Of a stretch of 64,000 bases of DNA, positions 1-64,000 are shown piece by piece (the stretch's first letter is position 1; each line of letters opens with the position of its first letter). Below the pieces are notes generated by a model, which was given only the letters and a program-made list of their open reading frames with translations, was not told where the DNA came from and searched no databases. The stretch is from Squalus acanthias (taxonomy: Eukaryota), in the NCBI GenBank assembly GCA_030390025.1, contig CM059425.1, positions 71,734,001 through 71,798,000 on the forward strand, read 5' to 3'. A program made the translations under genes and the position numbers.

Positions 1-548
1 ACCACACGTTTTTCCTTTTGATAGCTGTGGGGGAACAAGTGCCCAATGAAAGCATAGGGTTAAAAACAATGGGGTAGAAATCCAACTTGGGCGCTAATAC
101 AAAATGGTGGGTAGCACATCAGCTACCGGTGATTGTCCACCACCATTTTTGACTAGTTGTGGAAGGGCTTTGCTCTGTTCCGTTGATTGTGGGACCACTT
201 AACTGTGCTTTTAGTCAGCTGCTTTTGGTGTTTAGCCCGCAGGCGTTGTAGCTTTACTAGGTTAGTGACTCAATGTAAGGTATGCTTGGTGCTGTTTCTG
301 GCAGGCCTTTCTAAACTCCCCACTGAGCCAGGTCTTGCCTCCTGGCTTGATGGTGATGGAGTAAGGGATATGTCGAGCTGAGGTTACAGATTGTGGTGGT
401 ATACAATTGTGCTGTTACTGATAGCCCGCAGTGCTTTCGCCAGCCTGCTTAGTGGTGGTTATACTTTTGATGACAGACATTGAAGTTTACCACCCAGAGT
501 ACATTCTGTGCCCTTGCTACCCTCAGTGCTTCCTCCAAGTAATATTCA

Positions 549-1658
549 TGATGCGGAGATGCCGGTGTTGGACTGGGGTGGACAAAAGTGAGAAGTCGCA
601 CAACACCAGGTTATAGTCCAACAGTTTTATTTGAAATCACAAGCTTTCGGAGCTGCTGCCCCTTCGTCGGGTGAAGCGAAGGAATACGAATCGGCAAAGC
701 ATATGATTGTGATTTCAAATAAAACTGTTGGGGGGAAAAATTAGGTCGCGCCCCATTTGGGGCGCAAATATCGTCTGGACGCAAATATTAGCGCCTGGCG
801 CTAATTATCGCCACTGACTGGAAACTTCACTTTTACCGCCCCGGGAGGTGAGTGGAGCGCTAAATCAGGCGCTGCACACCTGTCTTAAGGCGCAAAGGCC
901 AAGGAGTGAGGCGCTAACTCAGAGCGCTGGCGAAGCTCATGTAATGTCAGTCAGCAATGGAACACACACACAATGGCATGGGCCAGTTCTTAAAGGGGAT
1001 GGTTAATCTTGCTTTCCATCCACATCCTGTTCATTGCAGCCTTGAATCTCGGCCTGGAGAGACTTGCACATCAAATGTGCTGGAAAGAACAATGGAGAGT
1101 ACCAGGCAAAGAGCTCAGAGTGCAGCTCCCACAGTCTCTGCTAAATCGATACAAGGAATGGCAAATCAAAATGAACCTGCAAAGTGCTGCTCAGTACCCA
1201 AAACTCCTTCACACAACGTTGAATCTCTCCAGAAGTCTCTCCCTCTCTCTCTCAGAATGCGTAGTTCAAAAATGCCACCAACAATAAAAGACAGGAAGAG
1301 GCCCCCTTTAAATAGCGCCCCCCCCAACCCCACAGCGATTGATAGCGTTCCAGTCTTCTGGTCGTTGGATGCGCCAGGCGGTAAGGCAGGGGGCGCCACT
1401 CAATTTCCGCTCCGGGGCGCCACAAGGGCGTTGCACCATGGAATGACGTCACAATCTGCGCGCGCAGGTGGTCGCAGCGGTAAAGTTTAGTGCCGCCGCA
1501 CAATCTCTAGTTAAGTTCCCGAGCGGCGCAAACATCGCTGCGCCCGGGCATTAGCGGCTTTGCGCCCCATTAGCGCCCTCTTAAGGCGCTAACGGGAGGC
1601 GCAACCAACTGAATTTTTACCCCTTGGACTATAACCTGGTGTTGTGTGACTTCTCACT
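549..1658. mobile_element. Fold-back Penelope-like 3'-end element (family B), interrupted by a MITE
   Basis: Arm ...gagaagtcgcacaacaccaggttatagtccaacag... and its reverse complement ...ttggactataacctggtgttgtgtgacttctcac. 13-bp TSD CAAGTAATATTCA at 536-548 and 1659-1671. Confidence 0.8.
731..1623. mobile_element. Non-autonomous PIF/Harbinger-type element (MITE)
   Basis: TIR GGGGGAAAAATT / AATTTTTACCCC, 3-bp TSD TTG (728-730, 1624-1626), GC-rich subterminal gcgc motifs. Related to 45916-46661. Confidence 0.75.
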
Positions 1659-2214
1659 CAAGTAATATTCAACATGGAAGAGTACGGATTCATCAGTTCA
1701 GATGGGGATATGGCAGGTAATAATCAGCAGAAGATTTCCTGTGCCTTGTTTGACTTGAAGGCTTTTGATTTTGTGGGATCCAGAGTCAATGCTGAGGACT
1801 CCCCAGGGCCAAGCCCACATGACTTGATACCACTGTGCCCCACCTATGCCGATGGGACAGGACATGCCCAGCGATGATGATGGAGGAGTCTGGGATGTTG
1901 GATGATAGATTTAACTCTGAGTATGACTAGAGAGTCAGGCTGTTGCTTAACTAGTCAATCTGATAGCTTTTCCAACTTGGGCACCAGTTCCCAGATGTTG
2001 GTGAAGAGGACTTTGCAGGGTTGACTGGCTGCGATTGCCTGAGTCTTTTCCTGATCCAAAGCCTGGGTTGTTTGCAATAGGCACTGGCTATTTATAGAAG
2101 AATCTCTGCTTTTTTTTGTTTTTTCTATCTTTATCTCTGGCTTTCATTTTCTCCACAAATGACTGAGGTGGAATTATAATTGAATATGTTTGTTATCAAT
2201 CCTGCTTCAGATCC

Positions 2215-2358
2215 AAAAGCAAAATACTGCGGATGCTGGAAATCTGAAATAAAAGCAGAAAATGCTGGAAATACCCAGCAGGTCAGGCAGCATCTGTGGA
2301 GAGAGAAACAGAGTTAACGTTTCAGGTCAATGACCTTTCGTCAGTTCTGCGTTTCCCT
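2215..2358 (-). mobile_element. Penelope-like 3' end (family A) with hammerhead core
   Basis: Reverse complement matches the PLE tail at 41990-42090. Minus strand reads CTGACGAaaggtcattgacctGAAAcgttaac. Flanking direct repeat TTCAGATCC at 2206-2214 and 2359-2367. Confidence 0.8.
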
Positions 2359-3560
2359 TTCAGATCCCCTCGGCCTTCAGCCCACAAAATTCAGCTGAAT
2401 AGTTAAGAATTCACGTTAAAAATTGAATCGATTTGAGATCATACAATATACTGTTTCTGGGGCTATAGGAACATAGATATGAGAGTGAGGGAGCCCTTTC
2501 AGAATATGTAGAAGTCCTTTGAATAGAATCCTAATCAAGTTGCCTTCATTATAAAGGCATATGTTGGATGGGATGAATGTCCTTTTCTGTTCTTCACCTT
2601 GTATCTTAATTTCCCATTGCAAACAGACAATTTGAAACTGAAAAAGATGGCATAAAGTAGATAACATGAAATCTTTAATAAGGTGTCATTTTTCACAGAG
2701 GGTATATGATGTGGGGAATTTTTTACACCTTTCACTGTAATTGCATAGATACACAGGGGAAGAACATTTAACCTACTCATTTCACCTACTCATTGATGCC
2801 ATATTTAGCACCTGTTTGTACTCTATATTGTAACCAGTTGGCAGCTAAACCCGAACATTCCTGTCATCACAAAATGATTTTCTGTTAGTTGTTGCTCTAC
2901 TTACTTATTTCCAACTGACTGACAGCTTCTTAGGTATATACAGAACATGGGTAGGAGCACGTAACTTCACTTATGTCAGAATAGAACTACTATGTTGTAC
3001 CTGCCACAGATGTGAACCTGCCAATTACTAAGGGGCCAGAATATTTGCTACACTTTTTCTCTTTTTGATAAAAATTGTCGGCCTCCTGGAATGATGCTGT
3101 CAGACATTAGCGAGAAGTTGTCAGCTGGGATGGTAGTAGGGGCTGCAAAAATTGGCCTTAGCATTCGTGAGCTAGGAAGGGGAGAATCAGCCAGGGTTCC
3201 TATTCCTGATTGTTATTAAGTGACTCCTGCTGGAAGCTCCACATCTATGGGTATTTGGTGATGACTTCATTGCGCTTGTCGGTAATGCCTCCCAACAGTC
3301 CAGTAGCCTATAGTACACACTGTCGGAGCTCATACAAGAAGAATGGCCACAAGATATCAGAGAGCACTAGCTGCCCATGGAGCTATACCCAAGCAGGAGT
3401 CGCAGCTTCAGGAGAAGGGGTTAGGGGAATGAAAAGCTGTTGCAGTCAGAATTGCAATGTTCAATAAATTGGAGAGAGTTACTAACAGCCTTGCAAATCA
3501 CAAGATGATGTGAAGACCAGTCTCTATAACAGGTAGCAGACACTCAAGAAAAACACCAAC

Positions 3561-3677
3561 CTTATTAACTTCATGAGGGACACAAGCGCTTGTTTCTTTG
3601 AGTCTGGAGATCGAGCTGTGACACAAACCTCCAACCACCGCCATTAGTGTATTAAAGTTCTGCAGCTGCTGGAGTTT
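3561..3677 (-). CDS. RASGRP1: RASGRP1 coding exon (human exon 8 equivalent); gene continues below coordinate 1
   Basis: cacag|[39 protein letters not shown]|gttggt. 117 nt. Contains the RasGEF [12 protein letters not shown] motif. Confidence 0.95.
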
Positions 3678-4181
3678 CTGTGGAGAAGGTAAAATGACAA
3701 TGCATTCTGAATCAAAACAAGAAGAATGGCATAGCAAGGAATGATTCAGATCTACTATACTGCAACCCATAATTAACATCTCCACCTGGATTCAAAACAG
3801 TAAAATATATAATCTATTGAAATACTTAAGAGTACATATTTTCCTCTGTGTGTAAAGTTAAAGAAAAGTTCCCTTGCTAAGTTATAATTAGGAACCAATG
3901 ACAATTTAATCTTTTATCTTTTGTTGAAATCTTTGTTTGGACAGTGTTCTTCATAGTTTTATATTTTGTACTTGGTTCTCTAAGTTGCAGGAGTTTCAGA
4001 CTCAATGTGATCTGCCACTTTATTCTTAAGCTGCTAATAAATAATAATGAATAACGCTGCTGCAAGTGTAACCTTGGACCATTACAGTGTCTCAGAATAT
4101 CTGATGATACAGCCAAAACATGGATAAATCAAATTTTAATTTGATTTCTTTGTCTCATTCTATCAATATCCATCTGTGAAA

Positions 4182-5300
4182 CAAAATTAGGGCTCATAGG
4201 ATTGGGGGTAATATACTAGCATGGATTGAGGATTACTAAACGGACAGAAAACAGAGAGTAGGAATAAATGGGTCATTTTCAGGTTGGCAGGCTGTAACCA
4301 GTGGGGTAGCACAAGGATCAGTGCTTGAGCCTCAGCTATTCACAATCTATAGCAATGATTTGGATGAGGGGACCAAATGTAATATATCCAAGTTTGATGA
4401 TGATACAAAGCTGGGTGGGAATGTAAGTTGTGAGGAGGATGCAAAGAGGCTTCAAGGGGATATAGACAGGCTAAGAGAGTGGGCAAGAACATGGCAAATG
4501 GAATATAATGTGGATAAATGTGAAGTTATCCACTTTAGTAGGAAAAATACAAAAGCAGAGTATTTTTTAAATGGTGAGAGATTGGGAAATGTTGGTGTTC
4601 AGAGGGGCCTGGGTGTCCTTGTACACGAATCACTGAAAGTTAACATGCAGGTACAGCAAGCAATTGGGAAAGCAAATGGTATGATGGCCTTTATTACAAG
4701 AGGATTTGAGTATAAGAGTAAAGATGTCTTACTGCAATTATATAGGGCCCTGGTGAGACCACACCTGGAGTATTGTGTACAGTTTTGGTCTCCTTACCTA
4801 AGGAAGGATATACTTGCCATAGAGGGAGTGCAACGAAGGTTCACCAGACTGGTTCCTGGGATGGGGGGATTGTTCTATGAGGAGATATTGAGTAGACTAG
4901 GCCTATATTCTCTAGCGTTTAGAAGAATGAGAGGTAATCTCATTGAAACATACAAAATTCTTACAGGGCTTGACAGGGTAGATGCAGGGAGGATGTTTCC
5001 CCTGGCTGGGGAGTCTAGAACCAGGGGTCTCAGAATAAGGGGTTGACCATTTAGGACTGAGATGAGGAGAAATTTCTTCACTCAGAGGGTGGTGAATCTT
5101 TGGAATTCTCTACCCCAGAGGGCTGTGGAGGCTCAGTCATTGAGTATATTAAAGACAGAGATCGATAGATTTTTGGATATTTAGGGAATCAAGGGATATG
5201 GGGATAGTGCGGGAAGGTGGAGTTGAGGTAGAAGATCTTATTAAATGGCGGAGCAGGCTCGAGGGGCCAAATGGCCTACTCCTGCTCCTACGTTCTTATG
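4182..5300 (+). mobile_element. CR1 LINE, 5'-truncated (RT C-terminus + 3' UTR)
   Basis: ORF 4321..5046 has CR1 ORF2 motifs (SKF-DDTK, LVRPHLEYCVQFWSP, RRMRGNLIETYKI). Tail ggcctactcctgctcct...ttcttatg. Confidence 0.92.
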
Positions 5301-5485
5301 TGATGCACATATATGGGGAACCAGTAAAACAAACTGGATTTGCGATTTTAATTACCTCATTGACTACTGGGTTAATAAGGAAGCATTGTATACTCACAAA
5401 ATATTCTAATTATTTACTGTGACAGTAATGGTGTCCAGACAACACTAACTGCATATTTGGCAAGAGGCACTAGTACAATCCATAC

Positions 5486-5659
5486 CTGAGCCACACGAAT
5501 AAACTTGGTGAAGACTTCAGCACGTAGCTGTGGTGTCGGTCTGCTGAGAACCATAAGCTGGACCCACTGTGAGATGCCATTACACAAAGCAACAGAGCGT
5601 TCCATTGTGGGATTGTCCTTTACACAGCCAGTCAACACATAATTCTGATAATCTGAAAA
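5486..5659 (-). CDS. RASGRP1: RASGRP1 coding exon (human exon 7 equivalent)
   Basis: ccag|[58 protein letters not shown]|gtatgg. 174 nt. Overlaps track ORF 5414..5638. Confidence 0.95.
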
Positions 5660-6072
5660 CTGGACAAAGCAAAGTCCAGTTATATTCTGGTTATTATCAA
5701 TTCATACTTGTTTCATCCTGCCTTTATACTGCAAAACGGCTTCTAATTGAAGTGCGCAGTTGTTGAAGTCACAATCACAGCTAATTGTTTGGCCATGGAC
5801 CTTCCCATATATGACAAGAGGATCTGTACAGCTCAACAATATAAAAACACGCACTAACTAAACTTCCTGAGCACTCCACCAACCAGCAGTCAGAAAAAAA
5901 TTATGTCCACTATCATTGCTCATGGCTGGTCATGTTTTCTGTTAATGGCAAAGTGTCACCGGCGATGTACCATTAACCATCCCTTAAGGTGGTACTGAAG
6001 GTACAAGTGATGCCTTGTATATTACAGCATTTCTAGGCTGCCTGTGGAGGGACCACTGTAATATAATGCTGG

Positions 6073-6533
6073 GTGTCAGCCATGGCTCAGTGGTAACTTT
6101 CGCGATTCTGAGTCAGAAGGTTGTGGGTTCAAGCCCCGCTCCAGAGACTTGTAAGCCCCATTCCAGAGCACATAATGTAGCTGAGTCGTCAGTGCAGTAC
6201 TAAGGGACTGCATTGCCAGAGGTGCCGTCTTTCGAATGAGATGTTAAACCATCAGCCCTCTCAGGTGGACGTAAAAGATCCCAGGTCACTACTTGAAGAG
6301 GGGATGGGGAGTTCTCCCAGTGTCCTGGCCAGCATTTTCCCCTCAGCAACACCTAAAAGAGATGATCTGATCATTTATTCCTTTGTTGTTTGTGGGATCT
6401 TGCTGTGCACAAATTGGCTGCCACATTTCCTACATTACAATAGAGACTACACTAGAAAAATTACTTCATTGGCTGTCATTGCTTTGGGTTGACCGGAGAT
6501 CATGGAAGGCGCTCTATAAATGCAAAATCTTTC
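6073..6533 (+). mobile_element. tRNA-derived SINE with Deu-type core (SacSINE1-like)
   Basis: A box tggctcagtgg, B box ggttcaagcc, central core shared with 7 other copies, tail ...ataaatgcaa..tcttt. Confidence 0.8.
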
Positions 6534-7291
6534 TTATAAGGATGTATCCGCACACCATTTTTAGTGTCACTGTGAAGCAGAAACAATAAAGATGGTGTGT
6601 AACCAAGGCCAATGGCAGATTGATACGATCTCCTGTCTCAACAGTGGAATGCCCAGTGCATGGTGGCTTCACACCCGACCTGCGGGTTTCAGACCACAGT
6701 GTAAACACGCTCGTCTGCAGTTCGGGTCCCAAAGGGCAAAGTTCAGCAGGGCTCGGGAGGAGGAAAATAATAATGCCTCAAATTGTTCCCCAATCGGTTG
6801 TATTTTCTGGAGATAATGTGAAAAATATTTTTCATTGCTGCAAAATTACCCAAATTGTTTGTGCGCATGTATTGTCACCATGGAAACATAAAGATGTCAC
6901 CTGGCTAAGAAATCACTGAGCATTCAGATGGGATTTTGGAGGTGCCAATATGAACCGATCCTTGAAACCCGAAGTGAAGTTGGGAGAGATTCACTCCAAG
7001 TTTGATTGATGGAGTGTGAATGCACCGTAAATGGAGTGCATGGATCATTGTCTTCACACTTGCGCTGGTGTTGTCAGCTTTGTCAGAATTTAATGGATTT
7101 CTCACACACCATCAATCATTTCAGTATCTAGCACAATTTCTTACTTTGTAATTTATTTGTAAGTGTGTGGGGCTTAAATGAAGAGTTTATCTTTTTTCAA
7201 TATGATAAAGTGGAGACATCATTTTTAAACAGAGATATCTGATCTTAGCACTTTCCCGCCAAGACCTTAGTATAGTTGACAGCGCACTTAC

Positions 7292-7445
7292 TGAAATCCT
7301 GCGGAAGGACTTGAACTCGAGGTAGGTTAGGTGTTCAGCCAGCTCTCCTGGCTCCAAGTGATCAAATAGAAGGGAAACTTTTCGTTTTTTGCTACAGTTT
7401 GGTTTTATCCGCTGAGTGATTTTCCGGGACCAGTCATGTGTATTT
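7292..7445 (-). CDS. RASGRP1: RASGRP1 coding exon (human exon 6 equivalent, start of CDC25 RasGEF domain)
   Basis: gacag|A AAT ACA CAT... [51 protein letters not shown], donor |gtaagt. 154 nt. Confidence 0.95.
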
Positions 7446-8864
7446 CTGTCAGATAAACAAAAAGAGGTCTAGTCGCTGCTTCCAAAAATGTTCACCATAC
7501 TAGGCAAGATGGGGCACGTATTAGAGTGCCCTGTCACCTGTTCTGTATTTCTGAGAATCTGGTTTCTTGTCTGCACCATGATAATGAAATACCCTTGCTG
7601 CTCTCCCCATATCTTAGATCGATATCTCTTTCTGTTCCATTGGAATCTCTATATTCTTGTCTACCTATCTCTGACTGTCTTCCTTTACTGTATATTCCTC
7701 CTCAAGTCTACGCTTACCTGTCTGCTGATCTCATACCAGGTTCAAACTCCTAATGATTCACTGAATTGAGTAATCCTTCTTCCATCCATTCCAATGCTAG
7801 GAAAGTCCCTCCCTGTGTTTCTGGCTGTTTCCTTATCTATAATGATGCCATTTGATACAGCTGCTCCCATTACTTCAGTAAAACCACTCGGGTGAGTGCT
7901 GTGGGGCTGTAATTTTACAATCTTACATGGAATAGCAAGGGACACAATGTTTTATAGGATTGGAAAATCCCAGCCCTGCAACAGTCATAGAAATATTTTG
8001 TTGGAGGATCATGAGGCTGTGTTTTAATAGTAAGAAGGCAGTCCGGAAATTGGAATCGATTTGCCCAGATAAAGACCAGGCAGTGGGGATTCCCAACACA
8101 GTCTTTGACAGGATATAGAGGTAGTTTGAAACCGCAGAACAGGTAATTCTGGTAGCTAACAATTTTCAGTACATTCACAATATTAAATGAGAGATTATTT
8201 ATATGAGTAATTGACGTTTGGAGTCTCTGTTCTCTAAACTTCTATCTTTCTTAAAGCATTGGAGAATAACTTAAACAAATTGTGATCATTTTTGTTGCTT
8301 TCCACATGATTTACAGCCAATTAAAACTAATATAAACTGGGGACTGGGTGAGACACTGGTTGAGCACAATATCATTTTACTTCTGGAATCTGAGTTACAA
8401 TATAGTCGCACTGATGAGATGAAAGTCACCTCTCTCTGACAGCTCTAGATTCCTCTGAAATGACCCAGTCGCTAATAGACATGGGCCCAAGGCACAAAAC
8501 TGCTTATAATTCATCAATATCAAAGAAGCCACAGGAATATCTGATGCTGGGAATGGAAAAAAAATCCCCAATGAGGGGAGGGGTACTGTTCTGAGGATGG
8601 AGTTAAGTCACCTTGTTAGGGCAAATAGATTGACTTTTCTTTGCAACCAGGAGACCTTTACCTTAATGTCGATGCTGTGTGCAAAAATGGAAAAAATGTT
8701 GCATTTCTCAACACTAACATCACTCCCCTTCCCCAACTGTATCCTAATTCTTCCACCCATTGATAGCTTCTGGCAGCTTATGGTTTTCAAAATCACCAAT
8801 AGTCCAGAAACCATCCAAAGACCTCAGGAAGTTTTAGGAGATCCTGGGGGTAATTTTAACCACA

Positions 8865-9245
8865 AAAAAAGGAGGGTTGGGGTCGGGTTGGATGTTAAAA
8901 TTTTAAAAATCTCAAACTCAACCAGCCCACTTCTGGTTTTAACGGAGGCGGGACGAGGGTCGGGCAACTAACCCGCTCCCAGGATGCAGGTTGGCCATTT
9001 AAATATTATAATGAGGTTGTATGTCTCATAACCTAGCAGCTAAAGGGAGGTGAGGACTGCTTAGTGTAAAAGGTAAGTGCCTTTAATGCACAGCTTGTGG
9101 GCCAATAGCAGCAGGAGTGCTTCCTCCCGGGCCACCAAGCTTACCTTCTTCCCTGCCCGCCATCGGACCTCCCACCGCGATCGGAGCTCCCGGGAGTGGG
9201 GATCGGACCCCCGCAGATCGGCCACCACATCCCCCCCCCCCTCCA
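8865..9245. mobile_element. Partial Harbinger-derived MITE
   Basis: GC-rich island beginning ggggtaattttaacc. Internal motifs resemble the element at 42096-42699. No second TIR seen. Confidence 0.45.
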
Positions 9246-9588
9246 CAATCACTGATATGTAAAGTCATTACTTCTTTAATAATGAACTTGGTTACTGCAA
9301 GTTCTTTCTTGCTAGAAAACAGTGAGACAAAGCATATGATCAAGTTTATTTTCAAACATGCAGTAACCTGTATGATGCTGCTGCTCTATAAAGTTAGAAT
9401 TCATAGATTAGTGACTGTTTGAGAAATATCGGGTTGCAATTTTCCCCCCAATTTTCTCCCTTACACTTCACCTCCATTCCTGAACACGCACTATTAAAAC
9501 AAATGTAATAGTTCTGGTGCTAAGTTGATAGTTTTGCTAATGGAATTGTTTCTTATGGGAATGGAATAGAAATGGTTTTTTTTCTTAC

Positions 9589-9720
9589 ATCTGTGAGGTG
9601 TCGATAAATCGGGAGTGGGACTCTTCACCATTCTTTCTCACCAGTTCCTGAAAATGTTCCATTGTTTCGGAAAGACTGTTGTCCATTTTAAACATAATCC
9701 AGAACTCTGTTATCCAGTAC
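9589..9720 (-). CDS. RASGRP1: RASGRP1 coding exon (human exon 5 equivalent)
   Basis: ttgcag|G TAC TGG ATA... [43 protein letters not shown](I), donor AT|gtaag. 132 nt. Confidence 0.94.
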
Positions 9721-10172
9721 CTGCAATAGAAACCCTGTAACTATTAACTTTCAATGTAATAGAAGCAATAATGCCTATATTTTATTAATTTATATCAATT
9801 CATATATCAATGTGGAGAGACATTTCTCTGATTTGTCCCATTGATACACCTCTTACTAAAAACTATAAACTTATTTATAACAGAAAAAAATCTCGATACA
9901 ACACCTTCTCTAGTTATATTACAGGTACTAGTCTCAGGACAATACCTACATAGTGTGATACAGGGCTGACAGAAAGGGCTAATGCTGCCAGCTCCACATC
10001 ACTCTCATCCAGCTGAACTTTTTCAACTTGACAGCACACTGGACTGCAGTAATACTGCAGTTGATGTGAAGTCCAAGTTGCATGAGACTATCCCCGATGG
10101 TAGTCTCATACCTCTTGCATTTAGAGTGGTTGGGAGTCAGATGGCTGATTTGATCTTTGGAAAAAACACATT

Positions 10173-11985
10173 GGCTGGAATTTTGCCTACCTGGGTGGGT
10201 CCGGTGTGGGCGGTGTCCGTGACGGGTCGTGACCCCGCTGCTGGCTCCATCCCGCTGTTGAAAATGAACTTATCTTAATGGGGCCTATTAAGCTCGTCCA
10301 GCGCATTACCCGGCCCAATTAGATGGAGCGGATCTGGTGACGTCATTCATGACGCATTTTCAGCCGGGATCTTTAAAGGGACCATGGCCACATTACATTT
10401 GAAGTTTAATCTAACATAGTGCTGTCAGTGCACTACAGCATTGGAGCACTGCACACACTGACAATGACTGCACAGAGGCAGAGGGCTGGACCCAGGTTCT
10501 CCCATGACTCCCTCCATATGCTTATGGAGGGAATCAGAGCACGCAGGGAGGTCCTCTTCCCTTCCGATGGGCGGAAGAGACTGCCCCAGGAGATCAAGAC
10601 AGCCTGGTTGCAGATTGCAGAGGAGGTCACAAGCAGGGATGTGGTCAGGAGGACCTGGGTGCAGTGCTGCAAACTTTTCAATGTTTTCATTAGATCAGGA
10701 AACGTTAGTACAAAGCCACACTCAACTGCATTCTGCTGTGCCTCTCATCACATCCCCATCACTCTGCCTTCCCTACCCTACTCCTGCACATCCTCTCACA
10801 CCAACATACCTTGCACTTCCACCCATCGCTCTCTCTCTATCTACATCATCACATCCCCATCTCACTAGCCACCCCTCACACTCACCTTCATCCTGGTGCA
10901 ATCATACCAATTAGCAACACACAAGCGTAGCCACTTGGGTGTTTTATCCAATGTTTATGTAAAGTTTCTGTTAATGTGGCATCAAACATAAAAATCTTTA
11001 TTTTCAACACTTTCCGGTCTTGGGCAGATTTGTGTGCACCTTTGGAAGTGGCTTAGTGAGTTGCAGTGAATGGTGAGACATAACAGTACCCAGCGCAATG
11101 GTGATGAAAAAGGAAATAAAAGATGAGTGTGAAAGGAATGGCTTGGTCATTGTAGGGATGCTTTATGGTGTTGGGGTGGGGTGGTGCCAACCTGGCGTAT
11201 CATGTGGTAGCCATATGGGTGTACAGCGTAAAGTTAACTAAATCTGGCCATGATGAGGCCATCCCTGGCCTCCTGGGCAGCAATGTGCTCGGGTGCTGAT
11301 GCCCTGTGTCCTGTGCAGCATCAGGTGATTGCAGAGAAGGTTGGTGTTATTGTTGGTGTTGCTGGTGTGCCTGGTGCTGCTGGTGTTGGGGCTCATCGTG
11401 GTCCGATTCTGAGCTCCAAGGTGAGACAGTATAAACAGCACCCATGTTGATGGAATAGATGGCAGGTGAAGTACAGATGATAGAAGCATTCTGTCAATGG
11501 TGAGAGGTTCTTCCAATGAGGTGACACTGGATGGAGACTTTGCTGGAAAGACTTGCAGCCTGCAGAATCTGTGCTGGAAATGGACTGAGCAACAGCTTCT
11601 GCCTGAGGAAAGTCATCATCTGTCAGGTGGGAGCTTTTACTGTACATTTGATGCTGTCAAGTAATCAGCTGGAGCAATGGCCACGGAACTCACGCCTCAG
11701 GTTGACAGACGTGGTTCCCGAGCTGCGTGAATCCCGTGGCCATGCAGGGAAATTTAAATAGTAAGTGAGAAAAAGGCTCTTAAGTGCCTGTAAACTACCT
11801 GATAATGATTTCAATTGGGTCGCCCGCCGCTGCCGGTCGGGTCGGCTCCGCGATGACAGACGCTCCTGGGGGAAAGGCGCGTGGGAGCGAGATGACGGCG
11901 GGTTCCTGACCCGCTGTCAAAAATAACAACTTTCCCACCGACCCGCCACCGATGGTGCCCACTACCACCCCGGAAAATTCCAGCC
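10173..11985 (+). mobile_element. Non-autonomous PIF/Harbinger element retaining a Myb/SANT-like exon
   Basis: Perfect 12-bp TIR GGCTGGAATTTT/AAAATTCCAGCC, TSD ATT. ORF from 10463 MTAQRQRAGPRFSHDSLHMLMEGIRARREVLF...WLQIAEEVTS...RTWVQCCKLFN is a Myb/SANT-like (trihelix) domain. Confidence 0.85.
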
Positions 11986-13233
11986 ATTGTTTATGGTTCC
12001 CTGTCTGACAGGAAAACAATACCTTCTTTGTAACATACCCTCACTTCAACATTCTAATATAATACATATCTCTAGCAGAAAACCATTATGTACACCCTCT
12101 CACTATTAAGGCTGTGCCTCTCATCTCCATGCTTTAGGAACTTAGAATCCTACTTTGAATTTGAATTACTTAATCAGGCCGTTGATTCTGCAGGCAGTCT
12201 CCGATGTTACCTGGTATAGCACTTGTGGCTGTGCTTGGAACAAGCAGAAGTGCAGTTCAAAGTCTGAATAGATCAGTCTGGCCTAATTTAGATCTACTTA
12301 AAATTTGAAAGGAGTTCATATCTGCTTACTATTACATGCATTTTGTGTGGCAGCAACGATGGCTATTTAGAAAGGTCTTTGACTGGAGGTAGGACTGTAC
12401 TTTCCCATTTTTCAATAGCTCATCAATTATATTGTCCTCATTTTATGGTACAAAATTTGATTTATTTTGACTTTTTGTTAATGCTGATTGATTTATTTCA
12501 TTGCCTGTAACGCATAACAGTCAATGCCTGTCACAATCTTAAATGAGTTAATTTTCAGCCAATGTAAACACACAAAGCACCAAGCAGTGCCCGAGCTCAT
12601 ACCCTATCAAAGTGAGGTTTGCTGGAGCATTCACAATGCAAACTGCAAGCAGAGTTGCAAAGTCACTGGTATACACAGCTCAACACCCATTGACTGGGAA
12701 CTATAAAGACTATGTCAATGTTTAAAAATGCATCCTTACTGCCCGTCGACATGCAGTTTATGTCTAAAAAGACAGCAATTATTTGCTCCTTCAAAGAGCT
12801 GGCACAAGCACGATGGGCCGAATGGCCGCCTCCTCTGCTGTAAATTCTATGATCTTATATGGGCTTAGCACTTGCAACCTTCCTTACATGTGTCAGTTTA
12901 ACTGGAAGCAGAGCTGGAAATTGACCAGGTAAGTGCTTACTTCTAACACTTTAGAGATTACTTACTGATCTGTCATTTGAATAATTAGCACTGCATTGGA
13001 CCATATAAAATAACATATTTCTCAAGTAAACAGAGGGTTTAAAAAAAAAACAGCTAAGTGTAGACTGCAGAGGAAAAAAAAAGAGAGCTGCTCTCATTTT
13101 CAATAAAGCATTTGCAAAACTAAACCACATTCTTTCAAACTGAGCCTAAAACTAGATGTGCAGCTTCTGCAGGTAGTCACTTTGCTTTTTGTCTTTTCAT
13201 AGATGTGGTTGCTATTTCCAGGAAAAGCCTCAC

Positions 13234-13296
13234 CTTATAAAGTAACAGATCTTCAGGCAGGCTGCAGCACAGTTTTGTTCTAAAGCATTCTGATAT
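13234..13296 (-). CDS. RASGRP1: RASGRP1 coding exon (human exon 4 equivalent)
   Basis: AC acceptor (gacctac|ATATCAG), translates (L)YQNALEQNCAAACLKICYFI(R), donor AG|gtgagg. 63 nt, in frame with both neighbours. Confidence 0.92.
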
Positions 13297-16200
13297 GTAG
13301 GTCACCATTAAGGAAAACAGTTCTCATTTAAAGTGTCCAAGAATCACGATTTATATTCAGCAGGAGCATTGCTAGACCAGATGACTTCTTCTGCAAAACC
13401 ACTGCTGAATAAGATAGGCATTTATAGTTCACTACAGGCTGTATTGTCTCGAAACACACATCTCAAATATCACATCACCACTGCCAAAGTTTCTCTAAAA
13501 TGCAGTTTCAGATCTCCAATGGTGAACATAATGGAGGCCATTATCTGCAATGTTAAGATGTATTTAAAAGCAGTCATTAAAAAAAGTAATCAATATTTTA
13601 CTAGGTCACGACCGCGGATCTGTCTGAAATCATGTACCATTATCAGTTACACATGCTGATCAAAGAAAATGCATTTCATGCTGGGTATGATTCATAAGGG
13701 CTAATGAGAGTGGTGGCATTTATTTACTTGTACGGCTGGTCAGTTTTAATTTGTCTTTGAGAATTTTTTTTTATTCAGCGGTGCAGCTGATGTCTCTTCC
13801 CCCTGCGTTGTTGGGCAGGAAGTTGAGCAACAAGACAGTGTTGCAATGTCTCATCTAGAATTAAGTAGAGCATTAGGGTGCAAATCATCTTCAGGCAGAA
13901 TGACACAACGGATGTCAGTGCCAATGGCATCTCAAACTCTTTCACCATACACCTGAATTATTGAAATTTGTTATTGAACACTATTTGAACATTCACTCAA
14001 AATAAAGCTTGTTCACTACTTGCATTGGTAAACTTTGTTATTCACAAACTAGTTTTTATGGCCTGAGCTGGCGACCTACCTATAATTTCCTTGTTCAAGA
14101 CATATTACATTTCTAGGTCTCACTGGTGGGTTCTGTTGGATATTTGATGGGTAAGAGCATTGCCAAATGTGGAATGAGCCCGACAGAACAGGCAGGCCCC
14201 ATGTATGGATTGTGCTGATTTCAGCTGGGCAATAGTGGAGTTGCTACAATTAATATTGTGTCCCTGGGCTAGAAAGGAGAAAAAGCATCTGGGGTTTGCA
14301 CTTCTGATCATGTGATCACTGTACAGCGTTCCCTGATGCAGCATGTGCATTTTTGGACACTGGATGTAACCAATAGGCCTGCTGATGTTCACTGTTCTGT
14401 GCAGGATTACAAATTAGCAATAGCTTCTGCATAGTCGCAGGGAGATACTAGTGACCGTAGAATCATACCCATCATGAGTTATGACCTTTGGGAGGGTGGG
14501 GTGCAGAAAGGTGGGGGGACAAAGATTTGCCTGCAGAAGTGTATAATAGGCATGATAATGGCAAAGTACAATTTTACAAAGTGATCCAGTGATTTGACTA
14601 AATCACATCAAATTCCAATCCCTAGGGTCAAAAACTGTAACATTTGGTTTTGTAACATTTGGTTTCTCAGACAGGTGAAAATGTCTGCACTGTGGGTTTA
14701 TTTCCTTTGCAATCTGGAATGAGAGCAACAGGGGGAAAAAATCTTTGTCTTTAACTTGATGCGTGTCATATAAACCAATATCATGCGGTGTCACTCATAC
14801 CAAGTACTTCACTATGAATAGGTGCTTTGGTGCGTCCTTTTCAAGTATCTGGGAAGCTTTTCATCTCTCTACAAGCCTGCTGCTCATTCTGTGGGATGAC
14901 AGACTAATTATCATAATGGTTAATGTGTCTTCTGAAGTAGCTTTCGTTGCCTAGGTTATTTTAAACACCATCTCATTGATTAGAGTCTATTTTGGAACAA
15001 AGTTTCAATTGGACAGAGTACTAGAGAAACATTAAATTAGTGCTTGCATATTCTGTAGTGTTGGAAATGTTAAGAGGTCATCAGAAACAGGAGATATTTA
15101 TAATGCATATGCATTTGGTAAAAGCATGTTCGAATTCCTCTTCCTTCTTCTAGCACTCTCAGACAGTATTATTATAACACAATATAATTCTAATAGTATT
15201 AAGATTATAACACTACTTCTGTTGTAAGACTCCTGTAGGTTTGCCACCTGATCCAGCTTTGGCCAAGACTGTCTGATTTTTGAGTGGAGTGTCCAGAAGT
15301 TTCTGAAATTGAACCCGGATGCCAATAGTTTGTTTTTATAATACAAGTCTATTTTTCCCATTTAATCATGACCGGTTTCATTATCGTTAAAGACTGGTTC
15401 AGAGGAGCTATAGGGCTCTCATTATTTTGTGCTGGGATCAGCATCCTCCCTGTTACTCTGATACAATTAAAAGTTTAGTACTACCCTGGACCTGGTTACT
15501 TTTATGCTTTGAACCCATTATATGCACGACAAACTGGATGGAGACTACTTAAAATGTTTTCATGCGAGATCTTTACAGTCTACAAAGAGAGATGATTTTA
15601 ATCCCATTGGTCTGGTAATTCAAATCACAGTTTCAGAGGTGAAAAGACTGTGTTCTATCCCGCTGAATCATCCAGTGTTACAATTTATGCTGTTGACATC
15701 ATCAGGGGAACTCAGCTGGAGGAGTTTCTAGAGCTGAAAATATCAGGGAGCTAAACTGGAACCAGTAGAGAGTCATCTACCGATGGGCCCATCTGCATAC
15801 CCCATTGTGTAAATATGATAAGGCCTTTGATAAGATACTGCATAGTAGAGTCATGACCAAGGTCAGAGCATGTGGAGTCAGGGGACAAGTAGAACAATGG
15901 ATAGCAAGCTGGCCACAAAACAGAAAACAGAGAATGGAGCTAAGGGTAGTTACTCAATCTGGCAAAAGGTGAGAAATGGTGTTCCACAAGGATCAATGCT
16001 GGGACCACTGCTGTTCACAATTTAAATAAATGATTTGGACTCGGGAATTAGAAGTACGATTTCAAAATTTGAAGATGACATCAAATTTGGGGGTGGGGGG
16101 GTATAGTTAATACTGAGGAAGACAGCAACAAAATACAGAAGACATTAATAACCTTGCAGAATGGGCATGTAATTGGCAAATGAACTTCACTGTAGATAAA

Positions 16201-17825
16201 TGTGGGGTGGTACATTTTGGTAGGAAAAATAAGGAGGCCAAATACTCCTTGGAAAATAAGTGTCTAAATGGGGTAAAGGAACAGAGGGATCTGGGGGTAC
16301 AGATACTCAAATCACTAAAAGTAGCAGCGCAGGTTAATAAGGCCATAAGAAAGCAAACAATGCACTGGGCTAATTTCTAGAGGGATAGAAAAGCAGCGAA
16401 GCTATGTTAAACTTGTGTCGAACCTTGGTTAAACCACACCTGGAGTACTGTGAACAGTTCTGGTCTCCATATTACAAAAATGATGTAGAGACACTGGAGA
16501 AGGTGCAAAAAAGATTTACAAGGATGATACCAGAACTGAAAGGTTATACCCATCAGGAAAGATTGAACAAGCGGGGGCTCTTTTCTCTGGAAAAGAGAAG
16601 GCTGAGGGGTGACCTGATAGAGGTCTTTAAGATTATGAAAGGGTTTGATAGGGTAGACTTAGAGAAGATGTTTCCACTTGTGGAGCGACCAAAACTAGGG
16701 GCCATAAATATAAGATAATCACTAATAAATCCAATGAGGAGTTCAGGAGAAACTTCTTTACCCAGATAGTGGCTAGAATGTGGAACTCGCTACCACAAGG
16801 AGCAGATGAGGCAAATAGCATAGATACATTTAAGGAGAAGCTAGATAAGTACACGAGAGAGAATGGAATAGAATATCTAGTTTTATTAAGCTCTGGCGAA
16901 TTAAAAACCCCCAGAAAAGCACAGCAAACAAATCTCTTAAAAAAGATCTCTCATTTGCAATAACAAGGCATGTAGAGACCCCTTGAGATATCCAATATGG
17001 TAATGGTGGAACTGCAACATTTACACTGACTAGACTGTATTGCTTTGAGTGATGAGCTTCTAAGATGATATATAACTGTAGCCTATGAATGGATTACTGT
17101 TTGAGAATGAGGGGCTCTAATCTACCGCATAAGTGTAAAGTGTGTGAAAAGAGTGCTAAATTATGGACGGAAATGAACATTACTCTATTGCTACACACTG
17201 CATAGAGGGACGATGAGTTTCACCAGGAGGGAATGAGGCAAAGTTTGCTTTATTTGCTTGGCATGAATGCATAACTTCGTAAAAAGTTTATTTATTTTAC
17301 CTTATTTAATCCATGAAGAAAACCCTCTTCTCTATCAAACACAGGAAAATTACACAAAATCCTTGAATATATGGAAATGTCAATCTGCTTTTCACCAACA
17401 TGAGGGCAAAACTAATGAAATATTAAAAAAGAAACCTTAAACTAAAAAAAACTAATAGCTTTATTTCAATCCGGATGCACTCGTACTGGTATATGAGTTA
17501 CATTTGAAAGTGATAATAAAACCTATGCTGACTGTAATGAAATTGAACTTTCACTACCAAATAAAGTGGTTATTCTTATATTAAACATAATAAATGAAGT
17601 AACCCAGGAACAGTGTGCTTTTATATTTAAGAAAGGGGGAATATACCTTCAGCTTTTTATTTCACAACTGAAAAAGAATTTTGACGTATCATGAAAATAA
17701 AATTAATCTTATTCTGCTGCCTGGCCATCCTGTTTAACATGAATGGTTTACCATCCAGATGTACTGTTACACTCCAGTGGTGAAGCCTGCTTTGCAGCTC
17801 AAGTGGTATCGCAGCAAAAGGATAT
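13297..17825 (-). other. RASGRP1: U12-type (minor spliceosome) AT-AC intron of RASGRP1
   Basis: 5' site ATATCCTTTT at 17825-17816, branch site TTCCTTAAT at 13315-13307, terminal AC at 13298-13297. Splicing here restores the reading frame (CT|A = Leu). Confidence 0.93.
15815..16870 (+). mobile_element. CR1 LINE fragment with frameshifts, inside the U12 intron
   Basis: Broken ORFs 16180..16380 and 16404..16718 (KPHLEYCEQFWSP, EKRRLRGDLIEVFKIMKG). Confidence 0.9.
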
Positions 17826-17931
17826 AGTGTGATCAGCTTCTGCAGCAGCTCTGTGGACGACATGTTGAAGCGGTGCATGGTCAGAGTCACCTGCAGCAGG
17901 TAGCTGCTTCGACACAGGTTCCCGTCTGCAT
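17826..17931 (-). CDS. RASGRP1: RAS guanyl-releasing protein 1, coding exon equivalent to human exon 3 (REM domain)
   Basis: Minus strand reads ccaacag|AT GCA GAC GGG... = (D)[35 protein letters not shown], close to human [33 protein letters not shown]. 106 nt. Followed by the U12 donor ATATCCTTTT. Confidence 0.93.
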
Positions 17932-18760
17932 CTGTTGGAAGGGGGAAAGTTACAGAAATTGGAACACCGGCTCGTTAATCTCTTCGCTCTCCCATTTTAT
18001 TTATGCCAACACTCCTATTTACCTGCAGTAATGGAGTCTTTGAATTTAACCTCAATTATTTTGCTAATGTGTTCTTTCATCATATTCAATACTCTGTGCA
18101 TTCTAATAATTTCATATACAGACTATTTGGAGAATGGCACGCTGTTCAGCTGGAAATATTTCATTGGCCATGCTACAAAATCAGAGACATTGAAATCAAT
18201 CAACGCCAGTAGTGAAAAACCAGGCTGATAGTGAATCAGCACCTTTTTTTTACACTGTTTAGCGTTATTGGTGTTGGCTAATTTCACCCCCAGAAGTACA
18301 AACTGAAGTACAAGCTTACACAGGACTGTGAAAGAGAAGCTGCCTTGTTTTGTCCCCACTCTGTGCACAAAGTTTTTATTTGTAGGTGGCTTTGTCCTAC
18401 ATCTGTTTGGGCTACCATTTTGTTATTCAAATTCATGACTGACCCAAGCTATTGTCATTGTAAGGAATGTAGCTCACCGCTCAGGAAAGTCCAGCTTCCC
18501 ATTATCAGGAAAATCAGTTGTGAACACAGTTTTGGAATTTTAATCATTTGGGGACAGGAGTTATTTTCTTGCATCTTTTAATATTTTTTTTTTAAATTGG
18601 CACAGCACAGTGACCATGCCATCAAACAATACTCTGCTTTGCTGCATCACTGTGGATTCAAGGATCCCCGAGATGACACAGGATTTGATTGCCCTCAACT
18701 ACTTTGACCCATCCTGAAAAGCTTCAACTCGCAGATTAAAACAGGTCACAGGTCTATTAG

Positions 18761-18885
18761 TGTAGTGTATTATCACATGGTTTAGTATGAGCATGCTCAG
18801 TTCGCTCTGGCCTAGTAAAGCAAGCACATGGACTAGCAACTCATCCTGTCTCTGTCCTTCATTTGTTCTACCCACATATATTACA
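18761..18885 (+). repeat. 5' LTR (125 bp)
   Basis: Direct repeat of 22263-22399 with 5 substitutions. The 3' LTR has an extra 12-bp duplication. Confidence 0.93.
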
Positions 18886-21073
18886 TTTTGGCGACAAGGA
18901 TGGGATGCCAAAGCCATTTTTAGGGATCATGGAAGGACACAGTGTTCAACCTTCGAGTGGAAAAGTTTAAGGTACACAGGTAGCGTGCGGAGTCACTGTT
19001 CGACGGAATCGGGACAATCATGGCCGCACCTACGTGATTCATCGGAAGCCTCGGCATGTATGACCGAGCTCGTGAACCATTCAGTTCTTACATTGAGCGG
19101 ATGGAGATGTTTTTTAGGGCCAATAACATTATTGAGACCGAAGGTGCAGATGAGAATGTTCAAGCTCAAAATAAAGTAATTCGTGAACGTAAAAAAGCAA
19201 TTTTTCTAATGGAGATCGGGCCAGATGTCTACGGAATGTTGACAAACCTACTCGTGCCAGGAAAAGCGAAGGATTTGTCATTTGATGACATTGTCAAGAA
19301 ACTCGAGGACCATTTCAACCCAAAGCAATTAGAAATAGCAGAGGGCTATAAGTTTGGTACCAGAAATCAAAAAGAAAGTGAAACCATCAGAGAGTACATT
19401 GTAGCTCTTAAGAACCTGGCTTTGCATTGTAACTTCAGCACATTTTTGGATTGTGCATTGAGAGATAAGTTTGTGTGTGGACTGGTGGTTGAGCGCACAC
19501 AGTCCAAGTTACTGAACACTCCGAACCAAACATTTGACATAGCATGCAAAATTGCCCTATCTATGGAGATGGCATCTAAGAATGTTAGGGAGCTCCGTCC
19601 AACTCAAGTGACTAGTGCAGTTGAGGTTTACAGTCACAAAGCCACCGCCAAACCTAAAGCTGTGAGACCAAGTCAAAAGCATGTCGGTGAGAGCAGTTCA
19701 GTGAATTGTTATCGGTGCAATGGAAAACACTCACCACAGTCCTGCCAATACAGAAATGCAAGTGTTTTCACTGTCAGAAGAAAGGCCATATTTCAACAGC
19801 TTGCAGAGCTAGATCTAAAGCAGGAAGTAAGAACCATTCTAGTGGCAATGCAAAGCAACGACAACAAAAGGGAGGAATATTGAAGTGAACACACCTGATG
19901 TTGAAGAACTAGGCATCTACAGTATCTATGCCACTAGCAGTCATGAGAAAGATTTCCGTACAAAACTTTTGATCAATGACCAATGTATTGATATGTGTAT
20001 CGACACGGCGGCAGACTGCTCTATTATGAGTAAGGACACGAGACTAAGCTTAATCAAATACCACTTACAAAGAGTACCGTGGAGTTAAAAACCTACTCTG
20101 GAGAAATCCTAGAGACATGTGGACAAATGGAATGTACATTTCAACACAATGGCCAGTCAGTAAAGCTGCTTATTACTGTAGCGAGCTACAACAACAGGCT
20201 AACCCTCATGGGTAAAGACTGGTTGAGAAAGTTAAAACTAGACTGTAAAAACATCTTCAGTGTAGATGCTTCAAAGAAGTGACTCGACACAATGCTGAAC
20301 AAGTACAAAATCATGTTCACAGACAGTTATGAGGATATCACTGGGTATGACGTGCATATCCACATCAAGTCCAATGCGAAGCCTGTCTATTGTAAGGCAA
20401 GGCTGGTCCCCTATGTGTTCAAAAGTCAGGTGGAGGAAGAGCTAGTGAAACTGAGAGAATGGAGTGCTAGTAAAAACTGACAAAAGTGAATGGGCTACCC
20501 CAATTGTGGTAGTGCCCAAAGCAGACAAAACTGTACGCTTGTGCGGTGACTACAAAGTTACTATCAAGCAGTTCACGATGAGCAGTACCCATTACCTACA
20601 TCACAAGATTTGTATGCAGCACTCTCTGGGTCAAAGGTTTTCTCCAAGCTCGACCTGTCGCACGCTTATGCTCAGCTGAAATGTTGACAAAGAGAGTCAG
20701 CAGTATCTCACCATCAACACACACAAGGGACTGTACTCATACACCAAGCTGCCGTATGGTGTAAAGTCCTCCCCCAAAATCTTCCAGGCTACGATGGATA
20801 AGATTTTGCAAGGAGTTCCAAATTGCTTATGCAATCAAGACGATGTGCTGATCACAACAAACAGCGAGGAAGAAAATCTAGAAGTGTTAGATATAGTACT
20901 TCAAAGGTCGAATCCCACAATGTCAAATTGATAAGGAGCAAATGTGCTTTTGTGCAGCCCGAGGTTGTGTACCTTGGTCTGAAAGTTGATGCAAATGGCT
21001 TGCAAACAGTTAAGGAAAAGGTTGATGATGTCATCAATGCTCCAAAGCCACAGAACGTGTCTGAGCTGAGATC

Positions 21074-21257
21074 TTTCCTTGGAATGGTCCAGTACTACAC
21101 ACGTTTCCTTGGAATGGTCCAGTACTACACACGTTTCCTTGGAATGGTCCAGTACTACACACGTTTCCTTGGAATGGTCCAGTACTACACACGTTTCCTT
21201 GGAATGGTCCAGTACTACACACGTTTCCTTGGAATGGTCCAGTACTACACACGTTTC
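21074..21257 (+). repeat. 30-bp tandem repeat x6 inside Gypsy pol (in-frame FLGMVQYYTR)
   Basis: Six identical units TTTCCTTGGAATGGTCCAGTACTACACACG. Confidence 0.97.
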
Positions 21258-22262
21258 TTACCCGAGTTAGCTCCATTGCTCAAGCCCCTCAAGCAGGATG
21301 TCCAGTGGAAGTGGCCGAAAGCGCAACAGGAAGCTCACGATGCTTGTAAGAGAAGTCTCTCTAGCGATGCTCTACTTGTGCACTACAACACAGAGCGTGA
21401 GCTTAAGTTAGTGTGTGATGCTTCTAGCTATGGTGTGGGAGCTGTCACAAGCCACGTAATAGATGACGGCCAAGAGAAACCAATCGCATTCGCATCGTGA
21501 ACCCTCACAAAGAGCAAAAGAAACTACGCGCAAATTGAAAAGGAAGCACTCGTCATAGTGTTTGGAATCAAGAAATTCCAATAGTTCCTGATCGGCAGAA
21601 AGTTTACCCTGATAACCAATCACAAACAGCTCCTAGCAATATTGGGGCCCAAATCTGCCATCCCTGCAATGGCCGCATCAAGAATGCAATGTTGGGCAGT
21701 GTTGTTGTCACAATATGACTACATGATTGACTATCACACTTCAAAGCAAAACACAATCACAGATGCCTTATCCAGGTTGTCACAAGAAGACTCGTGTTGG
21801 GAGTGAAGGTGAGATTTTCACGCTAAGTGAAGTTGACAAAGACTTTCCCGTGAATGCAACTGAGATTGCAGATGAGACTCAAAAAGACTCAGTACTGAAA
21901 AAGTGTATGAAAACACCTTGAATGGATGGACTGATCAGTGTATGGACACAGAATTGAAACCATTCCATAACCATCATACTGAATTGTCTTGTGAGCAAGG
22001 TTGTATCAAGTGAGGAAACACTACTTCTTTGAGTTCAGAACCAAAACAAAACAGCCCGAAAATTGGTTCAACACCAAAACCTTCTTTGAGGAGATCAGGA
22101 AGGCTCCGCAAACCTGTTATTAAACTGGATTTGTAGTTCATTTAAAAGAAAAAAAGCCAGGAGTTTTTGTTATGTGGAACGTGTAATGCTGGGAAAGGTG
22201 GGACCATAGTTTTGTTGTATTTGAGAGGGGAATACATACATTTTTCTTTAAGGGGAAAGCAG

Positions 22263-22399
22263 TGTAATGTATTATCACATGGTTTGTCACATGGTTTACT
22301 ATGAGCATGCTCAGTTTGCTCTGGCCTAATAAAGCAAGCACATGGACTAGCAACTCATCCTGTCTCTGTCCTTCATTTGTTCTATCCACATATATTACA
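22263..22399 (+). repeat. 3' LTR (137 bp)
   Basis: Preceded by a purine tract, ends TTACA, followed by TSD ATTAG. Confidence 0.93.
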
Positions 22400-25232
22400 A
22401 TTAGTGCTGGCACAAAAGTACCACATCAAAGAGCCAATCCAATTGAGCAGAGTCTTGTCATATGTAAAATGTCAGCACCACAGTCTATTTGATTAATTAT
22501 CTGGGCAAACAAAGCTTCCCTTGTTGTTAAAAAGCTGGAATACCTGATGTTTTGGTTACACAACATGGCTGGCCAGTTGGCTGGAAAAACAGCAGTCACA
22601 TATTAACATCTCAGCCCCAGTTTTATAGGATATAAATACTCGTGTTAAGATGCTACTTACGTAGTGATTTTTACAGAACCGCTAGTAATCGCTGAGAAAA
22701 TGGTTAATTACTCCCCATTTAGTTTAAAGGTAATTTCTTGTGCTGAATTTATAAAGTTCCAATTTATTTATTCCAGTTGATGGGGTTAGATGAAGAAGGG
22801 TGGGAGGAGGCTCGTGTGGAATATAAACACCGGCATGGACCTGTTGGGTTGAATGGCCTGGTTCTGTGCTGTAAATACTTTGTAATTTAATAGAGTAAGG
22901 GTTAACCATGACCTTCACATCGTTACATTGAACATGCATTAGCAAAGAAAATTTTCAGTTATGAAATTCTAAAATTACACTAATCACTGAGGCAATTGTC
23001 ATTCTATAGCATAAAATATAAGCATCACATGCTCATGTCCCATGGGCTGTCTTGTCACATGAATTAGCCAGTGCTGGCTCTCCTCAGTGATCAGCCACAT
23101 CATTAGGTGGTGCTCTTTGCTGCCCATTTAACTAGAAAGGGATGAGTGGGCAACTGAACCCATCTTCGTTGTCTTATTGTATATTTGCCTCCTAGTAGCT
23201 ACTGTGGTTGTTGAAAGACACAGCCTTGACTTGATAGTTAATATTACAGAATAATAAAAGGTATAATATCACTTTTATACTTGTTCTAATTTATAGATCA
23301 CATGAACTTTTAAAACCTTAGAACTGCACTGTGATGTATACAGCTTAAAAAAAAAGGAATGGCTGCAATGCAGAGTTAAAAGGATTGTGTTGGCTATTTG
23401 TTTAGTTTAATTCAAATGCTTCCATACCCCTAGGATTATTGACTAAAATGTTGGCAGTTAGCCAAAATTGATTGATTGTAATTTATATTAATTCCAAACA
23501 TCCCTATCGCATTGATTAATTCTCTTCACGTGAATAATCCATTTGTCTTCCTGGCTGGCTACTTTTGTTCTGATCTGATTGCCTCCTCCTTACCACCCAT
23601 GATTATGCCTTCTATTGGTAAATCAGAGGTTTGTTTCAGAAGCTTCTTTACTATAACCTCTCAGCATAGATACAGAGCTGGCACTTTTCAGAAATTATTT
23701 TCTGAGATTATTGGGCCAGTGAATCAACCCTGACCTCATCCACAATAAAGATGTTTGGTGCCTAAAAAAAATTCAGATGTTTTGGTAGATATTTGAGCAA
23801 AGAAGTGATGTATTTCATGCCTTTCGTGTTTTTATGTACTATAGAAACTGGTAACATTGGGACACAGACCAAACTCAAAAACTATGGTGAATCTATAAAT
23901 TAAATTGGATGGAAGCATTTGATGGAGTGCAAAACTTTTCAGCTTTACTTTACATTCCCTTCCCCCCACCATCTTTGGCTGTACATTAATCTGCAGCAAA
24001 GTACACACACACACACACACACTTCGTCGCCCAGACAGGTACAGAACATCTTGCTGGGGCTTTCTGTTGGGTCACCAAATACATGAATAAATGGCTAAAA
24101 TTCTGGTAACCCCCCCCAAAAATACAATTCTTCATTGTCAACATCGAATGGGGAGTTAAATATATCATAAAAAAACAAGTAGGCATGCTTAAATGATGCT
24201 CTTCGTCAAGTTTAGACATGGATGAGGTTTTGGATATTTTCAGTATCATTGTAAAGAACATTAGAATAGCGAGAGTCTTGGCATTTCTGCATTCAGCTAT
24301 ATGCTCGACTTCAAGAAACCATATTCACAGAAAATGATTCTCTGGTGTACAAACAGCTCTTACTTCACGACTCCAGTCTAAAAGAAATGCCTTTTTTCTG
24401 CACTGTGAAGCTGTGTTGCTCATCTGCATTGTCTGCCATTGTTTACCGCCAAAACAAAGGATGTGTCACATTCTGCAGTCTGACCTAATAAATAAGCCAC
24501 CACAAGTGAGGTTAATCAGATAATTCACAAGTGGCAAAGTCAGTCTCACAAACTTAGTTGATCAGCATTAACTCCATCTCTAACATTTTTGTGTTTTAAA
24601 GTATAAAACTATAAAGTTTAAACTGTGAAAAGAATAGGTGATGAGCATTTTTTTTTTAACTTATTTGTAAATTTGAGAAAATTGCCTTGTGATCTCATCT
24701 GCCTATATTGCCTCTCATCAATATTTCCACAGCCGTTTCTCCATCTACATGCTTTAACTATTGTTAGAAAAATGGTTTGAAGGGCACACGTCAATAATTC
24801 AGTATGCAAATGGGCTTCCCAGTGTGGTATTGAGCCATACAGACCAGGTATGTCTCGAGTTTCATCCCTGGTGCATGGTGGACAATGGTCGGGTGATAGA
24901 ATTGGCCTTAGGGATGATGAAAATTCGTTGGGGTTCCCACTCCAATCAGCAAACTGGAAAGTGGGACTTTGGATGAGGACAGAATCAGGCTTGGCTATAA
25001 TTTCTCCTCCAACTTGAATGACCTTGCACATAAATCATCAGGTGACGTCAAAGACGTGGCAGGCTGCCATAGTTCATGGAACTGAACCCTAGCACGAGTC
25101 TGATGGGTCGGGAGCAGAATCTTGGCTGATTTTCTCTTCCCTGCATTTACAAGCTGTCATTCAGGGAGCTGAATTTCTTTCATATATTTAAATTTTCAAT
25201 GAAATATTTTAATCCAGAAAGGAATAAAACAC

Positions 25233-25981
25233 TAATTCAAAAGCAAAATACTGCGGATGCTGGAAATCTGATATAAAAACAGAAAATGCTGGTAATACTC
25301 AGCAGGTCAGGCAGCACCTGTGGAGAGAGAAACAGAGTAAACATTTCAGGTCGATGACCCTTTGTCAGAACTGGAAAAAACTGGAGATGGAACAGGTTTT
25401 TAAGCAAGGGCAGGGGCAGGGAAAGGGGGGAGGGGAGGAAAGAACAAAAGGGAAGGTCTGTGATAGGATGGAAGGCAGGAGAGATTAAGAGACATTAAGA
25501 GAGATTAAGAGATGGTGCAAGGCAAAAGGAGATGGTAATGGGACAAGTTAAGAAACAAAAGATGGCTCTAGATGAAGTGTAAATGGCACTGGCAGAATGA
25601 AAGAAAGCTGCCATGTGGGAGAGAGAGAAAAATGGAGAAAAAAAAGGATAGGGGCAGAGGTTATGGTCTGAAATTGTTGAACTCTATGTTGAGTCCAGAA
25701 GGCTAATCGAAAGATGAGGTGCTGTTCCTCGAGTTTACGTTGAGCTTCATTGAAGCAGTGTAAGAGGCCGAGAACGGTGAGGTCTGAGTGGGAGTGGAGC
25801 GGAGAATTAAAGTGACAGGCGACCGGAAGCTCAGGGTCACCCTTATGGACTGAACGGAGGTGTTCCGCAAAGCGGTCACCCAATCTGCGTTTGGTCTCCC
25901 CAATGTAGAGGAGACCGCATCATGAGCAGCGAATACAGTATACTAAATTGCAAGAAGTACAAGTAAATCGCAAGGAGCCAC
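25233..25981 (-). mobile_element. Penelope-like element (family A), 5'-truncated: GIY-YIG end + 3' UTR
   Basis: ORF 25548..25883 (GDRFAEHLRSV...QRKLEEQHLIFRL) matches the C-terminus of 39945..41720. TSD AAGGAATAAAACAC at 25219-25232 and 25982-25995. Confidence 0.9.
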
Positions 25982-26599
25982 AAGGAATAAAACACGTTGT
26001 GCAAGATTTTAGGCAGAAATGGCCCATTTACTTCCAACTACAGCAACTGCAATTTTGTAATCTGATTTAACGTCATGGTCTGTCGCTACCGTGGGGAGTT
26101 CTCAAAACACTTTTTAAATCTATGAAAATAGTAATTTGAGAATTCTGTTAAATTTCCATGGCGGAAGTGCAACCTTCGAACATTGTGCTAAACAAATAAA
26201 TCTATGAAAATCAAGCCTCAAAACCAATTGTGTAAAGACCTTTTGCAAGTGATTTGTAGGTAGACTAACATTTTTTTTTAGACAGTGAACATCATTTACA
26301 GTTTAAATTAATTCTTAGACAGAATGTATACAACACATGTACCAAACTGGATCAGTCCTGACAAAATGGTGAAAACTGCATCAAATATGTTTTGAAAAGA
26401 AGAAACCAATCTTCTCACAATTTAAAAAAAATATTGGAAGTACATCTTTGGTTTTACTCTGGCCTAATTTGTGGAGTTAAGATTTGTGGAAGAAGTGTAT
26501 TTTTTAAGAGTCCTGCTCGAGTTAATGCTCACAATCACATCCTTGTTACAGTATATTAGCTGCTCCAGTTGTCTTGTAAGCTGGTGCTTGAGGTAAAAA

Positions 26600-27040
26600 A
26601 AAAGACTTGCATTTATATAGCACCTTTCACGACCACCGGACGTCTCAAAGCGCTTTACAACCAATTAAGTACTTTTCAAGTGGAGTCACTGTTGTAATGT
26701 GGGCAGCCAATTTGTGCACAGCAAGCTCCCACAAACAGCAATGTGATAATGACCAGATAATGTTTTTGTTATGTTGGTTGAGGGATAAATATTGGCCAGG
26801 ACACCCGGGATAACCCCCCTGCTCTTCTTCGAAATAGTGCCATGGGATCTTTTATGTCCACCTGAGAGAGCAGACAGGGCCTCGGTTTAACGTCTCATCC
26901 GAAAGACGGCACCTCCGACAGTGCAGCACTCTCTCAGCACTGCACTGGAGTGTCAGCCTAGCTTTATGTGCTCAAGTCCCTGGAGTGGCACAACCTTCTG
27001 ACTCCGAGGCGAGTGTGTTAGCAACGGAGCCACAGCTGAC
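26600..27040 (-). mobile_element. Deu-type tRNA SINE, full length
   Basis: Reverse complement of 28400-28868. Confidence 0.85.
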
Positions 27041-27054
27041 ACTGGGAAGATTCT

Positions 27055-27511
27055 AATACGATAGCAAAATACCGCGGATGCTGGAAATCCGAAATAACAA
27101 CAGAAAACGCTGGAAAAACTCAGCAGGCCAGGCAGCATCCGTGGAGAGAGAAACAGAGTTAACATTTCAGGTCGAAGACCTTTCGTCAGAACTGGAAAAA
27201 AGCAGGAAATGAAATAGATTTAAAGCAACTATAATGCTGGGAAAAGGGGGAGGGGATGAAAGAACAAAAGGGAAGGTCAGTGTCTCTCAATGTCTCTTAA
27301 TCTCTCCTGCTTTCTATACTACCACTGACCTTCCCTTTTGTTCTTTCATCCCCTCCCCCTTTTCCCAGCATTATACTTGCTTTAAATCTATTTCATTTCC
27401 TGCTTTTTTCCAGTTCTGACGAAAGGTCTTCGACCTGAAACGTTAACTCTGTTTCTCTCTCCACGGATGCTGCCTGGCCTGCTGAGTTTTTCCAGCGTTT
27501 TCTGTTGTTAT
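27055..27511. mobile_element. Fold-back Penelope-like 3'-end element (family A) with two hammerhead motifs
   Basis: 189-bp inverted arms 27094-27282 and 27323-27511, 40-bp spacer. TSD ACTGG(G)AAGATTCT at 27041-27054 and 27512-27524. Confidence 0.88.
27412..27448 (+). ncRNA. Putative minimal type I hammerhead ribozyme (PLE family A); mirror copy on minus strand at 27157-27193
   Basis: AGTT-CTGACGA-A-AGGTC ttc GACCT-GAAA-CGTT-AACT: core boxes, helix II, palindromic helix III (AACGTT), helix I AGTT/AACT. Confidence 0.72.
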
Positions 27512-28399
27512 ACTGGAAGATTCTGTTTGGATTGGTCTGTGGCTGCAACTGGAGTTGTATGTAATGTATGGACATAAATTGTATGGATAAGGATGAAAAT
27601 ACCGTTGGCTAGATTAGCATATTCTGGATTTGCAGTAATTAGTTGACCATCTAACTCAATGTACAAAGAAGTTGCAAAATTTAGTAATAACTGCATGATC
27701 CATACTGCTGTGTATAGGACAAGATATCCAGGAACGTGTTATAGAGGGTGCAACAAAAATATAAGCCACAAAATGTAGAATTGCGTCATTTCTGAATGTC
27801 ATCTGAACTTTAAAGTGTTTTAGAGCCTTGAAGCTGGATGCTGCATTGGTTTTATTCTATATAAAGGTATGAATAAGACTTGTTGTTTTGTCAAGGTTGT
27901 GCTGGCTGGGATTCTGGTTGCACAGCTTAATGGAGAGTGAGAGTCAGTGGAAGCCTGAGTATCACAGCGTGGGAGTGAAGTGGTTGTCACTGTTGCATAA
28001 GTGATGTCACGTGACTCATGCTAGGGCACTGTATTTCTATTTTTGCAGCGAGACTGAAGAGTGCAGTACCTTGGATTTGATTAAAATTAACAGGTTTTTT
28101 TTGTTTTTCACATCTACTCTAGAGAATGAAGGAGAGAACATTTTTGCAAATCTCTGTTCTATGTGCTGGGCTTCACTCCATAATTCAGTGTTAAATAACA
28201 GATTAATAACAATAAAAGTCATACAAGTTTCTCTAAAATCTTGAGATGTATCCAAATGTAATAAGAAAAAAAACTTTTGTAGTGTAAGTGTATGATTAGA
28301 ATAACCCTACTTGTCATGCTTCTGCCTTTAAAGATCAGCAATTTTGTTAATGCAAGTTGTCTGCACTTTATTGTAGTTGATGTGCTGTATCGTTTTGCT

Positions 28400-28868
28400 T
28401 CAGCTGTGGCTCAGTGGGCAGCACACTCGCCTCTGAGTCAGAAGGTTGTGGGTTCAAGTCCCCACTCCAGGGACTTGAGCACATAAAGCTAGGCTGACAC
28501 TGCAGTGCAGTGCTGAGGGAGAGCTGCACTGTCGGAGGTGCCATCTTTCGGATGAGACATTAAACCGAGGTCCCGTCTGCTCTCTCAGGTGGATGTAAAA
28601 GATCCCATGGCACTATTTCGAAGAAGAGCAGGGGGGTTATCCCCGGTGTCCTGGCCAATATTTATCCCTCAACCAACATAACAAAAACAGATTATCTGGT
28701 CATTATCCCATTGCTGTTTGTGGGAGTTTGCTGTGCGCAAATTGGCTGCTGTGTTTCCCACATTACAACAGTGACTACACTCCAAAGTACTTCATTGACT
28801 GTAAAGCGCTTGGAGACGTCCAGTGGTTGTGAAAGGCGCTATATAAATGCAAGTCTTTCTTTTTCTTT
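28400..28868 (+). mobile_element. Deu-type tRNA SINE, full length
   Basis: A/B boxes, shared core, tail aaggcgctatataaatgcaagtctttcttt. Confidence 0.85.
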
Positions 28869-28959
28869 CACCCTTGATAAGCATCATAATCTACATCTTT
28901 ATATGTGCGGCTTAAGAATGTTCCTTTCTGATGGTTTCAACCCTCGCTTGCACCATTAC

Positions 28960-30347
28960 ATCGAATCTACAGCACAGCAACAGGCCATTCGGCCTAACTG
29001 GTCTATGTCAGTATCTATACTCCACGCAAGCCTCCTCCCTCTCTAATGACCTCTTCCCACCCTGCCCCCATATCCCTCTATTCCTTTCTCCCTCATGTAT
29101 GCATCAAGCCTGCCCTTAAATGCATGAATGCTGTGTGCTTCAACCACTCCATTTGTCATGATGCGGAGATGCCGGTGTTGGACTGGGGTGGACAAAAATG
29201 AGAAGTCGCACAACACCAGGTTATAGTCCAACAGTTTTATTTGAAATCACAAGCTTCCGAAAGCAACCGAAAGCTTGTGATTTCAAATAAAACTGTTGGA
29301 CTATAACCTGGTGTTGTGCGACTTCTCATTTTTGTCCATTTGTCAGTGAGTTCCACATTCCCACCACACTCTTCTTTAATGTGTAAAGAAATTCCTCCTC
29401 AATTCTTTATTTGATCTATTATTAGCTATCTATATTAATGCCCCCTTGATTTGGGCTCACCAACAAGTGGAAACAGTATCTCCATGTCCACCCTATTGAA
29501 TGCCTTCATAATTTTAAGGGCTTTTATCACGTCTCCTCGGTCTTCTCTTTTCCAGAGAAAAGAGCCCCAGTTAGCCTAATCTTTCCTGATTGTTGCATCC
29601 TCTCAATTCTGCTAACATCCTTGTAAATCTTTTTCTGCACCTTCTCCAGTGCCTCTATATCGTTTTTAGAATATGGAGACCAGAACTGCACACTGTACTC
29701 CAAGTGTGGTCTAACCAAGTTTCTATATAAATTTAACATTATCTCCCTGCTTTTGTATTCTATTCCTCTAGAAATAAACTCCAGTATTTTATTTGCACGC
29801 TTTATGGCCTTATCAACTTGTGTTGCTACTTTTAGTGATTTACGTATCTGTCTTCCCAAATCTCTTTGCTCCTCTACTCCATTTAGTTTCTTACTTTCCA
29901 AATAATAAGTGATCTTCTTATTCCTCCTACCAATGAACCATCTCACATTCAGCTATATTAAATTTAATTTGCCATTTATCCACCCACTCTGCAAACTTGT
30001 TTGTGTTCCTGTATTTTGGTGCAGTAATCCACGTTATTAGCCATACGCCCCAATTTGGTATCATCTACAAATTTCAACATCAACCTCCAATTCCTGAATC
30101 CAAGTCATTTATGTAAATGGTAAGCAACTGTGGTCCCAGCACGGATCCCTGCAGGACAGGCTGAGAAACTTCCTTTAACTCTTACCCTCTGTTTTCTGTT
30201 TTGTAGATACCTTTCAGTCTATACTGCTACCTGGCTCCTGACTTCACATGCCCTGATCTTTATCACAAATCTCTTATGTGGCTCCTTATAGAAGGCCTTC
30301 TGAAAGTCCATGTATACCACATTCACTGCATTGTCCTCGTCTACTCT
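28960..30347 (-). mobile_element. CR1 LINE, 5'-truncated, interrupted at 29159-29334
   Basis: ORF 29527..29946 (LVRPHLEYSVQFWSP). CR1 3' UTR near 28960-29150. Confidence 0.9.
29159..29334. mobile_element. Fold-back Penelope-like 3'-end element (family B)
   Basis: Inverted arms centred near 29265. TSD TCCATTTGTCA at 29148-29158 and 29335-29345. Confidence 0.85.
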
Positions 30348-30359
30348 TTAACTGAGCTC

Positions 30360-30740
30360 TGCTGAGGACACCTGGCCAGCAAACTGGACAGATGTGGATA
30401 GGATTACTCTGACTGCTTTCCTACAGGACTAGAGTGCTGGTCAAAAACCAACTGGTGGCTGAACAGTCCCTTTGATCCCCTCCCCCCCCGCCCGCCCCTC
30501 AATCTGTCGCCAAGAGCCAGAGGAACCTCATTGACTTCTTCTGGAACAAAAGGGGGTACTGCATCTCTGCTGCAGTTCGGAGTCTTCTGCTTAGGCAGGG
30601 CAGTCAGGCGATGGTGTGCATTCGCACCCAGTGTGCGACTTTTCACCTTCAAATCCTGCAGAGATACACGCACGTGGAAGTTCCTCCAAAGTGGCGTGCG
30701 CTGGCGACAATTTTCTTCCGCCAGAAGGTGTGCACAAGTG
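30360..30740 (+). mobile_element. Tx1/L1-clade LINE ORF2 fragment
   Basis: Translates ...QRNLIDFFWNKRGYCISAAVRSLLLRQGSQAMVCIRTQCATFHLQILQRY..., resembling the post-RT region of Tx1 (xFFW...LP..GG.GL). Confidence 0.6.
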
Positions 30741-30744
30741 GTAG

Positions 30745-31230
30745 TCCTTGAGTATTGTGTTCAATTTTGGTTTCTATTCAATAGCAAGGATATCAAGGCT
30801 GTGCAGAAAAAGGCAACCAAACTGACACCTAATTTATTGAATCTGCGCTATAAAGAGAAGTTGGAAGAGTCTGGGATTGTTTAATCTAGAGAAAAGAAGA
30901 CTTATATAAGTATTCAAGATTCTTAAGGGAATAGATAAATTGAACCCCATAATATATATGAAATTACTTCAAAGTCTGGACTGGGGACCATAGGCACAAA
31001 CTTTTAAAGAGGGAAGGTGTACAGACAGTTTAGATTTATTTACAGTATGCAAAGGGTAGTTAACTTGTGGAATGGACTGGCCAGGGAGGCAATGGAAACA
31101 GATAGTGTAAAAAAAAATGAATTGAGAATGGGAAAGATATTTGAGGGGCGGGGTGATTGAGAGGTATTAGTTTGAGGGACTGGCCAGATAGCGTGCAGAA
31201 TCTTTTCTGGTCCAATTGTTTCCTATGTTA
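30745..31230 (+). mobile_element. Old CR1 3' fragment
   Basis: LEYCVQFW...AVQKKATK...YKEKLEE, followed by a degenerate CR1 3' region. Confidence 0.7.
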
Positions 31231-31362
31231 ATTTTCAGTTATCATAGAAGGTGTTTATGGCTGTTATTTCCCTTAAGACAGTCAGACAAACTACTTACTG
31301 CAGTTTCTAGCCCAAGGTAAATTTTCTAACATTTGAACAAACTTAAAATGTAACTTAAAAGT

Positions 31363-31525
31363 ATCAGCCTTGGCTCATTAGGAAGCACTCTCACCTCTAC
31401 GTCAGAATGCTGTGGGTTCAAGCCCCACTTCAGAGATTGAGCACATAATCTAGGCTAACACTCCAGTGTAGTACTGAGAGTGCTGCACTGTCGGAGGTGC
31501 CATCTTTTGGATGGGACATTAAACC
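31363..31525 (+). mobile_element. Deu-type SINE 5' fragment
   Basis: tRNA-like head and start of the core, matching the 28400 copy. Confidence 0.75.
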
Positions 31526-33001
31526 TTTCATAAGTATGGATTCCCTGACTTGCAAATGTTGATTTGAATCTCTTCTCTGACTTGCATACAACTAAACCCT
31601 ACCCAGCCACTATTCACAATCAATCATTTTTACTAGTAGTTGTTACAGTTCAGGCTTTTTTCCAACACTTTTAACTTGTGTTCACAAAAAAAGGATATGC
31701 TGATAGGATTAGATAAAGAGGGGTGGGATGAGGCTTGTGTGGAACATAAACGCCAGCATAGACCAGTGCTGTAGACGCAATGTAACTCAATGTAAAAAGG
31801 GCAGCTTTCAGAAGTAGTACAAGGGGATGAATTTCCGTGGGGGTTCTCCTGCTGGTCCACTGTAACTACTATTTTACTACAGTGTACTGCTGTGATGTAA
31901 GATATGGGCCATTGGGTTGTTTGTGTGTGAGTCACAGTACCCGGTTATTTCGTGTAGCTGTTTTCAGTCTGTTTATGCACGGGTGGTTGAGATTCCTTTA
32001 TTGCCATGGAATGGGAAAGGAAAGAGCCCCCAATCCCATATTACAGCAATTAACATCTACGGGGAAATTTGAGGAGTGACAGTTTTAATCAATGATTGCT
32101 TCCAGTTTCGGGGTGGCTATCAGCCAGGTGCATCTGAGAGCACAAAATTCAGCTGTTTCTGGAAACCATATTTTTGTGCACTTTAAAAAAAAAAGTTTGA
32201 TGATTTAACAATGATGATTTTTATTTCCAGTAGAAGAAAATCAACTTTGACAGGTTCAATAAAGCAATACAGGCCAAAAATTACTCTTGGCGACAAAAGT
32301 GGATGATATTCATATTGATATTCATCTATTCTTTTAATTCTGTTATCTTATTTATTTTGACTTTACCCTATAAAGTTGTATTGAAGTCTGTACAACTAGC
32401 TTTATGTTCACATTTTAAATATTTATCACATTTTAAATATTTATCACCCTCCGTGAAGAGATTTTTTTTTGGCTTGAAAGGTAGGCTTCAGAATGCCTGA
32501 AATGCATAAAAGAAAGTGTCAACAACCAAAACTTTCTTGGGGGTAAGCTCCCAAATTTCCCTAGAAAAATCTCACGTTTTCCAGCACCCATATGCCCATT
32601 TAGGAATATCTAGATTCACCATTGCAGCAAAATGCTCTTTAATGTACTTCAGGATTTCCCCCCCCCCCCCGCTATAATAAATGTGCTCAAATGCAGTTCC
32701 CACCACTTATGCCGTTCCTGCTTATCCCGGACAGCTGCCTATATCGGGCAAACGGTACTAACAATTTGCCATCACCATAGGCATCAATTACAAAGGTGCC
32801 GTTTAATCCATATTAAGGATGTTGGTTATTATGGGCAGTTCAAGCAGCTGTTCCACATCCTGGTTATTCCCTATTTATCGTCACAAATTAAAATGAACAC
32901 ATTATAAACTTTTCAGTGACAAAGGTGAGAGATCGGACTCGGACCGTTCAACTCACCCTCTGACTGTAATCGGAAAAGGTTGCTCTGGACCCTGACCCTG
33001 A

Positions 33002-33208
33002 CTTATTGACCTCTTCTGATCTTTGCTCTGGACCCCGACTTGTTGACCTTCGCTAGTCCTTGCTCCGGACCCGGGCCCCAACACTTGTTGACCTTCTCTG
33101 GTCCTTGCTCCGGACCCGGGCCCCAACACTTGTTGACCTCCTCTGGTCCTTGCTCCAGACCCGGGCCCCAACACTTGTTGACCTCCTCTGGTCTTTGATC
33201 TGGACCCC
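33002..33208. repeat. 45-bp minisatellite (~4.5 copies)
   Basis: Unit CTTGTTGACCTCCTCTGGTCCTTGCTCCGGACCCGGGCCCCAACA, with degenerate outer copies. Confidence 0.9.
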
Positions 33209-33451
33209 AACCCCACGCTTTCACACAGGTTTGACTACAGCATCCACTGCCTATAGCCAGCAAATTGTGTTGACATCAAAGCACCCGCTATGAGCGGTGG
33301 GAATTGTATTGGGTCTAGCTGTGGCACCACCTACCCTTGTATCACCACTTTCAGTGCAGCTCCTCATCTTTATGTGTTATAAGTCCTAAAAGCGGTCAGC
33401 TCTTGTGAAGCTATTGGCCAGTTTTTAACAGGTTTCTAGGTTGGCTTGCAT

Positions 33452-33701
33452 TTTTAAAAAATCATTCACGGGATGTGGGCGTCGCTGGCAAGGCCAGCAT
33501 TTATTAACCATCCCTAATTGCCCTTGAGAAGGTGGTGGTGAGCTGCCTTCTTGAACCGCTGCAGTCCGCGTGGAGAAGGTACTCCCATAGTGCTGTTAGG
33601 GAGGGAGTTCCAGGATTTTGACCCAGCGACAATGAAGGAACAGCGATATATTTCCAAGTTAGGATGGTGTGTGACTTGGAGGGGAACTTGGAGGTAGTGG
33701 T
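33452..33701 (-). mobile_element. 3' end of LINE family seen at 46728-49582
   Basis: Reverse complement of 49330-49580. Confidence 0.85.
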
Positions 33702-34226
33702 GAGCCACCAACTACAGACAAGGCAATTTGGTCAGTATATCTGTCTCTTGAGGCCACTTGTTGAAGACACTTTGTCTGCCTGTTGGTTGATATTGACATC
33801 CTGAAGCAATTGAGAGAGCAATTTAGAATTATTGTGCACAAAAAGCTTATTTTCCAATACCAAAAATATAATGAGGCAGCTTCCATCTGGTCTCCTGCTC
33901 CCATCAGCTCAGGATCTCTGGGCTGCCTTGCCAGGAGGAGCATTCAAGCTTCATGATCCTGACATAATCTCCGGGTAGTGAGACTTTGGTGAAAGCTGTC
34001 GGGAAATGAATATGTGCTGCATGGCCCAAATTGTCTGTCTCCCCTGGAACACATCTACAACTAAGGTACTCCATAGTGAAGCAGAGATGTGAAAGGGATG
34101 CTACCATTTTCCTGTATCTTATATCTTTCAGCAGGAGAGTCCAAACTTTCTGTCTTCATTGACTATTTAGTTGAGTTCTAGGAAGCCTCATGGGTCAAGT
34201 AAAGTTTGACCCATGAGGTCAAGTAA

Positions 34227-34343
34227 ATTTCCCACATTACAACAGTAACTACACTCCAAAAGTACTTCATTGGCTGTAATGCGCTTTGAGACGTCCGGTG
34301 GCCATGAAAGGCGCGATATAAATGCAAGTCTTTCTTTCTTTTT
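34227..34343 (+). mobile_element. Deu-type SINE 3' fragment
   Basis: Matches the tail of 28400-28868. Confidence 0.75.
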
Positions 34344-35183
34344 TAAATGAATGCTCCCGTTAACTTGCATATATCTTAAGCTGCCAGTGCAAACAGATCT
34401 CAGTATCCAAATTATCCACCAATGAAAACAGTGCTGAGCATGCAAGATCAAACAGGAAAAACCAGTGGAGTAAGAAATACAAACGCAAATAGAAAGTGAG
34501 TTGCAGAGGCTTCATGGACCAGAGACCCAGGGATTTCGGGCTGCATCTGGTCTGTGGGCCATAGCTTGGGCACCGGAGCCGTTCAGCCTGAATGCTTCTC
34601 TGGATGGTAATCTGTTTTTATACTAAATAAAAACAAAGCACTGCAATCCTGTTAGTGCAGTTGAAAATATTCAAGTGTCAAATAGTGCAATTAATGGATG
34701 CTGTGGCACAGAGTTGCACGATATGGTCAGAATCTAGAGGTTTCTGTGTGAGAAGTTCCTCATCTTAGTCAGGTTGCTGAAGGGGTGGAAGGAGGAAAGG
34801 CAGCGAAGGGCTAGGTTTTCACCATGGGGGAAGAGAGGGATAGTAGGCAAGTAAGTAATTATGGGCCCCACTGGCAAATCTCCTGATGATATCTCCGGCA
34901 TCAGCAGAAACTTGGAAAGATGTCCCTATCTATGCTCTCAGGTATTAAATGCAGCATGGTGTAGGGACTGAAAGGAGGGCAGATTAATGGGGCAAATTAA
35001 GCTGTTTTTACAATGTTCATTGTAATTTGCCACCTGTTTAATAATTAACTACACTTCTGTTGTTAAAGCCACTATATGTAATTTAATGTTGACCAATAAT
35101 TGATTGTTATTCCCTCACAAAGATAATGCTGAAATGTATGGGGGGGAAAAAAAAAATCTGAATTTTAAAGTCCTGTAGCAATC

Positions 35184-35641
35184 AGAAAGACTTGCATTTA
35201 TATAGCGCCTTTCACGACCACCGGATGTCTCAAAGCGCTTTACAGCCAATGAAGTACTTCTGGAGTGTAGTCACTGTTGTAATGTGGGTAACGCGGCAGC
35301 CAATTTGCACACAGCAAGCTCCCACAAACAGCAATGGGATAATGACCAGATAATCTGTTTTTATTATGTTGATTGAGGGATAAATATTGGCCAGGACACC
35401 GGGGATAGCTCCCCTGCTTCGAAATAGTGCCATGGGATCTTTTACATCCACCTGAGAATGCAGACGGGGCCTCGGTTTAACATCTCATCCAAAAGATGGC
35501 ACCTCCGACAGTACAGCACTCCCTCAGTACTGCACTGGAGTGTCAGCCTAGTTTTATGTGCTCAAGTCCCTGGAGTGGGGCTTGAACCCACAACCTTCTG
35601 ACTCAGAGGCAAGTGTGCTACCCACTGAGCCACAGCTGACA
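35184..35641 (-). mobile_element. Deu-type tRNA SINE, full length
   Basis: Reverse complement of 28400-28868. Confidence 0.87.
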
Positions 35642-35758
35642 CTCAGGGAAAGCAGTTGAGAAAAAGAATTGCTTTTAGGAAAGTTGCCAACTGATTAATG
35701 ATGGTGTCTGGTTGTAAGAATGTTTACTCTGATCTGTGCACTGGCTAGGAATCATGAT

Positions 35759-36516
35759 GGGCCAGAAATTCGGGTCTCCACGGGTGAGTACGCGCTGTGT
35801 ACTCACCCGTAGACCCAATGAAAGTGCCAGTTTCGCGCATGCACTGCGCATGCGCTGGAAACCGGAACTTCCGTTCCCTTGAAGGAAGGAGGTCAAACGC
35901 GTGCGCCGGAGAGACAGTGCGCACGCATCGGACTTCCGTTTTTTTCCCAGGTTTCTGTGTGAGGGTAAGTCCCCAGCAGCTGCGCGGGGAAAAAGCAGGC
36001 GCAAGGCCTGCTTTTAACAAGGTAAGTGGTGAATTAACTAAAATTAAAACATTTTTACCACAGGTTTATTATTTTTAAATACTTTAAAGAAAGGTATGTT
36101 TATTTTTAGCCCCTGTTAAAAACTGTAATTAATTTTTTCAAAAATTTAAATTATTGTTTAAAATAGTTATTTTGTGTAATTTATAGTTATTTTAAAAATG
36201 TGATTTAAAAAAAAAAATTATTTGAAGTTTTAGTGAGGTTTTGGGGCCGATCTTTATTCATAGATTTGACAGGTCTTCCTGTCAAATCTATGAATGGAGA
36301 TTCCCTGCTCCGATTGGCTCTCCATGGCCCACGTGATCCATGGGGACGCTTCGAACTAACTGCGCCCCTGGGATGCGCAAGCACTGCGTGCCAGCAGCTG
36401 GAGGAGGCCCAGGATTGGAATTCCACGCGGGCCCAGAGCACAACGGCAGGCGCGCTAGGTAAGCGCAGGTTGGGGGCTTGCACCCGTGGGAAGCCTCCAA
36501 CCCGAATTTCTGGCCC
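35759..36516. mobile_element. MITE, PIF/Harbinger-type ends
   Basis: Perfect 16-bp TIR GGGCCAGAAATTCGGG / CCCGAATTTCTGGCCC, AT-rich centre, internal hairpin. Confidence 0.82.
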
Positions 36517-39500
36517 CATCTATATTTGGCATAATGTTTTTATCATCAGCTTTAACCAGCTGATGTCATACATCCTGTGGATCTAATATCAGTAAGAAAG
36601 AAACTAGCTGTCCTACCCAATTAGTCATCCCCATCTGTAATTAATCTGAATATATATTGTAATTTTTGTGCTGGTCAAGGTGTTATTGCTGGGGTGTGGA
36701 TCTCTTCCCATTTTGTTACCAAGTTAATACAGTCCTGGTATTCAATAAAGGAATGACAGTACTGGGGAAAATGGCTATGAATAACCACTGATGCTACTAC
36801 TGCTGAGCACAAGTACTGTGTATGGCATCTCTGCTTCAGTTTAGATTCTCTCTTCACGCTAAGGCGCTGACCCTTGCTGAGGTGTAGTTCCCATTGATAA
36901 TGAGTGTGAGCAAGTTGTTTGAATTCAGGGAGCATCGTACGTATGCATGCACACACCCCGTCGCCCCCACCGTTCCCCTGGCTGAGGTCAGTTAATACGG
37001 CACAGGGAATCAATTCTGGTCCATGTGGCTCAGTTATTCTTCAGAGCCTGCTGGGGGAGCCTTCCTAGAATTCGGCTAATGGTTGGTTAAGTAGAGTTGA
37101 ATGCCATATTTGAAAAGTGAAGAGATTTTTGGGCAGAGGGATGTGAGGGAGTGAATTTAGAAATACATTTTCCATAAAGTACCAGTGCATTGGCAAAATA
37201 TAGCGCTGTTCCAGGTCGAGAAAACTGTTGAGAAATGCAGAAAAGTCAAACAATAAAGATCCTCTTCCTTTTTTTTGCTTGGAAGTAAAAAAACACTGAT
37301 GGTAAACTGTCCCACGTGATGAGCTAAAATGTTGTTTATTGTCTTGCACTGCTGTGGGCGATGTAAAAAAAATAGTCGCTATTAGGAAAATACTGGAATG
37401 TTCCATTAGTGGCACAAGCACTCTACATGGTCCAGGGGCACTTTTAATAAAACTATGTCTATTCAAAACCACTTGTATAATTCTATTGAATAGCAAAGCT
37501 CACAATTTGGTGCAGTGAACGGAAATGCAAATTTAACTCTTTCCCTCTTCAAATTTCAATTTCAGTTTTTGTTGTGCTGAATAACATTCTCTGTAGTGGT
37601 GTAGGCCACAGCGTGTTACTTGAAAGGCTGCTTTTTATTACCATGGTAACCTTTACCAATTGCCATTTTTCCCCCCCCTCCCATCATTTGAATGAAACTT
37701 CCAGCTGGCTCCTGTGCTAAGTATTGGTGTGGGACTTTCAGCCCAGCAATAGCCGCAAGAAGTCTCCCAAATCTTTTCACATTCAGGAAACCTGTGTCTT
37801 GGTGTAAGACAACCGAGGCTGCTGCTGAAAATTCAAAAGAACAGCAATTGTGTAAAGCACTTTACATCCACAAGTATTGTAGTCACACAAAAAAGCAAGT
37901 TGCCACAGCAACCAGAACTATTGTCAACGTGCCACTTAGGATGCATTTTGTTCAGGATTAAATCTGAAAGTGTATGCTAGTTTACATTTATAGACCATAG
38001 AATATGAAGGTAGTTATCTCATCAGTGGTACTGACAATCGATGTGCAGATAAAATTGTTTTTGAACACCATTTAGGAACACATCAGTGCTATCAGTATAA
38101 TGACTGGACAGTGAATGTTTTTCAGGTACCGTGACACAAGTCGCGCATTTTATAATGGGAATTCCCATGTGACTGCAAGATAAGATTTTAAAATACAAGC
38201 ATATTGCAAATAATTTCTATGTCTTAGCTTTATAACATCAGCGTGAACAATGCTTGATTGTCACCATTTTTTTCTATATCAATTTCAGATCAAATCCAAA
38301 TGTACTCTAAACTTAATTCTTGGTGTTACAGAAGCTGTTCTGCAATCCACGGATTTAAGTTTGTGGCCTTTTTTCCCCCCTTTCCATTTTCTTTCCTCAC
38401 CCCTTCCTCTTCTGAAGGTGCTGACGTGATGGGTGTATGCTTCCCTGGGTGCCAACAGCACCTTGCCCAAGTGACGAGCCTTCACGTGCAAGGCTGGACA
38501 GTGGGTGTTGCCTGGCTATGTAACTACTCAGAATCTTACTAAACCCTGATCCTGTTGGGAAGGTAGACTTTCCATGACCATACATTCTTTCACACACATT
38601 TTTAAAGATTGAAATTGTACTGAGTATTATTTTGAGTGTAGTGATTAACATACTCGTGTAAAGTTCCTACATGTGGTATTTTAATTAAGTCAGTGGCCTA
38701 TTTAAAATAAACAACTTCTTTAAAATAGTACACATAGGAGTGCCTTACCCATGCACTTAATGCACCCCGCAACAGAATTTAAACCCTCTAGGTTCTGGAT
38801 GTCCCCTTAAATTCTTGATTTTTTTTGGCTTGCTCAGTGTTTCCCACACGAGAAATTATTTCCATCAGCAGCTGCAGCAGTTGTTTCCTTTCCCTCCTAG
38901 CATTTACCCATGAAAACATTTTTCAAATCATTTAGAAATAGGGCGGGAGTTGCTAATATTGGCAGACTTTGATACAGCTAGGCTGGGCTAATCTGTAATA
39001 TTTGTATTTCCGATCCTCATAAGAGCTAGAAAATGATTTGTATTTGGCTGCAAATTTGACATAGAATCATCATTCGATAAAATGTTTACCCAGAAAAGGA
39101 CTTTGCGATAAAGGTAAATGTTTTTTGGGGGAAATCTTTGTTAATGTTCATGCTATCGACTTCTCTTTCTAATCAGAGAAACAATACATACGTATACAAT
39201 ACCATGTGAAGTCACAGTATATTTTTGTTACATAGCAATTGCAGAGGGTAGGTTTTGCACATTGGGTTGTTGGCAGTTATGCACAGGTTAGGAGCCTCAA
39301 GTGTCGAGGAAGCTTGATCGTGTCCCTTGGTTTGGCCAGATCAGGGAGGAGCAAGGACTTGCCTGCATAGGGAGTCTTGCAGCATTGGATTGTTACCCGT
39401 TCTGGGGCTTTAAAGGCCTCTATTGGTTAATGGGAGTGTTCAGAGTTGGCAGTGGCAGTTTGCAAACGTTTATGTGTGCGGTGCAGGGAGATGTCCGAGT

Positions 39501-39944
39501 TGTGTAACTTCCAGGAAAGGGTTCAAAATTGCCTGGCATTCAATGAAGTGCCAGGCAAAGTCCATACATCACCCATTCCAACTGGCACTTGTTACACAAG
39601 CATTTCACATTTGTTATGGGGAAGGCTACATTTTGCCACAGGGCAGGGGTGCAAATTTTTGTGGCTAGCAAAGACAAATGTGTAAGCTTACAAGTTGCCA
39701 GGGGGCTCGGTCTCCAAGAGGTAGGCCAAATAAGGCCTGGGTCTGCAGCAATTGCATATCTGGTCCTATTCTCTGGTCCCTTGGACTGCTATCCAGATGA
39801 CTGAATGCAGCACATGTGTAGCAGTGAACCTTTCTAACCGTAGTTTTAACAGTCATCTCCCAGGGAGGGATGGAATATTTGTGGGGTTAGGTAGATCCTA
39901 CGTATTACCTTGAGCTGGCCAGATTTTAACACCTGGAGGAAATC

Positions 39945-41720
39945 ATGTGGGTGGGGGCCAAGGTGAAGGGGAAACCATCGGCCCGCCAACTCTCTGACAC
40001 CTCCTCCTACCTCCACCTGGACCATGACCCCACTACCGAACATCAAGCCACCGTGTCCAAGACTGTCACTGACCTCATCTCCTCTGGAGATCTTCCCCCC
40101 ACGGCCGCCAACCTCATAGTTCCCCAACCCTGCACAGCCCGCTTCTACCTCCTTCCCAAGATCCACAAACAGGACTGCCCCGGTAGACCCATCGTTTCAG
40201 CCTGTTCTTGCCCCACGGAACTTATCTCTTCCTATCTCGACTCTATTTTTTCTCCCCTTGTCCAGTCTCTTCCCACCTACATCCGCGACTCTTCCGATGC
40301 CCTCCGCCATTTTAACAGTTTCCAGTTTCCCGGCCCCAACCGTCTCCTCTTCACTATGGACGTACAATCCCTCTACACCTCCATTCCCCACCAGGATGGC
40401 CTGAGGGCGCTCCGCTTCTTCCTTGAACAGAGGCCCAACCAGTCCCCATCCACCACCACCCTCCTCCGCCTGGCTGAACTTGTTCTCACATTGAACAACT
40501 TCTCCTTTGACTCTACCCATTTCCTCCAAATTAAAGGTGTTGCTATGGGTACCCGCATGGGTCCTAGCTATGCCTGCCTTTTCGTGGGATATGTGGAACA
40601 CTCTTTGTTCCAGTCCTACTCGGGTCCCCTCCCTCACCTCTTTTTCCGGTACATTGATGACTGTATCGGTGCCGTCTCCTGCTCTCGCCCTGAACTAGAA
40701 CATTTCATTCACTATGCTTCCAATTTCCACCCTTCCCTCACCTTCACATGGTCCATCTCCGACTCTTCCCTTCCCTTCCTCGACTTCTCCATCTCCATCT
40801 CTGGGGATAGGTTATTGACTAACATTCACTACAAGCCCACCGACTCCCACAGCTACCTGGACTACACTTCCTCCCACCCCGCCTCCTGTAAGGACTCTAT
40901 TCCATTCTCCCAGTTTCTCCGTCTCCGCCGCATCTGCTCTGATGATGCCACCTTCCATACCAGTGCTTCCGACATGTCTTCCTTTTTCCTCAACCGAGGA
41001 TTCCCCTCTACCGTGGTCGACACGGCCCTCGACCGTGTCCGTTCTATCTCCCGCACATCTGCCCTCACCCCTGCCCCTCCCTCCCGGAACCACGATAGGG
41101 TTCCCCTTGTCCTCACCTTTCACCCCACCAGCCTCCACATTCAACGGATCATCCTCCGCCATTTCCGCCACCTCCAGCGTGATCCCACCACTAAACACAT
41201 CTTCCCCTCACCTCCCCTTTCAGCATTCCGTAGGGACCGCGCCCTCCGCGACACCCTAGTCCACTCCTCTACCACCCCCAGCACCCCTTCCCCTTCGCCC
41301 GGCACCTTCCCGTGCACGCGCAGGAGATGCAACACATGCCCTTATACCTCCCCTCTTCCCACTGTCCAGGGCCCCAAACACCCCTTCCAGGTGAAACAGC
41401 GATTTACTTGTACTTCCTGCAATTTAGTATACTGTATTCGCTGCTCACGATGTGGACTCCTCTACATTGGGGAGACCAAACGCAGATTGGGTGACCGCTT
41501 TGCGGAACACCTCCGTTCAGTCCGTAAGGGGGACCCCGAGCTCCCGGTGGCCTGTCACTTTAATTCACCGCTTCACTCCCACTCTGACCTCACCGTCCTC
41601 GGCCTATTACACTGTTCCACGGAAGCTCAGCGTAAGCTCGAGGAACAGCACCTCATCTTTCGTTTAGGCACGCTACAGCCCTCTGGACTCAATATCGAGT
41701 TCAACAATTTTAGATCATAA
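39945..41720 (+). CDS. Penelope-like reverse transcriptase / GIY-YIG endonuclease (N-terminally truncated)
   Basis: PKIHK, PGRPIVS, MDVQSLYT, GVAMGTRMGPSYA, FRYIDD, LPFLD, YKPTD, Cys linker CTRRRCNTC, NLVYCIRCSRCGLLYIGET...RFAEH. First ~13 codons come from the flanking MITE. Confidence 0.9.
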   Translation: MWVGAKVKGKPSARQLSDTSSYLHLDHDPTTEHQATVSKTVTDLISSGDLPPTAANLIVPQPCTARFYLLPKIHKQDCPGRPIVSACSCPTELISSYLDSIFSPLVQSLPTYIRDSSDALRHFNSFQFPGPNRLLFTMDVQSLYTSIPHQDGLRALRFFLEQRPNQSPSTTTLLRLAELVLTLNNFSFDSTHFLQIKGVAMGTRMGPSYACLFVGYVEHSLFQSYSGPLPHLFFRYIDDCIGAVSCSRPELEHFIHYASNFHPSLTFTWSISDSSLPFLDFSISISGDRLLTNIHYKPTDSHSYLDYTSSHPASCKDSIPFSQFLRLRRICSDDATFHTSASDMSSFFLNRGFPSTVVDTALDRVRSISRTSALTPAPPSRNHDRVPLVLTFHPTSLHIQRIILRHFRHLQRDPTTKHIFPSPPLSAFRRDRALRDTLVHSSTTPSTPSPSPGTFPCTRRRCNTCPYTSPLPTVQGPKHPFQVKQRFTCTSCNLVYCIRCSRCGLLYIGETKRRLGDRFAEHLRSVRKGDPELPVACHFNSPLHSHSDLTVLGLLHCSTEAQRKLEEQHLIFRLGTLQPSGLNIEFNNFRS

Positions 41721-42088
41721 CCTCAGCTCCAATCACATTTATATTTTATTTTATCCACCCTTTTATTTGTCCCCCCCCACCTTTTTTTTCCTCCTAGAAG
41801 CTGGCAGCTGTCCTTCATTCTGCCAGTGGATTTCACACTTCATTCAGCCTTAATCTGTCACATTAACACCACCTCTAGCCTTGCATATCTCTTAATGTCT
41901 CTCCATCTCCCCCTTTGTTCCTTTATCCCCTCCCCCTTTTCCCAGCTTTACCCTGGCCTTAAATCTATTTGATTTCCGGCTCTTCCCAGTTCTGATGAAA
42001 GGTCATCGACCTGAAACGTTAACTCTCTTTCTCTCTCCACGGATGCTGCCTGGCCTGCTGAGTTTTTCCAGCGTTTTCTGTTGTTATT
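39985..42088 (+). mobile_element. Penelope-like retroelement (family A, probably Neptune clade), 5'-truncated
   Basis: Open RT + GIY-YIG ORF, pyrimidine-rich 3' UTR with a hammerhead motif. Candidate TSD TCGGCCC at 39978-39984 and 42089-42095. Confidence 0.93.
41988..42024 (+). ncRNA. Putative minimal type I hammerhead ribozyme in PLE 3' UTR
   Basis: AGTT-CTGATGA-A-AGGTC atc GACCT-GAAA-CGTT-AACT. Predicted cleavage after GUU at 42020. Confidence 0.75.
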
Positions 42089-44764
42089 TCGGCCCTCCAC
42101 ACAGTTAGGCCCCGGGATTTAAATGGTCTACATGGGCCCTGTCAGTGTCCTACCCGAGCCCAGCAGGAAGCACTAGCTTTGGGTTGCAGGAGGCTGGCAC
42201 CGGGAACCCAAAGGAACGGTCCCTGGCAATCAGGTACGTTCTTAAGAGGGGCGAGAGGGAGAGAGAAGCCCGGGGCAGGGGAGCGGGAGGGAAGCCCGAG
42301 AAGGTCCAAGGTTTCCTTATGGAGTCTGGAGGAACACTCCTGTTCCTCTTGGCCTACAAGGAAAGCAAAAAATGGAAAAACAACTTAATTTTCTGTGCCT
42401 CTTCTGGCCCCGGATCCATCTGCCGAATGTTTTACTAGCATTTCCGGGGCTGGGCAGGACTGCCGTGACTTCTAGTTAAAATTGCGTCGTGGTCCTAATT
42501 GCTTCATAGGACCCCGATGTTAATATATTCATGAGCTGCCTGCCTGGCTGTGGCAGGCACCTTAGCCACCTACGCAAACTGCACGCTTAAAATGGCAGCG
42601 GGCAGGAGCGCATCAGAAACGCAGCGGTAAGTACTCCACTGTTATTTTAACCACCTGCTCGCCCCATTCCAATCGGGTGGGCAGGGTTAAAATCGGGGCT
42701 CTAGTTTCAGTGACTGATACACATCACGCAGTAACCCAGTTGTTTTTCTGTTTACCAATACAATGTTCCCAGTTTTTCTACACACGCGCTTCTGGACTAT
42801 TTGAGTGCATTTTGCCTTTTGAACTGTCTCAAAATGAATTATCCAATACTGTTTGTTTATATTCTTACGCAATGCTAATATTTAGAAATATATAATTAAA
42901 AAAAGCTCAAAGATGTTCTTTTGAGGAATCATACATTATTTCCCCCCCAAAAAGTCCAAAGTGACAGTAGCATAACTGGCAACAATAAATATTCTTTAGG
43001 GTATTTGCAGCACTGTATTATAACTTATTGTCCAAACTGATTCCCAACGAGCCTTGTATATAAAGTGAGCTGAGTGGAGCTGAAGAATTAATCGTGCATA
43101 AAATATGGTGTCTTAGGGACTGCACAGGAAAAGCTACACGTGGGGAAATGGAGATGTAGAAGCTAGTTTTGGTTTCTGAATGGAAAGATCTGGCCTAACC
43201 AAAAACAACAACACAAACTGTGTCTATGCACCTTCCTCTATTGTATGTTTTTCTTGGTTGTTTAATGTACTTTTATTACATGTGATTTCATTTTAGCTGG
43301 GAGGACATTTATTTAAATTTCTGTATATAATCTAACAATTAGTGTACCTTGATGATTCTGAACCTGCATATCTGTAACTGGGAGTAACCACATAGTCTGT
43401 CAAATTAACCACTAAAATGCATTTGGAATAAATAGCTGCTGTCTGTGGCCAGAACATCTTACCCACTAAAGTTACTGTTGTACAAAACAGAACGTGCTTT
43501 TCAACTAAAACGAGAATCCAGCTTTAGTGTTGAAGACCTGAAGGGTTGTGCAGTAAATTTTATGGTTTGCTCTCGTGTTCGAAACAAAGATAGTCTCGGC
43601 ATTCTAATGGCCAAAATGTATGTCATCATCAACTCGGTTGTTAAAGTTCAGAGTGTGCGTGATGTAGGTCCCTTCTGTCAAACATTATTGATCCCTCCTC
43701 TCAAAGAGCTAGATATTTCAAAGCAAAGTACACTACTCAGAAGCCTCATTTGGAGATGTGACATTTCAGCTCTGCATGTGTTAGACTAGGTAGTGCATTA
43801 TCCCCACAAATAGGTAGCGATTGGAGCCTGTGTACGTCTCAACTTCCAAAGGCGGCTTAACCCCAGGACTTCTGAGGGTAGCTCTGATGTGTAGAAGCAC
43901 AGCAGGAAAGCTTTCCTCTTAAAATTTCGTGTATTTATCAGTCAGTCATTTTGTTTCTCCTTAACCCTTTGCTCTTCTCAAATAAAGCTCTTCTAAGTAC
44001 AGTTCCCTGATAATTCAAGTGACAGAGAAGGTTCAGTTTAAATCCTAGGTTTCACTCGCATTTCAAATTGCTTTGCTTTCATTGATAAGTTCCACCAGCT
44101 TTTGGCCAAGTTGTAAGACAGCACACTGCATGGCAACAGAATGATCGGAGGTGGTTGGAGGCTGGCCCAGGCCGAAAATTAGTTCTGTACTGAACACGTT
44201 ACGTAGCCACTCCATTACTTGACCCACTGCAGAGTGACACATGGCCACGGAAGAGTCCTTAGCTCAAACTGTCCGCTCCCAACTGGTGGAGAATGGGAGT
44301 GGCGTGGGGGGTGGCAGAGAATAACCTAAAAGGTCGGGCAACTAGGAAAGTCTTGCATTTTGATTCTTTTTAGCGAAAAGTCTCTTGAAAAGATTAAAGC
44401 ACAGAATTGCAATGCATGCTGGTATCAATATATAATTGAATTTTTTTTGAGAGATTAGTGAGATTTTAAATCCCCCCATTGATTAAATTTTATTGAGTTT
44501 GTGGCCGAGAAATTGGTCCATGCAGCACCCATTTTTCAGGTGCTACTCGGACTACTAAGGCCCCAATATGGCAGGATGGCCCTTTGCATATGTATCTGAG
44601 ACTTTGCTGAGATTGTGTACAGATAGAGAAACACTCATTTTGCAATCACCTGGAGGTCAGCATAGAGGCCACTGGCAGCATTTCCCATCTAGTGTTTGTC
44701 GATGTCTCCTGACTAAAACTGCCGGGCGGGATTTAAGTTTCCACACTGTCCTGAGGTCGCTCCA

Positions 44765-44945
44765 GAATGCATGAAGCTTGTGGAAGGGGCTGAAGATGAC
44801 TTCAGTCTTCCCAATATTTAGCTGGAGGAAATTGCGACTCCTGGCTAGATGTTGAACAAGCAGTCTGACAGCACATAACCAGTGGCGGGCTCGAGAGAGA
44901 GAGAGCGCGCAAGAGATGGTGGAGAGGTAGAGCTGGGTATAAACC
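44765..44945 (-). mobile_element. L2 LINE RT fragment
   Basis: Translates ...TQLYLST...SRNFLQLNIGKTEVIFSP, typical of L2 ORF2 just after YADD. Confidence 0.7.
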
Positions 44946-45726
44946 AGTTTCCTTTTACGGCTCTTCACCAACTGCCTGCAAATCACAGCTAACCATCTTG
45001 CAGAAGAGTTGTGGAACTGCTCCTGAGAAAAACAATCTTGCAGATTTGCAAAATGCTAGTGATAGAAGCCTTTATCTTTCTATCTATGTTACATAGTTTA
45101 ATCTCTGAAACTGAAACTATAGAAATTAGCTACATAGAGAACATGCAGGCTGCACAAAGGAAGATAGTGCTGTCGTAGAGCTCTGTGGTGCATAATGATT
45201 CAGTGGGACTTCAGTAGCACAAAGTGAATGTAAAGAGAAGAAAATGCATAAAAATTATTTGGAGACGTTTTAGCCCCAATGGTTTATGACGCCATTACGA
45301 TCACACCCTCCTTCTATGCGTTGTGGGAAAGTTCATATACACGGCACAGTGAGCAGAGTTGTAAATGTTTAGGTGAAGTGATACGAGATAAAAATAATTA
45401 AACTGACCATGATCAACCTTGCACGTGTCCAGCATCACCTGATGTCCAGCACTGTGCTTCCTTTGTAAGGTGTAGCTCACTAATTTAAATCTTTCACTAA
45501 ATTGTATTGGAGTTTTAAATATGTGAAGTACGAAAGCAGTTTTTTTAAACAAGTTAAAACATTTCAAAAAGGATTACACTGCCTTTACCCACTGCTCTCA
45601 CGCCAGTACAAAGCAGTTTCAGATGTGCGTCAACTCAAGAGTCAAAATCTAAACCAAATCCCCAGCACCCTTAAGCCAGGAGATATGAAGCCTACTCTAG
45701 TAGATGGTGTCACAACACTGGTTGTG

Positions 45727-45912
45727 GGGGGTGTAATTCAACTTGGGTGGCAACGTTAAACTGGCGTTATTGTGTGTGCCGCCTGTTATACACCCCACGT
45801 GATATTCAGTTCTATTGAAGTCAATGGAACTAACTATTGGGCGGGGAGTATAACAGGCAGCCCATGCGATAATGCCCATTTTGCGATATCGTTCAGTACA
45901 AATTTCTAACCC
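45727..45912. mobile_element. Short MITE (related fragment at ~71-150)
   Basis: Ends gggggtgtaatt / aatttctaaccc, internal inverted cctgttatac/gtataacagg. Confidence 0.55.
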
Positions 45913-45915
45913 TTG

Positions 45916-46661
45916 GGGGGAGAAATTCGGTTGGTTAGCGCCTCCCGTTAGCGCTCGGGGGGGGGCGCGGTGGGCGACCGGGCGCAGCGAAGCCCGCGAA
46001 CTTCAGTGTCGGTTTAGCACCAGCGCTAACTCTTACCGCCTGGGCCTCTAGTGCCTCGCAGATTGTGATGTCATGAAGTGCGCAGCGCCCAGTTATCGCC
46101 CCGGATGTGAAATTACCTCCCGCCCCCTGCTGTATTGCCAGCTGTCAGCAACGGCAGGAAGAGGAGGCGTTGTCACATCAGCTGGCCGCTTGGGGAGCGC
46201 TAATTAAAGGGAATGGTTTTCAGGTAGGCCAACCTTTATTATTTGCACCAGTCTGGTGCCTGCGCAAAGTTTTTGATGTTTCATTGCTGCAAGATGTCCT
46301 AGCCCTCCACTTTGAGAGTGTGTTTGGGGCTGTAATGGCAGTCGCGCAGGTCGCCTTGCAACACAGAACTGCCAACAAGTAGGTTATGCACCATCACTGG
46401 CCCTTCCCTTTAAGCGAGGGAAGCAGCCTCTGATGCCGTTAGTAATGCGCTCCAAATTGTTCAGCGCTCTGCCACTACCGCCCCGCTCTCGGACTGTAGC
46501 GCCCTAAGACAAGTGGTTAGCGATTGATTTAGCGCGCCACTTCCCTCTTGGAGCGCTAAAGCTGAATTTCCCTGCAGGAGAAAATCATTAGCGCCTGGCG
46601 CTGCTTTTTCTACTTTTCAAAAGTTAGTGCCCCAACTGGGGCTATACCGAATTTCTAGCCC
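45916..46661. mobile_element. Non-autonomous Harbinger-type element related to 731-1623 (opposite orientation)
   Basis: Ends GGGGGAGAAATTCGG / CCGAATTTCTAGCCC. Subterminal ttagcgcctcccgttagcgc shared with the reverse complement of 1585-1623. Confidence 0.72.
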
Positions 46662-46727
46662 GACGGTCATTGCACCAGGTGCAATATAGTTCCAGGCCGG
46701 CATAAAGTCACATTTTAAAGATGTTCA

Positions 46728-48971
46728 GATGTGGAGACAAAGTCCCGTCTTCACACTGAGGACACCCTCCATCGTGTTGTGTGGCACTACTACCGTGCTA
46801 AATGGGATAGATTCAGAACAGATCCAGCAGCTCAAAACTGGGCATCCATGAGGTGCTATGAGCCATCAGCAGCAGCAGAATTGTATTCCACCACAATCTG
46901 TAACCTCATGGCCCGGCATATCCCTCACTCTACCATTACCATCAAGCCAGGGGACCAACTTTGGTTCAATAAGGAGTGTAGAAGAGCATGCCAGGAGCAG
47001 CACCAGGCATACCTAAAAATGCTGTGCCAACCTGGGGAAGCTGCAACACAGGACTACATGCAAGCTAAAAAGTGGAAGCAGCATGCTATAGACAGGCTAA
47101 GCGATCCCACAATCAATGGATCAGATCAAAGCTCTGCACTCCTGCCACATCTAGTCGTGAATGGTGGTGGACCATTAAACAACTAACGGGAGGAGGCTCC
47201 ATGAATATCCCCATCCTCAATGATGGTGGAGCCCAGCACATGAGTGCAGAAGACAAGGCTGAAGCGTTTGCAACCATCTTTAGCCATAAGTGCCGAGTGG
47301 ATGATCTACCTTGGCCTCCTCCTGAGGTCGTCACCATCACAGAAGCCAGTCTCCAGCCAATTCTATTCACTCCACGTGATATCAAGAAACGGCTGAGCGC
47401 ACTGGATACAGCAAAGGCTGTGGCCCCGGCAATATCCCGGCTGTCGTGCTGAAGGCTTGTGCTCCAGAACTAGCCGCACCTCTAGCCAAGCTGTTCCAGT
47501 ACAGCTATAACACTGGCATCTATCCGATGATGTGGAAAACGGCCCAGGTATGTCCTGTCCAAAAAAGCAGGACAAATCCAATCCGGTCAATTACCGCCCC
47601 ATCAGTCTACTCTTAATCATCAGCAAAGTGATGGAAGATGTCGTCGACAGTGCTATTAAGCGGCACTTACTCACCAATAACCTGCTCACTGATGCCCAGT
47701 TTGGGTTCCGCCAAGACAACTCAGCTCCCGAACTCATTACAGCCTTGGTCCAAACATGGACAAAAGAGCTGAATTCCAGAGGTGAGGTGAGAGTGACTGC
47801 CCTTGACATCAAGTCAGCATTTGACCGAGTCTGGCATCAAGGAGCCCTAGTAAAACTGAAGTCAACGGGAATCAGGGGGAAAATGCTCCACTGGCTGGAG
47901 TCATACCTAGCACAAAGGAAGATGGTTGTGGTGGTTGAAGGTCAATCATCACAGCCCCAGGATATCACTGCAGGAATTCCTCAGGGCAGTGTCCAAGGCC
48001 CAACCATCTTCAGCTGCTTCATCAATGACCTTCCCTCCAACATAAGGTCAGAAATGGGGATGTTCGCTGATGACTGCACAGTGTTCAGCGCCATTCGCAA
48101 CTCTTCAGAAAATGAAGCAGTTCATGCTCGCATGCAACAAGACCTGGACGACGTTCAGGCTTGGTCTGAGAAGTGGCAGGTAACATTCATGCCAGAGAAG
48201 TGCCAGGCAATGACTATCTCCAACAAGCGAGAGTCTAACCACCTCCCCTTGACATTCAATGGCATTACCATCGCCGAATCCCACACTATCAACATCCTGG
48301 GGGTCACCATTGACCAGAAACTTAACTGGACCAGCCACATAAATACTGTGGCAACAAGTGCAGGTCAGAGGCTAGGTATTCTGCGGCGAGTGTCTCACCT
48401 CCTGACTCCCCAAAGCCTTTCCACCATCTACAAGGCACAAGTAAGGAGTGTGATGGAATACTCTCCACTTGCCTGGATGAGTGCAGTTCCAACAACACTC
48501 AAGAAGCTCGACACCATCTAGGACAAAGCAGCCTACTTGATTGGCACCCCATCCACCACCTTAAACATTCGCTCCCTCCATCACTGGCGTACTGTGGCTG
48601 CAGTGAGTACCCTCTACAAGATGCACTGCAGCAACTCGCCAAGGCTTCTTCGGCAGCACCTCCCAAACCCGTGACCTCTTCCACCTAGAAGGACAAGGGC
48701 AGCAGGCGCATGGGAACACCACCACCTCCAATTTCCCCTCCAAGTCACACACCATCCTGACTTAAAAGTATATCGCCGATCCTTCATCGTCGCTGGGTCA
48801 AAATCCTGGAACTCCCTCCCTAACAGCACTGTGGGAGTACCATCACCACACGGACTGCAGCGGTTCAAGGCGGCGGCTCACCACCACCTTCTCAAGGGCA
48901 ACTAGGGATGGGCAATAAATGCTGGCATTGCCAGCGATGCCCTGATCCCATAAACGAATTAAAAAAAAAAA
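46728..48971 (+). mobile_element. CR1/L2-group LINE, 5'-truncated, with RT domain and poly(A)
   Basis: ORF 47532..48521 (NYRPISL, QFGFR, LDIKSAFDRVWH, GIPQGS, FADD), upstream frameshifts, AATAAA and A-tail. Confidence 0.92.
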
Positions 48972-49582
48972 CACAAGAGCAGGTCAGAGGCTGAGTATTC
49001 TGCGGCGAGTGTCTCACCTCCTGACTCCCCAACGCCTTTCCACCAACTACAAGGCACACGTCAGGAGTGTGATGGAATCCTCTCCACTTGACTGGATGAG
49101 CGCAGCTCCAACAACACTCAAGAAGCTCGACACCATCCAAGACAAAGCAGCCTGCTTGATTGGCACCCCATCCACCACCTTAAACATTCACTTCCTCCAC
49201 CACCAGCGTACCGTGGCTCCAGTGTGTACAAGATACCCTGTAGCAACTCGCCAAGGCTTTTTTGGCAACACCTCCCAAACCCACGACCTCTACCACCTAG
49301 AAGGACAAGGGCTGCAGGCACATGGAAACACCACCATCTCCAAGTTCCCCTCCAAGTCACAGACCATCCTGACTTGGAAGTATATCGCCGTTCCTTCATC
49401 GTCGCTGGGTCAAAATCCTGGAATTCCCTCCCTAACAGCACTGTGGGAGTACCTTCACCACACGGACTGCAGCGGTTCAAGAAGGTGGCTTACCACCACC
49501 TTCTCAAGGGCAACTAGGGATGGGCAATAAATGCTGGCCTTGCCAGCGACGCCCACATCCTATGAACGAATGAAAAAAAAAA
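48972..49582 (+). mobile_element. Second 3' end of the same LINE family, directly after the first poly(A)
   Basis: Diverged direct repeat of ~48354-48970, with its own A-tail. Confidence 0.9.
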
Positions 49583-51471
49583 GGCAGTCTATTGGAACCC
49601 TAGCAACATTTTAAATTTAGTACCGAATCTTTTTCATGCTCTCATAGCACTAACTGTCTGCCCACATCCGAGCACGTAGACACAGAGCTCCTTTGTCACT
49701 AACCTCATTGTGAAGTGCAACTCTGGTCTTCCAGTTGTGAATCACACACTACAAGTCACCCATCTCCACCACGTCACTGGCTTTTTTTTCCTGAAGGCCA
49801 TCTTTCTGTGCACTGAATCCACTGAAGCAGTAGAAGTTGTTACATGTACAAGAAAATGGTCTTCAAGAAACGGCTGGTTGGGAAAGCATTGCTTATTATA
49901 AAGCTTTGAAGTTTAATTTTTAACTCGTTACTTTCTGCAAGCTTAGAAAATCAGTAGTATGCATGATATTAAAAAGCATCAAAATCAGGATTGTACTGAC
50001 AAAGTATTTAGTTAATGGAACGACACTACACACTTAAACATTTTGGATTGCGAACAACAGTTTTAGTCCATCTCAATCAGATGTTTTGTTATCTTAAACT
50101 AGATGCAAGGCAGTGTATGGCAAAGGTCCAATGTGCTTCTCCTCTGATTTATTTTCCACTTCATTGATAAGAGGTGACCTCCTCTCAGCTTCTCCATTAA
50201 ACACTCCAGCTCACTGTATAGAACAACTAAGGGGCTGTATCCTCCCCCTCTGTGGTATAGGCTAAGGGGCATTCTGATTGATTGAGGATGCACTGATTGT
50301 GCAGCTTCCAGTTGCTGGCTTACTTGGAACGCGAGGAGGTGGCATCTGAACAGGCAATTCACCTCAATTGGGCAGTTCCTTCTTTTAAGGGTGTTTTCCT
50401 ATCAAGTTTTGTCTCTTGCTTCTCAAAGCCACGCTGAAAGGGGCCGGTGGCTAAGCTTTTGTAAATACTATTCTGGCCAGCTACAAGAGGTTGTGCAAAA
50501 GGCATGTAGAGGGCTCTCTCTCTCTCTCCAGGTTTTGTCTCCTCCCTGCGAGTAATGTGCCTGCACTTGGTGTTTTCACACAACAGCATCATTGACACTG
50601 GTAACTCAACCATGTGAGCACTAGAACATGTGATCCACGCCTGCTGTGGGCATTAGAATCTGTTCCCCACCACAATATGACTAGACCGATTCTGACAATT
50701 GATTCAAATCAGTTTGTAACAACTGCTTCTAAAATTTGTCTCTAATAATCAGTGAATTTATCAAATAAGGGCTACATTCATGCTTCAGTCAATGCCAGCA
50801 AGCAAAGGTTAAATGAACCCCAGGTCATTGGCAGTCATTGTGACGTTAGTGGATTAAAGAACAGACAGTAAGCATCAGGGCATTATTGGAAGTGAGTTAC
50901 CAATCTATGTAGTGGTTCTTGAAATTCCATGGTAGAAAGATTAGCCTACTATGAACACATTTCTAATCATACTTTAGTCTGCTATTTGAATGGAGATGTT
51001 AATCCATTTATTTTGCATGCTTTTAGCACAGCATAATTTCAATGCCATTGTGTGTGTGTATTATATATATTTAAGGTCACATAGGTCACCTGTTATAATG
51101 TCCTTACATTATTTACATCCTTCATTTTTATTATATTCATATGATGGGACTTTTTACAAGTGAAGTTTTAATCCAGGCACTCAGCTTCAGATAAGCATGA
51201 TGTTTACGGGGGGTTCTTTTGCAACCACTAGGAATGCTGGGATAGCACTGCCTCCATATTGTTTTTTTGCTTTCGCTCATTCTTCAGTAGGAGAAAACAC
51301 GAAAAAATGTCACCACCAGGGATGCTAAGAGAAGAAAGGTTATACTAATGCCACTTGGACTATCCTTTGATTCACACGAGACACAACTTGCTGCTTGCGA
51401 GACACAACTTGCTGCTTGCCGTGTTTATGTTTTTGGCACAAATCAGTACCGTAGGCATATGATATTAATAT

Positions 51472-51858
51472 AAAAGCAAAATAATGTAGATGCTGGATGA
51501 CGTAAGAAAACTACTAGGCACTTGGTCTAAGCGTTAAACAAAGCTTTAATCAACTGTTTTTCAACATGGAGGTCTAGTTGTCCTTCACTAGTTCCTGTTA
51601 AAGAATGTCCTGAGCAAGCTGGGCCCATGCCCGAGTATTTATACTCTCCCTGGACAGTGCCACCAGCAGGCCGCCCAGTATTATTTCATAAGTCATTTCC
51701 ACATGAATGACAGGATTCATGTCACTGGAAATCTGAAATAAAAACAGAAAATGCTGGAAACACTCAGCAGGTCAGGCAGCAACTGTGGAGAGAGAAACAG
51801 AGTTAATGTTTCAGGTCGATGACCTTTCATTTAGAACTGGCGATGATCTTTCGTCAGA
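51472..51858 (-). mobile_element. Penelope family A 3' end, interrupted by a solo LTR
   Basis: aaaagcaaa...gatgctgga|...|ctggaaatctgaaataaaaacag... matches 2215-2345. Confidence 0.8.
51498..51724 (-). mobile_element. Solo LTR (227 bp)
   Basis: TGAC...GTCA termini, 5-bp TSD CTGGA (51493-97, 51725-29). On the minus strand TATAAATA (~51640) precedes ATTAAA (~51548). Confidence 0.78.
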
Positions 51859-52001
51859 TTATAAGCAATCTGCGAAGTGATAACTTTATTGATTCTGAAC
51901 CCTCTTGTGCCATTCTATGACCCACCGGCACCATTGTGTAATGGTTTAATGGTCAGCAATGATCAAAGTAGTGTTAATTCAGAAAATTTGCGATCACCAT
52001 T

Positions 52002-55000
52002 GGGGGTGGAGTCATGTTAACTGTCTCACCGAGGGTCTCGGCGGAGTGGCGTGCAAGTCCTCGAAAATTATGCTGTGACATAAGTAATGGCATAAGTCAC
52101 ACACGCCATAATTTCCTGTAACGTTGCACCATAATAATGGCATATGCCGTAGTGGCGCCATTATAATGGTGCAAATTTTCAGGACAATCCAGGCCATTAT
52201 TTCTAATTCCTTGCACATTATAAATGTGCTGTAATTATTTTAAATATAAATATATTGTCTTCTAATTACTTTTTTTGTTGCAGAGAGCAGAAGTTAAACA
52301 GCCTTATCGAGGCTGCGGAGAAGAGTATGGGGGAGAAAACGGGTGTGCGGATCACAGTACGCTATTAACCCGTGCCCAGTCATTGAGTTGCAGGCAGTGC
52401 GATAAATTAGTGCTGCCTGCTGCTTTACATGATTGCCGCGTGAGGCCAGCACTACCTGCGCTGTTCATTAGCTGCACACATCAGCAGGGGGCCCTACATC
52501 GCGAGTGACTAGCGCTACTTAAAGGCTGCCTGCACCTCTTAAAGGGGAGGTGCATTGTGGCTGCAAGAAGTGGTGAGAGTCATTTGAAAACTGAATCTGT
52601 GCTGTGATACTTTGAGCAATGGCTGAACATGCGAGATGAGCAAGCACCAAGATTTCCTGACTATGCACAGGAGGTCTTGGTGGAAGAGGTGGAAAGAAGG
52701 AGACGTCCTGTATCCACCTGGGGGGGTGGGGGGGGGGTGGTGGGGGGCGGGCAGGGGGCCCTCCAGACAGATGCTCAGGAGGCAGTGGGAACAAGTAGTA
52801 GCGGAGGTCAATGCCAGGAGTGTTGCTTCTAGAACCAGGATGCAGTGCAGGAAGACGTTTAACAATCTGACACGAGTTGTCAAGGTGAGTCAGTTCATCT
52901 TCAAATAGCATATCCTGCCAACCGCACCACTAGCCTCACCCACTGCTCAATTCACTACACCCCCATCACCCACCCACCAACAATCTCTATCAATCAGTAC
53001 TCAATCCTAAAATTCATATGCTTTACCTCACCCTCACAAACTTAGCACTGTTGCAAGCCTCGCACTGAAAACACTCAGCTTGCACACACTGGCAGCTATT
53101 GAAACCCGATAACCACATTACCCAAACATATTACACAACACTCACTGACACACTTCCCCTTTTCTTGCAGGAGAAGGTGGCACATAACAGCAGGCAGCAC
53201 CAATGAACTGGAGGAGGACAAATCGCCTGCATGTTTTAAACCCATGGAGGAGTCAGTGCTGGCCATCATGGGAAGGGGCATCACTGAGGCCGTGGCCACT
53301 GGCGTTGCTGAAACGATCGATGTCCCAGCTTTCATTGCAGCACAAGCAGCTTCCATCAAAGGTCTGAGTGCTGCAGTGGAACCTCAGACTGCTGCCCTCA
53401 TGGATCTGGATACCACCGTTCAAAGGGACTTCCAGGGCCTCACAGTAGTCCATCAATCTGTTCTCCAACAGATCAGTAGGATAGCTGAGGCGCCGCCCCA
53501 GGAGAGTGGCAGTGGCTCCATGGAGCATGAACCTGCGGTCCTCTCTCAGGATGACAGCATTCCTCCTCCCACCCCTCCACTCCATGTTGCCCGCCAGCCC
53601 AGACTGCTGCAACCCAGTCTCAAATGGTGCAGTCTGAAGGCGGGCCTTCCAGGCCCAGAGCTGCTCGAGGTCGCCCTCCAAGGCCGTCTGCAGTCTCTTC
53701 AATTGAAGGTCAGCAGCCTTCCGCCACCCATGCTGCAACCACTGGGGAAGAACCTCATAGGAGCACAAGGAGAGTCAAAAGGCACACGGAAGACAGGTAC
53801 TGAGGGAACGCACAAGGTTTATTTTCACACATTAGTTTATTTTTGTATGCATTATGTCATGATTAAATTTATAAATTTGGATTAGAATGTGCATGTTCTA
53901 GTAGTTTTTATTTTTGTGTTGTCGGAAAGAGGACAATGTGATGGTCAGTAATAGAGGAAAGGTAAGGAGCGTAGTACTGTTGGTGAATGGTGAGGTGTGG
54001 TTGAGGTTACTCGTATCGCCCATTAATTATTTCATCACGTAGAGTCCGGGCAGAAAGGGGCCGTCTGCGTTGTAGCCTCCTTTCCTCTTCCTATTGCTCC
54101 ACTTCCTGCTGCACTTCCACCTCCTCCTCCTGCTCCTCAGCTTCTCACCTAATAGGTGGTGGTGGCAAGGGCTGTTCCCTCATAATGGTCAGGTCGTGTA
54201 GCATGCAGTATACCACCACAAATCTTCATACCCGCTCAGCTGAGTACTGCGGGGCTCCTCCAGAGCGGACCAGGTAGCGGAAGCGTTGCTTGAGGACTCC
54301 GATGGTGTGCTCTATAATGCTCCTTGTGGCAACATGGCTCTCATTGTAGGCCTGCTGTGCACGTGTGCGTGTGGATTCGGCACTGGAGTCATGCACCATG
54401 ACGTCAGTGGATAGCCCCTGTCGCCCAGTAGCCAGCCTTTGTCTTGCCGTGAAAGTTCAAATACAGCTGACACAGAGGACTGCCGCAGAATGACGGAATC
54501 GTGGCTACTGCCAAGACAACGGGCATTCACCTGCATGATGCGCTGCCTGTGGTCGCACACCAGTTGCACATTGAGGGAGTGGAATCCCTTTCGGTTCATG
54601 AAAATGGCAGAGTTGACATGAGGCGCATGCAAGGCAATGTGTGTGCAGTCAGTGGCTCCCCGCACCATGGAGAGGCCTGCAATCTGTGCAAACCCCTGTG
54701 CTCACTCCGCCTGCTTGTCTCTGGCAAGAACGAATGAGATGAAGCTGTCTCTCTTTTGTATCGAGAGCCTCAATGACCTCCCTTATGCAGCAGTGTACCG
54801 CAAACTGCGAGATGTTGCTAATATCTCCAGCAGCAGCCTGGAAGGAGCCAAATGCATAAAAGTTAAGAGCTACGGTCACCTTGACAGCCACAGTCAATAC
54901 AGTCCTTGCCCTGCTTTGAGGCTGCAGCAGTTGGCAGATTTCAGCCATGACCTCATTAGTGAAGTGAAGATGTCTCATGCATTGGTCGTCATTGAAGTTG

Positions 55001-55527
55001 AGATAAGAGAATTGCTCCCTAAAGGTGGATATGGCCTCCTGCTGAGAGCTCTTCTCCCCCTCTTCCTCCTCCCTCTTCTAACAGCTTGTCCTGCTTTGCG
55101 TGGCCTCTCTTCATTCTCCCAGTCATGCTCAAATCCAAGAAGATTTGCAGCAGCCAGAAGAAATAATCCAGCAACTAACCTGTAAGCAGTTCATGATCCC
55201 TTTAAGTAGCGCTGGTGGGGGGGGGGGGGGGGGTCCTTCATGCCGTTTAACGTCGTGTTCATCTGTGCAAGGTTAAAACAGGGTGTAGGTTGGAGCATAG
55301 CTTTCAAAAATGGCAGCGCTGGCGTCAAATCAGCGTGATTGACACCATAATCTGCCTGCTCTGCATGTTGCCAGCGGTTGTCAGGCGCGTCCGGACAAAC
55401 CCCTTTACTACGATGGCATGCTGGGCACTTCCCGTCGGAAGTGCGCGTGCATATCTCAGACGCCATTCTCGAGCATTAGGAGACCATGTAGCACCTAAAA
55501 AATGAGCGCTACTGAGCCCAATTTCTT
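52002..55527. mobile_element. PIF/Harbinger transposon, degenerate (ends uncertain)
   Basis: Plus-strand Myb/SANT pseudo-exons (52619-52884, 53171-~53815) converge on a minus-strand HARBI1-like transposase. Confidence 0.85.
54010..55130 (-). pseudogene. HARBI1-like DDE transposase, frameshifted
   Basis: KVTVALNFYAFGSFQ, ISQFAVHCCIREV, GATDCTHI, NRKGFHSLNVQLVCD, GSSHDS, LLGDRGYPL. Confidence 0.9.
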
Positions 55528-55781
55528 GTATGTTGGTCTTTTATATATACCAGGTATCTACTTAATAATCTGCAAGCATCTTCAAAATTCCTGTTGGGGA
55601 ATTTGTCCACTGATCCACTCTCAATTCTGCTAGTTCCAGTGTGATTTATAATCCTTCTGGGTTACCCGAATGCCAGATGTGTTCATAAGGCCTTTGTGTT
55701 ACACACAGACCATAAGGGAGTCTGAAACACACAGACCATAAGAGAGGTCTGAAACCTAACACCTGCACTCCATTATAATAA

Positions 55782-56007
55782 AAATGAGAAGTCGCACAAC
55801 ACCAGGTTATAGTCCAACAGATTTATTTAATTTTACAAGCTTTCGGAGCTATCGCTCCTTCGTCAGGTAAGTTAGCAATTACCTGACGAAGGAGCGATAG
55901 CTCCGAAAGCTTGTAAAATTAAATAAATCTGTTGGACTATAACCTGGTGTTGTGCGACTTCTCATTTTTGTCCACCCCAGTCCAACGCCGGCATCTCCAC
56001 ATCATGA
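55782..56007. mobile_element. Fold-back Penelope-like 3'-end element (family B) with two complete hammerhead motifs
   Basis: Perfect 90-bp inverted arms 55781-55870 and 55879-55968, 8-nt loop. TSD CCATTATAATAA at 55770-55781 and 56008-56019. Confidence 0.9.
55879..55916 (+). ncRNA. Putative minimal type I hammerhead ribozyme (family B); identical copy on minus strand at 55833-55870
   Basis: TTAC-CTGACGA-A-GGAGC gata GCTCC-GAAA-GCTT-GTAA: helix I TTAC/GTAA, helix II, palindromic helix III (AAGCTT). Confidence 0.75.
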
Positions 56008-56681
56008 CCATTATAATAAGGTATTGCACAGTCGTTGGCCCTAGTCCAGATATTTTGAGATGGGTGGGGGAGAAAATAATCAACAAAAATCACACTCACT
56101 GTGGTTTAGTGGTTGTTAACGGTACAAATCATTACTTTAGATATGTTATCATTTTTGCTGGAAAGAACTGCAGCTTCAAACAGAATGACGAGATTAAACC
56201 TTAAGCTTTGTAATATTGGAGCAAGAGGGTGGAGTTCTTAGCTTGTCCGTGATAATTAAAACAATATGACTCAAGATAATGTAGAACCTAACCAAACCTG
56301 TTTTGACATTTATCACAGTCTCTGCCTGCATGGTGTGTAAATATTAATTAGACTTTTTATCAGTTCGATAATGAAAGTAAAATACTTGATTGAATGATAT
56401 GGTTATGGTTGTGTCCCTTGTTGTCAGAAAGAAAAGACGACTGGCATTTATATATTGACAGACCTGTTGTGTGTCTCCCGCATTCTCTGTTTTTATTTCA
56501 TATTTGCAGCATTTGCATCTTTTTCTTTTTATCAGAGTAGGGCCATTTGCTTTATATTAAATGGAAGTTAAAAATGTTTTTTTTTTACATTCTGACTTGA
56601 ATTTATGGGGACTGGTCAAGAAGCAATTGAAGCCAGAATTAGAGAGAGCTAACTTGTAATGAAACTAAAAAATGTTTTACA

Positions 56682-57475
56682 AAGTGCTGGATATTGAAGC
56701 ACTGGAGAAAGTGCAGAAAAGATTTACAAGGATGTCACCAGAATTGAGGGTGCGCAACGGTCAGGAAAGTTTGAGCAGGCTGGGGCTCTGTCTGTGGAAA
56801 AGACTAACAGATGTAAGGTAAATGGCAAAAGAACCAGAGGGGAGATGAGGATTTTTTTTTTTTACGCAGCAAGTTGTTATGATCTGGAATGCACTGCCTG
56901 AAAGGGTGGGGGAAGCAGATGCATTAATAACTTTCAAAAAGGGAATTGGATAAATACTTGAAGGGGAAAAATTTGCAGGGCTATGGGGAAAGGGCAGGGG
57001 AGTGGGACTAATTGGATCGCTCTTTCAAAGAGCGGGTACAGGCACGCTGGGCCGAATGGCCTCCTTTGGTGCTGTATCATTCTATAAGAGGAGACCTGGT
57101 AGAAGTTTTCAAAATTATGAAGGCATTCAATAAGGTGGATGTGGAGAAATTGTTTCCACTTGTGGGTGAGTCCAGAACAAGGGGGCATGAATTTAAAGTA
57201 GCCACTAACAGAGTGAATAAAGAATTTAGGAGAAATCCCTGTACAAAAGAGGGTGGTGAGAATGTGGAACTTGCTGCCACATGGAATGGTTGCAGCAGAT
57301 AGCATTGATACATTTGATGGGAGGTTTGATGCATACATGAGGGAAAAGAGAATAGTGGAATACAAAGATAGGGTGGTAAGAGCTAATTAAAAGGGAGGAG
57401 GCTCATGTGGAGTATTGACACCGGCATAGACCAGTTGGGCTGAATGTCGGTTTCTGTGCTGTAGATTCTATGTAA
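56682..57475 (+). mobile_element. CR1 3' fragment with a second CR1 3' end nested at ~56804-57085
   Basis: DIEALEKVQKRFTRM... is broken by another CR1 3' UTR (ends gctgtatcattctat), then resumes at RGDLVEVFKIMK. Confidence 0.8.
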
Positions 57476-57667
57476 TATAGCACCTTTCATGACCTCATGA
57501 CATCCCAAAGTGCTTTACAGCCAATAAATTACTTTAAGTGTAATCACTGTTCTAAAATAGGAAATGCGGCAACCAATTTGTGCACAGCAAGGTCCCACAA
57601 ACAGCAATTTGATAATGACCAGTTAATCTCTTTTAGTGGTGTTGGTTAAAGGATAAATATTGGCCAG
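57476..57667 (-). mobile_element. Deu-type SINE 3' fragment
   Basis: Matches 35200-35395. Confidence 0.75.
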
Positions 57668-58094
57668 ATTATAAATAAAATAAATGTTGTGTATAGACAA
57701 AAGAAATCTATGCAGTTAATCTCAGTGAAGATACAATGGGCTAGAAATTCGTTATAGCCCAGGAATGGGCGGTATAATTAGAAAAGTTGGAGAATTAGCG
57801 CCAGGTGCTAATTTTTTTAGACTGCACGCAAAATTCAGGCTCACTGCTCAAAGAAATGATTGGAGCGCTAATTCAAATCTTTAAGCCCGAGCTCATTGGC
57901 GTTACACTCAAAGGGTGGACCAATATCAGATGCAGTCTAATCGCAAGTCATGATTGCCACAGGTTTTTTCCAGTTCTTAAAGGGGAGGTTCATTGATGCT
58001 GTAGAACCTCATTCTCAGCATTGCTGGCTGTGCAGCTGCCTCAGCAATCAGCAGCAGGTCAAGAAGGAGCCGGAGGACTGAAGCAACTGTACTC

Positions 58095-59985
58095 ATGGCA
58101 GATGCACGCCCCAGGGAGAGAGCCTGCACATTCTGCGATCAAGCATTGGAGGCGTTGGTGTTCGCTGTGGAGAGACGGAGGGTGATGCTCTACCCGGCAA
58201 GTGGCAGGAGGTCCTCGCCGCAAGTCTTCCACACCATGTGGAGGGAGGTAGTGCAGCACGTCTCGGGCAGCACTGTGGTCCCCAGGACCCCCACACAGTG
58301 CAGGAAGAAATTTAACAACCTTACTCGGGTGGTCAGGGTGAGTGAATGCTTCAACAAATGCTATATACCACCATCTGAAGCACAGTCTTCACGCACTGCC
58401 CAAAGCACCACACCCCCAGCACTCACCCACCAACAATCTCTACCTACCAACACTCACACCTTGCACACAATGACAGCTATTCAACTATCACCCAATCACA
58501 TTGCTCCACAGTCACTCACTCACTTTCCTTTCTCTTGCAGGCCAAGGTGGCCCACAACAGGAGGGAGCAGGAGCGCACAGGCGGTGGACAAGCCGACACC
58601 CAACCACTGTCTGTGCTGGAGAATTGCGTGCTGCAAATCATTGAGCGCCAGGTGGTGGGCGGCCGTGGCTACCGGTGATGTTGACCCCCTTTGGGAAAAC
58701 AACGGTATGTTCATCCCTACTCCTTCTTCTCACATCCCACTTCCCCCTTACCCCACAGGTGTTTCGCACTTTCCAGCTAATCATGCTGTATGCATGCATT
58801 TCTCCCTTCCTGCCCTCCTCCCCTCACCTTAACCCAACTCTTGTGCCTTTATGCTTTCAGATAATGAGCAAACACCTGAGCAGCCTGTCCCTGAGGGCAC
58901 CGTAGAGAGCGAGGTGGGAGAAGAGGAGGAGGAAGACACCGCGTCACTGCCTGTCTCACCCGCAGGCACCAGCTCAGATGCTGGCACTACGCATTCTTTA
59001 GAGGCTAGTGTAGTAGCGGGATCTGCACAGGGTGATGCACCGGGGATGAGTGGGCTGCAGCAAGGCCAGGACAATGGTAGCTTGGGGGCGAGTTTGCGGA
59101 TGAGTTCTGCTGCACAGGACTCAGATGAGGACCTTGATGGGGAGGCCTTTAGAAGGAAGGTGATGGGCATGCACACAGAGATGATGGGTGCAATGGCAAG
59201 GGTGCCAGAGAGCCTCTCGGCAATGATAAGGAGTGTGGAGGAGTCCACCTCCAACATTGCACAAGGCTCTGCGCACACCATGGAGCCCATCATTTCCAGT
59301 CTGCAAAGGATGGTAGACTCCCAGAGAGACCGTGGCGACCCAGACCTGATGCCGCGTGTGATGGGCGATCTGGCAGCGTCCATTGCAGCACAGGTGGAAG
59401 TGACGCAATATCTTAGTGCTGTAATGCAGTCTATGCTTGGTGGCATCCAATCTCAGACTGCTCTCATTCAGTCTCAGCTTGATGCCACACAAGCTCTGAC
59501 TGCTGCCATCGTGGCTGGATCTACCACTGTCGACCGGGGCTTTCAGGGTGTCGCAGCAGTCTGTGCTCCAACAGATTGCTAAGGATGCTGAGGTGCTGCC
59601 CCAGGGGAGTGGGAGTGGGTCAGTGGAGCAGGAACCTGCTGTTCTCTCTCAGGATGACAGCATTCCTGCTCCAACCACTGCCATTCCACCATTGCCCTTG
59701 TCGCTGCCTTTCATCCAGCCAGCCCAGACTGCTGCCACCCATGCTGAGGTGGTGCAGTCTACAGCCAGGCCTTCGAGGCCCAGAGCTGGTCAAGGGTGTC
59801 CTGCAAGGCCATCTGAAGTGTCCCGCACGGACACCCAGCAGCCTTCCACCAGCCCTGCTGCAGCCACTGGGCCAACACTTTGTAGAAGCACTAGAGTAGG
59901 CAAAGGCACAGTAACAAGAGGCACTAAGGGTTTGCACAAGGGTGAAGTTAATATTTTTGTTGTAAATGTGTTCACTGATTTTTGA
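58095..59985 (+). pseudogene. Harbinger Myb/SANT-like DNA-binding protein gene, 3 exons (58095-58337, 58541-58704, 58861-~59985)
   Basis: MADARPRERACTFCDQALEALV...WREV...RTPTQCRKKFNNLTRVVR|gtgagt ... ttgcag|AKVAHNRREQERTGGG ... G|gtatgt ... ttcag|DNEQ. Frameshifts at ~58658 and ~59550. Confidence 0.82.
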
Positions 59986-60112
59986 TAAATTTATTAATTC
60001 AGTTTGGATTCTTTTGTGGTGTGTCTCATTTCAGCTTTGCGCTGTGATATGGCCTGCGACAGGGATAGAATGATGGGGATGTGGTAAGCAACGGGGATCT
60101 GGGGTTTAAATC

Positions 60113-61279
60113 ATTCGAACTGCAGTCTGATGAGGCAATCACAGACCGCCTTTCCGGAAGGCCGATTGAGTGGCTCCCTCCTCCCTCGCTCTTGTTCCTC
60201 CTTCTCCTCATCGTCCTCCTAGTTTTCCTCTTGCTTCTCGTTCTCCTCCTCCTCCTCAGGTGGTCCCTGGTGGCAAGGGCTTGGCCCTCATGATGGCCAA
60301 GTTGTGGAGCATGCAGCAGACTACCACGAAATGGGACACCCGCTCAGCCAAGTACTGGAGGGCTCCTCCCGAGCGGTCAAGGCAGCGGAACTGTTGCTTG
60401 AGCACCCCGATGGTCTGCTCGATGATGTTCCTGGTGGCAGCATGGCTCTCATTATATGAGTGCTGGGCAGGAGTGTTGAGGTTGTGGAGGGGAGTCATGA
60501 GCCAGGTGGAGAGCAGATAGCCCTCGTCTCCGACCAGCCAGCTACGAGCTTGACTTGGTGGCTGGAAGAATGCTGGCACACTGGTCTGGCACAGGATGAA
60601 GGCATAGTGGGCATTGACATTGAGGATTCGCTGTCTGTGGTCACACACCAACTGCACATTGAGTTGTAGCCTTTGCGGTTACAGAAGATCTCAGGATTGT
60701 TATGCGGTACCTGCAAATCCACGTGGGTACAGTCAATGGTGCGCTGCATCATGGGGGAATCCAGCTATCCTGGCAAAGCCACATGCACGCTCGTCCTGCT
60801 TCTCTCTGGTGATGGGGAAGGAAATGTAGTCCCTTCTCCTACTGGAGAGAGCCTCTGTGACCTCCCAGATGCAGCGATGGACAGCGAACTGCGAGATGTT
60901 AGCTATGTCTCCTGCTGCAGACTGGAAGGATCCACTGGTAAGAAATTGAGCGTGACAGTGACCTTGACTGCCACTGAAAGCGCTGTGGTCACCCTGTTCG
61001 GAGGTGAGGCTGGAGGTCTGGTTACAGGAGGTGGCAGAGTTCCGTGACCACCTCCTTGGTGAAGCAGAGCCTTCTAATATACTGCTCCTCGCTTAATTGG
61101 GTGTAGGAGAAATGCTCTCGGAATTCCCTCGGAGGGTAAGGCCTCCTGTTGAGAGTCCTGATGGCCCTCCTCCTCCCTCTGGCCACATGTTCCAGTCTTT
61201 CTCGCTGCCTCCACTCCCTCCACCGTAGGTCCTGGAGGGTGAGGTCGACTACCAGTATAGCCCCCATTAATGTAACCAA
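60113..61279 (-). pseudogene. HARBI1-like DDE transposase, frameshifted
   Basis: RRPYPPREFR..LSEEQYIRRLCFTKEVVTELC, IDCTHV, NRKGYNS, LVGDEGY, RNIIEQTIGVLKQQFRCLD, CCMLHNLA. The GSxHD motif is deleted. Confidence 0.9.
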
Positions 61280-61644
61280 GTGTAGCAGTTTGATTTTTTT
61301 AAGAATAAATGTAGTTACTTTTTAGTTGCCACAACACTCCTGATGCCAAATAACCTTGAAATGACGGAATGAAACTGTTGCACTTTGTGAAATTGACAAG
61401 AAAGCACAGAAACTCCACTAACCTACAGCTGCGACTCATTACTGATGATCCCTTTCAATAACGTCCCTGGAGCCGTATTCCTGTTGCTTCATGCCAGCTC
61501 TCCCTGTCGCTGTTTCCTCCAGGTGCTAAGGTAGGTGGCGACAATCAATTTCACACTCAGTTGCACACTCACTGGCATCATGATCCACCTGGCGTTGAGG
61601 CTCCCGGCGACGCTGCAGGGGTGGGGAGACAGGATTTGGCGTGT

Positions 61645-62152
61645 GGCATTGGATTCACCTCGCCAATGCTCTTGCGCCCCATTAGCGTTGGATTCGCCTC
61701 GCCAATGCTCTTGCGCCCCATTAGCGTTGGATTCACCTCGCCAATGCTCTTGCGCCCCATTAGCGTTGGATTCGCCTCACCAATGCTCTAGTGTTCCATT
61801 AGCGTTGGATTCGCCTCGCCAATGCTCTTGTGCCCCATTAGCGTTGGATTCGCCTCGCCAATGCTCTTGCGCCCCATTAGCGTTGGATTCGCCTCACCAA
61901 TGCTCTAGTGTTCCATTAGCGTTGGATTCGCCTCGCCAATGCTCTTGCGCCCCATTAGCGTTGGATTCGCCTCGCCAATGCTCTTGCGCCCCATTAGCAT
62001 TGGATTCGCCTCGCCAATGCTCTTGCGCCCCATTAGCGTTGGATTCGCCTCGCCAATGCTCTTGCGCCCCATTAGCGTTGGATTCGCCTCGCCAATGCTC
62101 TAGTGTTCCATTAGCGTTGGATTCGCCTCGCCAATGCTCTGGCGCCCCATTA
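61645..62152. repeat. 39-bp minisatellite x13 in the Harbinger subterminal region
   Basis: Unit GCGTTGGATTCGCCTCGCCAATGCTCTTGCGCCCCATTA, with variant units (..CTAGTGTTCC..) at positions 4, 7 and 12. Confidence 0.97.
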
Positions 62153-63629
62153 CCGCCATCTGCTGGCGTTAACGGGAGGCGCGAAGGTACCAAATTCCCC
62201 CCCCCCCCCACCCCCACCCCCACCCCCAATATTCCCAACTGATTATCCATTCTTAAAGAAAAAGTGAACTAGTGGAATTGGTAGTGAACAGGTTCAATGC
62301 TGCCACACTGGTGCACAATACCTATATGCCAAAAATAATGTAGGCAGCAAGAACTGCTGCTCTCAGTATCAAAGTAAATTTCTGAGTTAAAACAGCCACA
62401 GCATAAAATCCATACTTTATATCAAAAATATGATTTGAAGAAGTAAAGATGTGTTGAGTATATATATTGGAGTTAAGTCCTTCTGTTTAATTTTACTGAA
62501 AAAGTTGGTGCAAAATGCAATTGTATACTCATCTTAGATAAAATTATTGAAGGGAGACATTTTACTCCTTCAGGTGGGTAAAATGCACTTCATGGCTAAG
62601 TTATGAATTGAGAAATTAGATGGCTGGGAGTGTCTGCACAATAGACTCACATCAAGGGGTTCAGATGATATCATAAACCTCAAGGATGATGCTTGTGCAG
62701 TTTATAACTGTTACCTTGACCCAACCCAGTTATCAGATTTTAAAGCTTCTGATGAAAGCCAGGAAACCATTCAACCCATCTTGCCTGTACTGGCTCTATA
62801 AAAGAGCTGGTCCCTATACTTTCGTCATACCTTTCTAAAGTTTATTGCAATGGTCAAAAAAAACTCATTTAAAACCAGTCTCATTTTTAAGTTTTCTATT
62901 CCATCATACTTCAATAAGTCGGTATTAATGAGCTCCAAGAAATAGTATCAGTAAAAGTTATGTTCCCCACCACCCCCCCCCCCCCCTTTTTTAAAACATC
63001 AGTGTCTTATGTTCTCCAAGCTCTCTGTGTGCAAACAGATAGCATGTCAGGAGATGCAGTTTAGCTGCCTTCCCCCCTCCCTTCCAGGCAAATTTGTTTT
63101 ATGTGGTTGCAATCTGCTCTACTGCCAGTCTCTAAAACCCTGAACCCTGCTCCTCGCCCAGAGGATTACAGTCCTCCCAACCATTGCAAACCGGAGGAAT
63201 CATCTCTTCTTCCCCCCCACCTACCTTTCCAAAAGACCACCATTGCTGAGGTGGGAGATTCTCGTGCCCATTGGTTGATATGTTACCTCTCTCTCTCTCT
63301 CTCTCTCTCTCTGTCACCCTGCTTCCCCTTTCCTCCCTATTTATGTGAACAGTGACATTCACAGGACTTTTCACTTTTGCAACTGCCTTCCCCCCCCCCC
63401 CCCCCCCCCCACAGTAAACCTCTTTAGGTAAAGGAAAGCACAGGAATAGAACAAATATTGCAGTGCCTGGATCAGTGCTTACTGATTTTATATTTCTTCG
63501 CTAATTTTTCTCCCCTTTTCTGAAGGTGTTGACTGATGTTGAGGTATAAGTGCCACAATCCTTTGGTACTTCAGTCAAGCACCCATTCTTCATCTGTGAG
63601 CCTTGACCGTGAGTGTTGACGGGCTATGC

Positions 63630-64000
63630 ATCAGCCTTGGCTCATAGGCAGCATTCTCACCTCTAGACAGAAGGCCATGAGTTCAAGCCCCATACCAGAG
63701 GTTCAAACATATCATTCAGGCTGACACTTCAGTGCATTACTGAGTGATTGCGGTACTGTCAGAGGTGTCATCTTTCAGATCAGATGCCAAACCAAGGTCC
63801 CAACTGCCCGCTTAGGGGGACCTTAAAAAATCCCATAGTACAACAACAATAGTACTATTCGAAGAAGAGCAGGGGAGTTCTCCCTAGCCAATATTTATCC
63901 CTCAACCAACAGCACCATAGAAAAGCAGATTATCTGGTTATTATCTTATTGCTGTTTGTTGGGTTTTGCTGTGCACAAATTGGCTGCTGCATTTTCCGAC
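63630..64000 (+). mobile_element. Deu-type tRNA SINE, runs off window edge
   Basis: Head tcagccttggctca, B box gagttcaagcc, shared core. Confidence 0.8.

Follow-up and report, generated by a model that had tools for sequence, protein, structure and literature searches.

Introduction

Penelope-like elements (PLEs) leave a recognisable kind of insertion. An inverted, 5'-truncated copy together with a one-sided tail of 30–40 bp is described as a typical PLE feature (PMC8557442, PMC8969392), and a further account records inverted pLTRs with a tail, TSDs of 8–10 bp, a head-to-head arrangement and palindromes at the junction (PMC3846280). The tail has been attributed to endonuclease-mediated resolution (PMC8557442).

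PLEs also carry minimal hammerhead ribozymes (min-HHRs). In metazoan PLEs they are reported to show no activity as monomers and weak activity as dimers (PMC4209133), and PMC6765202 cites Lunse et al. on dimer cleavage. In Schistosoma, dual minimal hammerheads have been described on opposite strands, 100–700 bp apart (Cervera and De la Pena 2014, PMC4209133). For PAc, a Poseidon PLE of Anolis carolinensis, the protein was reported to cleave and extend both target strands, and is predicted to be a dimer (Frangieh et al. 2024, PMC11167929). According to the same paper it uses two start sites that bracket the tail and prefers ATT, and the anole ribozyme needs the protein, while ribozyme cleavage is dispensable for insertion in vitro (PMC11167929).

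Here we analyse a short fold-back insertion, called copy C below, within a stretch of DNA of 64,000 nucleotides (the window). We conclude that copy C is very probably a dead-on-arrival and very recent insertion of an abundant EN+ PLE, truncated to the last ~130 nt and arranged as an inverted copy plus tail.

Architecture of the insert

Copy C occupies positions 55782–56007 (226 bp), between identical 12-bp repeats. Its parts are as follows.

55770..55781, plus strand: left TSD, 12 bp, 83% A+T, with ATT within it
55782..55870, minus strand: inverted PLE 3'-end copy without tail, 89 bp; its outer end has a 2-nt microhomology with the TSD
55871..55878, minus strand: 8-nt loop; its minus-strand reading resembles native sequence upstream of helix I, and it is assigned to the inverted arm
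55879..55967, plus strand: sense PLE 3'-end copy, 89 bp, 5'-truncated at helix I
55968..56007, plus strand: one-sided PLE tail, 40 nt, between two family-wide 3' ends (~55962–55970 and 56005–56006); compare the start sites in PMC11167929
56008..56019, plus strand: right TSD, 12 bp

The order is therefore an 89-bp arm, a loop of 8 nt (55871–55878), a complementary 89-bp arm and 40 nt of unpaired tail (55968–56007). The arms (55782–55870 and 55879–55967) are 100% complementary; counting two TSD bases, they come to 91 bp and the tail to 38 nt. The TSD is identical at 55770–55781 and 56008–56019, and the chance of this is about 8e-6, with 11 x 11 positions of boundary slack. The insert has a predicted fold of −164.2 kcal/mol (z = −26.65), and none of 200 shuffled sequences was as stable.

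The 12-bp TSD, the 226-bp insert and the 8-nt loop reported in the initial annotation were all recovered on re-measurement. So were the perfect inverted arms and the one-sided tail, but their sizes, given there as 90 bp and 39 nt, are here 89 bp and 40 nt. It had also been stated that the arms begin exactly at helix I. This holds for the symmetric part only, because the loop appears to be the native upstream sequence of the inverted arm: in public contigs (see below), loose ends before helix I resemble the minus-strand reading of the loop. We infer that the junction lies at about 55878/55879, with a 1-nt microhomology.

It is worth adding that two 20-nt direct repeats, 26 nt apart, lie just upstream of the TSD (55701–55746); no connection with the insertion was seen.

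Long perfect inverted repeats bounded by a TSD could be taken as a MITE or foldback DNA transposon, or as an assembly artefact in which a PLE end has been doubled. MITEs and foldback transposons have inverted repeats at both termini and a TSD of fixed length, and perfect palindromes are a known class of assembly artefact. The ends of copy C are asymmetric, however, with the 40-nt tail on one side only; the TSDs vary from 11 to 13 bp among the copies described below, and the loop reads as native element sequence. We consider explanations of this type extremely improbable, and return to them below where other copies and the public contigs bear on them.

Hammerhead motifs

A purpose-built descriptor of the minimal type I hammerhead was run over the whole 64-kb window, with 200 dinucleotide shuffles as control. 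It gave six matches, all of them inside PLE copies, whereas the shuffles (n = 200) averaged 0.085 matches and never gave more than 2. Two of the six are in copy C.

55879..55916, plus strand: minimal type I hammerhead motif; helix I of 4 bp, core CUGACGA, an extra A between 9 and 10.1, helix II of 5 bp, GAAA, and palindromic AGCU; predicted cut after 55912
55833..55870, minus strand: minimal type I hammerhead motif, found by the same descriptor; predicted cut at 55837

The claim that a complete minimal hammerhead motif is encoded on each strand is thus borne out at the level of the motif, and the descriptor places the predicted cut after 55912, the same position as before. Helix III had been given as AAGCUU. 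It is indeed palindromic, but the helix proper is the 4-nt AGCU, the longer string taking in core A14 and the cleavage-site base.

The copy C motif shows the features of PLE minimal type I hammerheads, namely the core boxes, helices I and II, the extra base 9/10.1, G10.1-C11.1 and a palindromic helix III. Helix III is a 4-nt palindrome in five of the six motifs. The helices co-vary among copy C, copy A of the same family and the second PLE family of the window (both described below), helix I being UUAC/GUAA, UCAC/GUGA and AGUU/AACU, respectively. An Rfam search, which had been proposed as a check, was run, and no hammerhead model matched (E ≤ 1 for the whole window; E ≤ 10 for a single arm). 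Since Rfam lists no hammerhead family at copy C, the identification as a ribozyme is based on the motif, its context and the covariation.

Rfam did return matches to miRNA families at 55828–55921 and 27231–27373. They are far below the gathering scores and reflect only the long hairpins, and a microRNA reading was rejected.

Other copies of the family in the window

Two further copies of the copy C family are present in the window.

549..1658, minus strand: copy A, a fold-back with a 13-bp TSD (536–548/1659–1671)
549–706, minus strand: tailed arm of copy A, with one hammerhead motif (637–674) that has a U4-to-C core change, and ~32 nt of upstream sequence
707–731 and 1624–1658: inverted arm of copy A, which starts 2 nt ahead of the cut site and is interrupted by a nested TIR element
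29159..29334, minus strand: copy B, a fold-back in which the arms join within helix II/III and a piece of 8 nt is duplicated at the join; 11-bp TSD (29148–29158/29335–29345)

That the three family copies each have their own TSD was noted previously, and is true of all of them (13 bp in A, 11 bp in B, 12 bp in C), although for the copy at 549 it is seen only across a nested element of ~890 bp. The junctions differ in all three. Two complete motifs are found only in copy C; the copy at 549 has the one with the U4-to-C change, and in copy B, at 29159, the hammerhead is incomplete on both strands.

In copies A and B, the TSD begins (546–548 and 29156–29158) with the same three bases as the 3' continuation of the element. 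This suggests priming by short target-RNA pairing.

The nested element in the inverted arm of copy A (732–1623, ~890 bp) has short inverted termini starting GGGG and a 4-bp TTGG duplication. It is probably a non-autonomous DNA transposon, and as a guess of the Harbinger type. Elsewhere in the window, the frames at 10410–10868 and 58005–58832 resemble, by eye, the Myb/SANT-type proteins of Harbinger transposons. The older copy A has retained its fold-back through this later insertion, which argues against the MITE and artefact readings.

Other repeats in the window include decayed gag-/pol-like frames of an LTR retrotransposon (19038–21500, identified by eye), a short perfect tandem repeat inside the pol-like frame (21074–21257), and a tandem array (61646–62155) of ~39-bp units, across which a frame of 235 codons stays open.

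A second PLE family in the window

The window contains a second PLE family, whose 3' end has no BLAST match to the 3' end of the copy C family, and which provides an internal control.

39930..42090, plus strand: second-family PLE copy; an RT and GIY-YIG frame of 596 codons, then a 3' end (41988–42024) that carries a hammerhead motif and is homologous to copy E
27055..27514, no strand assigned: copy E, a second-family fold-back with a 39-nt tail, 189-bp arms (27094–27282/27323–27511) with 2 mismatches, and a 10-bp exact TSD
2211–2344, 25232–25971, 51725–51840 and 56461–56529: more truncated second-family 3' ends, the first two with TSD candidates of 9 and 14 bp

The 596-codon frame (39930–41720) is uninterrupted; the copy that contains it is 5'-truncated and ends at the tail-less position. 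Pfam gives similarity to RVT_1 (E 1.3e-5) and GIY-YIG (E 6.5e-4) in this frame, both with scores that fall short of the curated cut-offs. A CX4CXXC motif stands ahead of the endonuclease, and as this motif is described in PMC8557442 it suggests the Neptune or Nematis clades. Within the 64-kb window an RT ORF was found only in this second family, and none is linked to the copy C family.

Copy E has two outward-facing hammerhead motifs by the descriptor, and its loop of 40 nt matches native upstream sequence. The 2 mismatches in its arms are a further point against the MITE and artefact readings. Because an unrelated, ORF-linked family made copy E, the fold-back geometry is a habit of PLE insertion and not the property of one element.

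Public contigs

Four of the 24 listed runs were mapped onto 55861–56160; from the runs with a small word share (X13–X24), only X14 was included. The mapping reference passes only junctions that resemble the one in copy C. In two DNA runs of organism A, the summed contig depth, which is no copy number, is 0.5–8.7 million over the element as against 15.4 and 8.4 on the flank, and the copy C family is plainly very abundant. Among 24 of the 389 loose-end rows, those that have mixed flanks are found at two 3' positions, 55962–55970 (tail-less) and 56005–56006 (tailed). Exact 20-nt patterns of the family gave 0 matches each in contigs from metagenomes, viruses and prokaryote genomes.

Six other junction variants are found at 55872–55878, when rows are paired by equal depth. 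Two of these are palindromic and near helix I: one has a depth of 96.1 in X1 and 194.6 in X4, and the other 181.4 in X1 only, on a flank of 8–15. In X1, three of these six variants account for 291.2 (181.4 + 96.1 + 13.7) of the loop depth of 291.3, and the exact loop of copy C is in no X1 contig mapped (~55% of the run covered). In X4, ~27–61 units of the loop depth are left unexplained, compared with a flank of 8.4. The depth across the copy C junction is ~0.04–0.05% of that of the adjacent arm, a rough figure, as depth is no copy number.

Unique junctions had been put forward as a test of the view that such copies are independent by-products of insertion. The three window copies all agree with it, and the public contigs do so in part, with six other variants of which two are at raised depth. 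These raised-depth palindromic variants may reflect repeated joining at short palindromes, chimeras formed in the libraries, or a small subfamily that has propagated. Propagation would imply a non-autonomous fold-back mini-retroelement, in which hairpins with a self-silenced ribozyme on each strand are re-inserted as a unit by the PLE protein in trans and give rise to subfamilies with shared junctions. In its favour, the two variants are well above flank depth, one of them in two studies (X1 and X4), and PLE proteins are described as able to move pLTR-flanked sequence in trans (PMC3846280). However, no two of the window copies share a junction, three of the six variants explain the whole of the X1 loop depth in the ~55% of the run covered, nothing in the hairpin would set an RNA end at the tail-less boundary, and recurrent joining at short palindromes or fold-back chimeras in the library would produce the same signal. 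We therefore regard such a mini-element as very unlikely.

The clustering of junctions at helix I or at the cut site might also be taken to indicate that the ribozyme acts in vivo. We make no such claim, as the reference favours copy C-like junctions and copy A, with its arm starting 2 nt ahead of the cut site, is a single case.

One contig each in X1 and X4 (organism A) and in X6 (organism B) aligns from exactly the first base of the TSD, and runs on for at least 248 letters that do not follow the tail. Judged from these alignment coordinates, all three runs probably contain an empty allele of the copy C site, which fits a very recent insertion of copy C. A probable empty allele also explains why the copy C loop is absent from the mapped X1 contigs, an absence that would otherwise speak for a MITE or an assembly artefact.

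Run X14, which we guess to be RNA, has a depth of 0 at 55861–55870 and from 56021 on; as contigs show presence, not absence, this is no evidence against transcription. In X6, contigs go back ~40 nt from the tail-less end (reference 55921–55962), with depths up to 588. This pattern suggests short head-to-tail repeats of the end of the copy C family.

Folding and the proposed two-strand ribozyme

RNAs of the viroid-like two-polarity class have a ribozyme motif encoded on both strands. Copy C could accordingly be imagined as a functional, rod-shaped ribozyme RNA of this class, processed and replicated via both strands. Each of its strands has a complete motif, the helices co-vary between copies and families, and single units are predicted to pair via the palindrome: an unconstrained cofold of two single units gives −25.1 kcal/mol, as against −10.7 kcal/mol per monomer. 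Such pairing is what one would expect of PLE motifs; the same unit–unit cofold also pairs A14 with the cleavage-site base.

The full hairpin behaves differently from the single arm in the folding model. A fold in which helices I and II are imposed is penalised by +58 kcal/mol in the hairpin (probability ~1e-41), compared with +0.8 kcal/mol in a single arm, and partial transcripts, when folded, zip up as the sense arm emerges. The ribozyme is predicted to be sequestered because on each strand the antisense arm lies 5' of the ribozyme and is transcribed first; and because each strand has one cut site, no unit-length RNA could be released. In addition, copy C is an integrated piece of DNA flanked by a TSD, copy E of an unrelated family has the same geometry, and PLE minimal hammerheads are reported as inactive monomers and weak dimers (PMC4209133) or as needing protein (PMC11167929). 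We find it scarcely credible that copy C is a functional two-polarity RNA. The self-contained ribozyme hairpin of both polarities, mobilised in trans, which the initial annotation offered as one of two readings, is not upheld, for the same reasons of sequestration and of a single cut site per strand.

On these predictions, a read-through RNA is an 89-bp duplex with its ribozyme silenced. If the locus is transcribed, dsRNA would be the likelier product, and this could at most feed small-RNA silencing of the family. Inverted Penelope copies are reported to match siRNAs in transgenic flies (PMC3681739).

Formation of the insert

The other reading offered, that of a minimal by-product of PLE inverted insertion, stands: the architecture matches the published one, the junctions differ, and the same geometry is found in an unrelated family. 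Copy C has the features of an EN+ PLE insertion, with a head-to-head inverted truncated copy, a one-sided tail, two 3' ends, a variable AT-rich TSD and a near-3' hammerhead motif. It follows the published pattern of PLE insertion, and is no viroid-like element of a new type. The assignment of its family to the EN+ PLEs is drawn from 3'-end pieces, the RT/GIY-YIG ORF of the window belonging to the second family, and we hold it with high confidence.

Both outer ends of copy C correspond to 3' ends of the element, and between them they represent the two positions preferred by the family; the outer ends of the fold-backs carry microhomologies of 0–4 nt. The loop is supplied by the tailed arm in copy A, and by the tail-less arm in copies C and E (n = 3). 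A loop that can come from either arm suits two separately primed cDNAs, and is not easily obtained from a single snap-back cDNA, on the strength of three cases.

On the basis of these observations, and given that copy C is a PLE insertion, we lean somewhat towards the following sequence of events. The RT/GIY-YIG protein would nick both target strands 12 bp apart and prime one cDNA at each nick, one cDNA beginning at the tailed start site and the other at the tail-less one. Both would halt after ~100–130 nt, and their truncated ends would be joined head-to-head via a 1-nt microhomology. Two outward-facing hammerheads would be the outcome simply because the ribozyme is ~90–130 nt from the 3' end of the element and both pieces extend only slightly beyond it. 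Whether these minimal inserts arise directly in the genome from a dimeric PLE protein that primes two cDNAs from opposite nicks at two start sites is, in our judgement, evenly balanced. Formation by self-priming or template switching is a lesser possibility for a PLE insertion of this kind; self-priming on an antisense template is put forward in PMC3846280. Another repair route seems unlikely. Neither a double-priming model nor a named non-autonomous fold-back Penelope class was found in the literature searched, most subscription papers being outside its reach.

Read in this way, copy C is ordinary as a PLE insertion, though very clean, and its worth is as study material. It belongs to a very abundant, young family of short, probably polymorphic fold-backs, in which the arm that supplies the loop, the cDNA stops relative to the cut site and the microhomologies at the ends can all be counted. 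An abundant family of this kind could test double priming by counting. If it were true that a fold-back subfamily propagates as a unit, it would represent a ribozyme-bearing, non-autonomous retroelement of a new kind.

Comparison with known systems

Animal non-LTR retrozymes, as presented in PMC7229834 and bioRxiv 10.64898/2026.07.22.740005, are like copy C in being non-coding and PLE-related and in having a type I hammerhead. They are described as units repeated directly in tandem, every unit having a ribozyme on the same strand, and as yielding circular RNA, whereas copy C has inverted arms and one ribozyme motif per strand. Identification of copy C as a non-LTR retrozyme was rejected, because the class calls for two or more directly repeated units, all with a hammerhead on the same strand, an arrangement that copy C does not have.

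The hammerhead motif resembles the PLE min-HHR described in PMC4209133, with which it shares the 4-bp helix I, the extra base 9/10.1, G10.1-C11.1 and the palindromic 15.2-16.2. Helix II has 5 bp in copy C and 7–8 bp in the Schistosoma families reported there, and the two motifs of copy C are 8 nt apart, compared with 100–700 bp in the pairs of that paper (PMC4209133).

PAc resembles the copy C family in having two 3' ends that bracket the tail, an AT-rich ATT target and a hammerhead upstream of the start sites (PMC11167929). We saw no model of how inverted copies form in the main text of that paper (PMC11167929).

Copy C is also like the complex insertions described for canonical EN+ PLEs, which share with copy C the head-to-head, tail-less inverted copy, the tail of 30–40 bp, the TSD of ~10 bp and the near-3' hammerhead. 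Copy C differs from these canonical insertions in that both of its pieces are only ~100–130 nt long. Because both have been cut to this length, copy C has no ORF and no direct pLTR, and is nearly a pure hairpin.
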